Part shown: positions 1 through 64,000 of the stretch, in pieces | Position numbering within the stretch: position 1 is the first letter of the stretch | How the letters are laid out: every line of letters begins with the position of its first letter | DNA from: Spirochaetia bacterium | GTDB taxonomy: Bacteria; Spirochaetota; Spirochaetia; SZUA-6; Bin103 | Assembly (NCBI GenBank): GCA_965208575.1 | Contig: CBDBOV010000005.1 | Span: 1,120,001-1,184,000 of the forward strand | DNA: 64,000 nt | Direction: 5' to 3' | Made by a program: the position numbers and the translations under genes | Notes under the pieces: model-generated | Databases searched by the model: none | Seen by the model: only the letters and a program-made list of their open reading frames with translations | Told to the model about the DNA's origin: nothing

Positions 1-150
1 GCAGGACGCCCGTCGTGCGGTCCTTGCGGCCATCTCCTCATCGCCGCAGAGCATACGGCCCACCCGCACCGGCACACAAGAACCCGGCTCCGCGGCGACG
101 CCCCCCGGCGGCCGATTCACGCGACCGCGGCGGCAGGACGATAATCTCTC

Positions 151-1308
151 ATGATGGGCCAGTGTGAGTCTGTACGGTCGCTCCGTGACAGGGAAGGCGA
201 CGACAACCGATGCCGGGGCATCGCCGGCCGGCCGGCTTGTTCGGCCCGGGGCCGAGCGTTCGCCAATCCGCTCGGGCGGGCTCGCCGCCTGCTCGCGGTC
301 GTCCTGGTGCAGACCGCCATGGTGGGGTGGGGGCCGGCCCTGGCGGTGGCCGATGGGGTCGACCTGCTGCAGCTTGCAGAAGAGTTGGGCGCGGTGCTGG
401 AGTGGAACCCGGTGCGCCAGTTGGGCGTATTGGCCGCCGGCAACCGCAGGGTGGCGCTTCGGGTAGGCACGCCATGGGTACTGGTGGACGGCACCGACCC
501 GCTGTTCGTCGGCGACGTGGTGCGCCGGGCGGGGGCGATCGAAGTTCCTTCCATGGGTGCCGACGAGCTGCGCCGGGTGTTGCGGGAGGGCACCGGAGCG
601 CCGGTGCACCGGATCGGCGCCATCCTGATCGACCCGGGCCACGGCGGCAAGGATCCGGGCGCCGTCGCCAACCACGTCATGGACGGGCGCGAGGTGACGA
701 TGCTGGAAAAGGACATTGTGCTGGAAACCAGCATCGTGCTGCACCGGTTGCTCAGTGAAGGCTTTCCCGACAAGAAGGTGGTGCTCAGCCGCGCCGACGA
801 TCGCTATCTGACCCTGGAACAGCGTACCCTGCTGGCCAACAACCTGCTCGACGAGACCGGCGCGCCGGTGATCTTCATCTCCATACACGCCAACGCTTCG
901 CTGAGCAAGGTGGCGCGCGGCTTCGAGGTGTGGCACCTGCCGGAGGATCACCGCCGCGACGTCCTGCCCGACAGCTCGGCCGCCAAGTCGCGGGAACTCG
1001 CTCCGATTCTCAACTCGGTCCAGGAGGAAGAGTTCACCCGCGATTCGCAGCTCCTCGCGCACACCATCATCGACCACTTCCAGCACCGCGTCGGCGATCG
1101 CAGCATCAACCGCGGCGTCCACGAGGAGTCGTGGTTCGTGGTGCGCAACGCCAAGATGCCGGCCGTGCTGGTCGAACTGGGTTTCGCGACCAACAAGCGG
1201 GAGGCCGCGCTGCTGGCGGACCCGGGATACTTGCGGACCCTGGCGGAAGCCATCTACAGTGCGGTGGCGGCGTTCGTTGCCACCTATGAGGAGAGCGAAT
1301 CCAGATGA
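151..1308 (+). CDS. N-acetylmuramoyl-L-alanine amidase (Amidase_3 family)
   Basis: Motifs IDPGHGGKDPGA, EKDIVL, FISIHANAS and PAVLVELGF; signal-like segment; exact start uncertain. Confidence 0.93.
   Translation: MMGQCESVRSLRDREGDDNRCRGIAGRPACSARGRAFANPLGRARRLLAVVLVQTAMVGWGPALAVADGVDLLQLAEELGAVLEWNPVRQLGVLAAGNRRVALRVGTPWVLVDGTDPLFVGDVVRRAGAIEVPSMGADELRRVLREGTGAPVHRIGAILIDPGHGGKDPGAVANHVMDGREVTMLEKDIVLETSIVLHRLLSEGFPDKKVVLSRADDRYLTLEQRTLLANNLLDETGAPVIFISIHANASLSKVARGFEVWHLPEDHRRDVLPDSSAAKSRELAPILNSVQEEEFTRDSQLLAHTIIDHFQHRVGDRSINRGVHEESWFVVRNAKMPAVLVELGFATNKREAALLADPGYLRTLAEAIYSAVAAFVATYEESESR
166..283 (+). repeat. Dispersed ~115-bp repeat, copy A
   Basis: Aligns by eye with 2200-2316(-), 36521-36651(-) and 57318-57422(+); palindrome CGATGCC-gg-GGCATCG at 208-223. 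Confidence 0.75.
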
Positions 1309-1915
1309 ACCGGCCCGGTCGCTGCGCGCCCGAGCGGAGGCCGAGGCGCCGCAGCCGGACGGTACCCGCGCGGCGCGTCGGCGAGGGGGCGGGGAACACT
1401 GGAACCTGGTGACCGCGGTCGCCGCGGTGGCATGGCTGCTCGTGCTCGGATACAGCGCGCTGATGCAGCAGGACGCGGCCAGCGGGCGCGTGCGGCGGGT
1501 GCTGTTCTTCCCCGAGCTGCCGTACCACGGTGCGGCGCACGGCGAGCAGCGCGAGGCTCGCGTGCTGCACCGGGAAGTGCGCTACGTCCCCTACCGGTCG
1601 CACGCGGAACCCGCGCTGCGTTTGCTGGTGGAGGAGACCATTCTCGGACCGGCGGATCATCGCACGTACCATCTCCTGCCCGCCGGCGTACGCGTCATTT
1701 CCACCCACGTCGCCGACGGCGTGGCGTACGTCAATCTGACCCATCACGCCTTGCTCGGCGCCACGGCGGTGCCGAGTACGGGCGCCGAGCGGATCGGCAC
1801 GCTGACCGAGATCATTCTTTACAATTTTCCGCGCCTGCAGGCGGTTCGTATCCTGGTGGACGGCCAGGAACCCCGCCTCGCTCCGGCGCCGACGGAAGGA
1901 GCAGACGATGGCTGA
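1286..1915 (+). CDS. GerMN domain membrane protein
   Basis: N-terminal TM segment; LLVEETILGP, GVAYVNL and VRILVDG; follows the amidase as in spirochaetes. Confidence 0.75.
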   Translation: MRRANPDEPARSLRARAEAEAPQPDGTRAARRRGGGEHWNLVTAVAAVAWLLVLGYSALMQQDAASGRVRRVLFFPELPYHGAAHGEQREARVLHREVRYVPYRSHAEPALRLLVEETILGPADHRTYHLLPAGVRVISTHVADGVAYVNLTHHALLGATAVPSTGAERIGTLTEIILYNFPRLQAVRILVDGQEPRLAPAPTEGADDG

Positions 1916-2201
1916 ACCCCTGAACGAACGACAGGTACGCGACGCGCTCGCGGAGTTGCCCGGCTGGGCGCATGCCGGCGATGCGATCACCAAGACTTAC
2001 ACGTTCGCCCATTTCCGCGAAGCGGTCTCGTTCATGGTGAGAATCGCGTTTTCCGCGGAGGCGGCGAATCATCACCCCGAGTTGTGGAACGTCTACAACC
2101 GGGTGCGCGTCACGCTGGCGACGCATGACGCCGGCAACCGGGTGACCGCCAAGGATATCGCGCTGGCAGGCGAGATCGAGCAGGTGTCCTGGGTCGAATA
2201 A
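1908..2201 (+). CDS. phhB: Pterin-4-alpha-carbinolamine dehydratase
   Basis: NHHPEL..YNRV.V.L.THDAG..VT.KD motif. Confidence 0.95.
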   Translation: MAEPLNERQVRDALAELPGWAHAGDAITKTYTFAHFREAVSFMVRIAFSAEAANHHPELWNVYNRVRVTLATHDAGNRVTAKDIALAGEIEQVSWVE

Positions 2202-2316
2202 CCCGCCCGGCCCGCCGCCGGCGGCTGCCGGTTTCCTGGTCCGAAGGGGCAGGCCCGCAGGCGATGCCTGGGCATCGGTTTACCGTCTTCCATGTTCCGG
2301 AGTGACGGTACAGAAC
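2200..2316 (-). repeat. Dispersed ~115-bp repeat, copy B
   Basis: Fills the gap between convergent genes; palindrome CGATGCC-tg-GGCATCG at 2262-2277. Confidence 0.75.
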
Positions 2317-3405
2317 CTACAACAGGTCGGGGCGCCGCTTGCCGATCTCCTGCACCGCGTCGCGCACCAGTTGGGTGCGGCCCTTGCGGGTCACCAGTAC
2401 GGCGCCGTTCTTCACCACCACGATGAGATCGTCGACGCCGGCCAATGCCACCGGAAGATCGCTGTACACGGCGTTGCCGCGCGCCTCGGCGGCCGCCACC
2501 GGCTCGTCGCCGTCCGCGATGCGCGCCAATTCGTCCCAGCTTCCGACGTCGCTCCAGCGAAACGAGGCCGGCACCGCCGCCACCCGGTCGCTGCGTTCCA
2601 TCAGGGCATAGTCTATGGAGATGGCAGGGACCCCGTCGTAGGCGGCGCGCAACTCCGGCGTGGGTGGTGCGACCAGCGGACCGCCGCCGTCGGCGGCGGA
2701 TGGCGCCGCGTGGAATGCCTCGACGTCGAGCAGCGCCGCAACCTCCGGGGCGTGCCGGCGCATCTCGGAGGCGAACAGCGTGAGGGGGAACAGGAACATG
2801 CCGGCGTTCCACAGGAATCCGCCGGCCGCGAGGAAGCGCTCGGCGCTGGCGCGGTCCGGCTTCTCCCGGAACGCGGCCACCCGATAGCCGCCGCCGAGCC
2901 GTCCGCCCAGTTCCAGGTAGCCGTAGCCGGTCTCCGGCCGCGTCGGCCGGATGCCGAACGTGGTCAGCCAGCCGTGCCGCGCCAGATCCCGCGCCGTGCG
3001 CACGTCGGCGGCGAAGGCGGCCTGCGGCTCGATGGCGTGGTCCGAGGACAGCACCAGCAGCGCTGCCTCGCCCGGGCCGCCGGCGCCGATCCGGCCCGCC
3101 AGAGCGGCACCGAGGGCGACCGCCGGTGCGGTGTTGCGCGCCGCCGGCTCGCCGACGACGTAGCAGGGCGCCGCCGCCGGCGCAGCGTCCAGGGCGGCGG
3201 TCTGTGCCGCCACCATGTCCACCTGGTCCTCGGCAGTCACCACCATTACCGCCTCGGACGACACCGTCCGCGCGCGCAGCAGCGCCTGCTGCAGGTAGCT
3301 CGGCCCGCCGTCGAAGCTCAGGTACTGCTTGGGCGCGGCGGCACGAGAGGCGGGCCACAGGCGCGTGCCGCTGCCGCCGGCCAGAATCAGGGTAATCAGG
3401 CTCAT
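2317..3405 (-). CDS. manC: Mannose-1-phosphate guanylyltransferase
   Basis: ILAGGSGTRLWPASR..PKQ, EP.ARNTAPA, PETGYGY, FREKP, WNAGMF and WSDVGSW. Confidence 0.95.
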   Translation of the reverse strand: MSLITLILAGGSGTRLWPASRAAAPKQYLSFDGGPSYLQQALLRARTVSSEAVMVVTAEDQVDMVAAQTAALDAAPAAAPCYVVGEPAARNTAPAVALGAALAGRIGAGGPGEAALLVLSSDHAIEPQAAFAADVRTARDLARHGWLTTFGIRPTRPETGYGYLELGGRLGGGYRVAAFREKPDRASAERFLAAGGFLWNAGMFLFPLTLFASEMRRHAPEVAALLDVEAFHAAPSAADGGGPLVAPPTPELRAAYDGVPAISIDYALMERSDRVAAVPASFRWSDVGSWDELARIADGDEPVAAAEARGNAVYSDLPVALAGVDDLIVVVKNGAVLVTRKGRTQLVRDAVQEIGKRRPDLL

Positions 3406-3544
3406 GGTGGCGTTCAGGGGGGCACCAGGCGGCCGGAGAGGGGCGCCGGCCGCGGCCATGGCGCCGGCGCCAAAGTGATCAGGCTCATCGCGGCGCCGGG
3501 CAGGTGCGCGAGGCGGGCAGATGGGTATTGGCGCGACAGCTCAT

Positions 3545-4257
3545 TCAGGGCAGTACCAGGCGGTCGGCGAGCGGCGCCAGCCGCCGGCGCAGCTCCGGCG
3601 ACAAGGTAGCGGCGATTTCGTATTGGGTGGCGCCTCCCGCGCGGGTGTACCCGAGGTGCAGCATGCGCCGCGGGCCGGAGCTGTAGTTGGCGCGCGCACC
3701 GTGCCAGGTGTCGCCGTGCAGCAGGATCGCCGACCCGGCCGGGCAGGTGGCCAGCACCTCTCCCGGCACCGCTGCGAATGGATCGTCCACCTCGGTGGCC
3801 GGAAACGGGCGCCGGTGAGAACCGGGCACGAGGCGCGTGGTGCCATTCTCGGGGTGATGTCGTCCAGGGCCAACAGCACGTTGAAGTAGGCGGGAGTGTC
3901 GCGCCAGCTTTGCCGGTCGGCGTGTATCGCCTGGTGCGGATGGTGGTGGCCGGGCCACGGATCGTGGGCGTTCATGGCGTGCCAGGTTACCGGGCGGCCA
4001 ATCATCAACTCGGCGAATTCCAGCACCAGGGGATCGGTGGCCAGCTCGACGAACACCTCGCCCTTGCTGAACAGGTTGCACAGCCGGCGCACGAACGGTG
4101 CCACCGCGGGCTGCTCCCAGCCGGCGCGCGCGCCCTCGCGCGCGTACAGGTGTTCGACCGCGTCGACCAGCGCCGCGACCCGCGCTGCCGGCAGGTAGCG
4201 CTCGACGATCACGTATCCGTCGCGCCGGAACGCGGCGCGCAGTTCGTCGTTGCTCAC
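3545..4257 (-). pseudogene. Phytanoyl-CoA dioxygenase (PhyH) family gene with a 1-nt frameshift near 3852
   Basis: N-half (F.RDGYVI, HAD, LALDDIT) and C-half (PENGTTRLVPGSH, HGDTWHG..AN...RR) are in different frames, joined at a CCCC run; pseudogene or sequencing error. Confidence 0.8.
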
Positions 4258-4355
4258 CCCGCCATCGTAAGCACTGCGGCGGAACGGTCAAGAGCACCGG
4301 CCGCGAACCATGGCGAACTGACCGCGAGCTTCCGGCGTGCGCAGCCGGGCGGCAC

Positions 4356-4838
4356 TCAATAGCTGCGGGCGTCGATCCGTTCGTCGCCGGCGCCCTCCAC
4401 GGCCACGAACACGCGATTGGGCAGGCACGCGATCCACTGGCCGGGCCGCGACACGGTGCCGCTCTTGACGCAGATCTGGTTGGCGCACGGGGCGGACTCC
4501 ACGAATACCTCGCCGCCGCGCACCACGATGCGACTGCTGCCGAGGGGGCCGGTCGCCTCCAGCACCTGGTCCTCCTCGGGGCGCAGCAGCCAGGTGGCGT
4601 TGGGAGCGGTCACGCGGATCATCGCTCTCCCGCCGCGCGAGCCGAGCACCCAGCGCGTTATGGCGCCCGCAACCCCCAGCGAGCACAGCAGTGCGGCGAC
4701 GTCCAGCAGGCGCAGCGGCAGCCAGCGAAGGAAGCGGCGCCGGCCGGGATCGGCCGGCCGGCCGCCGCGGACGGAGTCAGGTTGCTCGCGCACCCAGCGG
4801 CCCGGTTGTTGACGGGCGTCGGCGCAGGACGTATGCAT
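4356..4838 (-). CDS. NusG domain II-like (Lin0431-type) membrane protein
   Basis: TM segment, then GPLG, SAPCANQICVKSG and IACLPNRV; start uncertain. Confidence 0.85.
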   Translation of the reverse strand: MHTSCADARQQPGRWVREQPDSVRGGRPADPGRRRFLRWLPLRLLDVAALLCSLGVAGAITRWVLGSRGGRAMIRVTAPNATWLLRPEEDQVLEATGPLGSSRIVVRGGEVFVESAPCANQICVKSGTVSRPGQWIACLPNRVFVAVEGAGDERIDARSY

Positions 4839-4843
4839 GCCGT

Positions 4844-5332
4844 GTGAGCGTATACACCCCCATCGTCGGCACGCTCGGCTACGTGGTCTCTCCCGACCGC
4901 CAGCGCACGCTGCTGGTGTACCGCAACGCCCGCCCCGACGATGACCACCTCGGCAAGTACAACGGCCTCGGCGGCAAGATGGAGCCGCGGGAAGACATTG
5001 CCACCTGCATGCGGCGCGAGATACGGGAGGAAGCGGGCATCGAGTGTCGTGAGATGTCGTTGCGCGGCACCATCAACTGGACCGGCTTCGGACCGCGCGG
5101 CGAGGACTGGCTCGGATTCATCTTCCGCATCGACCGCTTCGACGGTGAGCCGTACGCCAGCAACCCGGAGGGTGTGCTGGAGTGGCATCCGATTGCCGGC
5201 CTCCTGTCGCTGCCGCTGTGGGACGGCGACCGCCACTTCCTGGCGATGGTGTTCGACGAGGATCCGCGCCCCTTCCACGGCTACATGCCCTACGAAAACG
5301 ACCGCGCGCTCGAGTGGCGGTACGTGCGCTGA
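4844..5332 (+). CDS. NUDIX hydrolase (8-oxo-dGTPase-like)
   Basis: Nudix box GGKMEPRE....MRREIREEAG; LPLWDGD. Confidence 0.92.
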   Translation: MSVYTPIVGTLGYVVSPDRQRTLLVYRNARPDDDHLGKYNGLGGKMEPREDIATCMRREIREEAGIECREMSLRGTINWTGFGPRGEDWLGFIFRIDRFDGEPYASNPEGVLEWHPIAGLLSLPLWDGDRHFLAMVFDEDPRPFHGYMPYENDRALEWRYVR

Positions 5333-5380
5333 GGAAACGTGCGTCGAGGGAGCGCGCGCCGAGGGGGCGGCCGGCGCGCT

Positions 5381-6379
5381 TCATGACGCGGCCGCGCGGC
5401 CCCGGTCCGCGCTGACCGCCTGAATCAGCGCGCGAATGTAGCCGAGGATATACGCTTCGCCCGCGTCGCCGGTCCCGTCGCCGAGTTGCGGCACGTGGTC
5501 GGGCACCACCATGCCGTCGTAGCCGACCTCCGCAAGCGCGGTCATGATCCGGTACATGTCCAGGTAGCCGTTGTCGGGGAAGGTTTCGTGGAAGTCGGGC
5601 ATCGGCGAACTGATGTTGCGGAAGTGCACCTGGAAGATGTGGCCGCGGCTGCCGAACTCGTAGATCGCTCCGGCCACGTCTTCGCCGCTGCCCTCGGGGC
5701 CGAACATCTCGGCAAAGCAGCCGACGCAGAACAGGATGCCGGAGTGCGGGCTGTGGCCGGCAATCTCCATGGCGCGGCGGAACGCCAGCCGGCTGCTGAA
5801 CAGCCGCGGTACGCCCTGGTGGTCCACCGGCGGGTCGTTGGGATGCAGTTGCAGGCGCACGCCGCTGTCCTCCGCCACCGGCAGGATCTCGCGGATGAAC
5901 GCGGCGTAGTTGTCCCACAGTTCGTCGTGCGAGTAGCGCCGCCCGTAGGCGTCGGGCAGCGCCTGCGCCTCGGCGAGCTGGAACAGGCGCGTGCTGCAGC
6001 CGCGCGTCTCGGTGCGGCCGGTGGCGTAGGCGCCGCCGGTGTGCCAGGCGTAGGTCATGACGCCGACGCCGGCGCGCCCGATGTCGCGGATGAAGCGCTT
6101 GAACAGGCCGATCTCGGCACCGCTCTCGGGCAGGCCGAGGGCGATGGGGCGGCAACTGTAGCGGTCGGCGAGCATGATCTCGTGCAGCCCCAGGCCGGCG
6201 CTCTCTACCGTGTCGCGCACCCGGCAGATGTCGTCGTAGCCGCACTCGCTGCTCGGGATGCGCACCTCGACCTTCTCCACTCCCATCTGGCGCAGGAAAC
6301 GCAGGCGCGACGGGGTCAGTGTCTCCGGCGTCTGGTGGCTGACGCCGAGTTGCAGGGCAGGGGAACTCATCGCCGCCAT
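5381..6379 (-). CDS. uxuA: Mannonate dehydratase family protein
   Basis: LPVAE..GV.L.LHPNDPP, VHFRN, ETFPDNG and PDHVP. Confidence 0.85.
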   Translation of the reverse strand: MAAMSSPALQLGVSHQTPETLTPSRLRFLRQMGVEKVEVRIPSSECGYDDICRVRDTVESAGLGLHEIMLADRYSCRPIALGLPESGAEIGLFKRFIRDIGRAGVGVMTYAWHTGGAYATGRTETRGCSTRLFQLAEAQALPDAYGRRYSHDELWDNYAAFIREILPVAEDSGVRLQLHPNDPPVDHQGVPRLFSSRLAFRRAMEIAGHSPHSGILFCVGCFAEMFGPEGSGEDVAGAIYEFGSRGHIFQVHFRNISSPMPDFHETFPDNGYLDMYRIMTALAEVGYDGMVVPDHVPQLGDGTGDAGEAYILGYIRALIQAVSADRGRAAAS

Positions 6380-6380
6380 C

Positions 6381-7187
6381 CTACCACTCCGGCACCGGCG
6401 GTGCCCATGCGCCGATCGCCATCACGCCGCCGTCCACGTTCACGTACTCGCCGGTCATGAAACCGGCGTGCTCGCTGGCCAGGAACACCATCGCCTTGCC
6501 GATCTCCTCCGGACGCCCGAGGCGGCCGAGCGGCTGGTTGCGCGCGAACATCGCCAGCGCCGCGGCCGGATCGTCGGTGGCGGCCGCCGCCTCCTGCACC
6601 AGCGGCGTGTCGATGGTGCCGGGGTTGACCGCCAGCACGCGGATGCCTTCCTTGGCGTAGTCGATCGCCATCTGGCGGGTCAGTGACATGATGCCGCCCT
6701 TGCTGGCCGCGTACGCCGGAACCTCGGGCATCGACTGCAGGCCCTGCACGCTGGCCACGTTGATCACCGCGCCGCCGCCGCGCTTGCGTATTTCCGGGAT
6801 ACAGTACTTGGCCATCAGGAAGTGGCTCTTGAGGTTCACCGCCAGGATGCGGTCCCACAGCTCCTCGGTGGTATCCTCGACGGTGCGGTAGGAGTCGGTG
6901 CTCTGGATGCCGACGTTGTTGATCAGCACGTCGATCGCGCCGAAGTGTGCCGCCGTCTCGGCCGCCGCCCGCCGGCACTCCGCCGTGATGCCGAGATCGG
7001 CGCCGATGAACACCGCTCCCGGGCCGCGCGCCGCCGCCTCCCGGGCGGTCGCCGCGCCGTGCTGCGCGTCCACGTCCACCACCGCCACGCGCGCCCCACT
7101 GGCCGCGAACTCCAGCGCGATGCCGCGCCCGATGCCCTGCGCGGCGCCGGTCACCAGCACCACCCTGCCGCCGTAGTCGATCGTCAT
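6381..7187 (-). CDS. SDR family oxidoreductase
   Basis: TGAAQGIG, NNVG, YAASKGG and NPGTIDT. Confidence 0.95.
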   Translation of the reverse strand: MTIDYGGRVVLVTGAAQGIGRGIALEFAASGARVAVVDVDAQHGAATAREAAARGPGAVFIGADLGITAECRRAAAETAAHFGAIDVLINNVGIQSTDSYRTVEDTTEELWDRILAVNLKSHFLMAKYCIPEIRKRGGGAVINVASVQGLQSMPEVPAYAASKGGIMSLTRQMAIDYAKEGIRVLAVNPGTIDTPLVQEAAAATDDPAAALAMFARNQPLGRLGRPEEIGKAMVFLASEHAGFMTGEYVNVDGGVMAIGAWAPPVPEW

Positions 7188-7242
7188 GCTGCCTCCTCGG
7201 CGCCCATGATACCCGCTGCGCGGGTCCGTGCGCATGGCTGAC

Positions 7243-7272
7243 CGCCCAACGCCCAACGCCCAACGCCCAACG
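7243..7272. repeat. 7-bp tandem repeat (CGCCCAA)x4
   Basis: Read directly; intergenic, upstream of the SDR gene. Confidence 0.9.
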
Positions 7273-7287
7273 GGCCAAGGCGAGCGT

Positions 7288-8370
7288 TCAACTCCAGCGC
7301 GGTTTGAGCACGTGGTAGCCCTGGTGCGCACTGAGCTTGCGCGCGATCTCGGCGACCTGCGCATTGGGGTCGTACAGCGCCAGCTCGAACAGTCGGCGGT
7401 GCTGCCGCGGGTCGAACCGGGCCAGCTCGCGCGCCGCGGCGAGCCGAACCACGTCGTCGGGATCTCGCAGGCCGCGCATGCACCACTCCGCGCCATCCCC
7501 GCCGCCGAGATGCGACAGTCCGGCGACGGCGGCGGCACGTAGCCCCTTGTGACTACACCGCGCATACGGCACGAGCAGGTGCGCATCGCCATCGTCGGTG
7601 CGCGCGATCAGCTCCAGGGCAGTGCGGCGCACGTTGTGGTCGTCGTCGCCGAGCATCAGCGCGCACCAGTCGACCAGGTCGGGGTCGCCGGCGCGGTTCA
7701 GGCGGCGCAGGCCGCGCAGCCGGCGCCGGGCGCTGCCCGATGCGAGTGCCTCCTCCACCTCGTCGGTGACCTCCTCGCTGCCCGCCGATTGCTCCAGGTC
7801 GGGGAGCACGGTCAGTTCGGCGGCGTGCCGGTGGACCCGCAGGGTCGCAGGATCTATCGACAGGTTCCGGAACCACTCCGGCAGCCAGCCGGCGGCGCGC
7901 TCCAGGATTTCGGCGTCGCGCAGGCGCGAGCGCGGCTGTGACATGCGCCGGTTCCGGATCCAGCGCGCCAGCCGTACCAGGCCCGGGTCGCCGCGGCCGA
8001 TGCCGCGATACGGCTTGAGCCCAAGCACGTTGTTCAGCCATGCCGCCAGCTCCGGCTCCGAGGAGGGCGGGTCCCACACCCCGGGTGCGTTGCGCAGCAC
8101 AGTGACCGGCAGGCTGCCGTTGATCGAGACGATGCCCGCGCGGTACACCACCCGTCCGGTGCCAAGCTTGCGGCGCAGCGCCGCCAAGTCGAGCTCGCAC
8201 TGCAGCACCACCGGGCGGCTGCCGCTGCGCCGCGCCTTCACCTTGGCGCGGCGCAGCGCGTAGCCCTTGCTCTGCGCGAACCACACGCGCCGCGACGGCT
8301 TGCGCGGCGCGAACCCCTCCAGGGCGATCTGCTCGGCGCTGCGCCGCGTGGTGCCGTGGTACAGCAGCAT
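7288..8370 (-). CDS. ART/KptA-like N-terminal domain fused to HEAT repeats
   Basis: LYHGT....I..EGF.P....VWFA.....A...RPVVL; C-terminal L.D.D..VR..A repeats. Confidence 0.75.
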   Translation of the reverse strand: MLLYHGTTRRSAEQIALEGFAPRKPSRRVWFAQSKGYALRRAKVKARRSGSRPVVLQCELDLAALRRKLGTGRVVYRAGIVSINGSLPVTVLRNAPGVWDPPSSEPELAAWLNNVLGLKPYRGIGRGDPGLVRLARWIRNRRMSQPRSRLRDAEILERAAGWLPEWFRNLSIDPATLRVHRHAAELTVLPDLEQSAGSEEVTDEVEEALASGSARRRLRGLRRLNRAGDPDLVDWCALMLGDDDHNVRRTALELIARTDDGDAHLLVPYARCSHKGLRAAAVAGLSHLGGGDGAEWCMRGLRDPDDVVRLAAARELARFDPRQHRRLFELALYDPNAQVAEIARKLSAHQGYHVLKPRWS

Positions 8371-8374
8371 GCGG

Positions 8375-8953
8375 CTACCCGCCGCGCTCCCAGCGGTAGT
8401 GGTACGAAACCGGCGGCGTGTGCTTGTCGAACCACTGCCGCCCGGCGTGGTCCAGCTTCCGGTATGCCTGCGCGGTCAGCACCACGCCGCGTCCGCCGAG
8501 CCGTGCGGCCACGTTCACCGCCTTGCCGATCACGTCGTAGCGGCGCAGCCCCGGCGGCCCGAACTCGCCGCTCACCACGGCGCCGAAGTGCACCTGCGCG
8601 CTCAAATGGGCGTCGAATCGGTGCTCGCGGGCCAGCCGGCGCACCGCTCCGGCGAACTCGCACAGCGCCTGCACCCCGTCGGCCATCCCGGCCGCAGGGA
8701 TCACGCACAGGCCCTCGGCGCCGTTCAGCTTCACCAGCCGCGCGCCGGCTCCGGCAATCGTGCTGCCGGCCAATTCGTAGTAGGACTGCAGAAACCGGGC
8801 GACGCGCCGGTCCTCGCTGGCCGAGTGCCACTCGCGAAGCCGGCCGAGGCCGAAAAAGGCGACCCCCAGTTCCTCGTTCTGCCACGGAACCGGAGGCGTG
8901 CTCACAGACGTGGATTGGACATCGCCAACCCCGCCGGCGGGTAGATCTGACAT
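8375..8953 (-). CDS. Class III adenylate/guanylate cyclase-like protein, metal-binding Asp residues absent
   Basis: VHFG.V..G.FG....YDVIGKAVNVAARL; RBS AGGAG upstream. Confidence 0.8.
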   Translation of the reverse strand: MSDLPAGGVGDVQSTSVSTPPVPWQNEELGVAFFGLGRLREWHSASEDRRVARFLQSYYELAGSTIAGAGARLVKLNGAEGLCVIPAAGMADGVQALCEFAGAVRRLAREHRFDAHLSAQVHFGAVVSGEFGPPGLRRYDVIGKAVNVAARLGGRGVVLTAQAYRKLDHAGRQWFDKHTPPVSYHYRWERGG

Positions 8954-9060
8954 GGTGCGCTCCTGATAAGGCGTATACTGACGACGAATCTGGGCAACCA
9001 TCGGCCGCCCACCCGCGCCATCCTCAATCTACCATCGCTCAAGGCGGAGCTGCAATGCCT

Positions 9061-9390
9061 TCATGTGCCGATGCGGGAGCGCTCGGCGTCGATGAATTCA
9101 CGCGGCGACACGACACGCACGCCGGCTCGGCGGTCAGGTGGGAAGTGATCGCCGTTCCCGGATACCAGGTACTCCGCCCGCGCCGCGACCGCCACTTCGA
9201 GAAACGGCTCGTCATCGGGATCCGGAAGGCGCACCGTCAATGGGACCGGTGAGGCCAGCACGCCTCCCGCTTCGATCTGGGCCGTCAGCGCACTGATCTC
9301 GTCCCGGCTGAACGGGAAAGCCTCCCGGTTGAGCACCTCGGTGTATTCGGCAACGATCCTGGCGTCATAGCAAATATTCAGCCGGCCTGT
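9061..9390 (-). pseudogene. PIN-domain toxin, 5'-truncated
   Basis: YDARIVAEY.EVL.R and LPDPDDEPFLEVA.....LVSGN..HF present; N-terminal DTNV motif missing. Confidence 0.75.
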
Positions 9391-9974
9391 TCGCTATGCT
9401 CGTCGCCCAGTTCGAGAAAGTCGAAGGTGTACTCGTCGCGGACCGCCAGGTGCGCCTGGGCGCGCAGTTCCGGTGTGACCGTCCGATCGAAGTTGGTCTG
9501 GCCCAGCAGGTACTTCCGGTAGCTCTGGTTCTCGATCTGGTGCATGAGAACGTTTTTGGTCCAGCCGAACTTGCGCGTCATGCGGATGTAAAACTCGCGC
9601 TCCAGCGGCTCCTTGCAGCGCCCCATGATCACCAGGTTCTTGCTCCAACTGATTTCTCCAACCAGCAGTTGGAGTTTCGGGTCCTCGTGATACTCCAGGA
9701 AGAACTGCCGCATGTACCAGAGATTCTGAGCGGAATACCCCGGTACGCCGGGAAACTCAGCCTGCAGGTCCTTGGCGAGCTGCTCGACCACCGACTTTCC
9801 CCAGGCTTGAGCCCTTTGCCGCTCCACGATCGTGCGGCCGATGTCCCAGTACAGACCGACCAGTTCCTTGTTCACCGCGTTCAGCGCGGCATACCGGGCC
9901 GCACGGACCCGTTCCTTCACTTCCGCCAGAAGGCTCACATAATCCGCCGGCAGTCGCGACCCGGTCTCACCCAT
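9378..9974 (-). pseudogene. DUF1016/YhcG family gene, truncated before the C-terminal nuclease domain
   Basis: VNKELV.LYW.IG, WGKSVVEQLAKDL, NLWYMRQF and D.Y.FDFL; stops just after HSE. Confidence 0.85.
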
Positions 9975-10146
9975 GGCTGCCCGCCAGTGCCCAAGGGTAG
10001 TTGATGACAGGGCGAAAGACAGGTTCTTGGCGATCGTGCCGTGTAGAACTACTGGACGGAGCACCTGACGCTGTTGTCTGAGTGTACAGGCCCCGGGTCG
10101 GAAACGCGATCACCATCACACGCCGCCTATCACGATCTCACCCAGC

Positions 10147-11070
10147 CTAACCCTTGACGGCGCCGACGGTGAAGCCCTGGATGAGGCGGTCGAGGAACAG
10201 GTTGTATACCAGGCCGACCGGGATGGCGATGATCAGGGCGGAGGCGAGCAGCGGCTGCCAGAAGAACACGTCGCCGAGGATCAGCTCGGAGGGCACGCCG
10301 ACGCTCAGCGTGCGCCACTCGGAGCGGGTGATGAACACGAGGGCGTAGATGAACTCGTGCAGGGTGAGGGTGAAGCTGAACACGACCACGGAGATGATGC
10401 CGGGGCGGGCGAGTGGCAGCGCCACGCGCAGGAACGCGCCGTAGGGGTGGTAGCCGTCGCACAGCGCCGCCTCCTCGGTCTCCGGCGGGATCGACTTGAA
10501 GAAGCCCATCAGCAGCCAGGCGCTGAACGGCACCGTGATGGTGGGGTAGACCACGATCAGCGACAGCAGCGAGTTGCTCAGGCCGAGCGCGACGATGATC
10601 CGGAACAGGGGGATGAACAGCAGCGTCGGCGGCACCAGGTAGACGATGAACATCAGGATGCCTGCGCGTTCGCCCCAGCGTCCGGTGAGGCGCGCCAGCG
10701 AGTACGCCGCCGGCAGCGCCAGCAGCAGCGTGATGACCACCACCGACGCGCCCACCACCATCGAGTTGCGCACGAAGACCACGTAGTTGGTGTCGTTGAA
10801 CAGGTTGTCCAGGTGCTCCAGGGTGGGCGCCTCGGCGTAGTCGAACGGACTCGCGTCGCGCCGGTACAGGTCCTTGTCGGTCTGGAAGGTGGTGATGCCC
10901 ATCACCAGGAACGGCGCCGCGGCAACGAGGCAGAACAGCAGCACGGCCACGGTGTACAGCGTGCCCTTGACGACGCGCCGCGGACTGACGCGTGCGAACG
11001 AACCGGGGGCACGCGCCGGCGGCGCCGCCGCCCGGTCCGCGTGCGCACCCGGCGTCACGGAGGCCGCCAT
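10147..11070 (-). CDS. Carbohydrate ABC transporter permease (MalG-like)
   Basis: EAA motif EEAALCDG; six TM segments. Confidence 0.93.
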   Translation of the reverse strand: MAASVTPGAHADRAAAPPARAPGSFARVSPRRVVKGTLYTVAVLLFCLVAAAPFLVMGITTFQTDKDLYRRDASPFDYAEAPTLEHLDNLFNDTNYVVFVRNSMVVGASVVVITLLLALPAAYSLARLTGRWGERAGILMFIVYLVPPTLLFIPLFRIIVALGLSNSLLSLIVVYPTITVPFSAWLLMGFFKSIPPETEEAALCDGYHPYGAFLRVALPLARPGIISVVVFSFTLTLHEFIYALVFITRSEWRTLSVGVPSELILGDVFFWQPLLASALIIAIPVGLVYNLFLDRLIQGFTVGAVKG

Positions 11071-12083
11071 CAGCGCACCTGCGCCCGGCTGGCGCCGCGC
11101 AGCATCACGATCGCCACCGCCAGCAGCACCGGAAAGATGAACAGCGCGATCGCCGCCCCCTGCGACAGGTTGCCGCCGTCGATGCCGACCAGGAAGCTGT
11201 ACATCGGCAACGTCAGCGTGTGGTTGATCGGCCCGCCGCGGGTCAGTACGTACACCACGGTCAGGTCGCCGAACGTGAAGATGAACGAGAACAGCAGCGA
11301 GTTGAGCATGATCGGCAGGATCAGCGGAAGCTTGACCTGGAACAGGGCGCGGAAGTAGCGCGCGCCGTCCGCCTTGGCCTGGTCGGACAGGTCGGTGGGG
11401 ATGCTCGACAGGCCGGCCATCAGGATCACCGTCGCCAGCGGCGTCATGCGCCACACGTGCACGAAGATGATCGACGCCTTGGCCAGGTAGGTCTTGCCCA
11501 GCCAGGTGAGGTTGCGGGAGGGCCCCCAGACGGTGCCCGGGCCGAGCAGGCCGATCTGCTCCAGCAGGTAGTCGATCGGGCTGTACTTGGAGTCGAACAT
11601 CCACAGCCAGCCGATCACGGACAGCGCCAGCGGCGTGGCCCACGGCATGATCAGCAGCAGGCGCGCGCCCCACATGCCGCCGCGCACCAGGCGGTTCTGC
11701 GGCAGCGGCGCGGTGAGAATCAGCGCCAGCATGTTGGCCAGGATCAGCACGAACACCTGGGCGACGATCGTGAACACGAAGGTGTTGCGCAGCGCGGCGT
11801 GGAAGTCGGGTGCGCTCAGCACGGTCTCGAAGTTGCGCAGGCCGGCGAATCGGAAGTCTGTGTTGCCGACCGTGGCGTCGCTCAGGCTGTAGGCGAACGC
11901 GGTGACGAACGGCACCCCGATCAGCAGCACGATGTACACCACCGCCGGCGCCAGGAACGCGAACCCCATCAGGCGCCGGTTGTCCAGCAGCCCGCCGGTC
12001 GCCGCCGCCACCGCCGCGTTGCCCGATGCGGGGGAGCCGTGCGGTCGCCGCTCCCCGTGTCTGTCCGTTGTGTTGCCGGTCAC
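11070..12083 (-). CDS. Carbohydrate ABC transporter permease (MalF-like)
   Basis: F.GL.NF, AGLSSIP.DL..QA.ADGA and LT.GGP. Confidence 0.93.
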   Translation of the reverse strand: MTGNTTDRHGERRPHGSPASGNAAVAAATGGLLDNRRLMGFAFLAPAVVYIVLLIGVPFVTAFAYSLSDATVGNTDFRFAGLRNFETVLSAPDFHAALRNTFVFTIVAQVFVLILANMLALILTAPLPQNRLVRGGMWGARLLLIMPWATPLALSVIGWLWMFDSKYSPIDYLLEQIGLLGPGTVWGPSRNLTWLGKTYLAKASIIFVHVWRMTPLATVILMAGLSSIPTDLSDQAKADGARYFRALFQVKLPLILPIMLNSLLFSFIFTFGDLTVVYVLTRGGPINHTLTLPMYSFLVGIDGGNLSQGAAIALFIFPVLLAVAIVMLRGASRAQVR

Positions 12084-12354
12084 GGCGCGGCGGTCCTGGG
12101 CGCGCCCTGTTCGGCGCCGCTGTCATTGCCCGACCGGGGCACGCCAGTCGTCGGGTCGCCGCAAAATTCGCAGCAGTCGGTTGGGGGGACGGCGCTGGAA
12201 CGACTGTGTCGCTGCCCGCCTCGGTCAGGCGGCTCTCGGGCCGCTGTCGACGCCGAGCCGAACGGGGCGGTTCGTGCCGCGGCGGCTGGGGGCACCGCTT
12301 GGATGGAGGGCACTGGTCGGCGGCCGTTCCGGATCTCGGTTCCGAGCGGACCGA

Positions 12355-13425
12355 TCATCGGTGCGCCCTCCCGCGGCGGACGCGGCCTGCGCCGTCCTCC
12401 GCGAGCCGAGTGCCGCTACGGCGGTCGAAGCGGTGCGCACGGGTAACCGCGAACGGGTAGGTGCGGCCGACCTCCAGCGCGATGGTGACATTGCTTGGCA
12501 GCCGCGCGAGGGTCAGGTGCGGGTTGCCCTGAGAGTCGTCGACGTGGCCGTACAGCAGCCGGTCGGCGCCCAGGTACTCCTGGCGCGTGACCTGGTAGTC
12601 GAAGCGCCACGTCGAGCCGGCGGGGGCCGCGCCGTCCTCCGCCGGCTGCAGGTGCTCGGGACGGAAGCCGAGCAGCTCGTCCTCGGCCACCGGCAGCAGG
12701 TTCATGCCCGGTGAGCCCAGGAAGGTGGCGACGAAGGTATTGGCCGGCTGGTCGTAGATTGCCTGCGGCGGTCCCACCTGCTGCACCAGGCCGTGCTCCA
12801 TCACCACGATGCGGTCGCCGAGGCCCATCGCCTCGATCTGGTCGTGGGTCACGAAGATGGTGGTGATGCCGAGCTCGCGCTGAAAGAATTTCAACTCGTC
12901 GCGGGCGTAGGCGCGCAGCTTGGCATCCAGGTTGCTGAGCGGCTCGTCGAGCAGCAGCACCTCCGGCTCGGTGACGATGGCGCGCGCGATCGCCACGCGC
13001 TGCCGTTCGCCGCCGGAGAGCTGGCGCGGGCGCCGGTCGAGGAGGTGGTCGATGCTCACCTTGCGCGCCGCCTGCAGCACCCGCTCGGCGCGCTCGTTGC
13101 GGTCCGGGCAGCGCCCCTGCGCCTTGAGCGGAAAGGCGATGTTGCCTGCCACCGTCATGTGCGGGTACAGCGCGTAGGACTGGAACACCATCGCGATGCC
13201 GCGCTTGCGCGGCGGCAGGGCGGTGACGTCGCGCTCACCGATGTGCACCCGCCCCGCGGACGGCGTCTCCAGGCCCGCCACGGTGCGCATCAGGGTGGTC
13301 TTGCCGCACCCGGACGGCCCGAGCACCACCAGGAATTCTCCCGACTCGACCTCCAGGTCCACCCCGGCCACGGCCACGACGTCGCCGAACCGCTTCACGA
13401 CCCCGGCCAAGCGAACCGCGCTCAT
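12355..13425 (-). CDS. Sugar ABC transporter ATP-binding protein (MalK-like)
   Basis: [27 protein letters not shown] and DEPLSNLD. Confidence 0.96.
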
Positions 13426-13502
13426 ACGTGTTCCTCAGTACATCGTCCGGCACTCGCCAGAGTCATCGGCGGCTTTGCGACCTGGTCAGGCGCCAGCACG
13501 GA

Positions 13503-14105
13503 TCATGACAGGCTTCGCAACCGACTCAGGAGTTCCTTGGCGTGTGGACATGCAGCCTCCACGCAACTGGAGTTGAGCTTCGCCAAGAGGTCGAACGACA
13601 CTTTCCCTTTGTCGTAAGGAGGCGAACACCGAGCGGTCGCCGCTTGAAGCGCAGAGAGAACAGTCGTTTTCGGCACCTCCTCAAGCACGGGCCATGCTTT
13701 GAAGTGGCTCTCAACGAACTCGCGACCGAAGTATCCCCTCAACAGTTCGCGATCCGCGAGAAACCACGTCTCCATTGCCACCACCATGAGAAACGCTTGA
13801 TCGTCGCCTGCGCCGTCCGGTCGTGTCCAGCAATCACGGCTCTGCAGATGCTGCCATACGGTCGCCCCTTCCCTTACCCTGTCTTCGCTGTCTACGAGCA
13901 GGACTGGAAGCTTCCGAGCATGCGGGTTGCGAACTGCATGGGCGAACTTCTCGTACGTCTGGTCGCGGCCACCGCCACGCACAATGGCAGGCATGCGGCC
14001 GGACAGACCTGCCGATCTGAAGAATTCGCTCCAGGCTTTGCGGAATCTCTGCTCGTGCAGCTGCCCGTCGCCGCCACCCTCGATGAAGATCTGTGCGCTC
14101 ACCAT
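13503..14105 (-). CDS. DUF4276 family (TOPRIM-like) protein
   Basis: IFIEGG, LLVDSE, METWFLAD and Y.KGK.S; overlaps the ATPase stop; appears lower in GC. Confidence 0.75.
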   Translation of the reverse strand: MVSAQIFIEGGGDGQLHEQRFRKAWSEFFRSAGLSGRMPAIVRGGGRDQTYEKFAHAVRNPHARKLPVLLVDSEDRVREGATVWQHLQSRDCWTRPDGAGDDQAFLMVVAMETWFLADRELLRGYFGREFVESHFKAWPVLEEVPKTTVLSALQAATARCSPPYDKGKVSFDLLAKLNSSCVEAACPHAKELLSRLRSLS

Positions 14106-15289
14106 CGGTTACCTCCGATGTCCCCGCTACTCCAGAGATCTCCCAGCGTTGCCGACGCGCCGAATTGCTCCAACCACTGCTTCAGGTGCGCTTCGTCCAA
14201 ACGCGTAAACTGCGATTCGCCATTCTCCCTGGCGCATACCACCACGGTCGAAGGGTGCTCGGTGAGCGCGTCCACCAGCATCCGAGAATGGGTCGTCACC
14301 ACGAGCTGCATGCGTCCGGACGCCTCGATCAAGAGTTCGGCAATCTCCGGGATCAGGTCCGGATGAAGCCCAAGCTCCGGTTCCTCGATCGCAACCAGCG
14401 GCGGAGGATCGGGATGCAACAGGATGGACAGGAGCGTCAGATAGCGCAGAGTACCGTCGGAAAGACGGGCCATGGTGATCAGACGCCCGCCGCTCTCCTT
14501 CAGAAAGAGCAGGAGGTTGCCGTCCCGAATCGTTGCGTAGATACCATCTACGTCTTCGTACAATTGGCGCAGCGCATCGACGAAGCGATTCTCGATGCGC
14601 GGCAGAATGTTGGACAGCACAAGAATCAGGTTGTTGGCGCCGTCGTCGAGGATGTCGTTTCTGCCGTGACTGCTCTGCATGCGCCGCAGTGGCGTAGACG
14701 GACCGAATGTCCAGTCTCGGTACAGGCGGATTCGTTCGTATTGTTCCTGGAGCCAGCCGAGAACCGGATACCGCTCCGGATCCTTCACCTGGGACAGAAT
14801 CGACTTCTCCGGCTTCACGCTCTCCCGTCGAAGCCCTCGAACTCCCGAGTCAACGATGACCGGCTCTCCGCGCTGATAGCGATAGAAGAAGAACGTGTCC
14901 TGAGAGCCTGGCCGCGGACGTTCGTGTTCGATTCGTTCGTCTGCGATCTCAAAACGTTCGCCATGCCGAGTAATCTCCAGGACGTGGCGTAGCGGCATCC
15001 GGGCGTGCGACGGAGACTCGATGACCGCGTCGACGGTCGCTACGCTCACCGCATTGGTCAGGGTGGGAACCGTCGGCGCTTTCCAGAGCCACTCCTGCAC
15101 GCCGCCCATCGCCTTGATCGGTGCCGGAAGATCATGCGGCGACGCGCGCAATAGCGCCAGCACCTCGAGCAGATTCGACTTCCCCGAACCGTTCGGACCA
15201 ATCAGGACGTTCAGCGGCTGCAGCGGCAGGTCGATCCCACCCGGCCCGAACGACAACAGGCCGGCTACCCTAAGCCGATGTATCAACAT
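14099..15289 (-). CDS. ABC/AAA_21-type ATPase (defence-associated family)
   Basis: LIGPNGSGKSN, LSDGT, IEEPELGLHP and TTHS. Confidence 0.9.
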   Translation of the reverse strand: MLIHRLRVAGLLSFGPGGIDLPLQPLNVLIGPNGSGKSNLLEVLALLRASPHDLPAPIKAMGGVQEWLWKAPTVPTLTNAVSVATVDAVIESPSHARMPLRHVLEITRHGERFEIADERIEHERPRPGSQDTFFFYRYQRGEPVIVDSGVRGLRRESVKPEKSILSQVKDPERYPVLGWLQEQYERIRLYRDWTFGPSTPLRRMQSSHGRNDILDDGANNLILVLSNILPRIENRFVDALRQLYEDVDGIYATIRDGNLLLFLKESGGRLITMARLSDGTLRYLTLLSILLHPDPPPLVAIEEPELGLHPDLIPEIAELLIEASGRMQLVVTTHSRMLVDALTEHPSTVVVCARENGESQFTRLDEAHLKQWLEQFGASATLGDLWSSGDIGGNRW

Positions 15290-15323
15290 GCCGCGCGGGA
15301 ACTCCTCTCTACGGGAGGACTGG

Positions 15324-16634
15324 TCAGCGCAGGTAGCCGCGGGCGCGCCAGTCGGCGAAGATCTCCTCGGCGCGCGCGTGCGCCTCGGCCACCGACTCTT
15401 CGGCGCTCTGCTCGCCCTTGGCCACGCGGGCCACCATGTTGACCACCAGGTTCTCGCCGAACGCCTGCATCACGGCCGGGTTGGCGGTGCCGGGGTAGCC
15501 GATGTACACCGACCACTCGTTCACCGTTTCCAGCACCTTGAGCTTGTCCGCCGGCTGCGAGCCGAACGGGTCGTTCGCCACCCAGCCGGACAACTCCGGC
15601 ACCGTGCTCGGGTAGCACGGGAAGTTGTACAACTCGGAGTGGTACACCGCATCGCTGTACGCCGCAGTGTGGTCGAGGATGAACTTCTTGGCCGCCTCCA
15701 GCTCGGCGCCCTGCACGTACGTGGGAATGACGTAGATCTGCCACACGTGACTGGATGCGAAGGCGCCGGCCGGGCCCGCGAGGGCCGGTACGAAGCCGAT
15801 GTCGGCGGCGGCTTCCTCGTCGATCTTCTGCAGCGAACGGTAGGCGGAGATCGAGTTGAGAATGTAGCTCAGCTCGCCGGCGATCAGCCCCTGGTTGTTG
15901 GAGGAGGCGGTCCAGCCGAACACTTCGTCGGTCATGGTGTCGTTCTGCAGCCTGGCGTAGTACTTGACCGCGGCGATGGTCTCCGGGGAGTTCAGCACCA
16001 CGTTCTCGTCCGCGTCCTGCACGCTGCCGCCGTGCGACCAGATCACGGCGCGCGTGGCCATGCGGCTGTCCAACTCGGGGCTCAAGCCGATGCCGACCGG
16101 GACGCCATGCTTCTCGTAGACGGCGAGGCCGCCCTCGTACAACTCGTCCCAGGTGGAAGGCCCGTCCGGCATGCCCACGTCCGCCCACAGGCTGATCTGG
16201 TAGTCGCCCGGATCGGGGATGTAGCCGTGGGTAAAGCCGACGTAGGTGTCGTTGATCGGCAGGTAGCTGGTCGCCTGACAGTTGGCCGTGCGCTCGCCGT
16301 GCGCGGCGGCCGCCGCCTCGTTGACGTCGTTGAGCGGATGCAGCCCTTCGATGAATGCGGTGGGCGGGAATACCATCTCGATGATGCTGTGCCCTTCACC
16401 CGCCTCGATGGCGGCGGTCAGCGCCGCCGGCAACTCCGCCACGTTGACGTGGTCGACGCGTACCTTGAGCCCGTTCGCCTTGCCCCAATCCTCGGCCCAG
16501 GCGTCGAACCACTTGTCGTAGCGCGGTACGAAGTGGCTCCACTGCAGGAGCGAAAGCTCCTGCGCCAGTGCCAGCGGTGCGCTGCCGGCCATCAGCAGCG
16601 CCACCGCCAACCGAAACACACGTGAAAGACCCAT
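15324..16634 (-). CDS. Extracellular solute-binding protein of the carbohydrate ABC transporter
   Basis: Signal peptide; WSHFVP.YD.WF and P.TWDEL; same strand as the transporter genes. Confidence 0.9.
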   Translation of the reverse strand: MGLSRVFRLAVALLMAGSAPLALAQELSLLQWSHFVPRYDKWFDAWAEDWGKANGLKVRVDHVNVAELPAALTAAIEAGEGHSIIEMVFPPTAFIEGLHPLNDVNEAAAAAHGERTANCQATSYLPINDTYVGFTHGYIPDPGDYQISLWADVGMPDGPSTWDELYEGGLAVYEKHGVPVGIGLSPELDSRMATRAVIWSHGGSVQDADENVVLNSPETIAAVKYYARLQNDTMTDEVFGWTASSNNQGLIAGELSYILNSISAYRSLQKIDEEAAADIGFVPALAGPAGAFASSHVWQIYVIPTYVQGAELEAAKKFILDHTAAYSDAVYHSELYNFPCYPSTVPELSGWVANDPFGSQPADKLKVLETVNEWSVYIGYPGTANPAVMQAFGENLVVNMVARVAKGEQSAEESVAEAHARAEEIFADWRARGYLR

Positions 16635-16727
16635 TTGGCCCTCCTTCAGGAAGTTATTCGGTTACTCTATCTCATAGCGATACGGCTGCCAAACACCGTG
16701 AGGGGCAACCGGGGCAACCGTGCAGCC

Positions 16728-18470
16728 TCACGCCGGCCGCAGGGTGGCGCCGAACACGGTTACCCCGTCCGGCGTCCCGTCCACCACGCGGATGGCACGC
16801 AGCGTAAAGCGGTGGGTGCCGGGCTCGCCGATCTCGATACGGCCGAGGGTTACCGCGTACTCGGGGAAGTACTGCGAACGCGGCGTGTCGATCGCGGTTG
16901 CGGCGCGCAACGGCCCGCCTGCCGCGCTGCCGGCGGCGGCCACTTCCAGGTGGTGCTCGTTCACCTCGGTGGTGTCGTACTGCGGGGCGGCGGTCACCGT
17001 CACCTCGTAGCTGCCGGGCTCGCACACCTTTACCTGCCACGACAGCTCGCCCTCGGTGTCCATCCAGCCGGCGGTCATGCCGTTGGACAGCACCTCGAGG
17101 GTCGAGTCAGGCCCCTTGGCCACGCTCGCCAGGTGGGCGTGCAGGTGGATGGCGCCGTCCGGCTGCTGCACGGTGAGGGGGTCGGCTTGCGCGTCGCCTG
17201 CGAGGTCGAGCGCAATCACCGGAACCGGCCCGCTGCCGCTCAGGTCGGGCAGCGCGATGCGCAGCCGATCAACTTCGCCGGCGGCGGAGCGACCCTGCTC
17301 GAAACGCACCTCCGCCGCCGACCCCAGCAGCCGTGCGCCGGTGACCCGCGACCGCAGTCCGTGCACGACGAGCTGTTCCGCCGGCCGCAGCAGGTGCAGG
17401 TAGAGGCGGCCCGGCTTGGCCGTCATGCGCAGCCGGTCGTGCTCGTAGGGAAACGGGCTGCCCTGCGTGCCGTAGATCGCCTCGCCGTTCACCTGCAACC
17501 AGGCGCCGATGGCGCGCAGCCGCTCGGCGCTCGGCTGCGGTATCACCCCTTCCGCCGTGGGACCGACGTTGAGCAGGTAGTTTACCCCCTTGCTCGCCAG
17601 GTCGATCAGCAGCAGCAGCAGGGTCTGCACCGACTTCCAGTTGTGGTCGTGCGTCTTGAATCCCCAGGTGTCGTTCAGCGTGGCCGGGGTCTCGTAATCG
17701 GCCTGCACGCGCCCGGCGGGAATCTGGTTGTCGCCCAGGCTGCCGTAGTCGCCCACGTCGTTGCCGATACGCCCGCTCACCAGGCAGTCCGGTTGCAGCC
17801 GGTGCACGAAGTCGCGCAGCTCGATGCTGTGCTCGCGGCTGATCGAGTAGGGGGTATCGAACCAGATCAGCCCCACCGGCCCGTACCCGGTCAGCAGCTC
17901 GCGCAACTGCGGCTTGACCTTGCGTTCCAGGTAGGCGCCGAAGTCCTTCTCCTCCGGAGCGAAGTCCCAGTCGTTGCGGGAGCCGCCGGGGTCGTGCCAG
18001 TCCTGGTCCTGCGAGTAGTAGAAGCCGAGCATAATGCCCGCTTCTCGGCACGCATCGGCCAGCTCGGCCAGCGGGTCGCGCCCGTACGGGGTGGCGTCCA
18101 CAATGTTGTAGGGACAGCACGGCGAGCGGAACAGGGCGAAACCGTCGTGGTGCTTGGCGGTAATCACCAGGTAGCGCATGCCCGCCTGCACGGCGAGGTC
18201 CACCCACTCGCGCGCATTGAACCTGACCGGATTGAACTGCTTCGCCAACGGCTCGTACTCGGCGCGCGGAATGCGCTTTCGGAACATGATCCACTCGCCG
18301 ATGCCGTCCACCGGCTCACCCTTCCAGACGCCCGCCGGAATGGCGTACAGGCCCCAGTGAATGAACATGCCGAAGCGCGCCTCGCGCCACCAGTCCAGGC
18401 CGGGATGATCCACCACGGGCGCGGCATTGCGGCCGCCCATGCGTGCCCGCCAGGTCGTGAACTCTGCCAT
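16728..18470 (-). CDS. Alpha-L-fucosidase (GH29) with C-terminal extension
   Basis: FGMFIHWGLY, TAKHHDGF, IWFD and LLNVGPT. Confidence 0.92.
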   Translation of the reverse strand: MAEFTTWRARMGGRNAAPVVDHPGLDWWREARFGMFIHWGLYAIPAGVWKGEPVDGIGEWIMFRKRIPRAEYEPLAKQFNPVRFNAREWVDLAVQAGMRYLVITAKHHDGFALFRSPCCPYNIVDATPYGRDPLAELADACREAGIMLGFYYSQDQDWHDPGGSRNDWDFAPEEKDFGAYLERKVKPQLRELLTGYGPVGLIWFDTPYSISREHSIELRDFVHRLQPDCLVSGRIGNDVGDYGSLGDNQIPAGRVQADYETPATLNDTWGFKTHDHNWKSVQTLLLLLIDLASKGVNYLLNVGPTAEGVIPQPSAERLRAIGAWLQVNGEAIYGTQGSPFPYEHDRLRMTAKPGRLYLHLLRPAEQLVVHGLRSRVTGARLLGSAAEVRFEQGRSAAGEVDRLRIALPDLSGSGPVPVIALDLAGDAQADPLTVQQPDGAIHLHAHLASVAKGPDSTLEVLSNGMTAGWMDTEGELSWQVKVCEPGSYEVTVTAAPQYDTTEVNEHHLEVAAAGSAAGGPLRAATAIDTPRSQYFPEYAVTLGRIEIGEPGTHRFTLRAIRVVDGTPDGVTVFGATLRPA

Positions 18471-18540
18471 GGCGCGCAGGGTAGCGGAACTCACGCTCAG
18501 GTTCCACTGCCGGCGCGCGTGCGCTATGATGCCGCCCATC

Positions 18541-19644
18541 ATGGCGGATACCCTGGTGCAGACTTCGCAGACGCCTGCGGCGCCCCCGGCCACCACCGGC
18601 TTCATCGACGCGGACTGCCACGCCGCCCCCACGTCGATCGAGGCTCTGTATCCCTACCTGGCGCCGCGCTGGCGCGCGTTCGTGCAGGACACCGGCTACG
18701 CGGAGCCGACGGCGATCCACTACCCGAAGGTGTACGCCAACGCCGCGCGCCGCGACGCCTACCCGCCGGGCGGCGGCAAGCCGGGAACCGACGAGCGGTT
18801 CGCGGCCGGGCAGCTCCTCGACACCTGCGACCTTGCCTACGCAATCATCAATCCCTTGTACGCCCACTCGCTGGTGCGCAACCTGCATCTCGGCAGCGAG
18901 TTCATGCGGGCGGTGAACCGCTGGGTGGCGGCCGAGTGGCTGGACGCCGATCCCCGCTGGCGCGGGTCGATCGTGGTGAACATCGAAGACCCCGATGCCG
19001 CGGCCCAGGAGATCCTCACGGTGGCGCGCGATGGCCGATTCGTGCAGGTGCTGCTGCTGGTGCGTTCGCCGGAGCCCTACGGGCGGCAGCGGTTCCGGCC
19101 CATCTTCCGCGCTGCGACCGAGGCGGGGCTTCCGGTAGGCATCCACTTCGGTGGCGGCGGCGGCCCGATCACCGGCGTTGGCTGGCCCTCCTACTACATC
19201 GAGGACCACACCGGCATGGCGCAGGCGTTCCAGTCGCAGGTGATCAGCCTGGTGTGTGAGGGGGTGCTGGAGGAATTGCCTGGCTGCCGCATCGCCCTGA
19301 TCGAGGGCGGCTTTGCCTGGCTGCCGCCGCTGATGTGGCGCCTCGACAAGAATTACCGCGGGTTGCGCCAGGAGGTGCCGTGGCTCACCCGGCTGCCGAG
19401 CGAGTACATTCGCGAGCAGTTTCGCGCCACCACCCAGCCGATGGAGGAGCCGGACGATCCGCGCCACCTCCTGCAGGTCATCGACATGATCGGCAACGAC
19501 GAGTTCCTGATGTTCGCCACCGACTATCCGCACTGGGACTTCGATGCGCCCGACCGGGCCATTCGTCCGCTCGAACGCACCGGGCTGCATGCCGGCGTGG
19601 CCAGCGGGAACGCGCGTCGATTCTACGACTTCGAGCGTGCCTGA
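18541..19644 (+). CDS. Amidohydrolase family 2 protein
   Basis: IDADCH, GIH, IEGG..W and MFATDYPHWD. Confidence 0.9.
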   Translation: MADTLVQTSQTPAAPPATTGFIDADCHAAPTSIEALYPYLAPRWRAFVQDTGYAEPTAIHYPKVYANAARRDAYPPGGGKPGTDERFAAGQLLDTCDLAYAIINPLYAHSLVRNLHLGSEFMRAVNRWVAAEWLDADPRWRGSIVVNIEDPDAAAQEILTVARDGRFVQVLLLVRSPEPYGRQRFRPIFRAATEAGLPVGIHFGGGGGPITGVGWPSYYIEDHTGMAQAFQSQVISLVCEGVLEELPGCRIALIEGGFAWLPPLMWRLDKNYRGLRQEVPWLTRLPSEYIREQFRATTQPMEEPDDPRHLLQVIDMIGNDEFLMFATDYPHWDFDAPDRAIRPLERTGLHAGVASGNARRFYDFERA

Positions 19645-20116
19645 GCCGTCCGCGGGGCGGCCCGTCGACGTGGGGCCGGTGGCGGCGTTCCCCGACGGCA
19701 GCATTCGGCCCGTGGTGGTCGGGAGGCGCTCCTTGGTGGTGGTGCACCACGCCGGGTGCTGGCACGCGCTGCGCGACCGCTGCCCGCACCAGGGCGCACC
19801 GCTGTCCCGCGGACGCATCGTCGAACAGGCGTGCGCGCACCTCGAACAAGGGCGTCCGGTATTCGGAGCCGCGGTGCCTGCCCTGCAGTGCCCCTGGCAC
19901 GGCTGGTCGTTCCTGCTTGCCGACGGCATGCATGCCACGGGCGGCATACATGCCAAGGGCGGCATACATGCCACGGGCACCTCCGCGGCAACGGCCACGG
20001 CGCGCGTGCGCAGCTATCCGGTGCGCGTCGTCGCCGGCCGCGTCACGATCGAAATGCAGGATGGCACCGATCGCCACCCCCGACGAGCGACTGATCGCAA
20101 AGGAGCAGATCGATGA
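19637..20116 (+). CDS. Rieske 2Fe-2S ferredoxin
   Basis: CPHQGAPL and CPWHGW motifs. Confidence 0.88.
   Translation: MPEPSAGRPVDVGPVAAFPDGSIRPVVVGRRSLVVVHHAGCWHALRDRCPHQGAPLSRGRIVEQACAHLEQGRPVFGAAVPALQCPWHGWSFLLADGMHATGGIHAKGGIHATGTSAATATARVRSYPVRVVAGRVTIEMQDGTDRHPRRATDRKGADR
19925..19978 (+). repeat. In-frame 18-bp tandem repeat x3 (G[MI]HA[TK]G)
   Basis: GGCATRCATGCCAMGGGC x3, read directly. Confidence 0.9.
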
Positions 20117-21522
20117 ACAGCTACCAACCCACGTGGTCGTCTCTGGCCACCCACCCCACGCCGCGGTGGTTCCTGGACGCCAAGTTCGGCATCTACACGC
20201 ACTGGGGCCCCTACTCGGTCGCCGCCTACGGCGCCAACGGCACCTGGTACCCCAAGCAGATGTACAATCCCGAACGGCCCGAGTATCGCTACCACTGCGA
20301 GACCTTCGGGCCCCCGGAGCAGGTCGGCTACAAGGAACTGATCGCCCGCTTCACCGCCGACAAGTTCGATGCCGACGAGTGGGCGGAACTGTTTGCCGCC
20401 TCCGGAGCGCGCTTTGCCGGTCCGGTGGCCGAGCACCACGACGGCTTCTCGATGTGGGATTCCGGGATCAACGGTTGGAATGCCGCCCGCATGGGGCCGA
20501 AGCGGGATGTGACCGGCGAACTGGCGGCGGCAATCAGGAGCCGGGGAATGAAGTTCGCCGCCACCTTCCACCACGCCCAGAACTGGTACATGTTTCCTAC
20601 CGACGACCAGCGTTACGACTGCTCCGACTCCCGCTACCGTGACCTGTACACCGGCCCGCACGCCGCCGACGCGCGTCCTGACGATTGGTTCCTCGACCGC
20701 TGGGAGGGCAAGCTGTACGAGGTGGTGGACGGCTATCGGCCTGACCTGATCTGGTTCGACTTCGGGCTCGGCTTCATTCGCGAACAGCGCCGCAAGCGGT
20801 TCCTGGCCTACTACTACAACAAGGAACGGGAGTGGGGCAGCGGCGTTGTGGTGACCTTCAAGGAGATTCCCAAGGGCTGGTTCAACCTGCCGCCGATGAC
20901 CGGGGTGGCAGACCTGGAGCTGGGCCGAATGTGGGAGCTGACCAACCACGTCTGGCTGACCGACACGACCGTGGACGCGCACGGCGTGTGGTCATACGTC
21001 AAGGACGCCGGCTACAAGTCGGTCGAGCGTCTCATCCACAACCTCGTGGACCGGGTCAGCAAGAACGGGCATCTGCTGTTGAACGTAGGGCCGCGCCCCG
21101 ACGGCACCATTCCCGAACAGGCTGCCGACTGCCTGCGCGGCATGGGACGCTGGCTGGAGATCAACGGCGAAGCGATCTACGGCACCACTCCCTGGGTGTC
21201 GTTCGGCGAAGGGCCTACCCAGCGGGAGGGGAGCGGCCACTTCACCGAGAAGAGCGAGCCGCGCTTCACGGCCGAGGACATCCGCTTCACGACCAGGGGC
21301 GACGCGGTGTACGCGATCTGCCTCGGCCGCCCCGGCGACGCCATCACCATCAAGGCGCTGCGCCTGTTCTACGATGACGAGGTGGCCGCCGTGACCGCGC
21401 TTGGCGTCCCCGGAGCGCTGAAGTGGCGCCGCACCGACGCGGGAATGACCATCGAGGTGCCGCGCCGCCTGCGGGGAGAGCACGCCTTCACCTTCAAGGT
21501 GCAACTCGCGCCCGCAGCCTGA
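20113..21522 (+). CDS. Alpha-L-fucosidase (GH29)
   Basis: P.WF.DAKFGIY.HWG.YSV, AEHHDGF, PDLIWFD and SKNG.LLLNVGP. Confidence 0.94.
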   Translation: MNSYQPTWSSLATHPTPRWFLDAKFGIYTHWGPYSVAAYGANGTWYPKQMYNPERPEYRYHCETFGPPEQVGYKELIARFTADKFDADEWAELFAASGARFAGPVAEHHDGFSMWDSGINGWNAARMGPKRDVTGELAAAIRSRGMKFAATFHHAQNWYMFPTDDQRYDCSDSRYRDLYTGPHAADARPDDWFLDRWEGKLYEVVDGYRPDLIWFDFGLGFIREQRRKRFLAYYYNKEREWGSGVVVTFKEIPKGWFNLPPMTGVADLELGRMWELTNHVWLTDTTVDAHGVWSYVKDAGYKSVERLIHNLVDRVSKNGHLLLNVGPRPDGTIPEQAADCLRGMGRWLEINGEAIYGTTPWVSFGEGPTQREGSGHFTEKSEPRFTAEDIRFTTRGDAVYAICLGRPGDAITIKALRLFYDDEVAAVTALGVPGALKWRRTDAGMTIEVPRRLRGEHAFTFKVQLAPAA

Positions 21523-21587
21523 ACCCCGCCGCGATACCGCCCGATCCAGCGGGCGGCACGTACGACAGCGCCCATCCCCCTGAAGGC

Positions 21588-21644
21588 AAAAAAAACCGCC
21601 GGCGCGCTCTCTCGCTCTCGTGAGTCGAGAGAACGGGCCGGCGG
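21588..21644 (-). terminator. Rho-independent terminator of the giant repeat gene
   Basis: Long GC hairpin (CCGCCGGC...GCCGGCGG) followed by a T-run on the minus strand. Confidence 0.75.
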
Positions 21645-21667
21645 CGTAGCCGCGCCGGCTGTGCCGC

Positions 21668-24600
21668 TTACGGCGCGGCTACGTACACCTGCGTGAACTC
21701 CACCGGACCGTGGAGGGTGCGCAGTGCGATCGTGTCGCCGCCGCGCACTCCCGTGCCGACGCTGACGGTGAGATGTTCCTCGCCGTTGACCAGGAGGGTC
21801 GTCATGCCGGTGTCGCGGTAGAGTGCCTCCACGTTGATCATCGAGGAGAGGCCATGCGGGATCCTGCTGCTCGCGAGCCACATCAGCGTGTTGTCGTCCG
21901 CCGACTCGTAGAACTGCAGGTGCAGATCCTCGGAGTCGTAGAACGGATCCTGGGTCACCCACAGCAGATAGGACGTGCCGTAGTTCCAGGTATTCCCTGA
22001 ATCCGGGGTAGCCGAGGCCAGAATGTGCAGTCCGAATCCAACCTTGCTTCCGCCGTCGGCGTTGGCCGAGAACCCGAACAGCAACGTGTCCGCCGACTGG
22101 CCCGCCGGAATAGAGAACTTGGCGTGGGTCGAGTCGGCGTCGGTCTGAACGATCGATCCACCCCGAGAATCCCACGTTCCTTCGCCCGGAAGCGCCTCAC
22201 CGCCGGCAAAACCGTTCACCACGAAGTTGCCGGTTCGGATCAGGTTGTCGCGGGCAAGTTCGCCGCGCGTGCGCACGTCCCAACCGTCGTCGCTCGCCGC
22301 CACCATCACCTGGCCGTCGGCGCCGCGTGTCAGCGTCAGGGTATGGGCACGGCCCTCGATCCCGACGTTGGAGATGACCAGCTTGTCATCCTGGAGAGTC
22401 GGTTGCGCCGCATCGAGCTGCAACGAGTCGGCAACCAGGTTGGCCCCCTCGAACAGCGCCGTTGCCGTTGCCGTGCCGGCGTCGTAGCGAATTCGCGCCG
22501 ACACCGGGGCGCCGGCATACTGGATTCCGGAAATGTAGACCTCGTTTGGCCCGGCGGCCGACAGGGACGCCGCTTCAAGATCAAGCAGACCGACGTTCAG
22601 GCCAGGCAGGGTCGACCCTTCCATGAGAGCGGCGATTTCCGTCTCCAGCGCCATCGCACGGCTCTCGGCCATGCCCAGCGCATCGTTTGCCGCGTCCAGC
22701 TCGCTGTTTGCCGCGGCCAGCGCGTTGTTCGCCGCCGCCAGCGCCAGGCGCGCTGCTTCGGCGTCGGCATTCGCCGCATCGAGTTCCTGCTTCTGCGCGG
22801 CGAGCTCGGTCAGTGCCGCGGACAGCTCCGCTCGGGCATCGGCCAGGTCCGCGCGCGCATCGGCCAACAGGGCTTCAGGCTTCGTCGGCAGGTTCACGCG
22901 GCTCAGGCCGGATACCTGCAACTGCCCGTCCCCGGTGTACTGCAGCGTTCCGGAGTACCCGGCGCCGCCAACACCGACGTTGGAGACCCGGAACGAGTCC
23001 GGCGCCTCGAACGCTACCGTGGTCTGTGAGAGGTCGACCGAGTCGGGAATCAACTTGCCGACCGGCCCGAACACGTACTGCACGGTGGCGCTCGTGCCGC
23101 CCGCGTACTTGAGCAGGGCGGAGTAGGGCTGACCATCGTACATGATGTTCGAGACGTAGATGGCGTCGGGTCCGGCCAGCGAAACCTGCGCGCTGCCGAA
23201 GTCGGCAAGACCGGCATCGAGCTGAGAGAAGGCGACCTGCACCGCCGAAGGCTGATGCATCGCCATCTTCATCGCGTCCATCTCGGCTTCCGCCGCCGCG
23301 GCGCGCGCCATCGCGGCGTCTACCTTGGCATCGGCGTCGGCCATGGCCGCGCTCACCATTTCGTCCGCGGCGGCCTTGACATCGCTGACCATCTGGTCCG
23401 CTTCGGCCATGGCCGCGCTCACCGCGGCATCGGCGTCGGCCATGGCGGCGCTGACCATCCGGTCCGCATCGGCCATCGCCGCATCGATCGCCGCGGCGGC
23501 CTTCTCGGCCTCGGTCGGCGGCAGGGTGACGCGGCGAATGCCGGTCACCTGCAACTGCCCGTTGCCGGTGTATTGCAGCGTGCCGGAGTAGCCGACGCCG
23601 CCCACGTTGACGTTGGAGACCGCGAAGGAATCGGGCGATACGAAGGCGACCGTGGTCTGCGACAGTCCGACCGCATCGGGAATCAGCTTGCCGGCTGCCC
23701 CGTACACGCCGAGCACGGTAGCGGTGGTGCCGCCCTCGTACTTGACCAGCGCCGAATAGGGCTGCCCGTCGTACATGATCGACGAGATGTAGATCCTGTC
23801 CGGGCCGGCGAGCGACGCCTGTGCGTTGTCGAAGTTCGCCAGCGCGGCGTCCAGGCTGCCGAACGAGATCATCACGTCGGATGCCTGGCGCATGGCCATC
23901 TTCATGGCTTCCAGTTCGGCGCGCGCCGCATCCGCTTCCGCCCTGGCGTCGGCCACCCTGGCATCGGCGTCCGCCATCGCGGCGGCCACTTCCGCGGCGG
24001 CGTCGGCCATCGCCGCGCTCACCATTTCCTCGGCTTCGGCCTTGGCGTCGCTCACCATCCGAGCGGCGTCGGCCTTGGCCGCCTCGATGGCGGCGTCGGC
24101 CATCTCCGCCTCGGTCGGCGGGAGCGTGACGCGGCGGATGCCGGTCACCTGCAGTTGTCCGTTGCCGGTGTACTGCAGCGTGCCCGAGTACCCGTTGCCG
24201 CCGACCGACACGTTCGACACCGCGAACGTGTCAGGAGAGCGGAAGGAGATTTCGGTCTGTGCCAGACTCACCGAATCGGGAATCAGCTTGCCGTCCGGTC
24301 CGAACACCTGCTTCACGACGGCGGTGGTGCCGCCGGCGTATGCGAGCAGGGCCGAGTAGGGCCGTCCGGCGTACATGATGTTGGAGACGTAGATGGCGTC
24401 GGGTCCGGCCAGCGACGCGACGGCGTTGCCGAAGTCCACCAGGCTGGCGTCCAGGTCGGCAAACGAGACCATCACCTCGGACGCCTGATGCATCGCCATC
24501 TTCATCGCGTCGAGTTCCGCGTTGGCCATGTCCGCGGCATCCTGCGCGGCGTCGGCAGCGGCCTGCGCCGCGTTGGCCTCGGCCTGTGCCGCTTCAAGGG

Positions 24601-27600
24601 CGGTCTGCGCGGCCTGCAGTTCGGATTCCAGAGACGCAATCTGCTCGCCCTTTGCGCTGGCGTCGGCAAGGGCGGCTTCGAGTTCCGCCTTGGCGTCGGC
24701 CAGCATGTCCATCGTGGTCGGCGGCAGTTGCACCTGGCGAATGCCGGTGACCTGCAGCTTGCCGTTGCCGGCGTACTCCAGGGTACCGGAATAGCCGGCT
24801 CCGCCCACGGAGACGTTGGACACCTCCCAGGCGTTCGGCGCCACGAAGACCAGCTCCGTCTGCGACAGATCCACGGAGTCAGGGATCACCTTGCCGCTGC
24901 TGCCGAATACGTGGCTGACCTCGGCGGTGGTGCCGCCGGTGTAGCGCAGCAGCGCCGAGTAGTTTTGGCCGTCATACATGATCGACGACACGTACACGGA
25001 ATCGGGCCCCGCAAGGGAAACCCGGGCGCCGGCGAAGCTGGCGCGGCTCGGATCGATCTGGCTGTCCGAGATCATGATCGCGGACGGCTGGAACGCGGCG
25101 GCGATCATGGCGGCGAGTTCATCGCCGGCCATGTCCGCTTCCGCCTGCGCCTCATCGGCAGCGGCTTGCGCGGCGGACGCCATGTTGTTGGCGGCCTCCA
25201 GATCCGCTGCCAGGGAAGCGATCTCCTCGCCCTGCGCGCTGTTCTCCGCTTGCGCGGCTGCCAACGCCGCCTGTACTTCAGCGAGCGCGGCCTGCGCCTC
25301 CTCCAGTGCGGTAGGCGGCAACTCCACCATGCGGATGCCGGTGACCTGCAGCGTGCCGTCGCCGGCGTACTCCAGCGTGCCGGAGTAGCCGACCCCGCCC
25401 ACGGAGACGTTGGACACCTCCCAGGCGTTCGGCGCCATGAACACCATCTCGGTTTGCGACAGGTCGACGGAGTCCGGGATCAGCTTGCCGCTGCTGCCGA
25501 ACACCTGCCGGACTTCGGCGGTGGTGCCGCCGGTGTAGCGCAGCAGTGCCGAGTAGCGCTGCCCGTCATACAGGATCGACGATACGTACACCGAATCGGG
25601 ACCAGCGACCGCCACCCGGGCGTCGGCGAAGCTCGCCTTGCTCGGGTCGATCTGGCCGTCCGAGATCATCACCGCGGATGGTTGGAAGGCGTCCGCCATC
25701 ATCGCTTCAAGCTCGGCCTGGGCCATGTCGGCGTCCGCCATCGACATGGCGGCGCTCGCCTGCGCGTCGTCGGCCATCGCCTGCGCGTCGGCGAGATCCG
25801 CCTCCAGCGCGGCGTTGTCCGCCGCAAGGGCGTCGTTGTCCGCCTGCGCGGCGGCCAGCGCCGCCTCGACCTCGGCCAGAGCGGCCTGCGCCTCTTCCAG
25901 CGCGGTAGGCGGCAACTCCACCATGCGGATGCCGGTGACCTGCAGCGTGCCGTCGCCGGTGTAGGCGAGCGTGCCGGAGTAGCCGGACCCGCCTACCGAG
26001 ACGTTGGACACCTCCCATGCGTTGGGAGATACGAACACCAGCTCGGTCTGCGACAGGTCCACGGAGTCGGGAATCAGTTTCCCTGCGGAGCCGTAGATCT
26101 GCTTCACCTCGGCGGTGGTGCCGCCGGTGTAGCGCAGCAGTGCCGAGTAGCGCTGCCCGTCGTACATGATCGAAGACACGTACACGGAGTCGGGGCCTGC
26201 GACCGCCACCCGGGCGTCGGCGAAGCTCGCCTTGCTCGGGTCGATCTGGCCGTCCGAGATCATCACCGCGGACGGTTGGAAGGCGTCCGCCATCATCGCT
26301 TCGAGCTCGGCCTGGGCCATGTCGGCGTCCGCCATCGACATCGCCGCGCTCGCCTGCGCGTCGTCGGCCATCGCCTGCGCGTCGGCAAGATCCGCCTCAA
26401 GAGCGTCGTTGGCGGCCTGCGCGGCGGCCAGCGCCGCCTCGACCTCGGCCAGAGCGGCCTGCGCCTCTTCCAGCGCGGTAGGCGGCAACTCCACCATGCG
26501 GATGCCGGTGACCTGCAGCGTGCCGTCGCCGGTGTAGGCGAGCGTGCCGGAGTAGCCGGACCCGCCTACCGAGACGTTGGACACCTCCCATGCGTTGGGA
26601 GATACGAACACCAGCTCGGTCTGCGACAGGTCCACGGAGTCGGGAATCAGTTTCCCTGCGGAGCCGTAGATCTGCTTCACCTCGGCGGTGGTGCCGCCGG
26701 TGTAGCGCAGCAGTGCCGAGTAGCGCTGCCCGTCGTACATGATCGAAGACACGTACACGGAGTCGGGGCCTGCGACCGCCACCCGGGCGTCGGCGAAGCT
26801 CGCCTTGCTCGGGTCGATCTGGCCGTCCGAGATCATCACCGCGGACGGTTGGAAGGCGTCCGCCATCATCGCTTCGAGCTCGGCCTGGGCCATGTCGGCG
26901 TCCGCCATCGACATCGCCGCGCTCGCCTGCGCGTCGTCGGCCATCGCCTGCGCGTCGGCAAGATCCGCCTCAAGAGCGTCGTTGGCGGCCTGCGCGGCGG
27001 CCAGCGCCGCCTCGACCTCGGCCAGAGCGGCCTGCGCCTCCTCCAGCGCGGTAGGCGGCAGCTCAACCATGCGAATGCCGGTGACCTGCAGCGTGCCGTC
27101 GCCGGTGTAGGCGAGCGTGCCGGAGTAGCCGGACCCGCCTACCGAGACGTTGGACACCTCCCATGCGTTGGGAGATACGAACACCAGCTCGGTCTGCGAC
27201 AGGTCCACGGAGTCGGGAATGAGCTTCCCTGCCGAGCCGTAGATCTGCTGCACCTCGGCGGTGGTGCCGCCGGTGTACTTGAGCAGCGCCGAGTAGCGCT
27301 GGCCGTCGTACAGGATCGAAGACACGTACACGGAGTCGGGGCCGGCTACCGCCACCCGGGCGTCGGCGAAGCTCGCCTTGCTCGGGTCGATCTGGCCGTC
27401 CGAGATCATCACCGCGGACGGTTGATACGCGTCGGCCATCATCGCGTCGATGGTGGCCTTGGCCTCGGCCGCCATGGAGTGCCCCTCGTCGGCGCTGAAC
27501 TGAGCGGCCTGCAAATCTGCCTCAAGAGAGGCCACGTCACCTTCGAGCGACGCTACCTGGTCGCTCATCGCGGCGTTGTCCGCCTGCGACGCCGCCAGCG

Positions 27601-29140
27601 CGGCTTCCACCCGGGCCAGCGCGGCCTGCGCCTCGCCCAGGGCGTCGGCCGGCAGTTCGACCTGGCGGATGCCGGTCACCTGCAGCTTGCCGTCGCCGGC
27701 GTACGCCAGCGTACCGGAGTAACCGACGCCGCCAACGGACACGTTGGACACCTGCAGGCTGTTGGGCGCCACGAACGTCAACTCGGTCTGCGAAAGATCG
27801 ACGGAGTCGGGAATCAGCTTCCCGGCGCTGCCGTACACCTGCCTGACCTCGGCGGTGGTGCCGCCGGTGTACTTGAGCAGGGCGGAAAAGCTCTGCCCGC
27901 CATACTTGATCGAAGTGATGTACACGGAGTCGGGACCGGCAACGGCGACGCGGGCGTCGGCCAGGCTGCCGAGGCTCGGATCGAGCTGATCCTCCGCAAC
28001 CATGACCGCCGAAGGCTGGAATGCGTCGGCCATCATGGCCTCAAGAGCGGCTCGGGCCGCCGCGGCGTCGGTCTCCGCCACCCACTGCGCGACGCCGGCG
28101 TCCTCGGCCATGATTTCCGCTTCCGATCTGGCCAACTGGGCGGCGTTCCGCTCCGCGCGCGCCGCTTCCGCGTCGGCCATGGCAGCCTCGGCCTCGGCGC
28201 GGGCATCGCCGGCGGCAACGTCCGCCTGCAGCACCAGCGCTTCGGCAGCGGCCAACTCGGCGCGCAGCGCGGCGATCTGTTCGTCCGCGGTGGGCGGGAG
28301 CACGACGCTGCGCAGGCCGGTGACCTGCAGCTTGTTGCCGCCCACGTACGTCAACTCGCCGGAGTACCCCGCCGAGCCGACGGCGACGTCCGCCACCATC
28401 AGCTTGTCAGGACCCCGGAACACCAGCCTGGTTCGGCTCAGGTCGACGGAGTCGGGAATCATCTTGCCGCGGGCGCCGAAGATGGCCGCCACCGTGGCGG
28501 TGGTGCCGCCGGAGTACTCGAGCAGGGCCGAATAGGTCTGCCCGTCGTACATGATCGACGACAAGTAAATCGAATCCGGACCGGCCAGCGAGGCTTGCGC
28601 GGCGCTGATGTCGAGCAGGGCAGGGTCGAACTGATCCGCCGACACCATCACCTCGGCGGGATGGGGAGCCATCGCCATCATCAGCTTGTCGGAGGCCGCA
28701 TCGGCTTCCGAACGCGCCATTTCGGCGTCCTTCATGGCGCTCTCGGCGTCCGAGCGTGCCATTTCGGCATCCATCATGGCGCCTTCCGCTTCCGCGCGCG
28801 CCATGTCCGCCTCTTTCATCGCCGCTGCTGCCGCCGCCTCGGCCGCGGCCTGCGCCGCTGCCGCCGCCTCGGCGGCAGCCATCGACTCCTTGGCCTGGGC
28901 CATGGCCTGCTCGGCCTCGGCCTGCGCCGCGGCCAGCGCCGGGTCGGCGTGGTCGGCTGCTCGCAACGACGCACACGCTGTAGCCGCGACCGCACACGCC
29001 GATAACAGTAGTAGGCGCAGATGCTTGAGCTTGAGGCGCGGGCGGGTCGACTTCGGACGTGAGGGATTGTCGTCCATCTCGTCAACTGAACCGAATGAGT
29101 CCGTAGTGAGGGAAACGGTACCAAAGCTTATCTTGCGCAT
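21668..29140 (-). CDS. Giant (~2490 aa) repetitive putative lipoprotein/surface protein
   Basis: RBS GGAGGAGG before ATG 29140; hydrophobic stretch ending ATAC; 10 conserved plus 1 degenerate beta-rich domains separated by Ala/Met-rich coiled coils; unique C-terminal beta domain. Confidence 0.85.
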   Translation of the reverse strand: MRKISFGTVSLTTDSFGSVDEMDDNPSRPKSTRPRLKLKHLRLLLLSACAVAATACASLRAADHADPALAAAQAEAEQAMAQAKESMAAAEAAAAAQAAAEAAAAAAMKEADMARAEAEGAMMDAEMARSDAESAMKDAEMARSEADAASDKLMMAMAPHPAEVMVSADQFDPALLDISAAQASLAGPDSIYLSSIMYDGQTYSALLEYSGGTTATVAAIFGARGKMIPDSVDLSRTRLVFRGPDKLMVADVAVGSAGYSGELTYVGGNKLQVTGLRSVVLPPTADEQIAALRAELAAAEALVLQADVAAGDARAEAEAAMADAEAARAERNAAQLARSEAEIMAEDAGVAQWVAETDAAAARAALEAMMADAFQPSAVMVAEDQLDPSLGSLADARVAVAGPDSVYITSIKYGGQSFSALLKYTGGTTAEVRQVYGSAGKLIPDSVDLSQTELTFVAPNSLQVSNVSVGGVGYSGTLAYAGDGKLQVTGIRQVELPADALGEAQAALARVEAALAASQADNAAMSDQVASLEGDVASLEADLQAAQFSADEGHSMAAEAKATIDAMMADAYQPSAVMISDGQIDPSKASFADARVAVAGPDSVYVSSILYDGQRYSALLKYTGGTTAEVQQIYGSAGKLIPDSVDLSQTELVFVSPNAWEVSNVSVGGSGYSGTLAYTGDGTLQVTGIRMVELPPTALEEAQAALAEVEAALAAAQAANDALEADLADAQAMADDAQASAAMSMADADMAQAELEAMMADAFQPSAVMISDGQIDPSKASFADARVAVAGPDSVYVSSIMYDGQRYSALLRYTGGTTAEVKQIYGSAGKLIPDSVDLSQTELVFVSPNAWEVSNVSVGGSGYSGTLAYTGDGTLQVTGIRMVELPPTALEEAQAALAEVEAALAAAQAANDALEADLADAQAMADDAQASAAMSMADADMAQAELEAMMADAFQPSAVMISDGQIDPSKASFADARVAVAGPDSVYVSSIMYDGQRYSALLRYTGGTTAEVKQIYGSAGKLIPDSVDLSQTELVFVSPNAWEVSNVSVGGSGYSGTLAYTGDGTLQVTGIRMVELPPTALEEAQAALAEVEAALAAAQADNDALAADNAALEADLADAQAMADDAQASAAMSMADADMAQAELEAMMADAFQPSAVMISDGQIDPSKASFADARVAVAGPDSVYVSSILYDGQRYSALLRYTGGTTAEVRQVFGSSGKLIPDSVDLSQTEMVFMAPNAWEVSNVSVGGVGYSGTLEYAGDGTLQVTGIRMVELPPTALEEAQAALAEVQAALAAAQAENSAQGEEIASLAADLEAANNMASAAQAAADEAQAEADMAGDELAAMIAAAFQPSAIMISDSQIDPSRASFAGARVSLAGPDSVYVSSIMYDGQNYSALLRYTGGTTAEVSHVFGSSGKVIPDSVDLSQTELVFVAPNAWEVSNVSVGGAGYSGTLEYAGNGKLQVTGIRQVQLPPTTMDMLADAKAELEAALADASAKGEQIASLESELQAAQTALEAAQAEANAAQAAADAAQDAADMANAELDAMKMAMHQASEVMVSFADLDASLVDFGNAVASLAGPDAIYVSNIMYAGRPYSALLAYAGGTTAVVKQVFGPDGKLIPDSVSLAQTEISFRSPDTFAVSNVSVGGNGYSGTLQYTGNGQLQVTGIRRVTLPPTEAEMADAAIEAAKADAARMVSDAKAEAEEMVSAAMADAAAEVAAAMADADARVADARAEADAARAELEAMKMAMRQASDVMISFGSLDAALANFDNAQASLAGPDRIYISSIMYDGQPYSALVKYEGGTTATVLGVYGAAGKLIPDAVGLSQTTVAFVSPDSFAVSNVNVGGVGYSGTLQYTGNGQLQVTGIRRVTLPPTEAEKAAAAIDAAMADADRMVSAAMADADAAVSAAMAEADQMVSDVKAAADEMVSAAMADADAKVDAAMARAAAAEAEMDAMKMAMHQPSAVQVAFSQLDAGLADFGSAQVSLAGPDAIYVSNIMYDGQPYSALLKYAGGTSATVQYVFGPVGKLIPDSVDLSQTTVAFEAPDSFRVSNVGVGGAGYSGTLQYTGDGQLQVSGLSRVNLPTKPEALLADARADLADARAELSAALTELAAQKQELDAANADAEAARLALAAANNALAAANSELDAANDALGMAESRAMALETEIAALMEGSTLPGLNVGLLDLEAASLSAAGPNEVYISGIQYAGAPVSARIRYDAGTATATALFEGANLVADSLQLDAAQPTLQDDKLVISNVGIEGRAHTLTLTRGADGQVMVAASDDGWDVRTRGELARDNLIRTGNFVVNGFAGGEALPGEGTWDSRGGSIVQTDADSTHAKFSIPAGQSADTLLFGFSANADGGSKVGFGLHILASATPDSGNTWNYGTSYLLWVTQDPFYDSEDLHLQFYESADDNTLMWLASSRIPHGLSSMINVEALYRDTGMTTLLVNGEEHLTVSVGTGVRGGDTIALRTLHGPVEFTQVYVAAP
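25820..27420 (-). repeat. Near-identical 573-bp intragenic tandem repeats (~3 units)
   Basis: The same sequence recurs at a 573-bp offset (e.g. 26166 vs 26739); boundaries approximate. Confidence 0.9.
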
Positions 29141-29307
29141 TTGCTCCTCCTCCGTAGTTTGGCGCCGCGCACCGCCGTAACCCGCGCCCACGCCGTGCCG
29201 GAGAATATATTGTTGTCTAGCTTGAACGATAGCGGCGGGCGTGTCCACTACTTTCGAACGGGCACGACACCGGCACTATCGCACAAGCGTGCGATCTATC
29301 CTGCGCT

Positions 29308-29336
29308 ATAATCCCAAACGCGCGGGCGTCTGTCAA
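29308..29336 (-). promoter_or_regulatory. Putative sigma70 promoter of the giant gene
   Basis: TTGACA-N17-GATTAT on the minus strand. Confidence 0.5.
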
Positions 29337-29414
29337 ACACGAATCGAGACACGGGTCGGCGCGGCCCCGGATCGGCTCCGTCGAGCCGTCACTCGGGTGC
29401 CGAAACCCCCGTTC

Positions 29415-29750
29415 TCACACCGCGCCGAAGGGTGCCCCGGTCATCGCCACGCTGGTCAGCGCCACCGCGTCATCGGGCTGTCGGCGGCCGCCGGCGACCC
29501 GGTTGACCCGCACCGCGCCGCACGCCTCGCAGCGATGCACCAGTTGCCAGCCCTTGCCTCCGGCCCACTGCAAATCCACCGGCGCCATCAGTCCGCCGCA
29601 GTCGCTCGCGCGGTCTCCGGGCAGCACGTCGAGGTGCCGCGAGTACAGGCACCGGGGACAGTGGTTGCGATAGCTGCCGTCCGCCACCGGCTCCACCTCG
29701 CAGCCGCAGCGGAGGCAGCGAAAGCCGGTGTTGTGCCGTTTCTGTCCCAC
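29415..29750 (-). CDS. RNHCP domain protein
   Basis: F.C..CG, RNHCP.CL.S.H.D..PGDRA..CGG.M.P and HRC..CG. Confidence 0.9.
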   Translation of the reverse strand: MGQKRHNTGFRCLRCGCEVEPVADGSYRNHCPRCLYSRHLDVLPGDRASDCGGLMAPVDLQWAGGKGWQLVHRCEACGAVRVNRVAGGRRQPDDAVALTSVAMTGAPFGAV

Positions 29751-29758
29751 CCGGACCG

Positions 29759-30823
29759 TTACAGGGACACGAGCTCCAACTCGAATACCAGGAACGAATC
29801 GGGAGGTATCACTCCGGGCACGCCGCGACTGCCGTAGCCGAGTTCCGGCGGAATGATCACGGTGCGCTGTTCGCCCTGCACCATGTCCAGGAGCGCCTCG
29901 TTGACGCCGGCGATGAGCTGGCCGATGGTGAACTGCGCCGGGCTGCCCCGGTCGTGCGAACTGTCGAACTTGGTACCGTCGAGCAGCTTGCCCGTATAGT
30001 GCACCGTGACTGTCTGGCCCTGCTTCGGCTTCTCGGTGCCGGCGCCGCCGGCGGTGACCTGGTACCACAGGCCCGACTCCGTGGTCACCGCGTCGGGCCA
30101 GGTGGCGGCGATGATCCGTTCCGCCTCGGCGCGCTCTTCGGCCGCGGCCCGTTGCGACCGCCCCCCGACCTGCTCGAGCAGGGCGTCGAACCGTTCCTGG
30201 TCGACGCGGTACGCCTCCGCGTCGTCGCCGATGCGGAGGATCTTCACTTCTTCGATGGTGTCGCCCTGCTTCACCGCATTCACGACATCCTGTCCTTGAA
30301 CGACCCGCCCGAATACCGTGTGGCGCCCGTCGAGCCACGGCGTCGCGACGTGGGTAATGAAGAACTGGCTGCCGTTGGTGTTGGGGCCGGCGTTGGCCAT
30401 CGACAGCACGCCGGGGCCGTCGTGGGTCAGTTCGGGAACGATTTCGTCGGGAAACGAGTACCCCGGTCCGCCGCTGCCGGTGCCGTGCGGGTCGCCGCCC
30501 TGAATCATGAAGTCGGGAATGACCCGGTGGAATGCGAGGCCGTCGTAATACGGCCCGGCGTTCCGGTTCTGGAACGCTATGGTGCCCTCCGCGAGGCCGA
30601 CGAAGTTGGCCACGGTCAGGGGCGTGCGTTCATGTTCGAGCAGCAGGTAGATGGTGCCGTGGGTCGTCTTGAGGGCGGCGTACAGGCCGTCGTCGAGCTT
30701 CGGCTGCTGTTCGCCCGATGCGCACGACGTCAGGGTGACGGCAAGCACGGGCAGCAGAACCGGCAACGCGGCGAGCGGACGGCCACGCGGCAGGAGTCCG
30801 TGGAGCGGGTGTCGATTGATCAT
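29759..30823 (-). CDS. Peptidyl-prolyl cis-trans isomerase, cyclophilin-FKBP fusion, lipoprotein
   Basis: [21 protein letters not shown] and [10 protein letters not shown], then VHYTGKL.DG.KFDSS and IPPELGYG. Confidence 0.95.
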
Positions 30824-30872
30824 GTCGGCGCAGTGTATTGCAGCTTGCGAGGCCCCGGCAACAGGATCTAAC

Positions 30873-32850
30873 CCCAAGTTTGGGGGCCCGTTCTTGTAAG
30901 TACTTTATATCACAAGAATTAGCGTGTTTGTGGGTGTAAATCGTGTCCATGTAAATCGTCCTTGTTTTCAGCGGTCTTTTTCTCTCATCTAATTGACAGT
31001 CAATCATTAAATGATTTACTCTTCCTTCCCGAAGGGTGCCCATGTACATCGACACCGTCCCCAACCGCAACTCTCCCCCAGCCGTCCTCCTCCGCGAATC
31101 CTTCCGCCAGCACGGCAAGGTCCGAAAACGCACCATCGCCAACCTCTCCAAGTGGCCCGATCACCTCGTCGATGGTTTGCGCGTCCTCCTCAACGGCGGT
31201 ATCGCTCTCCGCTCTCCCAACGAACTGCTCTCCATCTTGCGCAGCTATCCCCACGGCCACGTCGCCGCCGTCCTCGGTTCCCTCCGCAAGCTCTCCCTCC
31301 ATTCCCTCGTCGCTCGTCCCGCCTCCCGGGAGCGCGACCTGGTCGTCGCCATGATCGTCGCTCGCGTCGTCGACGCACGCTCCAAGCTCGCCACCGCTCG
31401 CGGCCTCAACCCCGAAAGCGCCGTCTCCTCCCTCGGCCACCTGCTGCAGTTGGGAGCCGTCGACGAGAATGAGCTGTACAACGCCATGGACTGGCTACTC
31501 GCTCGCCAGCACGGCATCGAAAAGCGCTTGGCCAAGCGCCATCTGCAGGACAACACGCTCATGTTGTACGACCTGACTTCCAGTTACTTCGAGGGACACA
31601 CCTGCCCGTTGGCGCGCCGCGGTCACAGCCGCGACGGCAAGCGCGGCACCTTGCAGATCGTGTTCGGCCTGCTGTGTACCGCCGCCGGCTGCCCCATCGC
31701 CGTCGAGGTCTTCGAAGGCTCCACCGGCGATCCCAAGACGGTCGCCGCTCAGGTCGACAAGATTCGCAACCGTTTCGGCTTGCAGCGCGTCGTGCTGGTC
31801 GGCGACCGCGGCATGCTCACCGGCGCGCGCATCCGCGAGGACCTGCAGGGGATCGACGGTCTGCGCTGGATCACGACCCTGCGGGCGCCCACCATCCGCA
31901 AGCTGATCAAGGCCGGTGAAGTGGCGCAGACCATGTTCGACGAGCGTGACCTGGCGGAGATCAGCTCACCCGAGTTCCCGGGCGAGCGGCTGATCGTGTG
32001 CCGCAACCCGATCCTGGCCGAGCAACGGCAGCGCAAGAGGCAGGCGTTGCTGGCCTCCACGGAGGAGGAACTGACGCCGATCGTGACGGCCACGCAGCGC
32101 GCCAAGGAGCCGCTGCGCGGCGCCGGCGCGATCGGCCTGCGGGTGGGCAAGGTGATCAACCACTACAAGGTGGGCAAGCATTTCACCACCACCATCACCG
32201 ACGACTCGTTCTCGTTCGCGCGTGATCTGGACAAGATCGCGGCCGAGGAAGAACTGGACGGGCTCTACATCGTGCGCTCCAACGTGGAGCCGGAGCTGTT
32301 CGACGCCGAGCAGACGGTGACGGCGTACAAGGACCTGGCCAAGGTGGAACGTGCGTTCCGCAGCATGAAGACGGTGGATCTGAAGGTGCGACCGATCTAT
32401 CACCGCAGCGCAGACCGGGTGCGGGCGCACGTGTTCCTGTGCATGCTGGCCTACTACGTGGAGTGGCACATGCGCAGGAAGCTGGCGCCGGTGCTGTTCG
32501 ACGACCACGATCCCGCAGCTGGCGAGCAGTTGCGCGAGTCGGTGGTGCAACCGGCGCAACGGTCACCGGCGGCACACCGGAAGGCGGCGAGCAAGCGCAC
32601 CGACGACGGTCTGCCGGTGCACAGCTTTCGCGGCCTGATGAGCGAGTTGGGGACGCTGACGGCCAACCGCGTGCGGATGGTGGACAGCGGCGCCACGTTC
32701 ACCATGCACAGCGAACCGACCGCGCTGCAGCAGCGCTGTTTCGATCTCCTGGAGGTCAGCGCCCAAGTGTAGCCAGTAACGGACATCGGCTGTTGAGCGC
32801 AATTCTCAGATCAATAACGAATTAACAAAATCCCCGCTCTGGAACTTCGG
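30873..32850 (+). mobile_element. IS1634-family insertion sequence
   Basis: Ends CCCAAGTT / AACTTCGG (imperfect inverted repeat); flanking direct repeat TCTAAC at 30867-30872 and 32851-32856. Confidence 0.88.
31036..32772 (+). CDS. IS1634-family DDE transposase
   Basis: YDLTSSYFEG, GHSRDGK, VGDRGM, VERAFR..K and RP.YH....RVRAH. Confidence 0.93.
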   Translation: MPMYIDTVPNRNSPPAVLLRESFRQHGKVRKRTIANLSKWPDHLVDGLRVLLNGGIALRSPNELLSILRSYPHGHVAAVLGSLRKLSLHSLVARPASRERDLVVAMIVARVVDARSKLATARGLNPESAVSSLGHLLQLGAVDENELYNAMDWLLARQHGIEKRLAKRHLQDNTLMLYDLTSSYFEGHTCPLARRGHSRDGKRGTLQIVFGLLCTAAGCPIAVEVFEGSTGDPKTVAAQVDKIRNRFGLQRVVLVGDRGMLTGARIREDLQGIDGLRWITTLRAPTIRKLIKAGEVAQTMFDERDLAEISSPEFPGERLIVCRNPILAEQRQRKRQALLASTEEELTPIVTATQRAKEPLRGAGAIGLRVGKVINHYKVGKHFTTTITDDSFSFARDLDKIAAEEELDGLYIVRSNVEPELFDAEQTVTAYKDLAKVERAFRSMKTVDLKVRPIYHRSADRVRAHVFLCMLAYYVEWHMRRKLAPVLFDDHDPAAGEQLRESVVQPAQRSPAAHRKAASKRTDDGLPVHSFRGLMSELGTLTANRVRMVDSGATFTMHSEPTALQQRCFDLLEVSAQV

Positions 32851-32851
32851 T

Positions 32852-33769
32852 CTAACGGTAGCGAGCGGCAAGAATTACCCACGTAAGGGTGGAAATCCCG
32901 CCGTGCGGGCCGGTGCGCAGGCCGCCGCCCTCCGGAAGCGCTGCCCCGAGCCATTCGGCCGTGCCGGTGACGTCGTCGACGCTGAAGAACGCCAGCTCCT
33001 CGCCGTCGCCGGTGAACTCGGGCGGCGGCACCGCGTGCAGCGCCAGCGGTTCCGCAAGCCGGGCTCCGAACGGGTGCAGCGCCCACATCGCCAGGGGCCG
33101 GTAGCGCGCGTCGTGCGCCGCCAACTCGTACTCCGGCCATGCGTCGGGCGGAATCCGGGCGCCGCCGATCACCGCGGAGGTCGCACCGCTGCCGCCCGGG
33201 CCGGTTGCCCGTTGCAGCGCGTCCAGGTCGACCGGACCGGAGGGAACCAGGCTCAGCCCGGCGAACTCGACCGGCGCCGTGCCCGCCCAGCCGATCGCCG
33301 TGGCGTCGTGCAACTGCACCGGCGGCAGGTCCCGGCCGGCCGCGGTCAGCTCCACCGGCAGCACCACGGAGGTGAGGGTGCGCCCCGCCACCGATCCGCC
33401 GCGCACGTCCAGGACGTAGTGCTCCACCGGCAGCGACGGGTAGAAGAACCGGCCCGAGTCGTCCGTAGTAGTGGGCCAGCAGGCGCTCGCGCACATCGCG
33501 ACCGACACTTCCGGCAGCGGAGCGCCGCCGGCGTCGGTCACCACTCCACTGAACGGCGCGTGGCCGGCCGCGGCGTTCCCGGACGCCGCGCCGTTGGCAA
33601 ACGCTGCATCGAGTCCGCCCGCCGGCTCGCTCCGACCTCTGCCGTGAGCAGTGTCGGGGGGCACGAGGAGGCCGGTGGCCAGCATGCAGATCACGGCGGC
33701 AACCGCGCCGCCCGCGCGGCGACGGCGCGGTCCGCACGTGCCGCAAACGGAACCGCGGCGCCCGGTCAC
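32852..33769 (-). CDS. Secreted protein with carboxypeptidase-regulatory-like domain
   Basis: FSGVVTD.GG.PL..V.V....C...TTD.SG.F; GTG overlaps the upstream stop codon. Confidence 0.6.
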   Translation of the reverse strand: MTGRRGSVCGTCGPRRRRAGGAVAAVICMLATGLLVPPDTAHGRGRSEPAGGLDAAFANGAASGNAAAGHAPFSGVVTDAGGAPLPEVSVAMCASACWPTTTDDSGRFFYPSLPVEHYVLDVRGGSVAGRTLTSVVLPVELTAAGRDLPPVQLHDATAIGWAGTAPVEFAGLSLVPSGPVDLDALQRATGPGGSGATSAVIGGARIPPDAWPEYELAAHDARYRPLAMWALHPFGARLAEPLALHAVPPPEFTGDGEELAFFSVDDVTGTAEWLGAALPEGGGLRTGPHGGISTLTWVILAARYR

Positions 33770-34557
33770 GGGAGCGCGGTGGCGGCAACGATGCCGAGCG
33801 TCTCCCGGCGCTGCACGTACGCCACCAGTGACCCCGCGCCGGCCGCCAGTTCCTCCGGCACGGCAATGCTGACCACGCCGGCGCTGTCTCCCGGTCCCAG
33901 GTTCACCGTGCTGAATCCGCGTACCACGTTGCGGTGGCGCAGCGTGCGCCCGGCGTTTTCGCCGCGCGGCACGTGGTTCTCCAGGTAGGACTCCAGGGCG
34001 GCGACCAGGAGCGTACAACCGGCCGGCACGCCGGCGACCTCATAGTTCACGCGGATGGCCTGCGCACCGCGGTCGACCTCCGCGAGCGCTACCCGCGGCA
34101 GCGATCCGGCGGCGGTCTCGGGACCGAGGGCGGTCAGCGCCGACGAGCGTACCAGGTGGTAGTCCTGGGCCGGACGCACGATGCTGCGCCCGTTGAGCAC
34201 CATCTGCGGCGTATAGACGCCGCTGCCGAGCACCTGTCCATAACGCCGCTGCCGCTGTGCAGCCTCGGGAATGGCATACGGGTCGGGCCAGCCGAGGTAG
34301 TCCCAGTAGTGGACGTGCCACTCGATCGGAAACACCGCCAGTCCTTCGGTGTCCTCGACCAGCCGCGCCAGCGCCTGCTCGGCGCGCGGGCAACTGTTGC
34401 AGCCCTGCGACGTAAACAGCTCCACCACCGCGAACGACGACGTTGCATTCGCGGCCGCGTCCGCAACCGGGGCGGACGACTCGGAAGACGGGCCGGCGAC
34501 CGCCGCCGCGGCCGCGGCGAAGGCCGTCCCGAGAAGTACCAGAGTGCGCACGTACAT
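33766..34557 (-). CDS. DUF1223 family secreted thioredoxin-like protein
   Basis: VVELFTSQGCNSCP, HV.YWDYLGW.DP, YTPQ and GEN.GRTL.H.NVVR. Confidence 0.92.
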   Translation of the reverse strand: MYVRTLVLLGTAFAAAAAAVAGPSSESSAPVADAAANATSSFAVVELFTSQGCNSCPRAEQALARLVEDTEGLAVFPIEWHVHYWDYLGWPDPYAIPEAAQRQRRYGQVLGSGVYTPQMVLNGRSIVRPAQDYHLVRSSALTALGPETAAGSLPRVALAEVDRGAQAIRVNYEVAGVPAGCTLLVAALESYLENHVPRGENAGRTLRHRNVVRGFSTVNLGPGDSAGVVSIAVPEELAAGAGSLVAYVQRRETLGIVAATALP

Positions 34558-34635
34558 GTACGAGAGCGTATTGGACCGGCATTGCCCCGGTCAACTTCGC
34601 GCGGCCGGTTACAGGCGAATGGTGCGGCACCGCGA

Positions 34636-35682
34636 TCAGCGATGCGGGTCGCCGTGCGCCGAGTGCGCGCTCAGCGTAATCTCGCCGCCCTGTTCGAGTT
34701 CGCGGATCGCCGTCGCCACCCGCTGCTGGGCCGCTTCGACGGCGCCGAGGCGAATGTTGCCGAGCGCCCGCATGGCGTCCTGCAGCAATGCCGCGCCGCG
34801 CTTCGACATGGCGCCGGTGACGCGCTCCACCATGTCCTGGTCGACCGCCTTCAGCGCCGTGGCGAGATCGTTGCGGCTCACTTCGCGCAACACGCGCCGC
34901 AGCGAGCCGTCGTCGAGCAGCCACAGATCCTCGAACGCGAACATCTGCTGCTTCAGCGCGTCGCTGAGCGCAGGGTCCTCGTCCCCAATGGCGTCGATAA
35001 TGGTGCGCTCGGTGGCGCGGTCGAGGTGATGCAGGATCTTCAGCACGCGTCGGTTGCCGCCCGCCACGACGTACGCGTTGTCGGTACGCTTGCGCGAGAC
35101 TCTGGCGAGACGCCGCTGCAGCACTCGCTCCACCTCGACGACAACCTCCGGAATGGTCTGCTCCAAGGTGGCAACACGGCGCGCCACGTCCGCCTGCACC
35201 GTGTAGGGCAGGCTGGCCAGCAGCGTTGCCGCGTCATCCGGCTTCAGGTAGGCAAGGACCAGCGCGATGGTCTGCGGGTGTTCGCCGCGAATGGACGCCA
35301 GCACCTGTCCACGGTCGGAACGGCGCACGAAGCCGAACGGCCGGGCGTGCAGCGCCCGCGTCACGCGCCCCACCATGGCTACCGCCCGTTCCGCGCCGAG
35401 CGTTTTTTCGAGCACGTCGCGCGCGTAGTCGAGGCCGCCGCCACGGGTCAGCATCAGTTCCTGAAACTCGGCGAGCGCGGCGTCCTGCTGAGCGGGGGCT
35501 ACCTGTCCCAACTGCGCGATCGCCAGGGAGAGCTGTTCAATCTCGTGGTCGTCCAGATGCGCGAAGATCCGCGCAGCCAGATCGGTGCCGAGCAGCACCA
35601 GAATCACCGCGGCCTTTTGCTGCCCGGTAAGGTGATCCCCGGGCGCGGCGTCCGGAGGTTCGCCGGCTCCCGCCGCCCTCAT
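34636..35682 (-). CDS. fliG: Flagellar motor switch protein FliG paralogue
   Basis: LTG.QKAA..L..LG, GG.DYA, EHPQTIAL.L, MF.FEDL and MSKR.A. Confidence 0.88.
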   Translation of the reverse strand: MRAAGAGEPPDAAPGDHLTGQQKAAVILVLLGTDLAARIFAHLDDHEIEQLSLAIAQLGQVAPAQQDAALAEFQELMLTRGGGLDYARDVLEKTLGAERAVAMVGRVTRALHARPFGFVRRSDRGQVLASIRGEHPQTIALVLAYLKPDDAATLLASLPYTVQADVARRVATLEQTIPEVVVEVERVLQRRLARVSRKRTDNAYVVAGGNRRVLKILHHLDRATERTIIDAIGDEDPALSDALKQQMFAFEDLWLLDDGSLRRVLREVSRNDLATALKAVDQDMVERVTGAMSKRGAALLQDAMRALGNIRLGAVEAAQQRVATAIRELEQGGEITLSAHSAHGDPHR

Positions 35683-35823
35683 TGCGCGCTGGCCCTCCCG
35701 TCGCCGGCGTCGTACGGAACGGCCGGCGACGGAGCGCAGCGTATTACTTTGCGGCGTGCACCGGCAACCGCCGCCGCATCGGGACGCGCCGGGTGCGCGT
35801 CGGCAACGGCGGTCAGAGGCGCT

Positions 35824-36090
35824 CTACCAGCGCGAGCGTTCCTCCCGCGGACGCGCCACTTCGACGGTAATCCGGCGGCCGTCGAGCTCGGTCTCGTTGA
35901 GGGCCTCGGAGGCGGTCTGAGCTTCCGCCGGGGTGCTCATCTCCACGAAACCGAACCCGCGCGACTCGCCGGTGTACTTGTCCGTGACGACGCGTGCCGA
36001 GTCCACCGTCCCATGTACGGCGAACACTTCCTCCAGGCGCTCATCCGTGACTTTGTAGGGAAGGCCTCCGACGAACAGCTTCTTGTTCAT
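35824..36090 (-). CDS. RRM RNA-binding protein
   Basis: RNP2 LFVGGL and RNP1 RGFGFVEM. Confidence 0.95.
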   Translation of the reverse strand: MNKKLFVGGLPYKVTDERLEEVFAVHGTVDSARVVTDKYTGESRGFGFVEMSTPAEAQTASEALNETELDGRRITVEVARPREERSRW

Positions 36091-36267
36091 GTTCTATCTC
36101 CTGCAGAACCTCGTTCTCCTCCACCGGTCAGCCGCGACTACGGGGGCAGTCAGTCTTGAACGGCGGCGATACAACGAAAGTCGACCAAACAGGGAAACTG
36201 CGTCCGTGCCCGCAGCGGGCGCGCGATTAGTGCGGTGGGAGGGAAGTGAAGTAGTCTTGCGTCCCGA

Positions 36268-36297
36268 AGTGTATAGCTATCGGTGCGCGCGGGTCAA
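36268..36297 (-). promoter_or_regulatory. Putative sigma70 promoter of the RRM gene
   Basis: TTGACC-N18-TACACT; implies a ~170-nt 5' UTR. Confidence 0.45.
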
Positions 36298-36424
36298 ACG
36301 TGTCACGAGCGCGGCATACGAATCGGCAATCGAGGCGAAGCTGCATGCCGGTATTGACTGTTCACGGCGTTACGATGCAATCTGTGCGACGCAACGAGAG
36401 TCGCGTGCGCCTGACGCGGCGAAC

Positions 36425-36498
36425 GGGCGGTTAGCTCAGTTGGCTAGAGCACTAGCTCGACACGCTAGGGGTCACTGGTTCGAGTCCAGTACCGCCCA
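36425..36498 (+). tRNA. tRNA-Val(GAC)
   Basis: Acceptor stem GGGCGGT/ACCGCCC, D-arm, anticodon stem CTAGC/GCTAG with GAC, and GTTCGAG T-loop; CCA not encoded. Confidence 0.96.
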
Positions 36499-36520
36499 TG
36501 CCCTGTGCCCACGCGTTGCA

Positions 36521-36651
36521 CGTGACCCTGCGCCGGACGAGGGTAAGGAACGGTGCGCGGTCCGCGGCGGTCCGGCGGGTCGATACCGGGGCAGTCGATA
36601 CCGGGGTATCGGTGTTCAACCTTTTCACGTCACGGAGTGATCGAGCAGACA
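36521..36651 (-). repeat. Dispersed repeat, copy C (contains a 15-bp internal duplication)
   Basis: Palindrome variant CGATACC-gg-GGTATCG at 36596-36611; GTCACGGAG core. Confidence 0.7.
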
Positions 36652-36652
36652 C

Positions 36653-37447
36653 ATGACGGAATCGCAACACCCCGGCAGTCGTCCGCGTCATCGCGGAGCC
36701 CCGCCCAAGCTGTCCAAGGAAGCCATCAACGAGCTTCCCGCCGGCAGCTTTCCGGGCCGTATCGAGGTGGTCGAGGGAACAGGGGCGGCGTCCGCCGCCT
36801 GCGACGCCTTGCGCACCGGTGCAGCGCACGGCGACACGGCAGTGCTCGGTTTCGACACCGAGTCGCGGCCCGCGTTCCGGCGCGGCGAACGCCATCCCAT
36901 CGCACTGGTACAGCTTGCCAACGCCGACCTGGCGTGCCTGTTCCGCATCGATCCCCGGCTCGGTCCGCCGCCGGCGTTGCACGAGTTGCTGGCCAGCCGC
37001 GACGTGGTCAAGGTGGCGCAGGGGCCCGCGGACGAGGTGCGCGAACTGCGCGACCGCTGGCAGGTGGAGGCGCGCCGGGTGGTGGACCTGGTCCCGATCG
37101 CGCGTGCGGCCGGTTGCAGCCCGCTGAGCCTGCGCGCCCTGGCCGCCGCCTACCTCTCGATTCGCATCGCCAAGGGCGCGCAGACCTCCAACTGGGCGGC
37201 GCCGCGGCTCAGCGAGCGGCAGCGCCGTTATGCCGCCACCGATGCGTGGGCGTGCCGGGAGATATTCATTGCCATGGGTTCGCCGCCGGCTGCCGAGTTG
37301 CGCCTGGACGCCGCAACGCCGGCCGACCAGGGCGCACGACGGCGTCGCTCCCGGCGGCGTTCGGTATCGCGGCCGGGAGCGGAGCGCCGGGACGCCGCAC
37401 GATCCGGTTCGGGGCGCGCCCCCGCGGCGCGTACAAAGGGGGTGTAA
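36653..37447 (+). CDS. 3'-5' exonuclease (DEDDy, WRN/RNase D-like)
   Basis: LGFDTE, LVQLA, SNW....LS..Q..YAATDAW. Confidence 0.92.
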   Translation: MTESQHPGSRPRHRGAPPKLSKEAINELPAGSFPGRIEVVEGTGAASAACDALRTGAAHGDTAVLGFDTESRPAFRRGERHPIALVQLANADLACLFRIDPRLGPPPALHELLASRDVVKVAQGPADEVRELRDRWQVEARRVVDLVPIARAAGCSPLSLRALAAAYLSIRIAKGAQTSNWAAPRLSERQRRYAATDAWACREIFIAMGSPPAAELRLDAATPADQGARRRRSRRRSVSRPGAERRDAARSGSGRAPAARTKGV

Positions 37448-37449
37448 CG

Positions 37450-38133
37450 ATGGTGCCATTTTCGGAGACCGCGGGCAGCGCACGGCGCCCGCGGGCGCGG
37501 CAGGCGGGGCGCGCAACAGCGCCGCGGCGCCGCGCGAAGGCACTCGCCGCGGCGGTCTGCATGCTCGGGCTCGCGTCTTGCATCAGTATCGAGTCGCGAT
37601 TCACGTTCGATGCCGACGGCAGCGGCGAACTGCAGCTTCGCTACCTGCTGGACGACGCGCTCGCGCGGCTTGGCGTCGCGGCCGATTCCGAGGCGCTGGC
37701 GCTGCCGCTGAGCGAGCAGGAGTTTCGGGCGGCGGCCGCGGCGATCGAAGGTCTGGACCTGGTCAGCTATCGGCGCGCCGATCAGAGCGACCAGGCGGAG
37801 GTGGTAGCGGTGCTGCGGTTCGACCGGGTGGAACGCGTGGCCGAGTTGGCAAGCTTCGCCCCGCTGCATCCGCGCCTGCAAGGCGACGACCCCGCGGTGT
37901 TCGAGTTGGCGGTCAGCCCCGGCGGCGACCAGCCTCTCGATGAGGCGACCGTGCGCTTTCTGGGCACGTTGCTCGGCAGTCACACGGTCAGCTTCGTGGT
38001 AGTGGCGCCGCGGCCGGTCCGGGACGCCGGCGCGGGCACGCTGGCGGAGGACGGCAGCAGCGCAACGCTGTCGATCCCGCTGGCCGACTACGCCGCGGCC
38101 GTCGAGCCGAGGATGCTCCGCGTAAGCTGGTAA
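37450..38133 (+). CDS. Hypothetical lipoprotein
   Basis: Lipobox LASC followed by I..........DGSG; operonic with the exonuclease. Confidence 0.65.
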   Translation: MVPFSETAGSARRPRARQAGRATAPRRRAKALAAAVCMLGLASCISIESRFTFDADGSGELQLRYLLDDALARLGVAADSEALALPLSEQEFRAAAAAIEGLDLVSYRRADQSDQAEVVAVLRFDRVERVAELASFAPLHPRLQGDDPAVFELAVSPGGDQPLDEATVRFLGTLLGSHTVSFVVVAPRPVRDAGAGTLAEDGSSATLSIPLADYAAAVEPRMLRVSW

Positions 38134-38194
38134 ACGCGCGCCCCGCGCCGCGTTGCGGACGGCCGCGCAGGCCGGCTCGGGCGTGCGATTTTCG

Positions 38195-38223
38195 TTGACA
38201 CGAAAGAGCGCAATTGGCATAGT
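38195..38223 (+). promoter_or_regulatory. Sigma70 promoter of the V/A-ATPase operon
   Basis: TTGACA-N17-CATAGT. Confidence 0.7.
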
Positions 38224-38318
38224 TACGGCAATCCCACGAGATTCTTCGCAGCGGTGCACCACCGACCCTCGCCGGTCTTCCGTGCCCGGCTTGCAAGGGA
38301 CTGGTGGCCGCTCGCGGG

Positions 38319-38394
38319 CGGTGCCCGATCTCACCCGGCATGCGAAGGGGCTTCACCGGGTCAGTAAACGGAGCATGCCGCCGCGCGGGCACCG
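38319..38394 (+). promoter_or_regulatory. Structured 5' leader (candidate cis-regulatory RNA)
   Basis: Nested stems CGGTGCCCG/CGGGCACCG and CGGCATGC/GCATGCCG enclosing two small hairpins, immediately before the SD. Confidence 0.45.
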
Positions 38395-38406
38395 AACGGG
38401 GAGGGA

Positions 38407-38727
38407 GTGACACCGCTCATGGATGTCCTCAAGGATGTGAAGAACGCCGAAGCCGAGGCCGAGCGTATCGAGGAGCAGTACCGCTCCCGCGCCGCCGATC
38501 TGGTGGCCCGCTGTGCCACCGATCTGGGCAGCGAACGCAAGCGGCGCGTCGGTGCGATAGAAGAGGAGTTGCGGCACTACCGCGACGAACTACGCCGCGA
38601 CCTCGCCGCCGGGCGCACCCGGGTGCACGAACAGGGTGCGCGTGAACTGGCGCAGCTTGAACGCCGCGCGAGCGCCAACCGGGAAGGCGCGGTCGCCGCG
38701 CTGCTCGATGATCTGAACAAGCGCTAG
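38407..38727 (+). CDS. V/A-type ATP synthase subunit G/H (peripheral stalk)
   Basis: ~100-aa charged helical protein (VKNAEAEAE) heading the operon. Confidence 0.75.
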   Translation: MTPLMDVLKDVKNAEAEAERIEEQYRSRAADLVARCATDLGSERKRRVGAIEEELRHYRDELRRDLAAGRTRVHEQGARELAQLERRASANREGAVAALLDDLNKR

Positions 38728-38763
38728 CGTATCCCGCCGCCGCGTCACCGCCGCTGATCGTAG

Positions 38764-40779
38764 ATGGCAATCGCCACCCTCACCAAGGCCGAACTGGTCG
38801 CCCCGCGCGAGGCGGTTCCCGGCCTGTTGCAGTCGCTGGAGCAGGCTGCTCTGCTGCACGTCGACGACGTCCACGAAGGCATTTCCGACGAACTGGCGCA
38901 ATGGGAGCAGCGCGAGCCGGTCGATACCTCGTCGGTAGACGGCATGCTGGCCTCCGTACGCTGGATTCTCGACCTGTTTCAACGCTTCGCGCCGCACAAG
39001 ACCGGGATGCTGGAGGATTTCTTCGGTTCGCCGCCGGCGGTGGGCGATGCCGAATTCGAACAGCTCCTGGCATCGGTCGACGTGCCGGCGTACCGGGCCG
39101 AACTGGAGCGGCGCCTCGCTGAATACGAGGCGGTGGAGTCCGACCTTGCGGCGCTGCGCGAACGGATTGCACGGGTCACCCCGTGGCAGCGGTTGGGCGT
39201 CGACCTGGCCGACGTGGCGCGCAGCGGCTACTCGGCACTCACGGCGATTCGCGTGCCGGCGGCCGCGGTCGCGGAACTGGAGCGGCTGCTGGCCGAGCGC
39301 GGCGGGCATCTGCGGCTCGCTCCGGTCAGCGAGGCCGCCAAGAGCGCCTATGCCATCGTGGTGTCGCTGCCGGCCGACCTGGATGCGGTCGGGGTGGCGT
39401 TGCGGCAAGTGCGCGGGGAAGAGATCGAGCTGCCGAAACTGCCCGCTTCCGCCGCCGACGCCTTGCAGGCGGCGCAGCAGCAGAGCGCCGAACTGGAGCA
39501 GCGCCGCGACCGGCTGGCCGCCGCGCTGGCCGCGGAGGCGCACGAGCGGCGCCGGGCACTGCAGGCGATCGCCGACGAGTACGAGAACCGGCGCGCCGGT
39601 CTCGATGCGCGCAGCCGCATCTTCTACTCGCGCCACGCCGCCGTGGTCGTCGGCTGGGTGGAGGAGACCCGGCGCCCGGCGCTGGAGGAGTTGCTTGCCG
39701 TCCACCATCCGCAGGTCCGCTACCGCCTGTCCGAGCCCGGCACCGAAGACCGGCCGCCGGTCAAGCTCGAAAACGGCAGGTTGGCGCGGCCGTTTCAGAC
39801 GCTGATCTCCATGTACGGCATGCCCAACTACTTCGGCATCGACCCAACGCCGTTCGTGGCAGTCGCCATGACCGTGTTCTACGCCATCGCACTCGGCGAC
39901 TTCGGCTACGGCGTGCTGCAGATTCTGCTGGCGGCCTGGCTGCGCAAGCGCTTTCGGTCGGTCGGCGAGACGCGTTTGTTTCTCACCATGTTCGTATATA
40001 TGGGTGTCGCCACCCTGGTGGTCGGCGTGTTGACCTGGAGTTTTTTCGGTATCTCGCCCGGCGCGTCCGAGGAGTCCAAGTTCCTGGGCTTTCTGCCGTT
40101 GGTCAATCCGACCAAGGACATCATCCTGCTGATCGGGATCTCGGTCGGCGTCGGTATCGTGTTCCAGTTCGCCTCGATCGCCGCCGGTTTCGTCAACCTG
40201 CTCAAGCGCGGCGACCGCACCAGCGCCATCTGCGACAACCTGGCCTGGCTGGCGCTCCTGGTAGGCGGCCTGCTCGCCCTCGGCGGCATGTTCCTGTCGC
40301 AACCTGCGCTCACCTTCGCGGGCGCCGCGCTCGCGGCCGTCGGGGCGCTGGTGGTCGTCGGGTGGGCCGGGCGTGGAAGCAAGAACTTCGTGGCCCGCAT
40401 TCTGGCCGGCGTGGTGTCGTTGTACGGCATCGTCGGCTACTACGGGCTGGTCGGGTTCTTTTCCGACGGTCTGTCCTACATGCGTCTGGCGATCCTGAAC
40501 ATGACCTCGGCATTCATCGCCTTCGTCGCGCAGGTAATCGCCGAGCTGTTTCTCGGCGGCAGCGGCTCGGCCGTCATGGTGGTGATCGCGGCGATAATCG
40601 GCGCGGCGATCTTCGTGTTCTTCCACCTGCTCAACCTGGTGTTGTCGATGCTTGGCGCGTTCGTACATTCGTTGCGACTCAATTATCTGGAATCGTTTCA
40701 GCGCTATTACCCGGAAGGGGGGAGGGCTTTTGCGCCCCTCCAGCGCACGGGCCGGTTCTTCCGGCGGTCCGGTGCGTAA
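38764..40779 (+). CDS. atpI: V/A-type ATP synthase subunit I
   Basis: YG.P.Y...DPT, GDFGYG, LSYMRL and HSLRLNY.E. Confidence 0.95.
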   Translation: MAIATLTKAELVAPREAVPGLLQSLEQAALLHVDDVHEGISDELAQWEQREPVDTSSVDGMLASVRWILDLFQRFAPHKTGMLEDFFGSPPAVGDAEFEQLLASVDVPAYRAELERRLAEYEAVESDLAALRERIARVTPWQRLGVDLADVARSGYSALTAIRVPAAAVAELERLLAERGGHLRLAPVSEAAKSAYAIVVSLPADLDAVGVALRQVRGEEIELPKLPASAADALQAAQQQSAELEQRRDRLAAALAAEAHERRRALQAIADEYENRRAGLDARSRIFYSRHAAVVVGWVEETRRPALEELLAVHHPQVRYRLSEPGTEDRPPVKLENGRLARPFQTLISMYGMPNYFGIDPTPFVAVAMTVFYAIALGDFGYGVLQILLAAWLRKRFRSVGETRLFLTMFVYMGVATLVVGVLTWSFFGISPGASEESKFLGFLPLVNPTKDIILLIGISVGVGIVFQFASIAAGFVNLLKRGDRTSAICDNLAWLALLVGGLLALGGMFLSQPALTFAGAALAAVGALVVVGWAGRGSKNFVARILAGVVSLYGIVGYYGLVGFFSDGLSYMRLAILNMTSAFIAFVAQVIAELFLGGSGSAVMVVIAAIIGAAIFVFFHLLNLVLSMLGAFVHSLRLNYLESFQRYYPEGGRAFAPLQRTGRFFRRSGA

Positions 40780-40827
40780 GGTGTTGGTGCTATGACCCTT
40801 GTATTGTCCGTATTGGAGGAGAAGTAG

Positions 40828-41310
40828 ATGTTTTCGATTGGATTTGCCCTTGCGATCCTCGGCGGCGGACTGGCTGCCGGCCTGGGGGCATACGGTTCGT
40901 CGGTCGGCGTCGGCAAGGCGGGAGAGATGGCCGGTGGGGTGATCTCGGAAGATCCGGACAAGTTCGGATCGATGCTGATTCTGCAGGCGCTGCCCGCCAC
41001 CCAGTCGATCTACGGCCTGGTGGTGGCGATCCTGGTGCTGGTGAAGCTGGACGGGTTCGGTGCCGGTGCGATGCTGGACTTGGAGCTGGCCCCGGGGTTG
41101 GCGATCTTCGCCGCCTGTGTGCCGGCGATGTTCGGTGAGCTGATCTCCGCCATCTGGCAGGGCAAGGTCGCGGTTTCGTCGATGGGCGTGGTGGCCAAGA
41201 AGCCGGACGCCTTCGGACGTGCCGTGATCATGCCGGTACTGGTGGAGACCTTCGGGCTGTTCGCCCTGATTGCGACGATCATCATCCTGATGGTGGTCAT
41301 CCAGTTGTAG
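40828..41310 (+). CDS. atpK: V/A-type ATP synthase subunit K (4-TM, NtpK-like)
   Basis: GS..GVG..G, LQALP.TQ..YG, WQG and VET. Confidence 0.95.
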   Translation: MFSIGFALAILGGGLAAGLGAYGSSVGVGKAGEMAGGVISEDPDKFGSMLILQALPATQSIYGLVVAILVLVKLDGFGAGAMLDLELAPGLAIFAACVPAMFGELISAIWQGKVAVSSMGVVAKKPDAFGRAVIMPVLVETFGLFALIATIIILMVVIQL

Positions 41311-41325
41311 CGCGGCCGCATTGCC

Positions 41326-41898
41326 ATGGCCGAGAACATCGTCGACCAGATACTGGACGCCGCGCGCAGTGCCGGCGAGGAGACGCTCGCCGCCGCACAG
41401 AAGCACTACGACACCGAGTTGCAAGCGGGGCACGCTGCCCTGGAGCGGGAACTGGATGAACTGCGCCGCCGCGGCCGCCGGCAGGCGGAGGAAGCGATGC
41501 AGCAGGAGCTGTCCACGGCGCGCCTGGAGCAGCGCCGCAAGCTGGCCAACGAAAAACGGCGGCTGCTCGACCAGGTGTACGATGAGGCGTGGCGGCAGAT
41601 CACCGAGGAATCCGCCTACCGCGCCTGGCTGCGGCGGCAGTTGAGCGCACACGCGCAGCGCGGCGACACGGTGGTGGTGGCGGCGCGCGAGCGTGAGCGG
41701 TTTCAGGGCAGTCTGCGCGCCCTGCTGGACGAGCACGCGGTCACGCTCTCGGAACAGGCGGGGCGTTTCCGCGCCGGATTCGTGATCGACCGCGGCGAGA
41801 CGCGGTTGAACTGCACCCTCGACGAGGAGTTTCGCGCCCTGGCCGCGGAGTCGGAAATCGAGATCAGTGCGGCGCTGTTCGCCGGCGAACGGCGCTGA
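41326..41898 (+). CDS. V/A-type ATP synthase subunit E
   Basis: N-terminal coiled coil, G.FVI......NCT; operon position. Confidence 0.85.
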   Translation: MAENIVDQILDAARSAGEETLAAAQKHYDTELQAGHAALERELDELRRRGRRQAEEAMQQELSTARLEQRRKLANEKRRLLDQVYDEAWRQITEESAYRAWLRRQLSAHAQRGDTVVVAARERERFQGSLRALLDEHAVTLSEQAGRFRAGFVIDRGETRLNCTLDEEFRALAAESEIEISAALFAGERR

Positions 41899-41913
41899 CC
41901 GGGGCTGTTCGGC

Positions 41914-43038
41914 GTGCCCGGCGTGGTAAATCTCGGTAACGGCGGATCCGGTCGCGGTGAGGCGGACTACAACTACCTGTACGGGCTGATACGCAGCCGC
42001 GAACGGGAATTGATCGACGGCGCGCGGCTGCGGGCGCTGGTCGGCATGGCCCGCATCGACGAGATCGTGCAGATCTGTCCGGAGTCGCCGTTCATGGACG
42101 CGTTTGCGCCTGACCTGGACGAAGCCGCCCTGGAGCGCGCCATCGCCAGCGAGCAGGCCGACCTGCGCTGGCTGATCGACCGCTACGCTCCCGAGCCGGC
42201 GCTGCGCGAGCTGCTGCTGGTGCCGCGCGACCTGTACAACATCAAGGTCGCCCTGCGCCTGCACGCCAACTCAGCCGATGCCGGCGGCGGCGGCGACCCT
42301 GCGGTCGCGAACGATGACGCAGATGACGCAGGTCAGGACGCGCTCTACGGTCCTCCCGGTACCCGCGCCGTGGCGGCGATTCGTGCAGCGGTGGCGGACG
42401 AAGGACCGGGCCTGACCTCCGCCGGCGACATCGACCGCGCGAGTCGCGCTCTGGCCGGCTGCCTGGAGCGCGCACTGGGCGCGTTCTACGCCGCGGGGCG
42501 CAATGGCCAGGTGCTGGAGCTGGCGATCGACCGCCTCGCGCACCTGTTCCGTGTCGCCACCGCCGACGCGGTGGATCCGGACGTGGGTGCCGTGTACCGC
42601 GACGCCGCCGCCATCGCCGCCGGCGAACTGCTGGCGCGCGGCAGTGCCGCCGGGCTGCCCTGGGAGGTGGCGCGCTGGGGCCTGCTGGATCTGCCGTCGC
42701 AGGCCGACCTGCAGGCGCTGTACGAAACGCCCGCGTCCGACTGGGGTTCCCGGCTGGCAGCGTTCAGCGGCGTCTTGCGTGCGCTGCTCGCCCGTATCGG
42801 TGCCGGGACGGAGGTTGGCGCCGCCGTGCGCGCCGAGCAGGAGGCGGTAGCGAAACGCATCGCGGCGTGGCGCTACGCGCCGCCCTCATTTGCGTTCGCG
42901 GTCTACTACCTGTGCAAGAAACAGGCCGATCTGGCGGCGCTGCGCATGATCTGCCTGGCCAAGTTGAAGGGGGTCGCTGAGGCCACCATCGGCGCCCGTG
43001 TCGGCGGCGCGCTCATGGGCCAGTCGCCGGCGGCGTGA
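41914..43038 (+). CDS. V/A-type ATP synthase subunit C
   Basis: Y.Y.YG.IR.RE, D..NIK and C-terminal K......LR.I...K..G; operon position. Confidence 0.8.
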   Translation: MPGVVNLGNGGSGRGEADYNYLYGLIRSRERELIDGARLRALVGMARIDEIVQICPESPFMDAFAPDLDEAALERAIASEQADLRWLIDRYAPEPALRELLLVPRDLYNIKVALRLHANSADAGGGGDPAVANDDADDAGQDALYGPPGTRAVAAIRAAVADEGPGLTSAGDIDRASRALAGCLERALGAFYAAGRNGQVLELAIDRLAHLFRVATADAVDPDVGAVYRDAAAIAAGELLARGSAAGLPWEVARWGLLDLPSQADLQALYETPASDWGSRLAAFSGVLRALLARIGAGTEVGAAVRAEQEAVAKRIAAWRYAPPSFAFAVYYLCKKQADLAALRMICLAKLKGVAEATIGARVGGALMGQSPAA

Positions 43039-43055
43039 GGCGGAGGGGATGAGCG

Positions 43056-43451
43056 ATGTCTGACGGTCGATCCGCGGTGCGCACCTTTCACATTGCGATG
43101 ATCGGCGACAGCTCGACGGTACGCGGGTTTGCCGCCGGCGGCGTGCACGCCTATCCGGCCGCGGCGAGCGAGGCCGCGCTGGCCACGCTGCGCGAACTGG
43201 TGGCCGGCGGGCGCTACGCGATTATTTTCATCACCGAGGCGCTGGCGGAGCCGATCCTCGACACCATCAGCCGGTTGCGCACCGGCGCGGTGCCGGCGGT
43301 GATCGTGGTGCCCGACCAGTCCGGCGCGCGCGGCATCGGCTTCGAGAAGACCCGTCTGGCGGTGGAACGCGCCATCGGCATCGACCTGCTCGGCCAGACC
43401 CGGGCACGCAATGCGGACGCGCGCAACACGGGCACCGGCAACGAGCAGTGA
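43056..43451 (+). CDS. V/A-type ATP synthase subunit F
   Basis: IAMIGD..TV.GF..GG, IIFITE and VERAIG.D. Confidence 0.9.
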   Translation: MSDGRSAVRTFHIAMIGDSSTVRGFAAGGVHAYPAAASEAALATLRELVAGGRYAIIFITEALAEPILDTISRLRTGAVPAVIVVPDQSGARGIGFEKTRLAVERAIGIDLLGQTRARNADARNTGTGNEQ

Positions 43452-43471
43452 CAAGGAAGAGGTAAAGCATC

Positions 43472-45264
<1,793 letters not shown>

Positions 45265-45265
<1 letters not shown>

Positions 45266-46665
45266 TGATCAAGGAGTATCGCAGCGCACGCGGCCTGGAC
45301 GGGCCGCTGATGATCGTGGAAGAGGTGGACGACGTCACCTACGGCGAGCTGGCCGACGTGGAGCTGCCGGACGGCTCGGTGCGGCGCGGCCAGGTGCTGG
45401 AGGCGGCCGCCGGGCGCGCCCTGGTGCAGTTGTTCGAGGCGCCGCAGGGCATCTCCACCAGTCTGGCCACGGTACGCTTCACCGGCCAGCGGATGATGGC
45501 GCGCGTGTCGCGCGACATGCTCGGGCGCATCCTGAACGGCGTCGGCGAGCCGCTCGACGATGCCGGCGCGGTGATCCCGGAACAGTTGCGCGACATCAAC
45601 GGTTCGCCGATCAACCCCTACGCGCGCGACTTTCCGGAGGAGTTCATCCAGACCGGCATCTCCGCCATCGACGGCAACCTGACCCTGGTGCGCGGCCAGA
45701 AGCTGCCGATCTTCTCCGGCTCCGGCCTGCCGCACTCCGAGCTGGCGGCGCAGATCGCGCGCCAGGCGCGCACCCTGCACGGCGAGGAGCCGTTCGCGGT
45801 GGTGTTCGCGGCGATGGGCATTACCTTCGAGGAAGCCAACTTCTTCATGGAGGACTTCCGCCGTACCGGCGCCATCGAGCGCGCGGCGCTGTTCATCAAC
45901 CTGGCCGACGACCCGGTGATCGAGCGCATCTCGATTCCGCGCGTGGCGCTGACCACCGCGGAGTACCTGGCGTTCGACTGCGACATGCACGTGCTGGTGA
46001 TCCTCACCGACATGACCAACTACTGCGACGCCCTGCGCGAGATCTCGTCGGCGCGCAAGGAGGTGCCGGGGCGGCGCGCCTACCCCGGCTACATGTACAC
46101 CGACCTGTCGCTGATCTACGAGCGCGCCGGGCGCATCAAGGGCAAGCGCGGGTCGATTACCCAGGTGCCGATTCTCAGCATGCCGGAAGACGACAAGACG
46201 CACCCGATCCCGGACCTGACCGGCTACATCACCGAGGGGCAGGTGATCCTGAGCCGTTCGCTGCACCGCAAGGGCATCGAGCCGCCGATCGACGTGCTGC
46301 CGTCGTTGTCGCGGCTGATGCAGAAGGGCATCGGCGAAGGCAGCACGCGCGAAGACCATTCCGGCGTCGCCAACCAGTTGTTCGCGGCCTACGCGCGCGG
46401 CGGCGACGCGCGCGAGCTGGCGGTGGTGCTCGGCGAGGCGGCGCTGACCCCGATCGACCGCCAGTACGCGACGTTTGCCGAGCAGTTCGAGCAGCGCTTC
46501 GTGAACCAGGGCTTCCAGGAGAACCGCAGCATCGAGGACACCCTGACCATCGGCTGGCAACTCCTGGAGCTGCTGCCGCGCTCCGAGTTGACGCGTATCG
46601 ACGCCGAGCTGATCGACAAGTACCTCGGACCCGCCGAACAGGCCGCGGTCGCCGCGCCGGCGTAG
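45265..46665 (+). CDS. atpB: V/A-type ATP synthase subunit B
   Basis: [18 protein letters not shown] and [15 protein letters not shown]. Confidence 0.98.
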
Positions 46666-46691
46666 TGCGGGGGACGGGGTAGGGCAACAGG

Positions 46692-47312
46692 ATGGCAACC
46701 GTCGCCGTCAGTCCCAACCGCATGGAGCTGCTGCGCATGAAGAAGAAGCAGCAATTCGCGCAGCGTGGCCACAAGCTGCTGAAGGACAAGCTCGAGGGTC
46801 TGCTCAAGGACTTCACCGGCATCGTGCAGGAGTACGCGGTGCTGCGCGACCAGGTGGACAGCGAACTCGGCGAGCTGTTCCAACAGTTCATCGTGGCGTC
46901 GGCGTCGATGCCGGCGGAGGTGTACCGCAGCGCCCTGGCGTTCCCGGAGTGCGAGGCGGAGCTCACCATGACCGAGAAGCTGATCATGAACGTGCGCGTA
47001 CCGGAGTTCTCGTTCGCCATCGAGGGCAACCTGCTCTCCTACGGCACCGACGGCACCGTCGTCGAGTTGGATCAGGCCATCGTCAAGCTCAAGGAAGTGC
47101 TGGAGCGCCTGGTGAAGCTCGCCGAGGCGGAGAAGACCATCGAGTTGGTTGCCGACGAAATCGAGAAGACGCGGCGCCGGGTCAACGCCCTGGAGTACGT
47201 CCTCATCCCGCAGCAAGCCGAAACCATCCGCATGATCTCCTCCAAGCTGGAAGAGCTGGAGCGCGGCAACATCACCCGCCTCATGCGCATCAAGCAACTC
47301 CTCGCCATGTAG
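46692..47312 (+). CDS. atpD: V/A-type ATP synthase subunit D
   Basis: P.RMEL, RGHKLLKDK and TRRRVNALE. Confidence 0.97.
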   Translation: MATVAVSPNRMELLRMKKKQQFAQRGHKLLKDKLEGLLKDFTGIVQEYAVLRDQVDSELGELFQQFIVASASMPAEVYRSALAFPECEAELTMTEKLIMNVRVPEFSFAIEGNLLSYGTDGTVVELDQAIVKLKEVLERLVKLAEAEKTIELVADEIEKTRRRVNALEYVLIPQQAETIRMISSKLEELERGNITRLMRIKQLLAM

Positions 47313-47340
47313 CTGGCGCTCTGAGTCGAGACGATTGCCG

Positions 47341-47408
47341 AATTGTCCCGAGCAGGACAATTTGGTTGTCGATGAGGCCGGCCGGTCGTATTTTTCCCGA
47401 GCGGGAAA
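47341..47408. promoter_or_regulatory. Two palindromic operator-like sites upstream of the HipB-like gene
   Basis: AATTGTCC-cgagca-GGACAATT (47341-47362) and TTTCCCG-ag-CGGGAAA (47393-47408). Confidence 0.65.
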
Positions 47409-47415
47409 GTGATGC

Positions 47416-47646
47416 ATGAGTCCGAAGCAAATTGGACAGCTTGTTCGCAATGTGCGGCGTGGGCAGGGCCTCCGTCAGGATCAGTTGGCGGCGGCCGCAG
47501 GTGTCGGCGTTCGCTTTCTCGTCGAGGTGGAGCACGGCAAGCCGACGGCGCAGCTCGGCAAGGTGCTCGCCGTGCTGGAGGCGCTCGGATGCACGCTCCT
47601 GATCGAGCCGCCTCCGAGTGTCGATGACCTGCAGGCGGGGCAGTGA
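47416..47646 (+). CDS. HipB-like XRE HTH antitoxin
   Basis: IG..VR..R...GL.Q..LA..AGVG.RF..E.E.GKPT. Confidence 0.9.
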   Translation: MSPKQIGQLVRNVRRGQGLRQDQLAAAAGVGVRFLVEVEHGKPTAQLGKVLAVLEALGCTLLIEPPPSVDDLQAGQ

Positions 47647-48000
47647 CGCGTGTTCTGACGGTGTGGTGGGAGGGGGCGGTGGTCGGATCGCTTGCTCTCG
47701 ACCGCGATGGTCAGATGCAATTTTCCTACGCGTCGGAGTGGCTGCACGGGGGTCGCACGCCCGCGCTTTCATGCTCGCTGCCGAACGCCCCGAGCCGTTC
47801 CGGCGCCGGCTGTGCCGGCCCTTCTTCGAGGGCCTTCTGCCGGAAGGCGCACAGCGCGACGCGGTTGCTCGGGTGCTGGGTGTGTCGCCGGAGAATGAAT
47901 TCGGGCTGCTGGAGAGGCTTGGCGGCGACGTTGCCGGTGCGCTGACGCTGTGGCCGGAAGGAGAAGCACCGCCGGTCCACGAGCCGCCGCGCGCACGTCC
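47643..48000 (+). pseudogene. HipA-family toxin remnant (N-terminal domain only, frameshift near 47783)
   Basis: F.Y..EW....LS.SLP, then in another frame PFFEGLLPEG and G.D.AGAL; kinase domain absent. Confidence 0.85.
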
Positions 48001-48079
48001 GAGCGCGCGCAATGGCTGGCGGGGACCATGCAGACTCCCTCTGGACGCTCAGGGACAAGTTGATCGCCCTGCTCAGTGA

Positions 48080-48439
48080 TCACAACGACTCCCACAGGTC
48101 CACCAACCGGTCCCACCAGCGGCGCTTTTGTCCACGCAATCCCGCGTCGGGCTTGCCGGCGTCGGGGTGGCTGCAGAGGTCGCCGGGCCGCCACCGGTGG
48201 CAGTCCCTGCCCCAGCACCCGGGCCGCCCGGTGAGAGGGCACTGCTCCGGGATCGGGACCGCGGCCGCAGCGTTCCCCATGAGATGGGTGACGCAGAATT
48301 CGCAGCAGTACAGCGTGGTCTGATTGCCATCCTTGGCAGTCGACCGGCCTCGGACCCACGTGTCTTGCGTTGGATCTCTCGAAACCAGTATCCGGGAGGC
48401 CGTAGCTCTACCGCAAACGTCGCAGCTCTTCTTCTTCAC
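48080..48439 (-). CDS. Small Cys-rich hypothetical protein (putative zinc-binding)
   Basis: GTG start; CDVC...CCEFC plus four more Cys; ~119 aa. Confidence 0.5.
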   Translation of the reverse strand: MKKKSCDVCGRATASRILVSRDPTQDTWVRGRSTAKDGNQTTLYCCEFCVTHLMGNAAAAVPIPEQCPLTGRPGCWGRDCHRWRPGDLCSHPDAGKPDAGLRGQKRRWWDRLVDLWESL

Positions 48440-48649
48440 CTCTTGCCGCTCCGACGTCGACGGTCCGGGGCGTCCGCTCGGTCGGGAACGATTTCCGACG
48501 ACGGTCGACGCTCGCAGCACGGTAGCACGGCGCCGCCGCTCCCCACAAACGTTGCCACGCACGGTCGAATTGAATGAGGGTGCGCACGGGCGATGGCAGG
48601 GACTCCATGCCCGCCGGACGGATGCCGGTCGGATTCGGTAGAATGCACG

Positions 48650-49198
48650 ATGCCGTATTTCAGGAAGGTGGTGGGGGAGCGGTGCTACCTGTCGCCGATA
48701 GACCCGGCCGATGCGCCGACGTTCACGGCCTGGCTGAACGATGGTGAGGTGGCGGCCGGCGTGACGTTCACGCGCCGGGTGATCAACGTCGAGCAGGAGC
48801 GCGACGGACTCGCGAGGTTGGCGGCCAAGCCGTACAACTTCGCCATTGTGGCGCTCGACGGCGATGAGCTGCTGGGCAGTTGCGGGATCGGCGGCGTAAG
48901 CGCGGTCGACCGCACCGGCGAGTTGGGCATCATGATCGGCAACAAGGAGTTCTGGAACCGAGGCTACGGCACCGAGGCGGTGCGGTTGCTGTTGCGCTTC
49001 GCGTTCCTGACGCTCAACCTCAACAACATCTGCCTCACCGTGCACTCGTTCAACGAACGCGCGATCCGCTGCTACGAGAAGTGCGGCTTCAAGCGCTACG
49101 GCTACTGGCCCGACTCCTGGTACCACGACGGCAAGCTGCACGGCACCGTCCACATGTACCTGCTGCGCGCCGACTTCGACCAAGGCGATTCCGCTTGA
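48650..49198 (+). CDS. GNAT N-acetyltransferase (RimJ/RimL-like)
   Basis: ELGIMIG....NRGYGTEA and N.RAI.CYEKCGF. Confidence 0.93.
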   Translation: MPYFRKVVGERCYLSPIDPADAPTFTAWLNDGEVAAGVTFTRRVINVEQERDGLARLAAKPYNFAIVALDGDELLGSCGIGGVSAVDRTGELGIMIGNKEFWNRGYGTEAVRLLLRFAFLTLNLNNICLTVHSFNERAIRCYEKCGFKRYGYWPDSWYHDGKLHGTVHMYLLRADFDQGDSA

Positions 49199-49289
49199 GC
49201 ATGCGGCCGAGCCGGGGCGCTGGACCGCAACTCCCCGGGCGCCGCAGCCGCCCACATGCGGAGCGACAATCCGTCCGCGCGTTTCGGGA

Positions 49290-50144
49290 TCAGCCGGGTC
49301 CCGGTCGCTCGTCTGGAATCCGTGCTCCATCCTGCCCGTCGGCGGGGTTGGCCGTCCTCGCCTGCCCGTGGTCGGCAATGGGGGTATCCTGGGAGGGCTC
49401 CGCCACCTCCCGCTCAGCGTGACCCGCGAGGAAACGGTGCAGCGTGGCGAGGCTCTTGTTCGCGAGGGTGGTCGCTTGTTTCGCGTCGGCGGCGGTAGGG
49501 TCGCCGAGCGGCAACAGACCTGACTCCGCAGGGTATCTGCCGCGGTATATCTCGTCGAGGAAGTCGATGTCGTCCCCAGACAGCACGAGCGGTACGCGAT
49601 AGTCAGCCGCAATCGCCGTGAGTCGATGAATGCTGTGTATTTTTTCCAGTTCCCAGCCGACAACCAGGAGCATCGTCTTGATTGATTTTTCGACGCACTG
49701 CTGTGCGTGGTAGCACGCGCCGCGATGAAATCCACCGATATGAAGGTAGTCGGCCGTACTTCGCTCCTCCTCGGCCTGCCGGCGCCACGCTTCCGTACCG
49801 TCTCGCATGTAGATGCAGACCCCCTCACTGACGACTTTGCTCACGAATGGGCTGCCGCGACGCACATGCTCGGCAAAGAGCGAACGGCTGACGACGTAGT
49901 CATCGATGTCGTACGTCCGGCGGAACGGTCGCAAAGCCGAGCGGAGCGCGGCGCGGCGACCCTGTGCGCCGAGGTGGCCGTCGTCGTCGGTCACCACCAG
50001 GAGATCGAGGTCGTTCCCGGTCGTTGCCCCGGCGACGGAGCCGAACAGGATGATTTCCAGCGGATCGATCGCCGCCACCACCGCGTCCCGCACGCGGGCG
50101 GCTGTCTCGCGGGTCACCACACTTGTACGGATACCATGTGCCAT
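49290..50144 (-). CDS. Fused minimal nucleotidyltransferase (MNT)-HEPN protein
   Basis: IILFGS.A.....DLDLLV, followed by YHAQQ.VEK..K, H....L and RYP. Confidence 0.85.
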   Translation of the reverse strand: MAHGIRTSVVTRETAARVRDAVVAAIDPLEIILFGSVAGATTGNDLDLLVVTDDDGHLGAQGRRAALRSALRPFRRTYDIDDYVVSRSLFAEHVRRGSPFVSKVVSEGVCIYMRDGTEAWRRQAEEERSTADYLHIGGFHRGACYHAQQCVEKSIKTMLLVVGWELEKIHSIHRLTAIAADYRVPLVLSGDDIDFLDEIYRGRYPAESGLLPLGDPTAADAKQATTLANKSLATLHRFLAGHAEREVAEPSQDTPIADHGQARTANPADGQDGARIPDERPGPG

Positions 50145-50181
50145 TCGTGCATGTCCACGGAGCGGCTTTGCTTTGTTCGCA

Positions 50182-50925
50182 CTACGATGGCGGGCCGCGG
50201 TCGTAGAGGGAGATGTGGCGGGTGCTGGCGGCGGTGAACGGGGCGCCGGTCCAGTCGCGCCAGCGTTCGCGCAGGCGCATGCCGGCGAGGCGCGCCATCA
50301 GGTCCAGTTCCGACGGCCACGCGTAGCGGATCTGCACCGGGTACAGGCGGGTACCGGACTCGGACAGTACCACGTTCTGCGAGTACACCCGCTGGTGCAG
50401 CGCGTCGTGACGGGCCACCTCCAGGGTAGCGCTGTCGGTGTCGACGCCGGTAACGCCGACGCGCTGCCCGCCGGAAAAACGCGCCGGATCGGGTACGAAT
50501 GCGTCGATCAGAAACGTGCCGCCGTCAGCCAGGCGTGCCGCCGCTCGCCGGAAGCAGCGCACCTGTGCGTCCTGGGTGGTGAGCGCGAAGAACGTGTTGA
50601 ACACGGCGAAGATCAGCGTGAAGGTGCCGTCGACCGGTACATCGGCGAAGTCGCCGACGGTGAGCGGAATCTCCGCGCCGCCCGGCTTGGTGCGCAACGC
50701 CGCGGCCATCGCCTCGGAGGCGTCGATGCCGTGCACGGCCACCCCCAGTTCGGCGAGCGGCAGCGCCACCCTGCCGGTGCCGATGCCCAGCTCCAGCGCC
50801 CTGCCGTCGCCCGCCAGCCGAGCCAGCGCGCGCACCTCGGGCGTGGCGCTGCCGGTGCCGGGGTGCAACCGGTCGTAGATGCCGGCGATGCGATCGCCGT
50901 AGGTAGCGGATCCGTACTCGTCCAT
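50182..50925 (-). CDS. Class I SAM-dependent methyltransferase
   Basis: LELGIGTGR, GIDAS..M and GDFAD. Confidence 0.93.
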   Translation of the reverse strand: MDEYGSATYGDRIAGIYDRLHPGTGSATPEVRALARLAGDGRALELGIGTGRVALPLAELGVAVHGIDASEAMAAALRTKPGGAEIPLTVGDFADVPVDGTFTLIFAVFNTFFALTTQDAQVRCFRRAAARLADGGTFLIDAFVPDPARFSGGQRVGVTGVDTDSATLEVARHDALHQRVYSQNVVLSESGTRLYPVQIRYAWPSELDLMARLAGMRLRERWRDWTGAPFTAASTRHISLYDRGPPS

Positions 50926-50995
50926 GCGCGTGGTCGTCAGCGGGAAGCGTGATTCATACCACGTCGGCGTGGTGCCATGCCATACGCTCGGTCGG

Positions 50996-52444
50996 TCAGA
51001 CGGCGGACGGCCCGGAGCCGGAGAGCGCGCGGTAGTCGGCGAGTGCGCGGCGCCGAGTCCGGGCGAGGTCGACGCACGGGAGAGGGTAGGTGGCGCCGAG
51101 CGTGACCCGTGCGGCCGCCAGCACCGGAGCCGGTGCCTGCCAGGGGGCGTGGATGTGCCCGCCGGGGAGCTTGGCGAGCTCCGGCACCCAGCGGCGGACG
51201 TAGTTGCCGTCGGGGTCGTACCTGCGGCCCTGCAGCACCGGGTTGAAGATGCGGAAGTAGGGTGCGGCATCGGCGCCCGATCCCGCCACCCACTGCCACG
51301 ACGCGGAGTTGTTGGCCAGGTCGGCATCGACCAGCGTGTCCCAGAACCAGGCCGCACCGAAGCGCCAGTGGACCCGCATGTTCTTGACCAGCAGCGAGGC
51401 GGCGATCATGCGTGCGCGGTTGTGCATCCACCCGGTGTGCCAGAGCTCGCGCATGCCGGCGTCGACGATCGGGATGCCGGTGCGTCCGCGCTGCCACCGG
51501 CGCAGGTCGGCGCCGGCGCCCGGATAGCGCATCGCCGCGAACTTCGGCTGAAACGGGTGCTCCGGCAGGGTGGGGAAGTGCACCAGCAGGTGGTGGGAGA
51601 ACTCCCGCCACAGCAGTTGGCGCAGAAACGCCTGCCCGCCGGCGGACGCCGCCGGGTCGGCAGCGATCCCGGCATGCACCGCGTGCCAGCACTGCCGGGG
51701 GGAGAGTTCTCCCGCGTGCAGATGAGGGGAGAGGCGGGAGGTACCGGCGCGGTCGGGCCGGTCGCGCGCCTCCGAGTAATCGCTCACCATGGAGTCGACC
51801 GCCGCTGCCAGCCGCGCTTGTGCCGGTGGTTCGCCCGGCTGCCAGGCGGCGCGCAGCCCGCCGGACCAGTCGGGCCGCATCGGCAACAGGTGCCAGTCGG
51901 CGAGGGCATCGCCCGGTGGCACGCGCGTGGGGGCAACCATGCTCGCCGGGGCGGGCAGCGGCGGACCGGGAGAGGGCGCGGCCAGAGCCGCCTTCAAGAA
52001 CGGCGTGAACACCCGATAGGGGGTGCCCGATGCGGTGCGCACGTGCTCGGGATCGAACAGCAGGCCGCCGGTGAACCGGCGCACCTCGATGCCCAGTCCG
52101 GCCAGGCGTTGTTCGTCGCGCCGCGCCCACGGCTCGCAGGCTCGGTTGCAGTACACGGCCGCGGCGCCGGTTTCCCCGATCAGCTCGGCCAGCACCGCCG
52201 TCGCTTCCCCGCGGCGCAGGACAAGCGGAACGCCGCGGCCTCTCAGCCGGTGGGCGAGCGAGTCGAGGCTGTGGTGCAGCCACCAGCGGCTCGCGCCGCC
52301 AGGCCGCCAGGCGCCGGGCGTGGTGTCGTCGAGCGTGTAGACCGGCAGGATGGGCCTCCCGGTCTCGGCGGCAGCGCGCAGAGCCGGATTGTCGTGCAAC
52401 CTCAGGTCATTCCGCAGCCACACGAGAATGGGAGCCGAGGCCAT
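50996..52444 (-). CDS. phrB: Deoxyribodipyrimidine photolyase
   Basis: W.RNDLRL.DNPAL, TS.LSP.L..GELS, TG.PIVDAGMR.L..TGWMHNR.RM and FRIFNP. Confidence 0.96.
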   Translation of the reverse strand: MASAPILVWLRNDLRLHDNPALRAAAETGRPILPVYTLDDTTPGAWRPGGASRWWLHHSLDSLAHRLRGRGVPLVLRRGEATAVLAELIGETGAAAVYCNRACEPWARRDEQRLAGLGIEVRRFTGGLLFDPEHVRTASGTPYRVFTPFLKAALAAPSPGPPLPAPASMVAPTRVPPGDALADWHLLPMRPDWSGGLRAAWQPGEPPAQARLAAAVDSMVSDYSEARDRPDRAGTSRLSPHLHAGELSPRQCWHAVHAGIAADPAASAGGQAFLRQLLWREFSHHLLVHFPTLPEHPFQPKFAAMRYPGAGADLRRWQRGRTGIPIVDAGMRELWHTGWMHNRARMIAASLLVKNMRVHWRFGAAWFWDTLVDADLANNSASWQWVAGSGADAAPYFRIFNPVLQGRRYDPDGNYVRRWVPELAKLPGGHIHAPWQAPAPVLAAARVTLGATYPLPCVDLARTRRRALADYRALSGSGPSAV

Positions 52445-52458
52445 GCCTGGGGGGTGAG

Positions 52459-53604
52459 TCAGACTCCGCGCGGACGCGAGCGGTGGCGCTCCACGGCGAG
52501 GTCGATGAGGCGGCGCAGCAACTCCGGGAACGGCAGGCCGCTCGCCTCCCACAGCTTGGCGTACATGCTGATCTCCGTGAAGCCGGGAATGGTGTTGATT
52601 TCGCTGACCAGCAGCTCGCCATCTTCATGGTCGCCGCAGCCGCCGCCACTCCCCGAACTGCGCAGGAAGAAGTCCACGCGCGCCATGCCGTGTATCTCCA
52701 GGGCGGCGCATGCCCGGCACGCGATCTCGCCGGCGCGCGCGTGCTGTTCGTCGGTGAGCGGCGCGGGAATCAGCAGCCGCGCGCCATCGGAGTCCAGGTA
52801 CTTGGCCGCGTAATCGTAGAACGCGTGGCCGCCGCCGGTGACGATCTCGCCCGCCACCGACGCGGTGCGCCGCTCGTTGCCGAGCACCGAGACCTCAAGC
52901 TCGCGTCCCTCGACCGCCTCCTCGATCAGTGCCTTGCGGTCGTGGCGCAACGCGTCCGCCACCGCGCCGGGCAACTGATCGGTGCGAGTCACCCGTTGCA
53001 CCCCCACCGAGGAGCCGAGATTGGCGGGCTTCACGAACAGCGGCAAGCCGAGGCCGGCACAGATGCGCTCGGTGTCGGCGGCGGACGGAGTGTCCCACAC
53101 AACTCTGAAGCGAGCGCTCGCTATCCCGGCGTCGCGCAGGACGCGCTTGGTCATGTCCTTGTCCATCGCCACGGCGGAGCCCAGTACGCCGGCGCCCACG
53201 TAGGGCAACCCGGCCAGCTCCAGGAGCCCCTGCATGGTGCCGTCCTCGCCGAACGGACCGTGCAATACGGGAAAGACCACGTCCAGGTCGGTCATCCGGA
53301 CGGCGTCGGCCAGTTGTTCACCGCGCGGGATCGCGGGTCGCGCCGCGGTCGTCGGCGGCGCCGGCAGGGCGGGAGGAGCACCGGGGCCGGCGGCAATGAA
53401 CATTCGAGCGTCGCCGATCCGCCACACCCCGTCGCGACCGATGTAGATCAGCTTGATGTCGTGGTCGCCCGCGAGGGCGCTTGTCACGGCGTGCGCCGAG
53501 CGCAGCGATATGTCGTGTTCGGCGGACTGCCCGCCGCAGATGACGCCGATGCGAATGGTTCTGCTCCGAGCACCGATTGTCGCGCCGGAGGCCGCGCAGG
53601 TCAA
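52459..53604 (-). CDS. ddl: D-alanine--D-alanine ligase
   Basis: GG.S.EH.ISL.S, LHGP.GEDG..QG, KPA..GSS.G and EINTIPGFT; start uncertain. Confidence 0.95.
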   Translation of the reverse strand: MTCAASGATIGARSRTIRIGVICGGQSAEHDISLRSAHAVTSALAGDHDIKLIYIGRDGVWRIGDARMFIAAGPGAPPALPAPPTTAARPAIPRGEQLADAVRMTDLDVVFPVLHGPFGEDGTMQGLLELAGLPYVGAGVLGSAVAMDKDMTKRVLRDAGIASARFRVVWDTPSAADTERICAGLGLPLFVKPANLGSSVGVQRVTRTDQLPGAVADALRHDRKALIEEAVEGRELEVSVLGNERRTASVAGEIVTGGGHAFYDYAAKYLDSDGARLLIPAPLTDEQHARAGEIACRACAALEIHGMARVDFFLRSSGSGGGCGDHEDGELLVSEINTIPGFTEISMYAKLWEASGLPFPELLRRLIDLAVERHRSRPRGV

Positions 53605-53655
53605 ACCCCCGATTCCCCGTTCGCGGCAGCAACGCCGGCACAGGAATAGGGTATA

Positions 53656-54480
53656 GTGCGCGGCGTGAGAATCAAACAATCAGTGTGTTTTCCGATCTTT
53701 CGGTCGGCGTTTCCATCCCTGGAGGAGCTGTTCGCCGCGGTTGCGGCCAACGGCTACCGTGCGGTGGAGTTCTGGGCCCATCGCGGCCTGTCCGCCGATG
53801 AGGAGTTCGCGGTCGCCGAGGTGGCGTCGCTGGCATCCCGCCACGGCTTGGCCGTGGCGAGCTTCTCCGGGCACGCTTCACTGCCCGACGGCTTCAACGA
53901 CCCCGGCAACCACGACCGCATCGAGTCGGAACTGCGCGCTTCGATCGAGCTCGCCGCGGCGCACGGCGTGCCGGGGTTGATCTGCTTCTCCGGCAACCGG
54001 TTGGACGGGCAGAGCGACTACGAGGGGCTGGTGGAGTGCGCGCGGTTGATGCGCCGCGTGGCGCCGCATGCCGAGCGGCACGGCGTCAACCTCAACATGG
54101 AACTGCTCAACAGCAAGGTGAACCATCCGGGCTACCTGGCGGATCGCAGCGATTGGGGACTGGCGCTGTGCGAGATGGTACGCAGCCCGCGCGTCAAGCT
54201 GTTGTTCGACATCTATCACATGCAGATCATGGAGGGCGACGTAATCCGCTCCATCCGGCGGCTGCTGCCGCTCATCGGGCACTTTCACACCGCCGGCAAC
54301 CCGGGCCGCAACGAGCTCGACGACACGCAGGAGCTCAACTACCGCGGCATCTGCGGCGCCATCGCGGCCACCGACTACGAGCTGTACGTCGGCCACGAGT
54401 TCAACCCGCTCGGCGACCCGGGCGAGGCGCTGCGCACGGCGTTCGCGGCGTGCGACGCGGGCGGCGATCGGGAAGGCTAG
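53656..54480 (+). CDS. Hydroxypyruvate isomerase family TIM-barrel protein
   Basis: ELLNSKV.H.GY, LLFDIYHMQIMEGD and HTAG.PGR. Confidence 0.9.
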   Translation: MRGVRIKQSVCFPIFRSAFPSLEELFAAVAANGYRAVEFWAHRGLSADEEFAVAEVASLASRHGLAVASFSGHASLPDGFNDPGNHDRIESELRASIELAAAHGVPGLICFSGNRLDGQSDYEGLVECARLMRRVAPHAERHGVNLNMELLNSKVNHPGYLADRSDWGLALCEMVRSPRVKLLFDIYHMQIMEGDVIRSIRRLLPLIGHFHTAGNPGRNELDDTQELNYRGICGAIAATDYELYVGHEFNPLGDPGEALRTAFAACDAGGDREG

Positions 54481-56251
54481 CCCGGAAAGCTCACCAGGGG
54501 GATAGACACGGGGTGGAATTTGTGGTTATCTGTATATGGTAGCAACAAATACAAAGCCACAAGGAACCACCCCGTGGAAACACACTGTACTACAGAACAA
54601 CTGCTATTTGAAGGTCTCGGACGGCGCTCGGTCGTGGGCGCGTTTGATGGCGGTCGGCTGACATCGGACAGCGGCGTGCTGTTGCTCCGCGAAGCTGACC
54701 GGTTATTTGACGTGACCGGCCGACTGGCGGCCTGTTTCACCGACTATCGCGATCCGGAGCGGGTCGAGCATCCCCTTCAGATCCTGATCGCCCAGCGGGT
54801 GCTGGGGCTGGCGGCCGGCTATGAGGACCTCAATGACCATGACCGATTGCGTGACGACAGCGCTCTGGCGTTGGCCACCGGGTGCGCCGATGTGACCGGC
54901 GCGCAGCGCCTGCGCGAACGTGACCGCGGTCACGCCCTGGCCGGGTCCAGCACCTTGAACCGCCTGGAGCTGGGCGATCCAGACACGGCCAAGTGTCATC
55001 GCTACAAGAAGATCCTCGCCGATGGCCGGATCATCGACGACCTGCTGGTGGATCTGTTTCTGGACAGCGAGCGGCGACCGCCGGCACAGGTAGTGCTGGA
55101 TCTGGATGCGACCGATGACCGGTTGCACGGCAACCAGGAAGGCCGCTTCTTCCATGGCTACTACGGCCATTACTGTTATCTGCCGCTGTACATCACCTGT
55201 GGCGAGCATGTGCTGCGCTGCCGTCTGCGCCGCGCCGACTGCGACGCGAGTGACGGAGCGGTGGAGGAACTGACAGTGATAGTGGCGCAGATCCGCCAAC
55301 GCTGGCCGGAGACGAAGATTCTGGTGCGCGGTGACTCGGGATTCTGTCGCGAATCGATCATGGCTTGGTGCGAGGACAACGGCGTCGATTATGTGCTCGG
55401 CTTGGCGCGCAACGCACGCCTGCAGCGGCGCATCGCCAAGGCGCTGCGCAAGTCGCGGCGCCGCAGTGCGGCGAGCGGGAAGGCGTCGCGACGGTTCCGG
55501 GAGTTCCGCTACCGAACGCTGGACTCGTGGAGCCGAAGCCGCCGGGTGGTGGCCAAGGCGGAGTGGCTGCCTGGCACCGGCGGCGGCAATCCGCGCTTCG
55601 TGGTGACCAGCCTCGACCGGCAGACGATTGCCAAGCAGGCCCTCTACGAAGAGCTGTACTGCGCCCGTGGTGACATGGAGAACCGCATCAAGGAGCAGCA
55701 ACTGTGGCTGTTCGCCGACCGTACCTCGACGGCGACGATGCGTGCCAATCAGATACGGCTGTACTTCTCCGCCTTTGCCGGCATCCTGTTGACGATCCTG
55801 CGCCGCGTGGGACTGCAAGGAACCGAGCTTGCCAACGCGCGCTTCGACACCATCCGGGCGCGGCTGATCAAGCTCGCGGGACGTATCAAGGTGTCGGTGC
55901 GCAGGGTACGGATCTCGTTGTCATCGGTATATCCGTTGCAGGAGCTGTTCGCACAGGCGCTCACCGCCCTGCGCGCTGCCCCCGTGTGCGTGGCCCCTGT
56001 GCGCGACGCACCTGGGTAGCCCCGCCACAGCGCCACGAAACTCACTGCAGCAGGTCTGACCAGGGGGAGGTGCGTCCAATTCCGCAGCTTGCAGCGCCTG
56101 TGACTGACCATTACGACCTGATCAGCGGCGCGTGGCACGAAAACCACGCTCGCACCGCCGCCCCACGGCCCCTCCTTGCTCTCTGCACACTTCCGGCGCC
56201 CTCAACTCGGGACCAAATCGGCCAGCCGATCCCCTTGGTGAGCGATGCGGG
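54481..56251 (+). mobile_element. IS1380-family insertion sequence
   Basis: Imperfect ~20-bp inverted repeats CCCGGAAAGCTCACCAGGGG / CCCCTTGGTGAGCGATGCGGG; CTAG duplicated at 54477-54480 and 56252-56255. Confidence 0.92.
54520..56019 (+). CDS. IS1380-family transposase
   Basis: FDGG.LTSD.G, GYED.NDH..LR.D, D.DATDD..HG.QE, RGDSGF and Y..RG.MENRIKE; start possibly 54574. Confidence 0.94.
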   Translation: MWLSVYGSNKYKATRNHPVETHCTTEQLLFEGLGRRSVVGAFDGGRLTSDSGVLLLREADRLFDVTGRLAACFTDYRDPERVEHPLQILIAQRVLGLAAGYEDLNDHDRLRDDSALALATGCADVTGAQRLRERDRGHALAGSSTLNRLELGDPDTAKCHRYKKILADGRIIDDLLVDLFLDSERRPPAQVVLDLDATDDRLHGNQEGRFFHGYYGHYCYLPLYITCGEHVLRCRLRRADCDASDGAVEELTVIVAQIRQRWPETKILVRGDSGFCRESIMAWCEDNGVDYVLGLARNARLQRRIAKALRKSRRRSAASGKASRRFREFRYRTLDSWSRSRRVVAKAEWLPGTGGGNPRFVVTSLDRQTIAKQALYEELYCARGDMENRIKEQQLWLFADRTSTATMRANQIRLYFSAFAGILLTILRRVGLQGTELANARFDTIRARLIKLAGRIKVSVRRVRISLSSVYPLQELFAQALTALRAAPVCVAPVRDAPG

Positions 56252-56263
56252 CTAGGCGGGACC

Positions 56264-57319
56264 GTGCCGCGCGCCGGGCCCAAGGCGTGCACGGCTCCGC
56301 TCGGCTGGGGCGTGATTGGCTGCGGCGACGTGGTGGAGCACAAGAGCGGGCCGTCGATCACGGCCGCCGAGCGCAGCCGCATGGCGATCGTGATGCGCCG
56401 CAACGCGCCGGCGGCGCGCGACTTCGCACACCGGCACGCGGTCGCCGAGTGGACCGACGACGCCGCGGCAGTGGTGGGCAACGCGCACGTCGACGTGGTC
56501 TACGTGGCAACCCCGCCCTCCTCCCACCTGCAATACGTGCGTGCCGCGGCGGCGGCCGGCAAGCACGTGCTGGTGGAGAAGCCGATGGCACTGAACGCCG
56601 CCGAGGCGCGCCTCATGGTGGACGCGTGCGCAGGTGCCGGCGTGCAGTTGTTCGTGGCCTACTACCGGCGCTTTCAGCCGCACGTGCTGCGCATGCGGGA
56701 ACTGCTCGCGGCGGGGGCGATCGGCCGGCCGGCGCACGGCTGCGCGGATATCGCGGTGGGGAGTGTCGCGCGCGCGGTTGCCGCGGGGGCGCGCCCGTGG
56801 CGCGCGGATCCGGCGCTCGCGGGCGGCGGCTGGTTCGTCGACATGGCCAGCCATCGCATCGACCTGCTGGTGTGGCTGCTCGGTGCGGTCGACGACGCCG
56901 CCGGGGTGGCCGCGCGCTACCAGCCGGACTTGGCGGTGGAACAGTCCGCGGTCGCCGCGATACGCATGCGTTCCGGGGCGCTGTGCAGCGTGAGCGCCGA
57001 CTTTCACTCCGGGCGCGACGCGGACCGGTTCGCGATCTCCGGTGCGTGCGGCACGCTCACCGCCGACCCGCTGGACGGACATGTCGTAACGCTCGCCACG
57101 GCGGCGGCGAACGAGGAGATCCGGTGCACTCCGTTCCCGGTGCCCCACCTCGGTCTGGTGCGGCACATCGAGGACGTGCTGCTCGACGGTGCGCCCAACC
57201 AGGCGTCCGGCGCCGGTGGCGTAGAAACCGAAACGGTCCTGGACCGCGCCGTGCGCGGGTGTGCGGCCCTGGTGCGGCGGGAGCCCGCCACCGGCGCTGC
57301 GGCGGTCCGACCGATATGA
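56264..57319 (+). CDS. Gfo/Idh/MocA family oxidoreductase
   Basis: WGVIGCG, YVATPP..H, GKHVLVEKP and D...H.ID. Confidence 0.93.
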   Translation: MPRAGPKACTAPLGWGVIGCGDVVEHKSGPSITAAERSRMAIVMRRNAPAARDFAHRHAVAEWTDDAAAVVGNAHVDVVYVATPPSSHLQYVRAAAAAGKHVLVEKPMALNAAEARLMVDACAGAGVQLFVAYYRRFQPHVLRMRELLAAGAIGRPAHGCADIAVGSVARAVAAGARPWRADPALAGGGWFVDMASHRIDLLVWLLGAVDDAAGVAARYQPDLAVEQSAVAAIRMRSGALCSVSADFHSGRDADRFAISGACGTLTADPLDGHVVTLATAAANEEIRCTPFPVPHLGLVRHIEDVLLDGAPNQASGAGGVETETVLDRAVRGCAALVRREPATGAAAVRPI

Positions 57320-57422
57320 GTCGGCAGGGCCGCTCCGTGACAAGGAAAACGCTCAACACCGATGCCCAACGACCGCCCGCCGGCCGGCTGTTTCGGACCA
57401 GGCCCAGGGTCGCCGCAACCCG
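57318..57422 (+). repeat. Dispersed repeat, copy D
   Basis: GCTCCGTGACA.GGAA...ACCGATGCC...GCCGGCCGGCT..TTCGG; lies between convergent genes. Confidence 0.7.
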
Positions 57423-58526
57423 TCACGCCGCCCCCGTGTCGCCCTCGCCTCGGTAGAGCGCGGCGATGCGTGCGGCGATCGGATCCCAGTCGAGCTCTCG
57501 CGTGCGTTGCAGCGCCGCGCGGCGCGCGCCATCGAGGTCCAACGAGCGCGCCGCGGCGAGCGCGCCGGCAAGAGCCCCGTCGTCGGCGGGGTCGTAGAGC
57601 AGTCCCGCGCCGCCGGCCACCAGCTCCGGCAGGCACCCGAGCCGCGGCACGATGAGCGGCTTGCCGAAGCCGAGCGCCTGGATCGCGGACCCGGAGGTGA
57701 GCACCGCCGTGAACGGCAGCACCGCCACGTCCGCGGCGTTGAGGAAGTACTGGAACTCCTCCGCGGGAAAGTAGCGCGACGAGTGAATGCGTATGCGCTC
57801 GTCGTGCGCCGCCAGCGAGCGCAGCTCGGGGATCAGGCCGGGGCTGCGCGCGTTCTCGCGCAGCACCAGCACCAGCACGCCGTCAGCGTCGGCGGCGTGC
57901 CGAAACGCCGCGATCAGGTCGGCCACTCCCTTGTAGCCGCGCGCGTTGCCAAAGAACAGGTAGACGAATTGCGCACCGCCGATCGCCAGCCGTGCCCGCG
58001 CCTGCTGTCGGGTTACGGTGTCGGGAAAGATCCGCACGTAGTTGCCGTGCGGGATTACCGTGACCGGGCGCGGCGGATCGTACAGCGCCTCGATGCGGTC
58101 CGCGGCGAACCGGCAATGGGCGATGACGTGGTCCGCCTCGCGGGCGACCAGGGCGTTCACCAGCCGGTCCAGGTGCGGATAGCGGCGCTCGTGCGGGAAC
58201 AGGTTGTGCACCGTCCAGATCAGCCGGTAGCCGAGCCGGCGGGCATGAATCACGTTCTCGGTAAACTCGGCGAAGCGTTCGCACGCCGCATCCGGGTCGC
58301 GCGGCTCGTCGAAGCGGGCATAGAAGCGGTCCAGCCAGTTGAGGTGCAGCACATCACAGCCGGCGCGCGACCGGTCCAGCCAGGAGCGGGTGAACCGGTA
58401 GTCGCCCTCGGTCAGCTCCACGCCGTGACGGCGCAGGGCGGACGCCAGCAGGGCGCCGTAGGGATTGGCCCGCCCGAGCTCCAGACCGCTTCCCTCCCAG
58501 AAGAACATGCAGCGCATCGCGGTCAC
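57423..58526 (-). CDS. Glycosyltransferase (GT-B, family 4-like)
   Basis: NPY..LL, WTVHN..PH, IPHG.Y, FFG..R.YKG and SGS...AL.FG.P. Confidence 0.88.
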   Translation of the reverse strand: MTAMRCMFFWEGSGLELGRANPYGALLASALRRHGVELTEGDYRFTRSWLDRSRAGCDVLHLNWLDRFYARFDEPRDPDAACERFAEFTENVIHARRLGYRLIWTVHNLFPHERRYPHLDRLVNALVAREADHVIAHCRFAADRIEALYDPPRPVTVIPHGNYVRIFPDTVTRQQARARLAIGGAQFVYLFFGNARGYKGVADLIAAFRHAADADGVLVLVLRENARSPGLIPELRSLAAHDERIRIHSSRYFPAEEFQYFLNAADVAVLPFTAVLTSGSAIQALGFGKPLIVPRLGCLPELVAGGAGLLYDPADDGALAGALAAARSLDLDGARRAALQRTRELDWDPIAARIAALYRGEGDTGAA

Positions 58527-60700
58527 GGCAGCGGCATCGTGGCGGGGGCGCGCCCGGGGTCGGCGGCGGCGAGGCGCCACCGGTCTTTGCGTCCGTCCAC
58601 CACAACCTCCAATGTGACGGAGTCGCGCGCGCCACGGTGCACGGTGGCCGCCAACCGGCCGGGACGCGTGCACGGGTGAATCACCGCCACGAACGTGGTG
58701 GCGCGTGCGTACCGGGTGCGTATCAGCGAGTGCAGGCGCTCGCTGGCGGGATTCGACGGCGCCGATCCAATGGTATGGCCCGTTCCCCGCTCGTCCGGGA
58801 ACAACACCTGCAAGACCCCGCCGCGCAACGACCAGTGCACCTCGACCGAGCCGCCGCCGCCATCGCTGCTCACCGCTCGGCGCCGTGCGATGTGCCTCCA
58901 CCCCGGGGCGCGCGGCAAGATGACCGGTGCCTGGTCGTTCAGCGCAGCCCCGTGCAACTCGCGCAGCGTGCCATGCACGTGCAGCAGCCAGTCGATGCGC
59001 CGCCGGGCGGGGCAGCGTACGTGGAACCAGTCGACGAAGTAGGGATCGCGCCAGGTAATCGCCCGCCGCATGGCGACGCCGTCATACACGCCGCTGGAGG
59101 CCCCGGACCATCGGACGTGCGCATCGGCAACCGTGCCCGCTGCGGCGGGTACGCCTCTGGCTCGTGAGGACGGTCGTGAACGCCGGTCCGCCGCGCCGCC
59201 GGTTTGGGGTGCGCCGAAGTGGAGCAGCGTTCCCGTTGCCGGGGGTTGCGACCGGCCGCTGAACAGAACGGTGTTGTGGCTGACCGTCTGCCGGTACCAC
59301 TGCCGATGCAGGTGGATGCCATAGCCCTGGCTGCCGAGATCGGTTGCCGCCGGCGCGCCGCGCGCATACAGGGTAATGGCGAGCTTGTCGGGGTGGCCGT
59401 GCGAGCCACCGTGCGGACCATACTTGAGCAGCACCAGCGACTGCCGGTCGAGCGGGTCCCCGCTGCGCACCACGGCGAAGCCGGAGTGGGGCAGCACGTT
59501 CGACCGCGGGCGGGACAGGCTGCGCGCAGCGCCGGCGCCGTCCGCGGCGACGCGGTCGGGGCCGTGCAGCAGCGCCTCCTCGCTGTCCCGCGCACCATGG
59601 CGGTAGATGGCTGCCAGCAGGTCCCGGAACGCCGGCTGCGGCCACCACCCGGCCGCCATCTCGTACAGTGCGGCGGCCGGCGGCACGCCGTGGCACACCT
59701 CGCCCCACAGCGATGACGACACCCAGCAGTCGTTGCTTGCCGGTAGCCGGCCGTCCGGAAGCACCAGGGTGAGCGGCGCCGTCAACATGGCGGCGAGCCG
59801 CGGCGGCGCCTGCCACGCGGCATCGCGGGCGCGCAGGAAGGCGGCGGTGGTCAGCAGCGCCGCCACGGTGTAGTAGTGATAGCTCGACGAGCCCTCCCAC
59901 CACATCCCGTCACGGCAGGTGCCGGCCTCGATCTGGTGGTGGAAGCCGAATTCGCCATGTATGGCCTGGTCGCGGATCGCGTCGTTGCCGGTTACCGTTG
60001 CCGCCGCTGCCAACGCCGCGATATGCCAGCACTCGATGTTGTGTACACGCCGGAATCGATTCTCGTCGAGGTGAGCAATCGCTTTTCCGAACAGGTCGCG
60101 CTCCGCCATGGTGCGGTGCGCGTCGTCGAGATCAGCGGCCACGAGATCGTAGCAGCGTGCGAGCCGGACGACCAGGTTCGCTTCGTCGAGGGACTGGTAG
60201 GTCGCCTTGCCGCGCCCGTCACCCGCGGCGGAACGGACGGAGCCGACAGGGTAGTGCGGGTAGCGCCGGGCATAACCGGTCAGAATCGCCACAGCGCGCC
60301 GTAGGCAGCGCGCGTCTCCCGACAGGCGCCAGCGCAGGGCGAGCAGCACCGCCGCGCGTCCGAGCAGCAGGTTGGCCCCGAATCGCCACGCGGCGTCGAA
60401 GCGGCGGCCGGACAGCAGTTGCCCGTCCACGGGGCAGCGATGGAGCCGCGGCTGCCCCGGATCGAAGTGCAACTCGATTGCGTGGTGCGGGCAGAAATAG
60501 TCGTGATAGTACCCGGCCGGCTGGTCCGGGGGTTGCAGATCCAGGGCCAGGAATGCATCGGTTTCCTTGGCCAGCCGCCGCCAGGCAGCCTGCAACGGCG
60601 TCGCGCGAGTGCGCCGGAGCGCCCGTTGCAACGTTGCCGAGTCGACCAGCAGGGGCTGGTGGCGGTGGTAACCGAGTGGATGCTCGACCGGTGCGCTCAT
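58523..60700 (-). CDS. Heparinase II/III-like polysaccharide lyase
   Basis: HN...W, DG.W.EGS..YH.Y, GG.HGH.D.L and T.SHNTV. Confidence 0.85.
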   Translation of the reverse strand: MSAPVEHPLGYHRHQPLLVDSATLQRALRRTRATPLQAAWRRLAKETDAFLALDLQPPDQPAGYYHDYFCPHHAIELHFDPGQPRLHRCPVDGQLLSGRRFDAAWRFGANLLLGRAAVLLALRWRLSGDARCLRRAVAILTGYARRYPHYPVGSVRSAAGDGRGKATYQSLDEANLVVRLARCYDLVAADLDDAHRTMAERDLFGKAIAHLDENRFRRVHNIECWHIAALAAAATVTGNDAIRDQAIHGEFGFHHQIEAGTCRDGMWWEGSSSYHYYTVAALLTTAAFLRARDAAWQAPPRLAAMLTAPLTLVLPDGRLPASNDCWVSSSLWGEVCHGVPPAAALYEMAAGWWPQPAFRDLLAAIYRHGARDSEEALLHGPDRVAADGAGAARSLSRPRSNVLPHSGFAVVRSGDPLDRQSLVLLKYGPHGGSHGHPDKLAITLYARGAPAATDLGSQGYGIHLHRQWYRQTVSHNTVLFSGRSQPPATGTLLHFGAPQTGGAADRRSRPSSRARGVPAAAGTVADAHVRWSGASSGVYDGVAMRRAITWRDPYFVDWFHVRCPARRRIDWLLHVHGTLRELHGAALNDQAPVILPRAPGWRHIARRRAVSSDGGGGSVEVHWSLRGGVLQVLFPDERGTGHTIGSAPSNPASERLHSLIRTRYARATTFVAVIHPCTRPGRLAATVHRGARDSVTLEVVVDGRKDRWRLAAADPGRAPATMPLP

Positions 60701-60719
60701 GCTGGTGCCGGGGTGCGCA

Positions 60720-61658
60720 TCAGCGTGACTGTTCGAGAAGCTGCGCAATGATCTCGCGCCCGAAGCGGTACGTGGTGTTGCAGAACAGGCACGTGGTTAC
60801 CACCGGCAGCGGGCCGCGTTCGAGGATGTCTTCCAGTTCGCCGCGTGGCAGTGCGGCCAAGTGGCGGCGAAAGCGATCGGCACTGCAGTGGCACATGAAC
60901 AGCACGCGGCGGCGGGCGAGGATCACGGGCTGATGCGCGCCGAACACCCGCTCGAGCAAGTCCGGCGGTTCCTCGCCGCCGGCGAATGCCGCGCCGATCG
61001 CCGACTCGTCGCGCAGGCGCCGTTCCACTTCGCGCACGCTCGCGTCGCGGGCGCCCGGCAGCGCCTGGATGAAGACTCCCCCGGCGCCGGTCGGGTGGCC
61101 GGCGTCGTCGAAGGATACGCTCAGGTTCAGCGCGCTCGGTGTCTGCTCGGAGGTGGCGTAGTAGTATGCCAGGTCTTCGGCGAGGCTGCCGTAACGCATG
61201 TCCACGACGCCGGTGAAGGGGCTCGCCCCGCCGCGCAGGCGCTTGGTCACCGCCAGGGTGCCGGGGCCGGCGCCGAACAGATCGCGCAGCCGCGGCACGC
61301 CGGCGTCGGCCTGCACGGGGATCGGGTTCCGGCTCAGGTAGCCGCGCACCTCGCCGTGAGCGCTCCCCTCGACGGCAAGCCCGCCGATCGGCCCCGAACA
61401 TTCGATTCTGACGGTGAGACTCTCGGGCGACTTCAGGTTGACGCACATCATGCCGGCCGCCACGTACGCTTGTCCGAGCACCAGCGTCTCCAGCGGACCG
61501 AGGTCATGGTTGGCGCGCATCTCCCCCACCATCCGGGTGGCGTGCAACACGGCGCCACGGATCTGGCCGGAATCGAGCAGGAACTGGTAGAGCTGATCGC
61601 GGCGGTGCGCACGGAGTCGAATCGCAGGCGTGTCGCCCGGCAGGGATCGCTTCTCCAT
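60720..61658 (-). CDS. hslO: Hsp33 redox chaperone
   Basis: YY..SEQ.PS, AGG..IQ.LPG and zinc motif CHCS...CLFC. Confidence 0.93.
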   Translation of the reverse strand: MEKRSLPGDTPAIRLRAHRRDQLYQFLLDSGQIRGAVLHATRMVGEMRANHDLGPLETLVLGQAYVAAGMMCVNLKSPESLTVRIECSGPIGGLAVEGSAHGEVRGYLSRNPIPVQADAGVPRLRDLFGAGPGTLAVTKRLRGGASPFTGVVDMRYGSLAEDLAYYYATSEQTPSALNLSVSFDDAGHPTGAGGVFIQALPGARDASVREVERRLRDESAIGAAFAGGEEPPDLLERVFGAHQPVILARRRVLFMCHCSADRFRRHLAALPRGELEDILERGPLPVVTTCLFCNTTYRFGREIIAQLLEQSR

Positions 61659-62129
61659 GGTACCTCAGCGCGGGCTCGCGGCCGCCCGAGGACACGCCGT
61701 GCGACCGCCGCCGGAAGCGCCGGCACCGCCGATCGGGTGAGATTTCATCGCCGCATCATAACCTGCAACGGCAGACCGTGGGCGGCATACCGCGAAGCCA
61801 CGTCCCGAGCATTCGCTCGGGCAAGGGTCAGACCGGCGGCCGCTGCGCTCGCGGTGTCCTTGCGGCCGGGTCTGCGGGGCGACTTTCGCGGCCCTGCGCC
61901 TTCTCTGTCCCGACCGGCGGGCGGCGCCGTCGTCATGGCCGTGAACACCAGCGTATGAGCGGGCACTCGGCAATCAGAGTATACACTCACAGCGAGATCA
62001 GGGCCGAGAAATCCTCGTCTTGGGCGCCTCAGGGGCGGATTTCGGCGGCAAAACCTGCACAGAGGGTCAAGAATGACGTGAAGCGGGTCGAAATAGACAA
62101 CGACGATAACCGGTGGATTCCGATCTGCA

Positions 62130-64000
62130 ATGATGAGCCGACACCACTCCCGGGGGACCGTAGACGCGGGAAAACGGCGATTGCCGCCTCTCGTGCGCGG
62201 CGCAACTAGTGCGCGCGCACCTGTTGCTCGCGCGATTGTTGCGCGCGCAGTTGCTGAACGTCGTGCGCACGGCGCACATGCCCCGGATTCGCCGGTCACA
62301 GCCTCGACCGGCACCCTCGCCAGGTCTGCGGCCACCACGTTCGAGGCCGCCCGGCGCGTGTGCGCAGCGCTGGTCGTCCTGGCCGCGTTCCTCGCTGCGG
62401 TTGCGCCAGCCGTTGCCGAGCCGGTCGAAGCCACCGGTGAGGCGGCTGTCTTGCGCGCCGTCGAACGGACCGATGAGATGCCGCGCCACCCTTCTGCCGT
62501 CGCCGAGGGACCCACACGTGTCGTCCTGTCGTGGCTGGCTCCCGCGGCTGCCGACGCAGCGGCGATTACCGGCTATGGCATCCAGTTTTCCGATGACGGC
62601 GGCGCCCACTGGGCCATGCTGCCCTCGGTTGACCGGCGCATCACCTCGTTCGTCCACACCGTGGGGCTGCGCCCGAATGCCTCGCTTCTCTATCGCGTCT
62701 TCTCCATCAGCGAGGAGGGGGCGGGTCCGGCAGCGGTCGTGAGCGCCGCCACGCCGGCCCTGGCGATGCCGCGGATTGTCGACGTGAAGGTCACCACCGA
62801 CGAAGGTACCACCCGCTGGTATCCGCCGCGGCGCAACATCGTCGTGACGGTGCGGTTCGACCAGGCGGTGTCCGTGCACACCGAGCTTGGCACTCCGCGG
62901 GTGATCCTCACGTTGGGGCGCCCGCCGCACCGCCAGTCGGGATACGCGAGTGATTACTCGGGCGGTTCGGGTACCGATCGGCTGACCTTCCGCTACCCGG
63001 CAGACTGGAGTCAGGACCTGCGCGACGTCGAGATCGGCCCCGACGCCCTGCACCGGAGCGGTGCCCGCATCACCAACGTCCACGCCAGCCACGGCGCGAG
63101 CCTGGCGCACGGCCCGGCGACGCTCCGGGAACTCGACCAAGTAGATCCTCGGTCCGACACTGTCCTGGTGATGGGCACGCACCCGCCGACTCCGGCTCCG
63201 GCGAGTCCCGATCCGGACCTGCGGATTGCCGAGATTGCGAGGTACGACTCGAGCGGCAGCTCGGGGGTCGCGGCCATGCTCACCGCCGCCGGCGCGCTGG
63301 TCGCCCGAACCGAGCTCTCGCGCCAGTTGGAGCTGGCCGCCCGAGACGAGACCGCGCGCCAAGTGGAGCTGGCCGACGGGCGAGGGGAGCTGGAGCGCAC
63401 CAGCGATTCGACTTCCGGTGCGGGCCGCGACAGTTCACTTGCAGAGGTGGCCGTGGGTCTTGGCAACGGCGTTGGACGCCGCGCCGCAGCCAACGCCCCC
63501 AGGGCGCTCAGGCTGAGTTCCTATGGCTTGACGCAAACGAGAGTCACCCTCTTCTGGTACGGCATCGGCCAAGGCGGGGATCCTGACGACTATCTGATCG
63601 AATACTCCGACGATGCGGGTACGACGTGGGTGAATCTGCTTGGCTACGATGACCAGGACAACGACGTCTACCGTCCTGCTTCCGAGGGCAGGCAGTACGA
63701 AGACACCGGCATCGCGCCCGGAACCAGCCGCTCCTATCGCGTCACGGCGCGCAACAGCGGCGGGGTCAGGACGTCGAACGAGTTGAGCATAACGACGAAG
63801 CAGATGGTGGCCGTTCCTGCATGTGCGGGCGCCGTCTGGTCCACGGAAATCAGCGTGGGAACGCACCAGAACGGCTCCGAGGGATTCACCAAGGATGCCG
63901 GCACGTCCTCGAACTTCGGCTCAGTCAACGACGCCGACTTCGCGTTCCGCGGAGCCACGCATGTCTTGGTGCAGGCGTACTTCATCAAGGACAGGCCGGG
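62130..64000 (+). CDS. Fibronectin type III domain surface protein (partial, runs off the window)
   Basis: Frame translated by hand from ATG 62130 (not in the ORF track): signal-like segment, FnIII motifs LSW.AP..ITGY.IQ.S.DGG..W and YRV.ARN, and GGSGT..LTFRY. Confidence 0.85.
   Translation, partial: MMSRHHSRGTVDAGKRRLPPLVRGATSARAPVARAIVARAVAERRAHGAHAPDSPVTASTGTLARSAATTFEAARRVCAALVVLAAFLAAVAPAVAEPVEATGEAAVLRAVERTDEMPRHPSAVAEGPTRVVLSWLAPAAADAAAITGYGIQFSDDGGAHWAMLPSVDRRITSFVHTVGLRPNASLLYRVFSISEEGAGPAAVVSAATPALAMPRIVDVKVTTDEGTTRWYPPRRNIVVTVRFDQAVSVHTELGTPRVILTLGRPPHRQSGYASDYSGGSGTDRLTFRYPADWSQDLRDVEIGPDALHRSGARITNVHASHGASLAHGPATLRELDQVDPRSDTVLVMGTHPPTPAPASPDPDLRIAEIARYDSSGSSGVAAMLTAAGALVARTELSRQLELAARDETARQVELADGRGELERTSDSTSGAGRDSSLAEVAVGLGNGVGRRAAANAPRALRLSSYGLTQTRVTLFWYGIGQGGDPDDYLIEYSDDAGTTWVNLLGYDDQDNDVYRPASEGRQYEDTGIAPGTSRSYRVTARNSGGVRTSNELSITTKQMVAVPACAGAVWSTEISVGTHQNGSEGFTKDAGTSSNFGSVNDADFAFRGATHVLVQAYFIKDRP

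Follow-up and report, generated by a model that had tools for sequence, protein, structure and literature searches.

Within the window, the whole 64,000-nt stretch of a Spirochaetia genome analyzed here, two genes lie one behind the other on the minus strand. Gene 1 (8375..8953) encodes a minimal class III cyclase-homology protein of 192 aa, assigned from Pfam and PADLOC matches and from alignment, and gene 2 (7288..8370) encodes a 360-aa protein that profiles and a structural model divide into three domains: an ART lobe, a helical domain, and HEAT repeats. Only 4 bases (8371..8374, minus strand) separate the TAG stop of gene 1 from the ATG of gene 2; this tight coupling of cyclase and gene 2 is conserved, and the spacing makes translational coupling of the two genes likely. 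The mechanical open reading frame of gene 1 extends to 9001, but we placed its start at 8953 because the same MS.. N-terminus recurs in all relatives. An AGGAG ribosome-binding-like motif (8960..8964, minus strand) sits 6 nt before this ATG.

Two gene fragments lie upstream on the same strand. The nearer one (9061..9336) is the C-terminal remnant of a PIN-domain gene (PF13470, E = 8e-7, covering profile positions 85-113 of 115), and it also adjoins the pair in two further genomes of the same genus. The farther one (9378..10064) holds the N-terminal domain of DUF1016 only (PF17761, E = 7e-47; PDC-S02-like in PADLOC), and we regard it as a remnant because its nuclease half is missing. A pair of AAA_21 and DUF4276 genes is found 4.5 kb upstream of gene 1. 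An earlier note on this DNA had described two co-oriented genes 4 bp apart, directly downstream of DUF1016 and PIN remnants, and this layout holds, with both fragments recovered by Pfam; the motifs that it quoted are all present in gene 1 (FFG, KLNGA, LVK, YDVIG, and VNVAARL) and in gene 2 (LYHGT..GF.P..VWFA..PVVL).

Scanning positions 7000-9500 for promoters and terminators, we found 0 sites of either kind. One sponge metatranscriptome run contained three short contigs (221, 237, and 214 nt, at a depth of 3.7-4.8) that map to 7586-7770, 7868-8087, and 8811-9019. Such libraries can contain DNA, and contigs cannot show transcription, so these are at most a weak hint that the pair is expressed.

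The ART lobe and HEAT repeats of gene 2

Gene 2 opens with the first ART strand (MLLYHGTT), and its residues 1-97 (8080..8370, minus strand) model as an ART fold, the nearest relative by structural and profile comparison being the NAD+-binding C-lobe of Tpt1/KptA, as the earlier note had proposed from the sequence pattern. When we searched Foldseek with the model of residues 1-185 (pLDDT 86), the top 19 among the matches listed were Tpt1/KptA proteins (best E = 9.4e-5), and VIA-align placed model residues 1-96 on residues 94-180 of 9ld3_A with a Z of 11.5 and an rmsd of 2.1 over 85 residues. In a wide structural search, the best 50 matches all had the ART fold or were similar to ARTs, and most of them were established ADP-ribosyltransferases. 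At the profile level, residues 2-92 matched positions 97-178 of the 183 in NCBIfam PRK00819 (RNA 2'-phosphotransferase) at E = 2.1e-4 and 20.9 bits, against a cut-off of 231 bits. The Pfam scan of gene 2 returned HEAT families only, with no match to PTS_2-RNA for gene 2 itself; weak Pfam matches among its 33 relatives were to PTS_2-RNA (11 relatives, best E = 0.025), ART-PolyVal (6), and PARP (4). A protein-atlas search with residues 1-185 gave weak leads only, to Tox-ART-HYD1 and Arr-ms clusters at 0.90-0.91, which are consistent with an ART fold and with nothing beyond it, and a viral structure library returned small phage ARTs (DarT, Arr, and KptA-like) unspecifically.

The profile alignment sets H5-G6-T7 of gene 2 against H98-G99-T100 of TkoKptA, which are reported to contact the adenosine ribose and the nicotinamide amide of NAD+ (PMC12678800). 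These three residues are invariant in the 33 relatives of gene 2, and also in a set of 22 sequences, 16 of them more remote (20-27% identity) and in several cases equipped with HTH_17. Most likely, the ART lobe uses this invariant HGT strand to bind NAD+ or a ligand resembling ADP-ribose, a prediction drawn from residue conservation. The similarity to Tpt1/KptA extends colinearly over the whole NAD+ lobe, on which residues 1-97 superpose, and a basic PSRR loop lies at the place of the fourth Arg of the catalytic tetrad (R118 in TkoTpt1). Gene 2 differs from Tpt1/KptA, however, in that it lacks the N-terminal RNA lobe carrying Arg-His-Arg, three of the four tetrad residues; in that H122 of TkoTpt1, which packs on the nicotinamide ribose, corresponds to Trp30; and in that the lobe continues into a helical domain and HEAT repeats and scores under every curated threshold. 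Because most of the tetrad would sit in the missing RNA lobe and H122 is replaced by Trp30, the ART domain could be a non-catalytic binder.

The earlier note had seen no obvious catalytic Glu in this domain, and the family bears this out: within residues 1-100, no acidic residue is invariant or near-invariant across the 33 relatives, so that no catalytic Glu as in the H-Y-E or R-S-E motifs is apparent. Tpt1 likewise has no catalytic Glu, and by this likeness gene 2 may be an enzyme that places ADP-ribose on a phosphate-type nucleophile, or else a module for binding NAD+/ADPr.

The helical middle domain (residues 98-182; 7825..8079, minus strand), delimited by alignment and model, is conserved, with W111, G130, R133, L134, and W137 invariant in the 33 relatives. 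Just 1 of the best 50 matches from the wide structural search extends past residue 99, and a protein-atlas search with residues 98-185 gave no usable match. A variable linker of low model confidence (residues 183-198; 7777..7824, minus strand) leads into PBS-lyase-type HEAT repeats (residues 199-355; 7306..7776, minus strand). These repeats, also anticipated by the earlier note, reach 44.8 bits against Pfam HEAT_2 (PF13646; cut-off 27.7) and find structural matches in alphaRep (Z 14.5) and YibA (Z 12.4). Residues 196-360 resemble PBS-lyase-type HEAT proteins such as alphaRep, YibA, CpcE/F, and NblB in their HEAT_2 match and in structure (Z 12-14.5), but the fusion of such repeats to an ART domain sets gene 2 apart, and the repeat fold is uninformative as to ligand.

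A group of metagenomic proteins has the ART lobe as well as the helical middle domain in common with gene 2; among them, H5, G6, T7, and W137 are invariant and W111, N113, and E154 nearly so. Unlike gene 2, these proteins have an N-terminal extension, which in part of them carries HTH_17, and no C-terminal HEAT repeats. Full-text literature searches found no published description of the ART-HEAT architecture or of its pairing with a cyclase. If our reading is correct, gene 2 would define a new branch within the ART superfamily, one that reaches no curated family model, combines only the NAD+ lobe of Tpt1 with a new helical domain, and occurs with either HEAT repeats or N-terminal extensions, part of them HTH-carrying. 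Should the ART domain do no more than bind its ligand, and the pair have only a minor regulatory part, this would be an ordinary lineage-specific module.

The class III cyclase homologue encoded by gene 1

Gene 1 is a stand-alone protein with no sensor domain. It is probably homologous to Guanylate_cyc (PF00211), which it matches at E = 3.1e-4 and 20.8 bits, just under the cut-off of 21.9 bits; a precomputed PF00211 match exists for many of its close and distant relatives, and PADLOC PycC matches it at E = 1.3e-6. The two metal-binding Asp of a competent cyclase are both absent, their positions being occupied by Gly35 (FFG) and Ala79 (KLNGA). Retained are K75, D140, N147, R151, and K177, among them the K/D and N/R pairs, which, going by the mammalian and mycobacterial cyclase literature, we take to be the substrate-specifying and transition-state residues, respectively. 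Like gene 1, class III cyclases have these pairs, and its distant relatives hold all six canonical residues.

The loss of the Asp residues is shared by a whole clade: both are absent in 40 of 44 readable close-clade relatives and present in all 36 readable distant relatives as well as in basal members, and stepwise intermediates are seen among the 90 rows compared. Almost all readable rows keep K75, D140, N147, and R151 (3 exceptions). The 40 Asp-less close-clade relatives are nearly all full length, and none has an internal stop. The cyclase gave dN/dS values of 0.24-0.32 (6/6 pairs); those of gene 2 were 0.20-0.27, and a neighboring SDR gene had 0.11-0.35. Because 40 of the 44 close relatives share the loss and dN/dS is like that of the neighboring genes, these sequence comparisons indicate that the change noted earlier in this one protein is clade-wide and under purifying selection, not recent decay. 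It is consequently very unlikely that gene 1 is a functionless, decaying relic and that gene 2 alone matters. Both metal ligands are gone, the Pfam score is marginal, and gene 1 is deleted in one relative, as a relic would predict; yet its dN/dS stays within the flanking-gene range in every pair, its Asp-less relatives remain intact and keep K, D, N, and R, and the 4-bp coupling to gene 2 is conserved.

The mammalian C2 domain also has K/D/N/R without either Asp, a parallel that would make gene 1 a C2-like subunit, paired with a C1-like one in a heterodimeric cyclase; the earlier note had entertained a heterodimer half-site. This is hardly credible for the genome at hand: in its 6.5 Mb (95% complete), gene 1 is the sole PF00211 match at E <= 0.01, with no second class III cyclase domain, and gene 2 does not have the cyclase fold. 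Gene 1 also differs from class III cyclases, C2-type halves included, in being a stand-alone 192-aa protein with no complementary partner domain in the genome. The alternative role proposed in the same note, a cyclic-nucleotide sensor, is likewise unsupported, since the genome has neither another class III cyclase to make cAMP nor a match anywhere to cNMP_binding (PF00027).

Linkage, distribution, and genomic context

Of the 47 loci that could be assessed, 24 have a cyclase immediately upstream of gene 2 in the same orientation, so that the pairing is a recurrent one; these 24 come from MAGs labelled Planctomycetota, Armatimonadota, Hydrogenedentota, and Spirochaetota, among others. In 23 of the 47, at least the first 2.5 kb upstream of gene 2 are free of any cyclase, and in one Poribacteria genome that has gene 2, the cyclase profile gave no match at all. 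The coupling is therefore not obligatory, since roughly every second gene 2 homologue has no cyclase, and the suggestion that gene 2 serves a cyclase signal as its dedicated effector has to be dropped. Since gene 2 stands alone in so many loci, the ART-HEAT protein looks like the core of the system and the cyclase like an add-on regulator. The same loci bear on a toxin-antitoxin pair, in which the small upstream protein would neutralize an ART toxin. DarT and ParT are examples of ART toxins, the genes are small and tightly coupled, their distribution is accessory, and PIN and DUF1016 remnants are nearby. We nonetheless find this highly improbable: a type II toxin always occurs with its antitoxin, whereas gene 2 lacks the cyclase in 23 loci and forms tandem duplicates in Poribacteria, a misfit for an antitoxin-dependent toxin, and we know of no cyclase-fold antitoxin.

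In its genus the cassette is accessory, being present in 4 of 11 genomes, and the segment around it varies: in one relative, a 2.3-kb deletion spans the cassette, and in another, synteny is lost at about 7220 and regained at 14069. Such patchiness would suit an anti-phage or abortive-infection system with Pycsar-like cyclase and effector logic, the effector consuming NAD+ or ADP-ribosylating its target. As in Pycsar, a cyclase gene is followed directly by a second gene, and the PADLOC PycC model is matched by 24/24 aligned cyclases (best E = 9.7e-20); the upstream DUF1016 and PIN remnants, the AAA_21 and DUF4276 pair, and the co-occurrence of distant ART relatives with the phage MuF domain point the same way. 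The PycC models, however, describe class III cyclases, so every member of the fold matches them. In contrast to a Pycsar effector, gene 2 is without a cNMP-binding, TM, or TIR domain, and whereas Pycsar depends on signal synthesis, the metal site is lost in a whole clade, whose cyclase is predicted from its residues to be inactive. Nor do the neighborhoods resemble defense islands: 17 cyclase-linked loci of other lineages have varied housekeeping genes as neighbors, with restriction- or helicase-like genes in just 2. Gene 2 also occurs without the cyclase, as described above, and in a scan of viral contigs with one peptide pattern, the N-terminal profile recognized 0 relatives among 11 matches. 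The conflict-system context envisaged in the earlier note is thus seen locally, in the DUF1016 and PIN remnants, but not at the loci of other lineages; with housekeeping neighbors across phyla that offer no clue to function, a defense role of the cassette is unproven, and we regard the anti-phage reading as unlikely.

Most relatives belong to MAGs that carry the labels Poribacteria, Spirochaetia, Latescibacterota, Gemmatimonadota, and Planctomycetota. The stretch itself is present in several runs labelled sponge metagenome, three of which cover it at 85-99% likeness. Many ARTs act as effectors, and this distribution, together with the Poribacteria duplicates, is compatible with a sponge-symbiont host-interaction factor, that is, a eukaryote-like HEAT and ART protein that would modify host or community targets, with the cyclase incidental. 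We judge this distinctly unlikely. Beginning directly at the first ART strand, gene 2 has no signal peptide; no secretion genes are conserved near its loci; and its close operonic association with a cyclase homologue, a cytosolic protein, at 24 loci argues for an intracellular role.

A proposed role for the pair

The explanation that we tentatively prefer is an accessory two-gene operon in which an ART-HEAT core is gated or assisted by a non-catalytic, ATP-binding pseudo-enzyme. The core would engage NAD+ or an ADP-ribose-like ligand at its HGT strand, and its helical domain and HEAT repeats, standing in place of the Tpt1 RNA lobe, may bind a target or partner. Gene 1 would in most phyla be a minimal enzyme of the adenylyl cyclase type that has all six canonical residues; in the spirochaete genus, it lost both metal Asp while retaining, under purifying selection, the residues predicted to contact adenine, ribose, and phosphate. 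Because the metal ligands are lost and the nucleotide-contacting residues and selection persist, gene 1 is here most likely a non-catalytic ATP-binding subunit with a gating or assisting role toward the ART-HEAT protein. A complex prediction for gene 2 with the cyclase scored 0.00 (mark 0.32), which bears on neither side.

A bolder version, quite improbable in our estimation, is that the cyclase fold was turned into the ATP-binding subunit of an NAD+-dependent machine. The Tpt1-like, phosphate-directed lobe, complemented by the helical domain and HEAT repeats where Tpt1 has its RNA lobe, would then ADP-ribosylate a phosphorylated small molecule or macromolecule, possibly the nucleotide bound by gene 1, giving a new nucleotide signal or modification, and the Asp-intact and Asp-less forms would represent one coupling in two evolutionary states.

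If the preferred operon reading is right, the locus offers a natural bacterial pseudo-cyclase that is maintained by selection and has a defined partner, so that catalytic and non-catalytic states of one module could be compared across lineages. It might also link ATP/cAMP-type with NAD+/ADP-ribose-type nucleotide chemistry in uncultured symbionts. Small cyclase homologues occur outside the pair as well, with no adjacent gene 2 homologue, in Latescibacterota and Gemmatimonadota genomes (29-37% identity) and in other spirochaete families (27-38% identity). We examined one locus of such an unlinked small cyclase, where a 308-aa ORF comes next.

A cyclase homologue with a lost metal site

The pair consists of gene 1, called as an ORF at 8375..8953 on the minus strand (192 aa), and gene 2 downstream of it (7288..8370, minus strand, 360 aa), with 4 bases between the gene 1 stop and the gene 2 start. 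Although the longest mechanical ORF of gene 1 extends to 9001, we took its start at 8953, because AGGAG lies 6 nt ahead of the ATG there and all relatives share an identical MS.. N-terminus in the alignment. Next after the pair, on the same strand, comes a short-chain dehydrogenase (SDR) gene.

Gene 1 matched PADLOC PycC at E 1.3e-6 and Pfam Guanylate_cyc at E 3.1e-4, slightly below the cut-off, and by its sequence it would be a class III cyclase homologue without a metal site. We compared 90 cyclase rows, made up of the window, 66 relatives from a protein search with gene 1 and 23 cyclases translated from genome loci. A close clade holds 50 of these rows (61–100% identity, 6 of them fragments), the remaining 40 being distant (34–54%). 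The replacement of both metal-binding aspartates that the earlier note had seen, by Gly and Ala in the window, recurs across the close clade: of the 44 rows in which both positions can be read, 40 have neither Asp, 36 of these 40 carrying the same Gly/Ala, while two rows retain one Asp (P0067 and P0101) and two retain both (P0097 and P0102). Both are present in all 36 distant rows readable at both positions. K75, D140, N147, R151 and K177 are retained nearly throughout, with three exceptions. At residues 78–80 (window 8714–8722, minus strand) GDAG has become GAEG in the Asp-less clade, placing a Glu one position past the lost second Asp in nearly all Asp-less rows and in some intermediates. 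Among the four genus genomes that carry the pair, dN/dS was 0.24–0.32 for the cyclase (6/6 pairs), 0.20–0.27 for gene 2 and 0.11–0.35 for the flanking SDR gene. The clade-wide pattern and the cyclase dN/dS argue that the loss is old, stepwise and maintained, and speak against recent decay with close homologues still intact, the case that would have undercut the original proposal.

Two roles proposed for gene 1 fared less well. Searching the 6.5-Mb source assembly (95% complete), we found gene 1 to be the single PF00211 match, which disfavours a C1-like partner and largely excludes a heterodimer half-site. A search of this assembly with PF00027 (cNMP_binding) returned no match, so a role in detecting cAMP from another class III cyclase is likewise disfavoured. 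There was also no PF01885 match in this genome.

A Tpt1/KptA-like ART domain in gene 2

The full gene 2 model (pLDDT 82) comprises three domains, with a disordered linker at residues 183–198; residues 1–185 modelled separately reached pLDDT 86. As the earlier note had suspected from sequence patterns, residues 1–97 model as an ART fold: every one of the first 19 Foldseek rows listed is a Tpt1/KptA entry (best E 9.4e-5), and the best VIA-align match, 9ld3_A, pairs model residues 1–96 with chain residues 94–180 (Z 11.5, rmsd 2.1, 85 residues). The other listed VIA-align rows score Z 8.2 or less, and all 50 listed are ART-fold or ART-like. Unlike Tpt1/KptA, gene 2 lacks the Tpt1 RNA lobe. Profile-to-sequence comparison with TkoKptA was not significant (E 0.09) yet colinear over the whole lobe, setting H5-G6-T7 on H98-G99-T100, W30 on H122 and the PSRR loop near R118. 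In this protein, according to section 8 of PMC12678800, H98, T100 and G99 contact the adenosine ribose and nicotinamide, R118 and H137 are phosphate contacts, and H122 packs on the nicotinamide ribose.

Residues invariant in 33 gene 2 relatives include H5, G6, T7, T8, W30 and R41 in the ART domain and W111, G130, R133, L134 and W137 in the helical domain that follows. Among these relatives no conserved acidic residue was found in the ART domain, in line with the lack of an obvious catalytic Glu noticed at first reading, and Pfam matches were weak (PTS_2-RNA in 11/33, ART-PolyVal in 6, PARP in 4, all at E above 0.01). The conserved helical domain (residues 98–182) drew no fold assignment from structure searches, and the C-terminus does consist of HEAT repeats, of PBS type, at residues 196–360.

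Searched with a profile, a set of 1.84 billion representatives yielded 260 proteins at E <= 1e-3, among them HEAT-fused forms and others with the ART and helical unit behind an N-terminal extension, which bears an HTH_17 domain in several; one family protein contains a phage MuF domain. Because both branches share invariant H5, G6, T7 and W137, the ART and helical unit appears to form a separate family, which no curated model reaches.

An optional and variable operon

Gene 2 relatives occurred at 53 genome loci, of which we judged 47, leaving out three HEAT-only matches, two contig edges and one deletion remnant. The two genes do co-occur: 24 of the 47 have a same-strand cyclase immediately upstream, counting one locus (L011) whose cyclase is truncated by the end of the contig. 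By their labels, the MAGs with these linked loci are Planctomycetota, Armatimonadota, Hydrogenedentota and Spirochaetia, with single ones under Pseudomonadales and Bacillota. A quickly built tree, whose base is poorly resolved, splits the other 23, cyclase-free loci into three groups: Latescibacterota with Gemmatimonadota, a planctomycete paralogue whose genomes also carry a linked copy, and Poribacteria, which have tandem duplicates. The cyclase profile had no match in one Poribacteria genome, and three other genomes hold small cyclases only at 29–37% identity, away from gene 2. The cyclase-free loci and the Poribacteria genome therefore indicate that gene 2 can work without any cyclase.

Poribacteria locus L016 holds tandem homologues at 4892–5926 and 6001–7059 (344 and 352 aa); such tandem copies lack the PSRR loop, and Poribacteria MAGs occasionally have a third copy nearby, all without a cyclase. 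In Latescibacterota locus L055, a member of this small cyclase family with both Asp intact (4019–4558, minus strand, 179 aa, 37% identity) precedes a 308-aa ORF (3205–4131, minus strand), zinc carboxypeptidase-like by eye, so the minimal cyclase may have other partners as well.

Close matches of the pair are confined to the genus among 92 genomes of the order. Four of 11 genus genomes carry it, the source included; of the seven that gave no match, four are 90–98% complete, and the SDR orthologue occurs in 9 of the 10 other genomes. In L073, from the same genus, a 2.3-kb deletion has brought the ABC permease (window 10151) up against the gene 2 3' half (window 7827), and in another genus genome synteny stops near 7220 and restarts at 14069, the gap holding 4.2 kb of different DNA. 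These two rearrangements show that the segment holding the pair is variable. L073 matches the window at 6113–7827 and 10151–11004, its deletion taking out the gene 2 5' half, the cyclase and both gene remnants (PIN and DUF1016) and leaving the HEAT half.

These remnants had been judged compatible with a conflict-system context. Family searches confirmed a PIN C-terminal fragment (9061..9336, minus strand) and a DUF1016 fragment with the N-domain only (9378..10064, minus strand) ahead of the pair, but around the pair in 17 loci of other lineages we found housekeeping genes of diverse kinds (Mur ligase, RsgA, FtsK, sulfatases, methyltransferases and ABC transporters among them), with restriction- or helicase-like genes in only 2 of the 17. 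Cyclase aside, no neighbour conserved across phyla was found among the loci. The best-supported reading is an optional operon with a predicted NAD+-binding ART core and a putative nucleotide-binding pseudo-cyclase; its rivals are a role in defence, host interaction, a relic and a toxin-antitoxin system. In the optional-operon reading, the core would be an ART protein of the Tpt1-lobe type with its own target-binding domains, and its upstream partner a minimal cyclase turned into a pseudo-enzyme in the genus. RNA contigs on the pair are a weak hint of expression. A full-text literature search found no description of the ART-HEAT architecture or the cyclase pairing, which we regard as a variant within known kinds, the ART superfamily and class III cyclase modules.

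Other features of the window

The DUF1016 remnant lacks its nuclease half, the PADLOC PDC-S02 match spanning 190 of ~350 positions. The adjoining PIN remnant, the last part of the domain (both within 9061–10064, minus strand), is also retained beside the pair in two further genus genomes. An AAA_21/AAA_15 ATPase gene (14099..15289, minus strand, E 1.2e-34), its end overlapped by a DUF4276 gene (13503..14105, minus strand, E 1.3e-10), lies inside an ABC transporter operon, with that operon's ATPase gene on one side and its solute-binding genes on the other; the stretch at 13503–15289 has a G+C of 0.60 against ~0.70 and looks like an inserted defence-type pair. A 2526-aa ORF with internal repeats (21668–29248, minus strand) has only weak Pfam matches (Stimulus_sens_1 and DUF6438), and one relative's DNA matches it at many sites between 22.9 and 28.6 kb (64–76% identity); the 1916-aa ORF overlapping it on the opposite strand is probably spurious.
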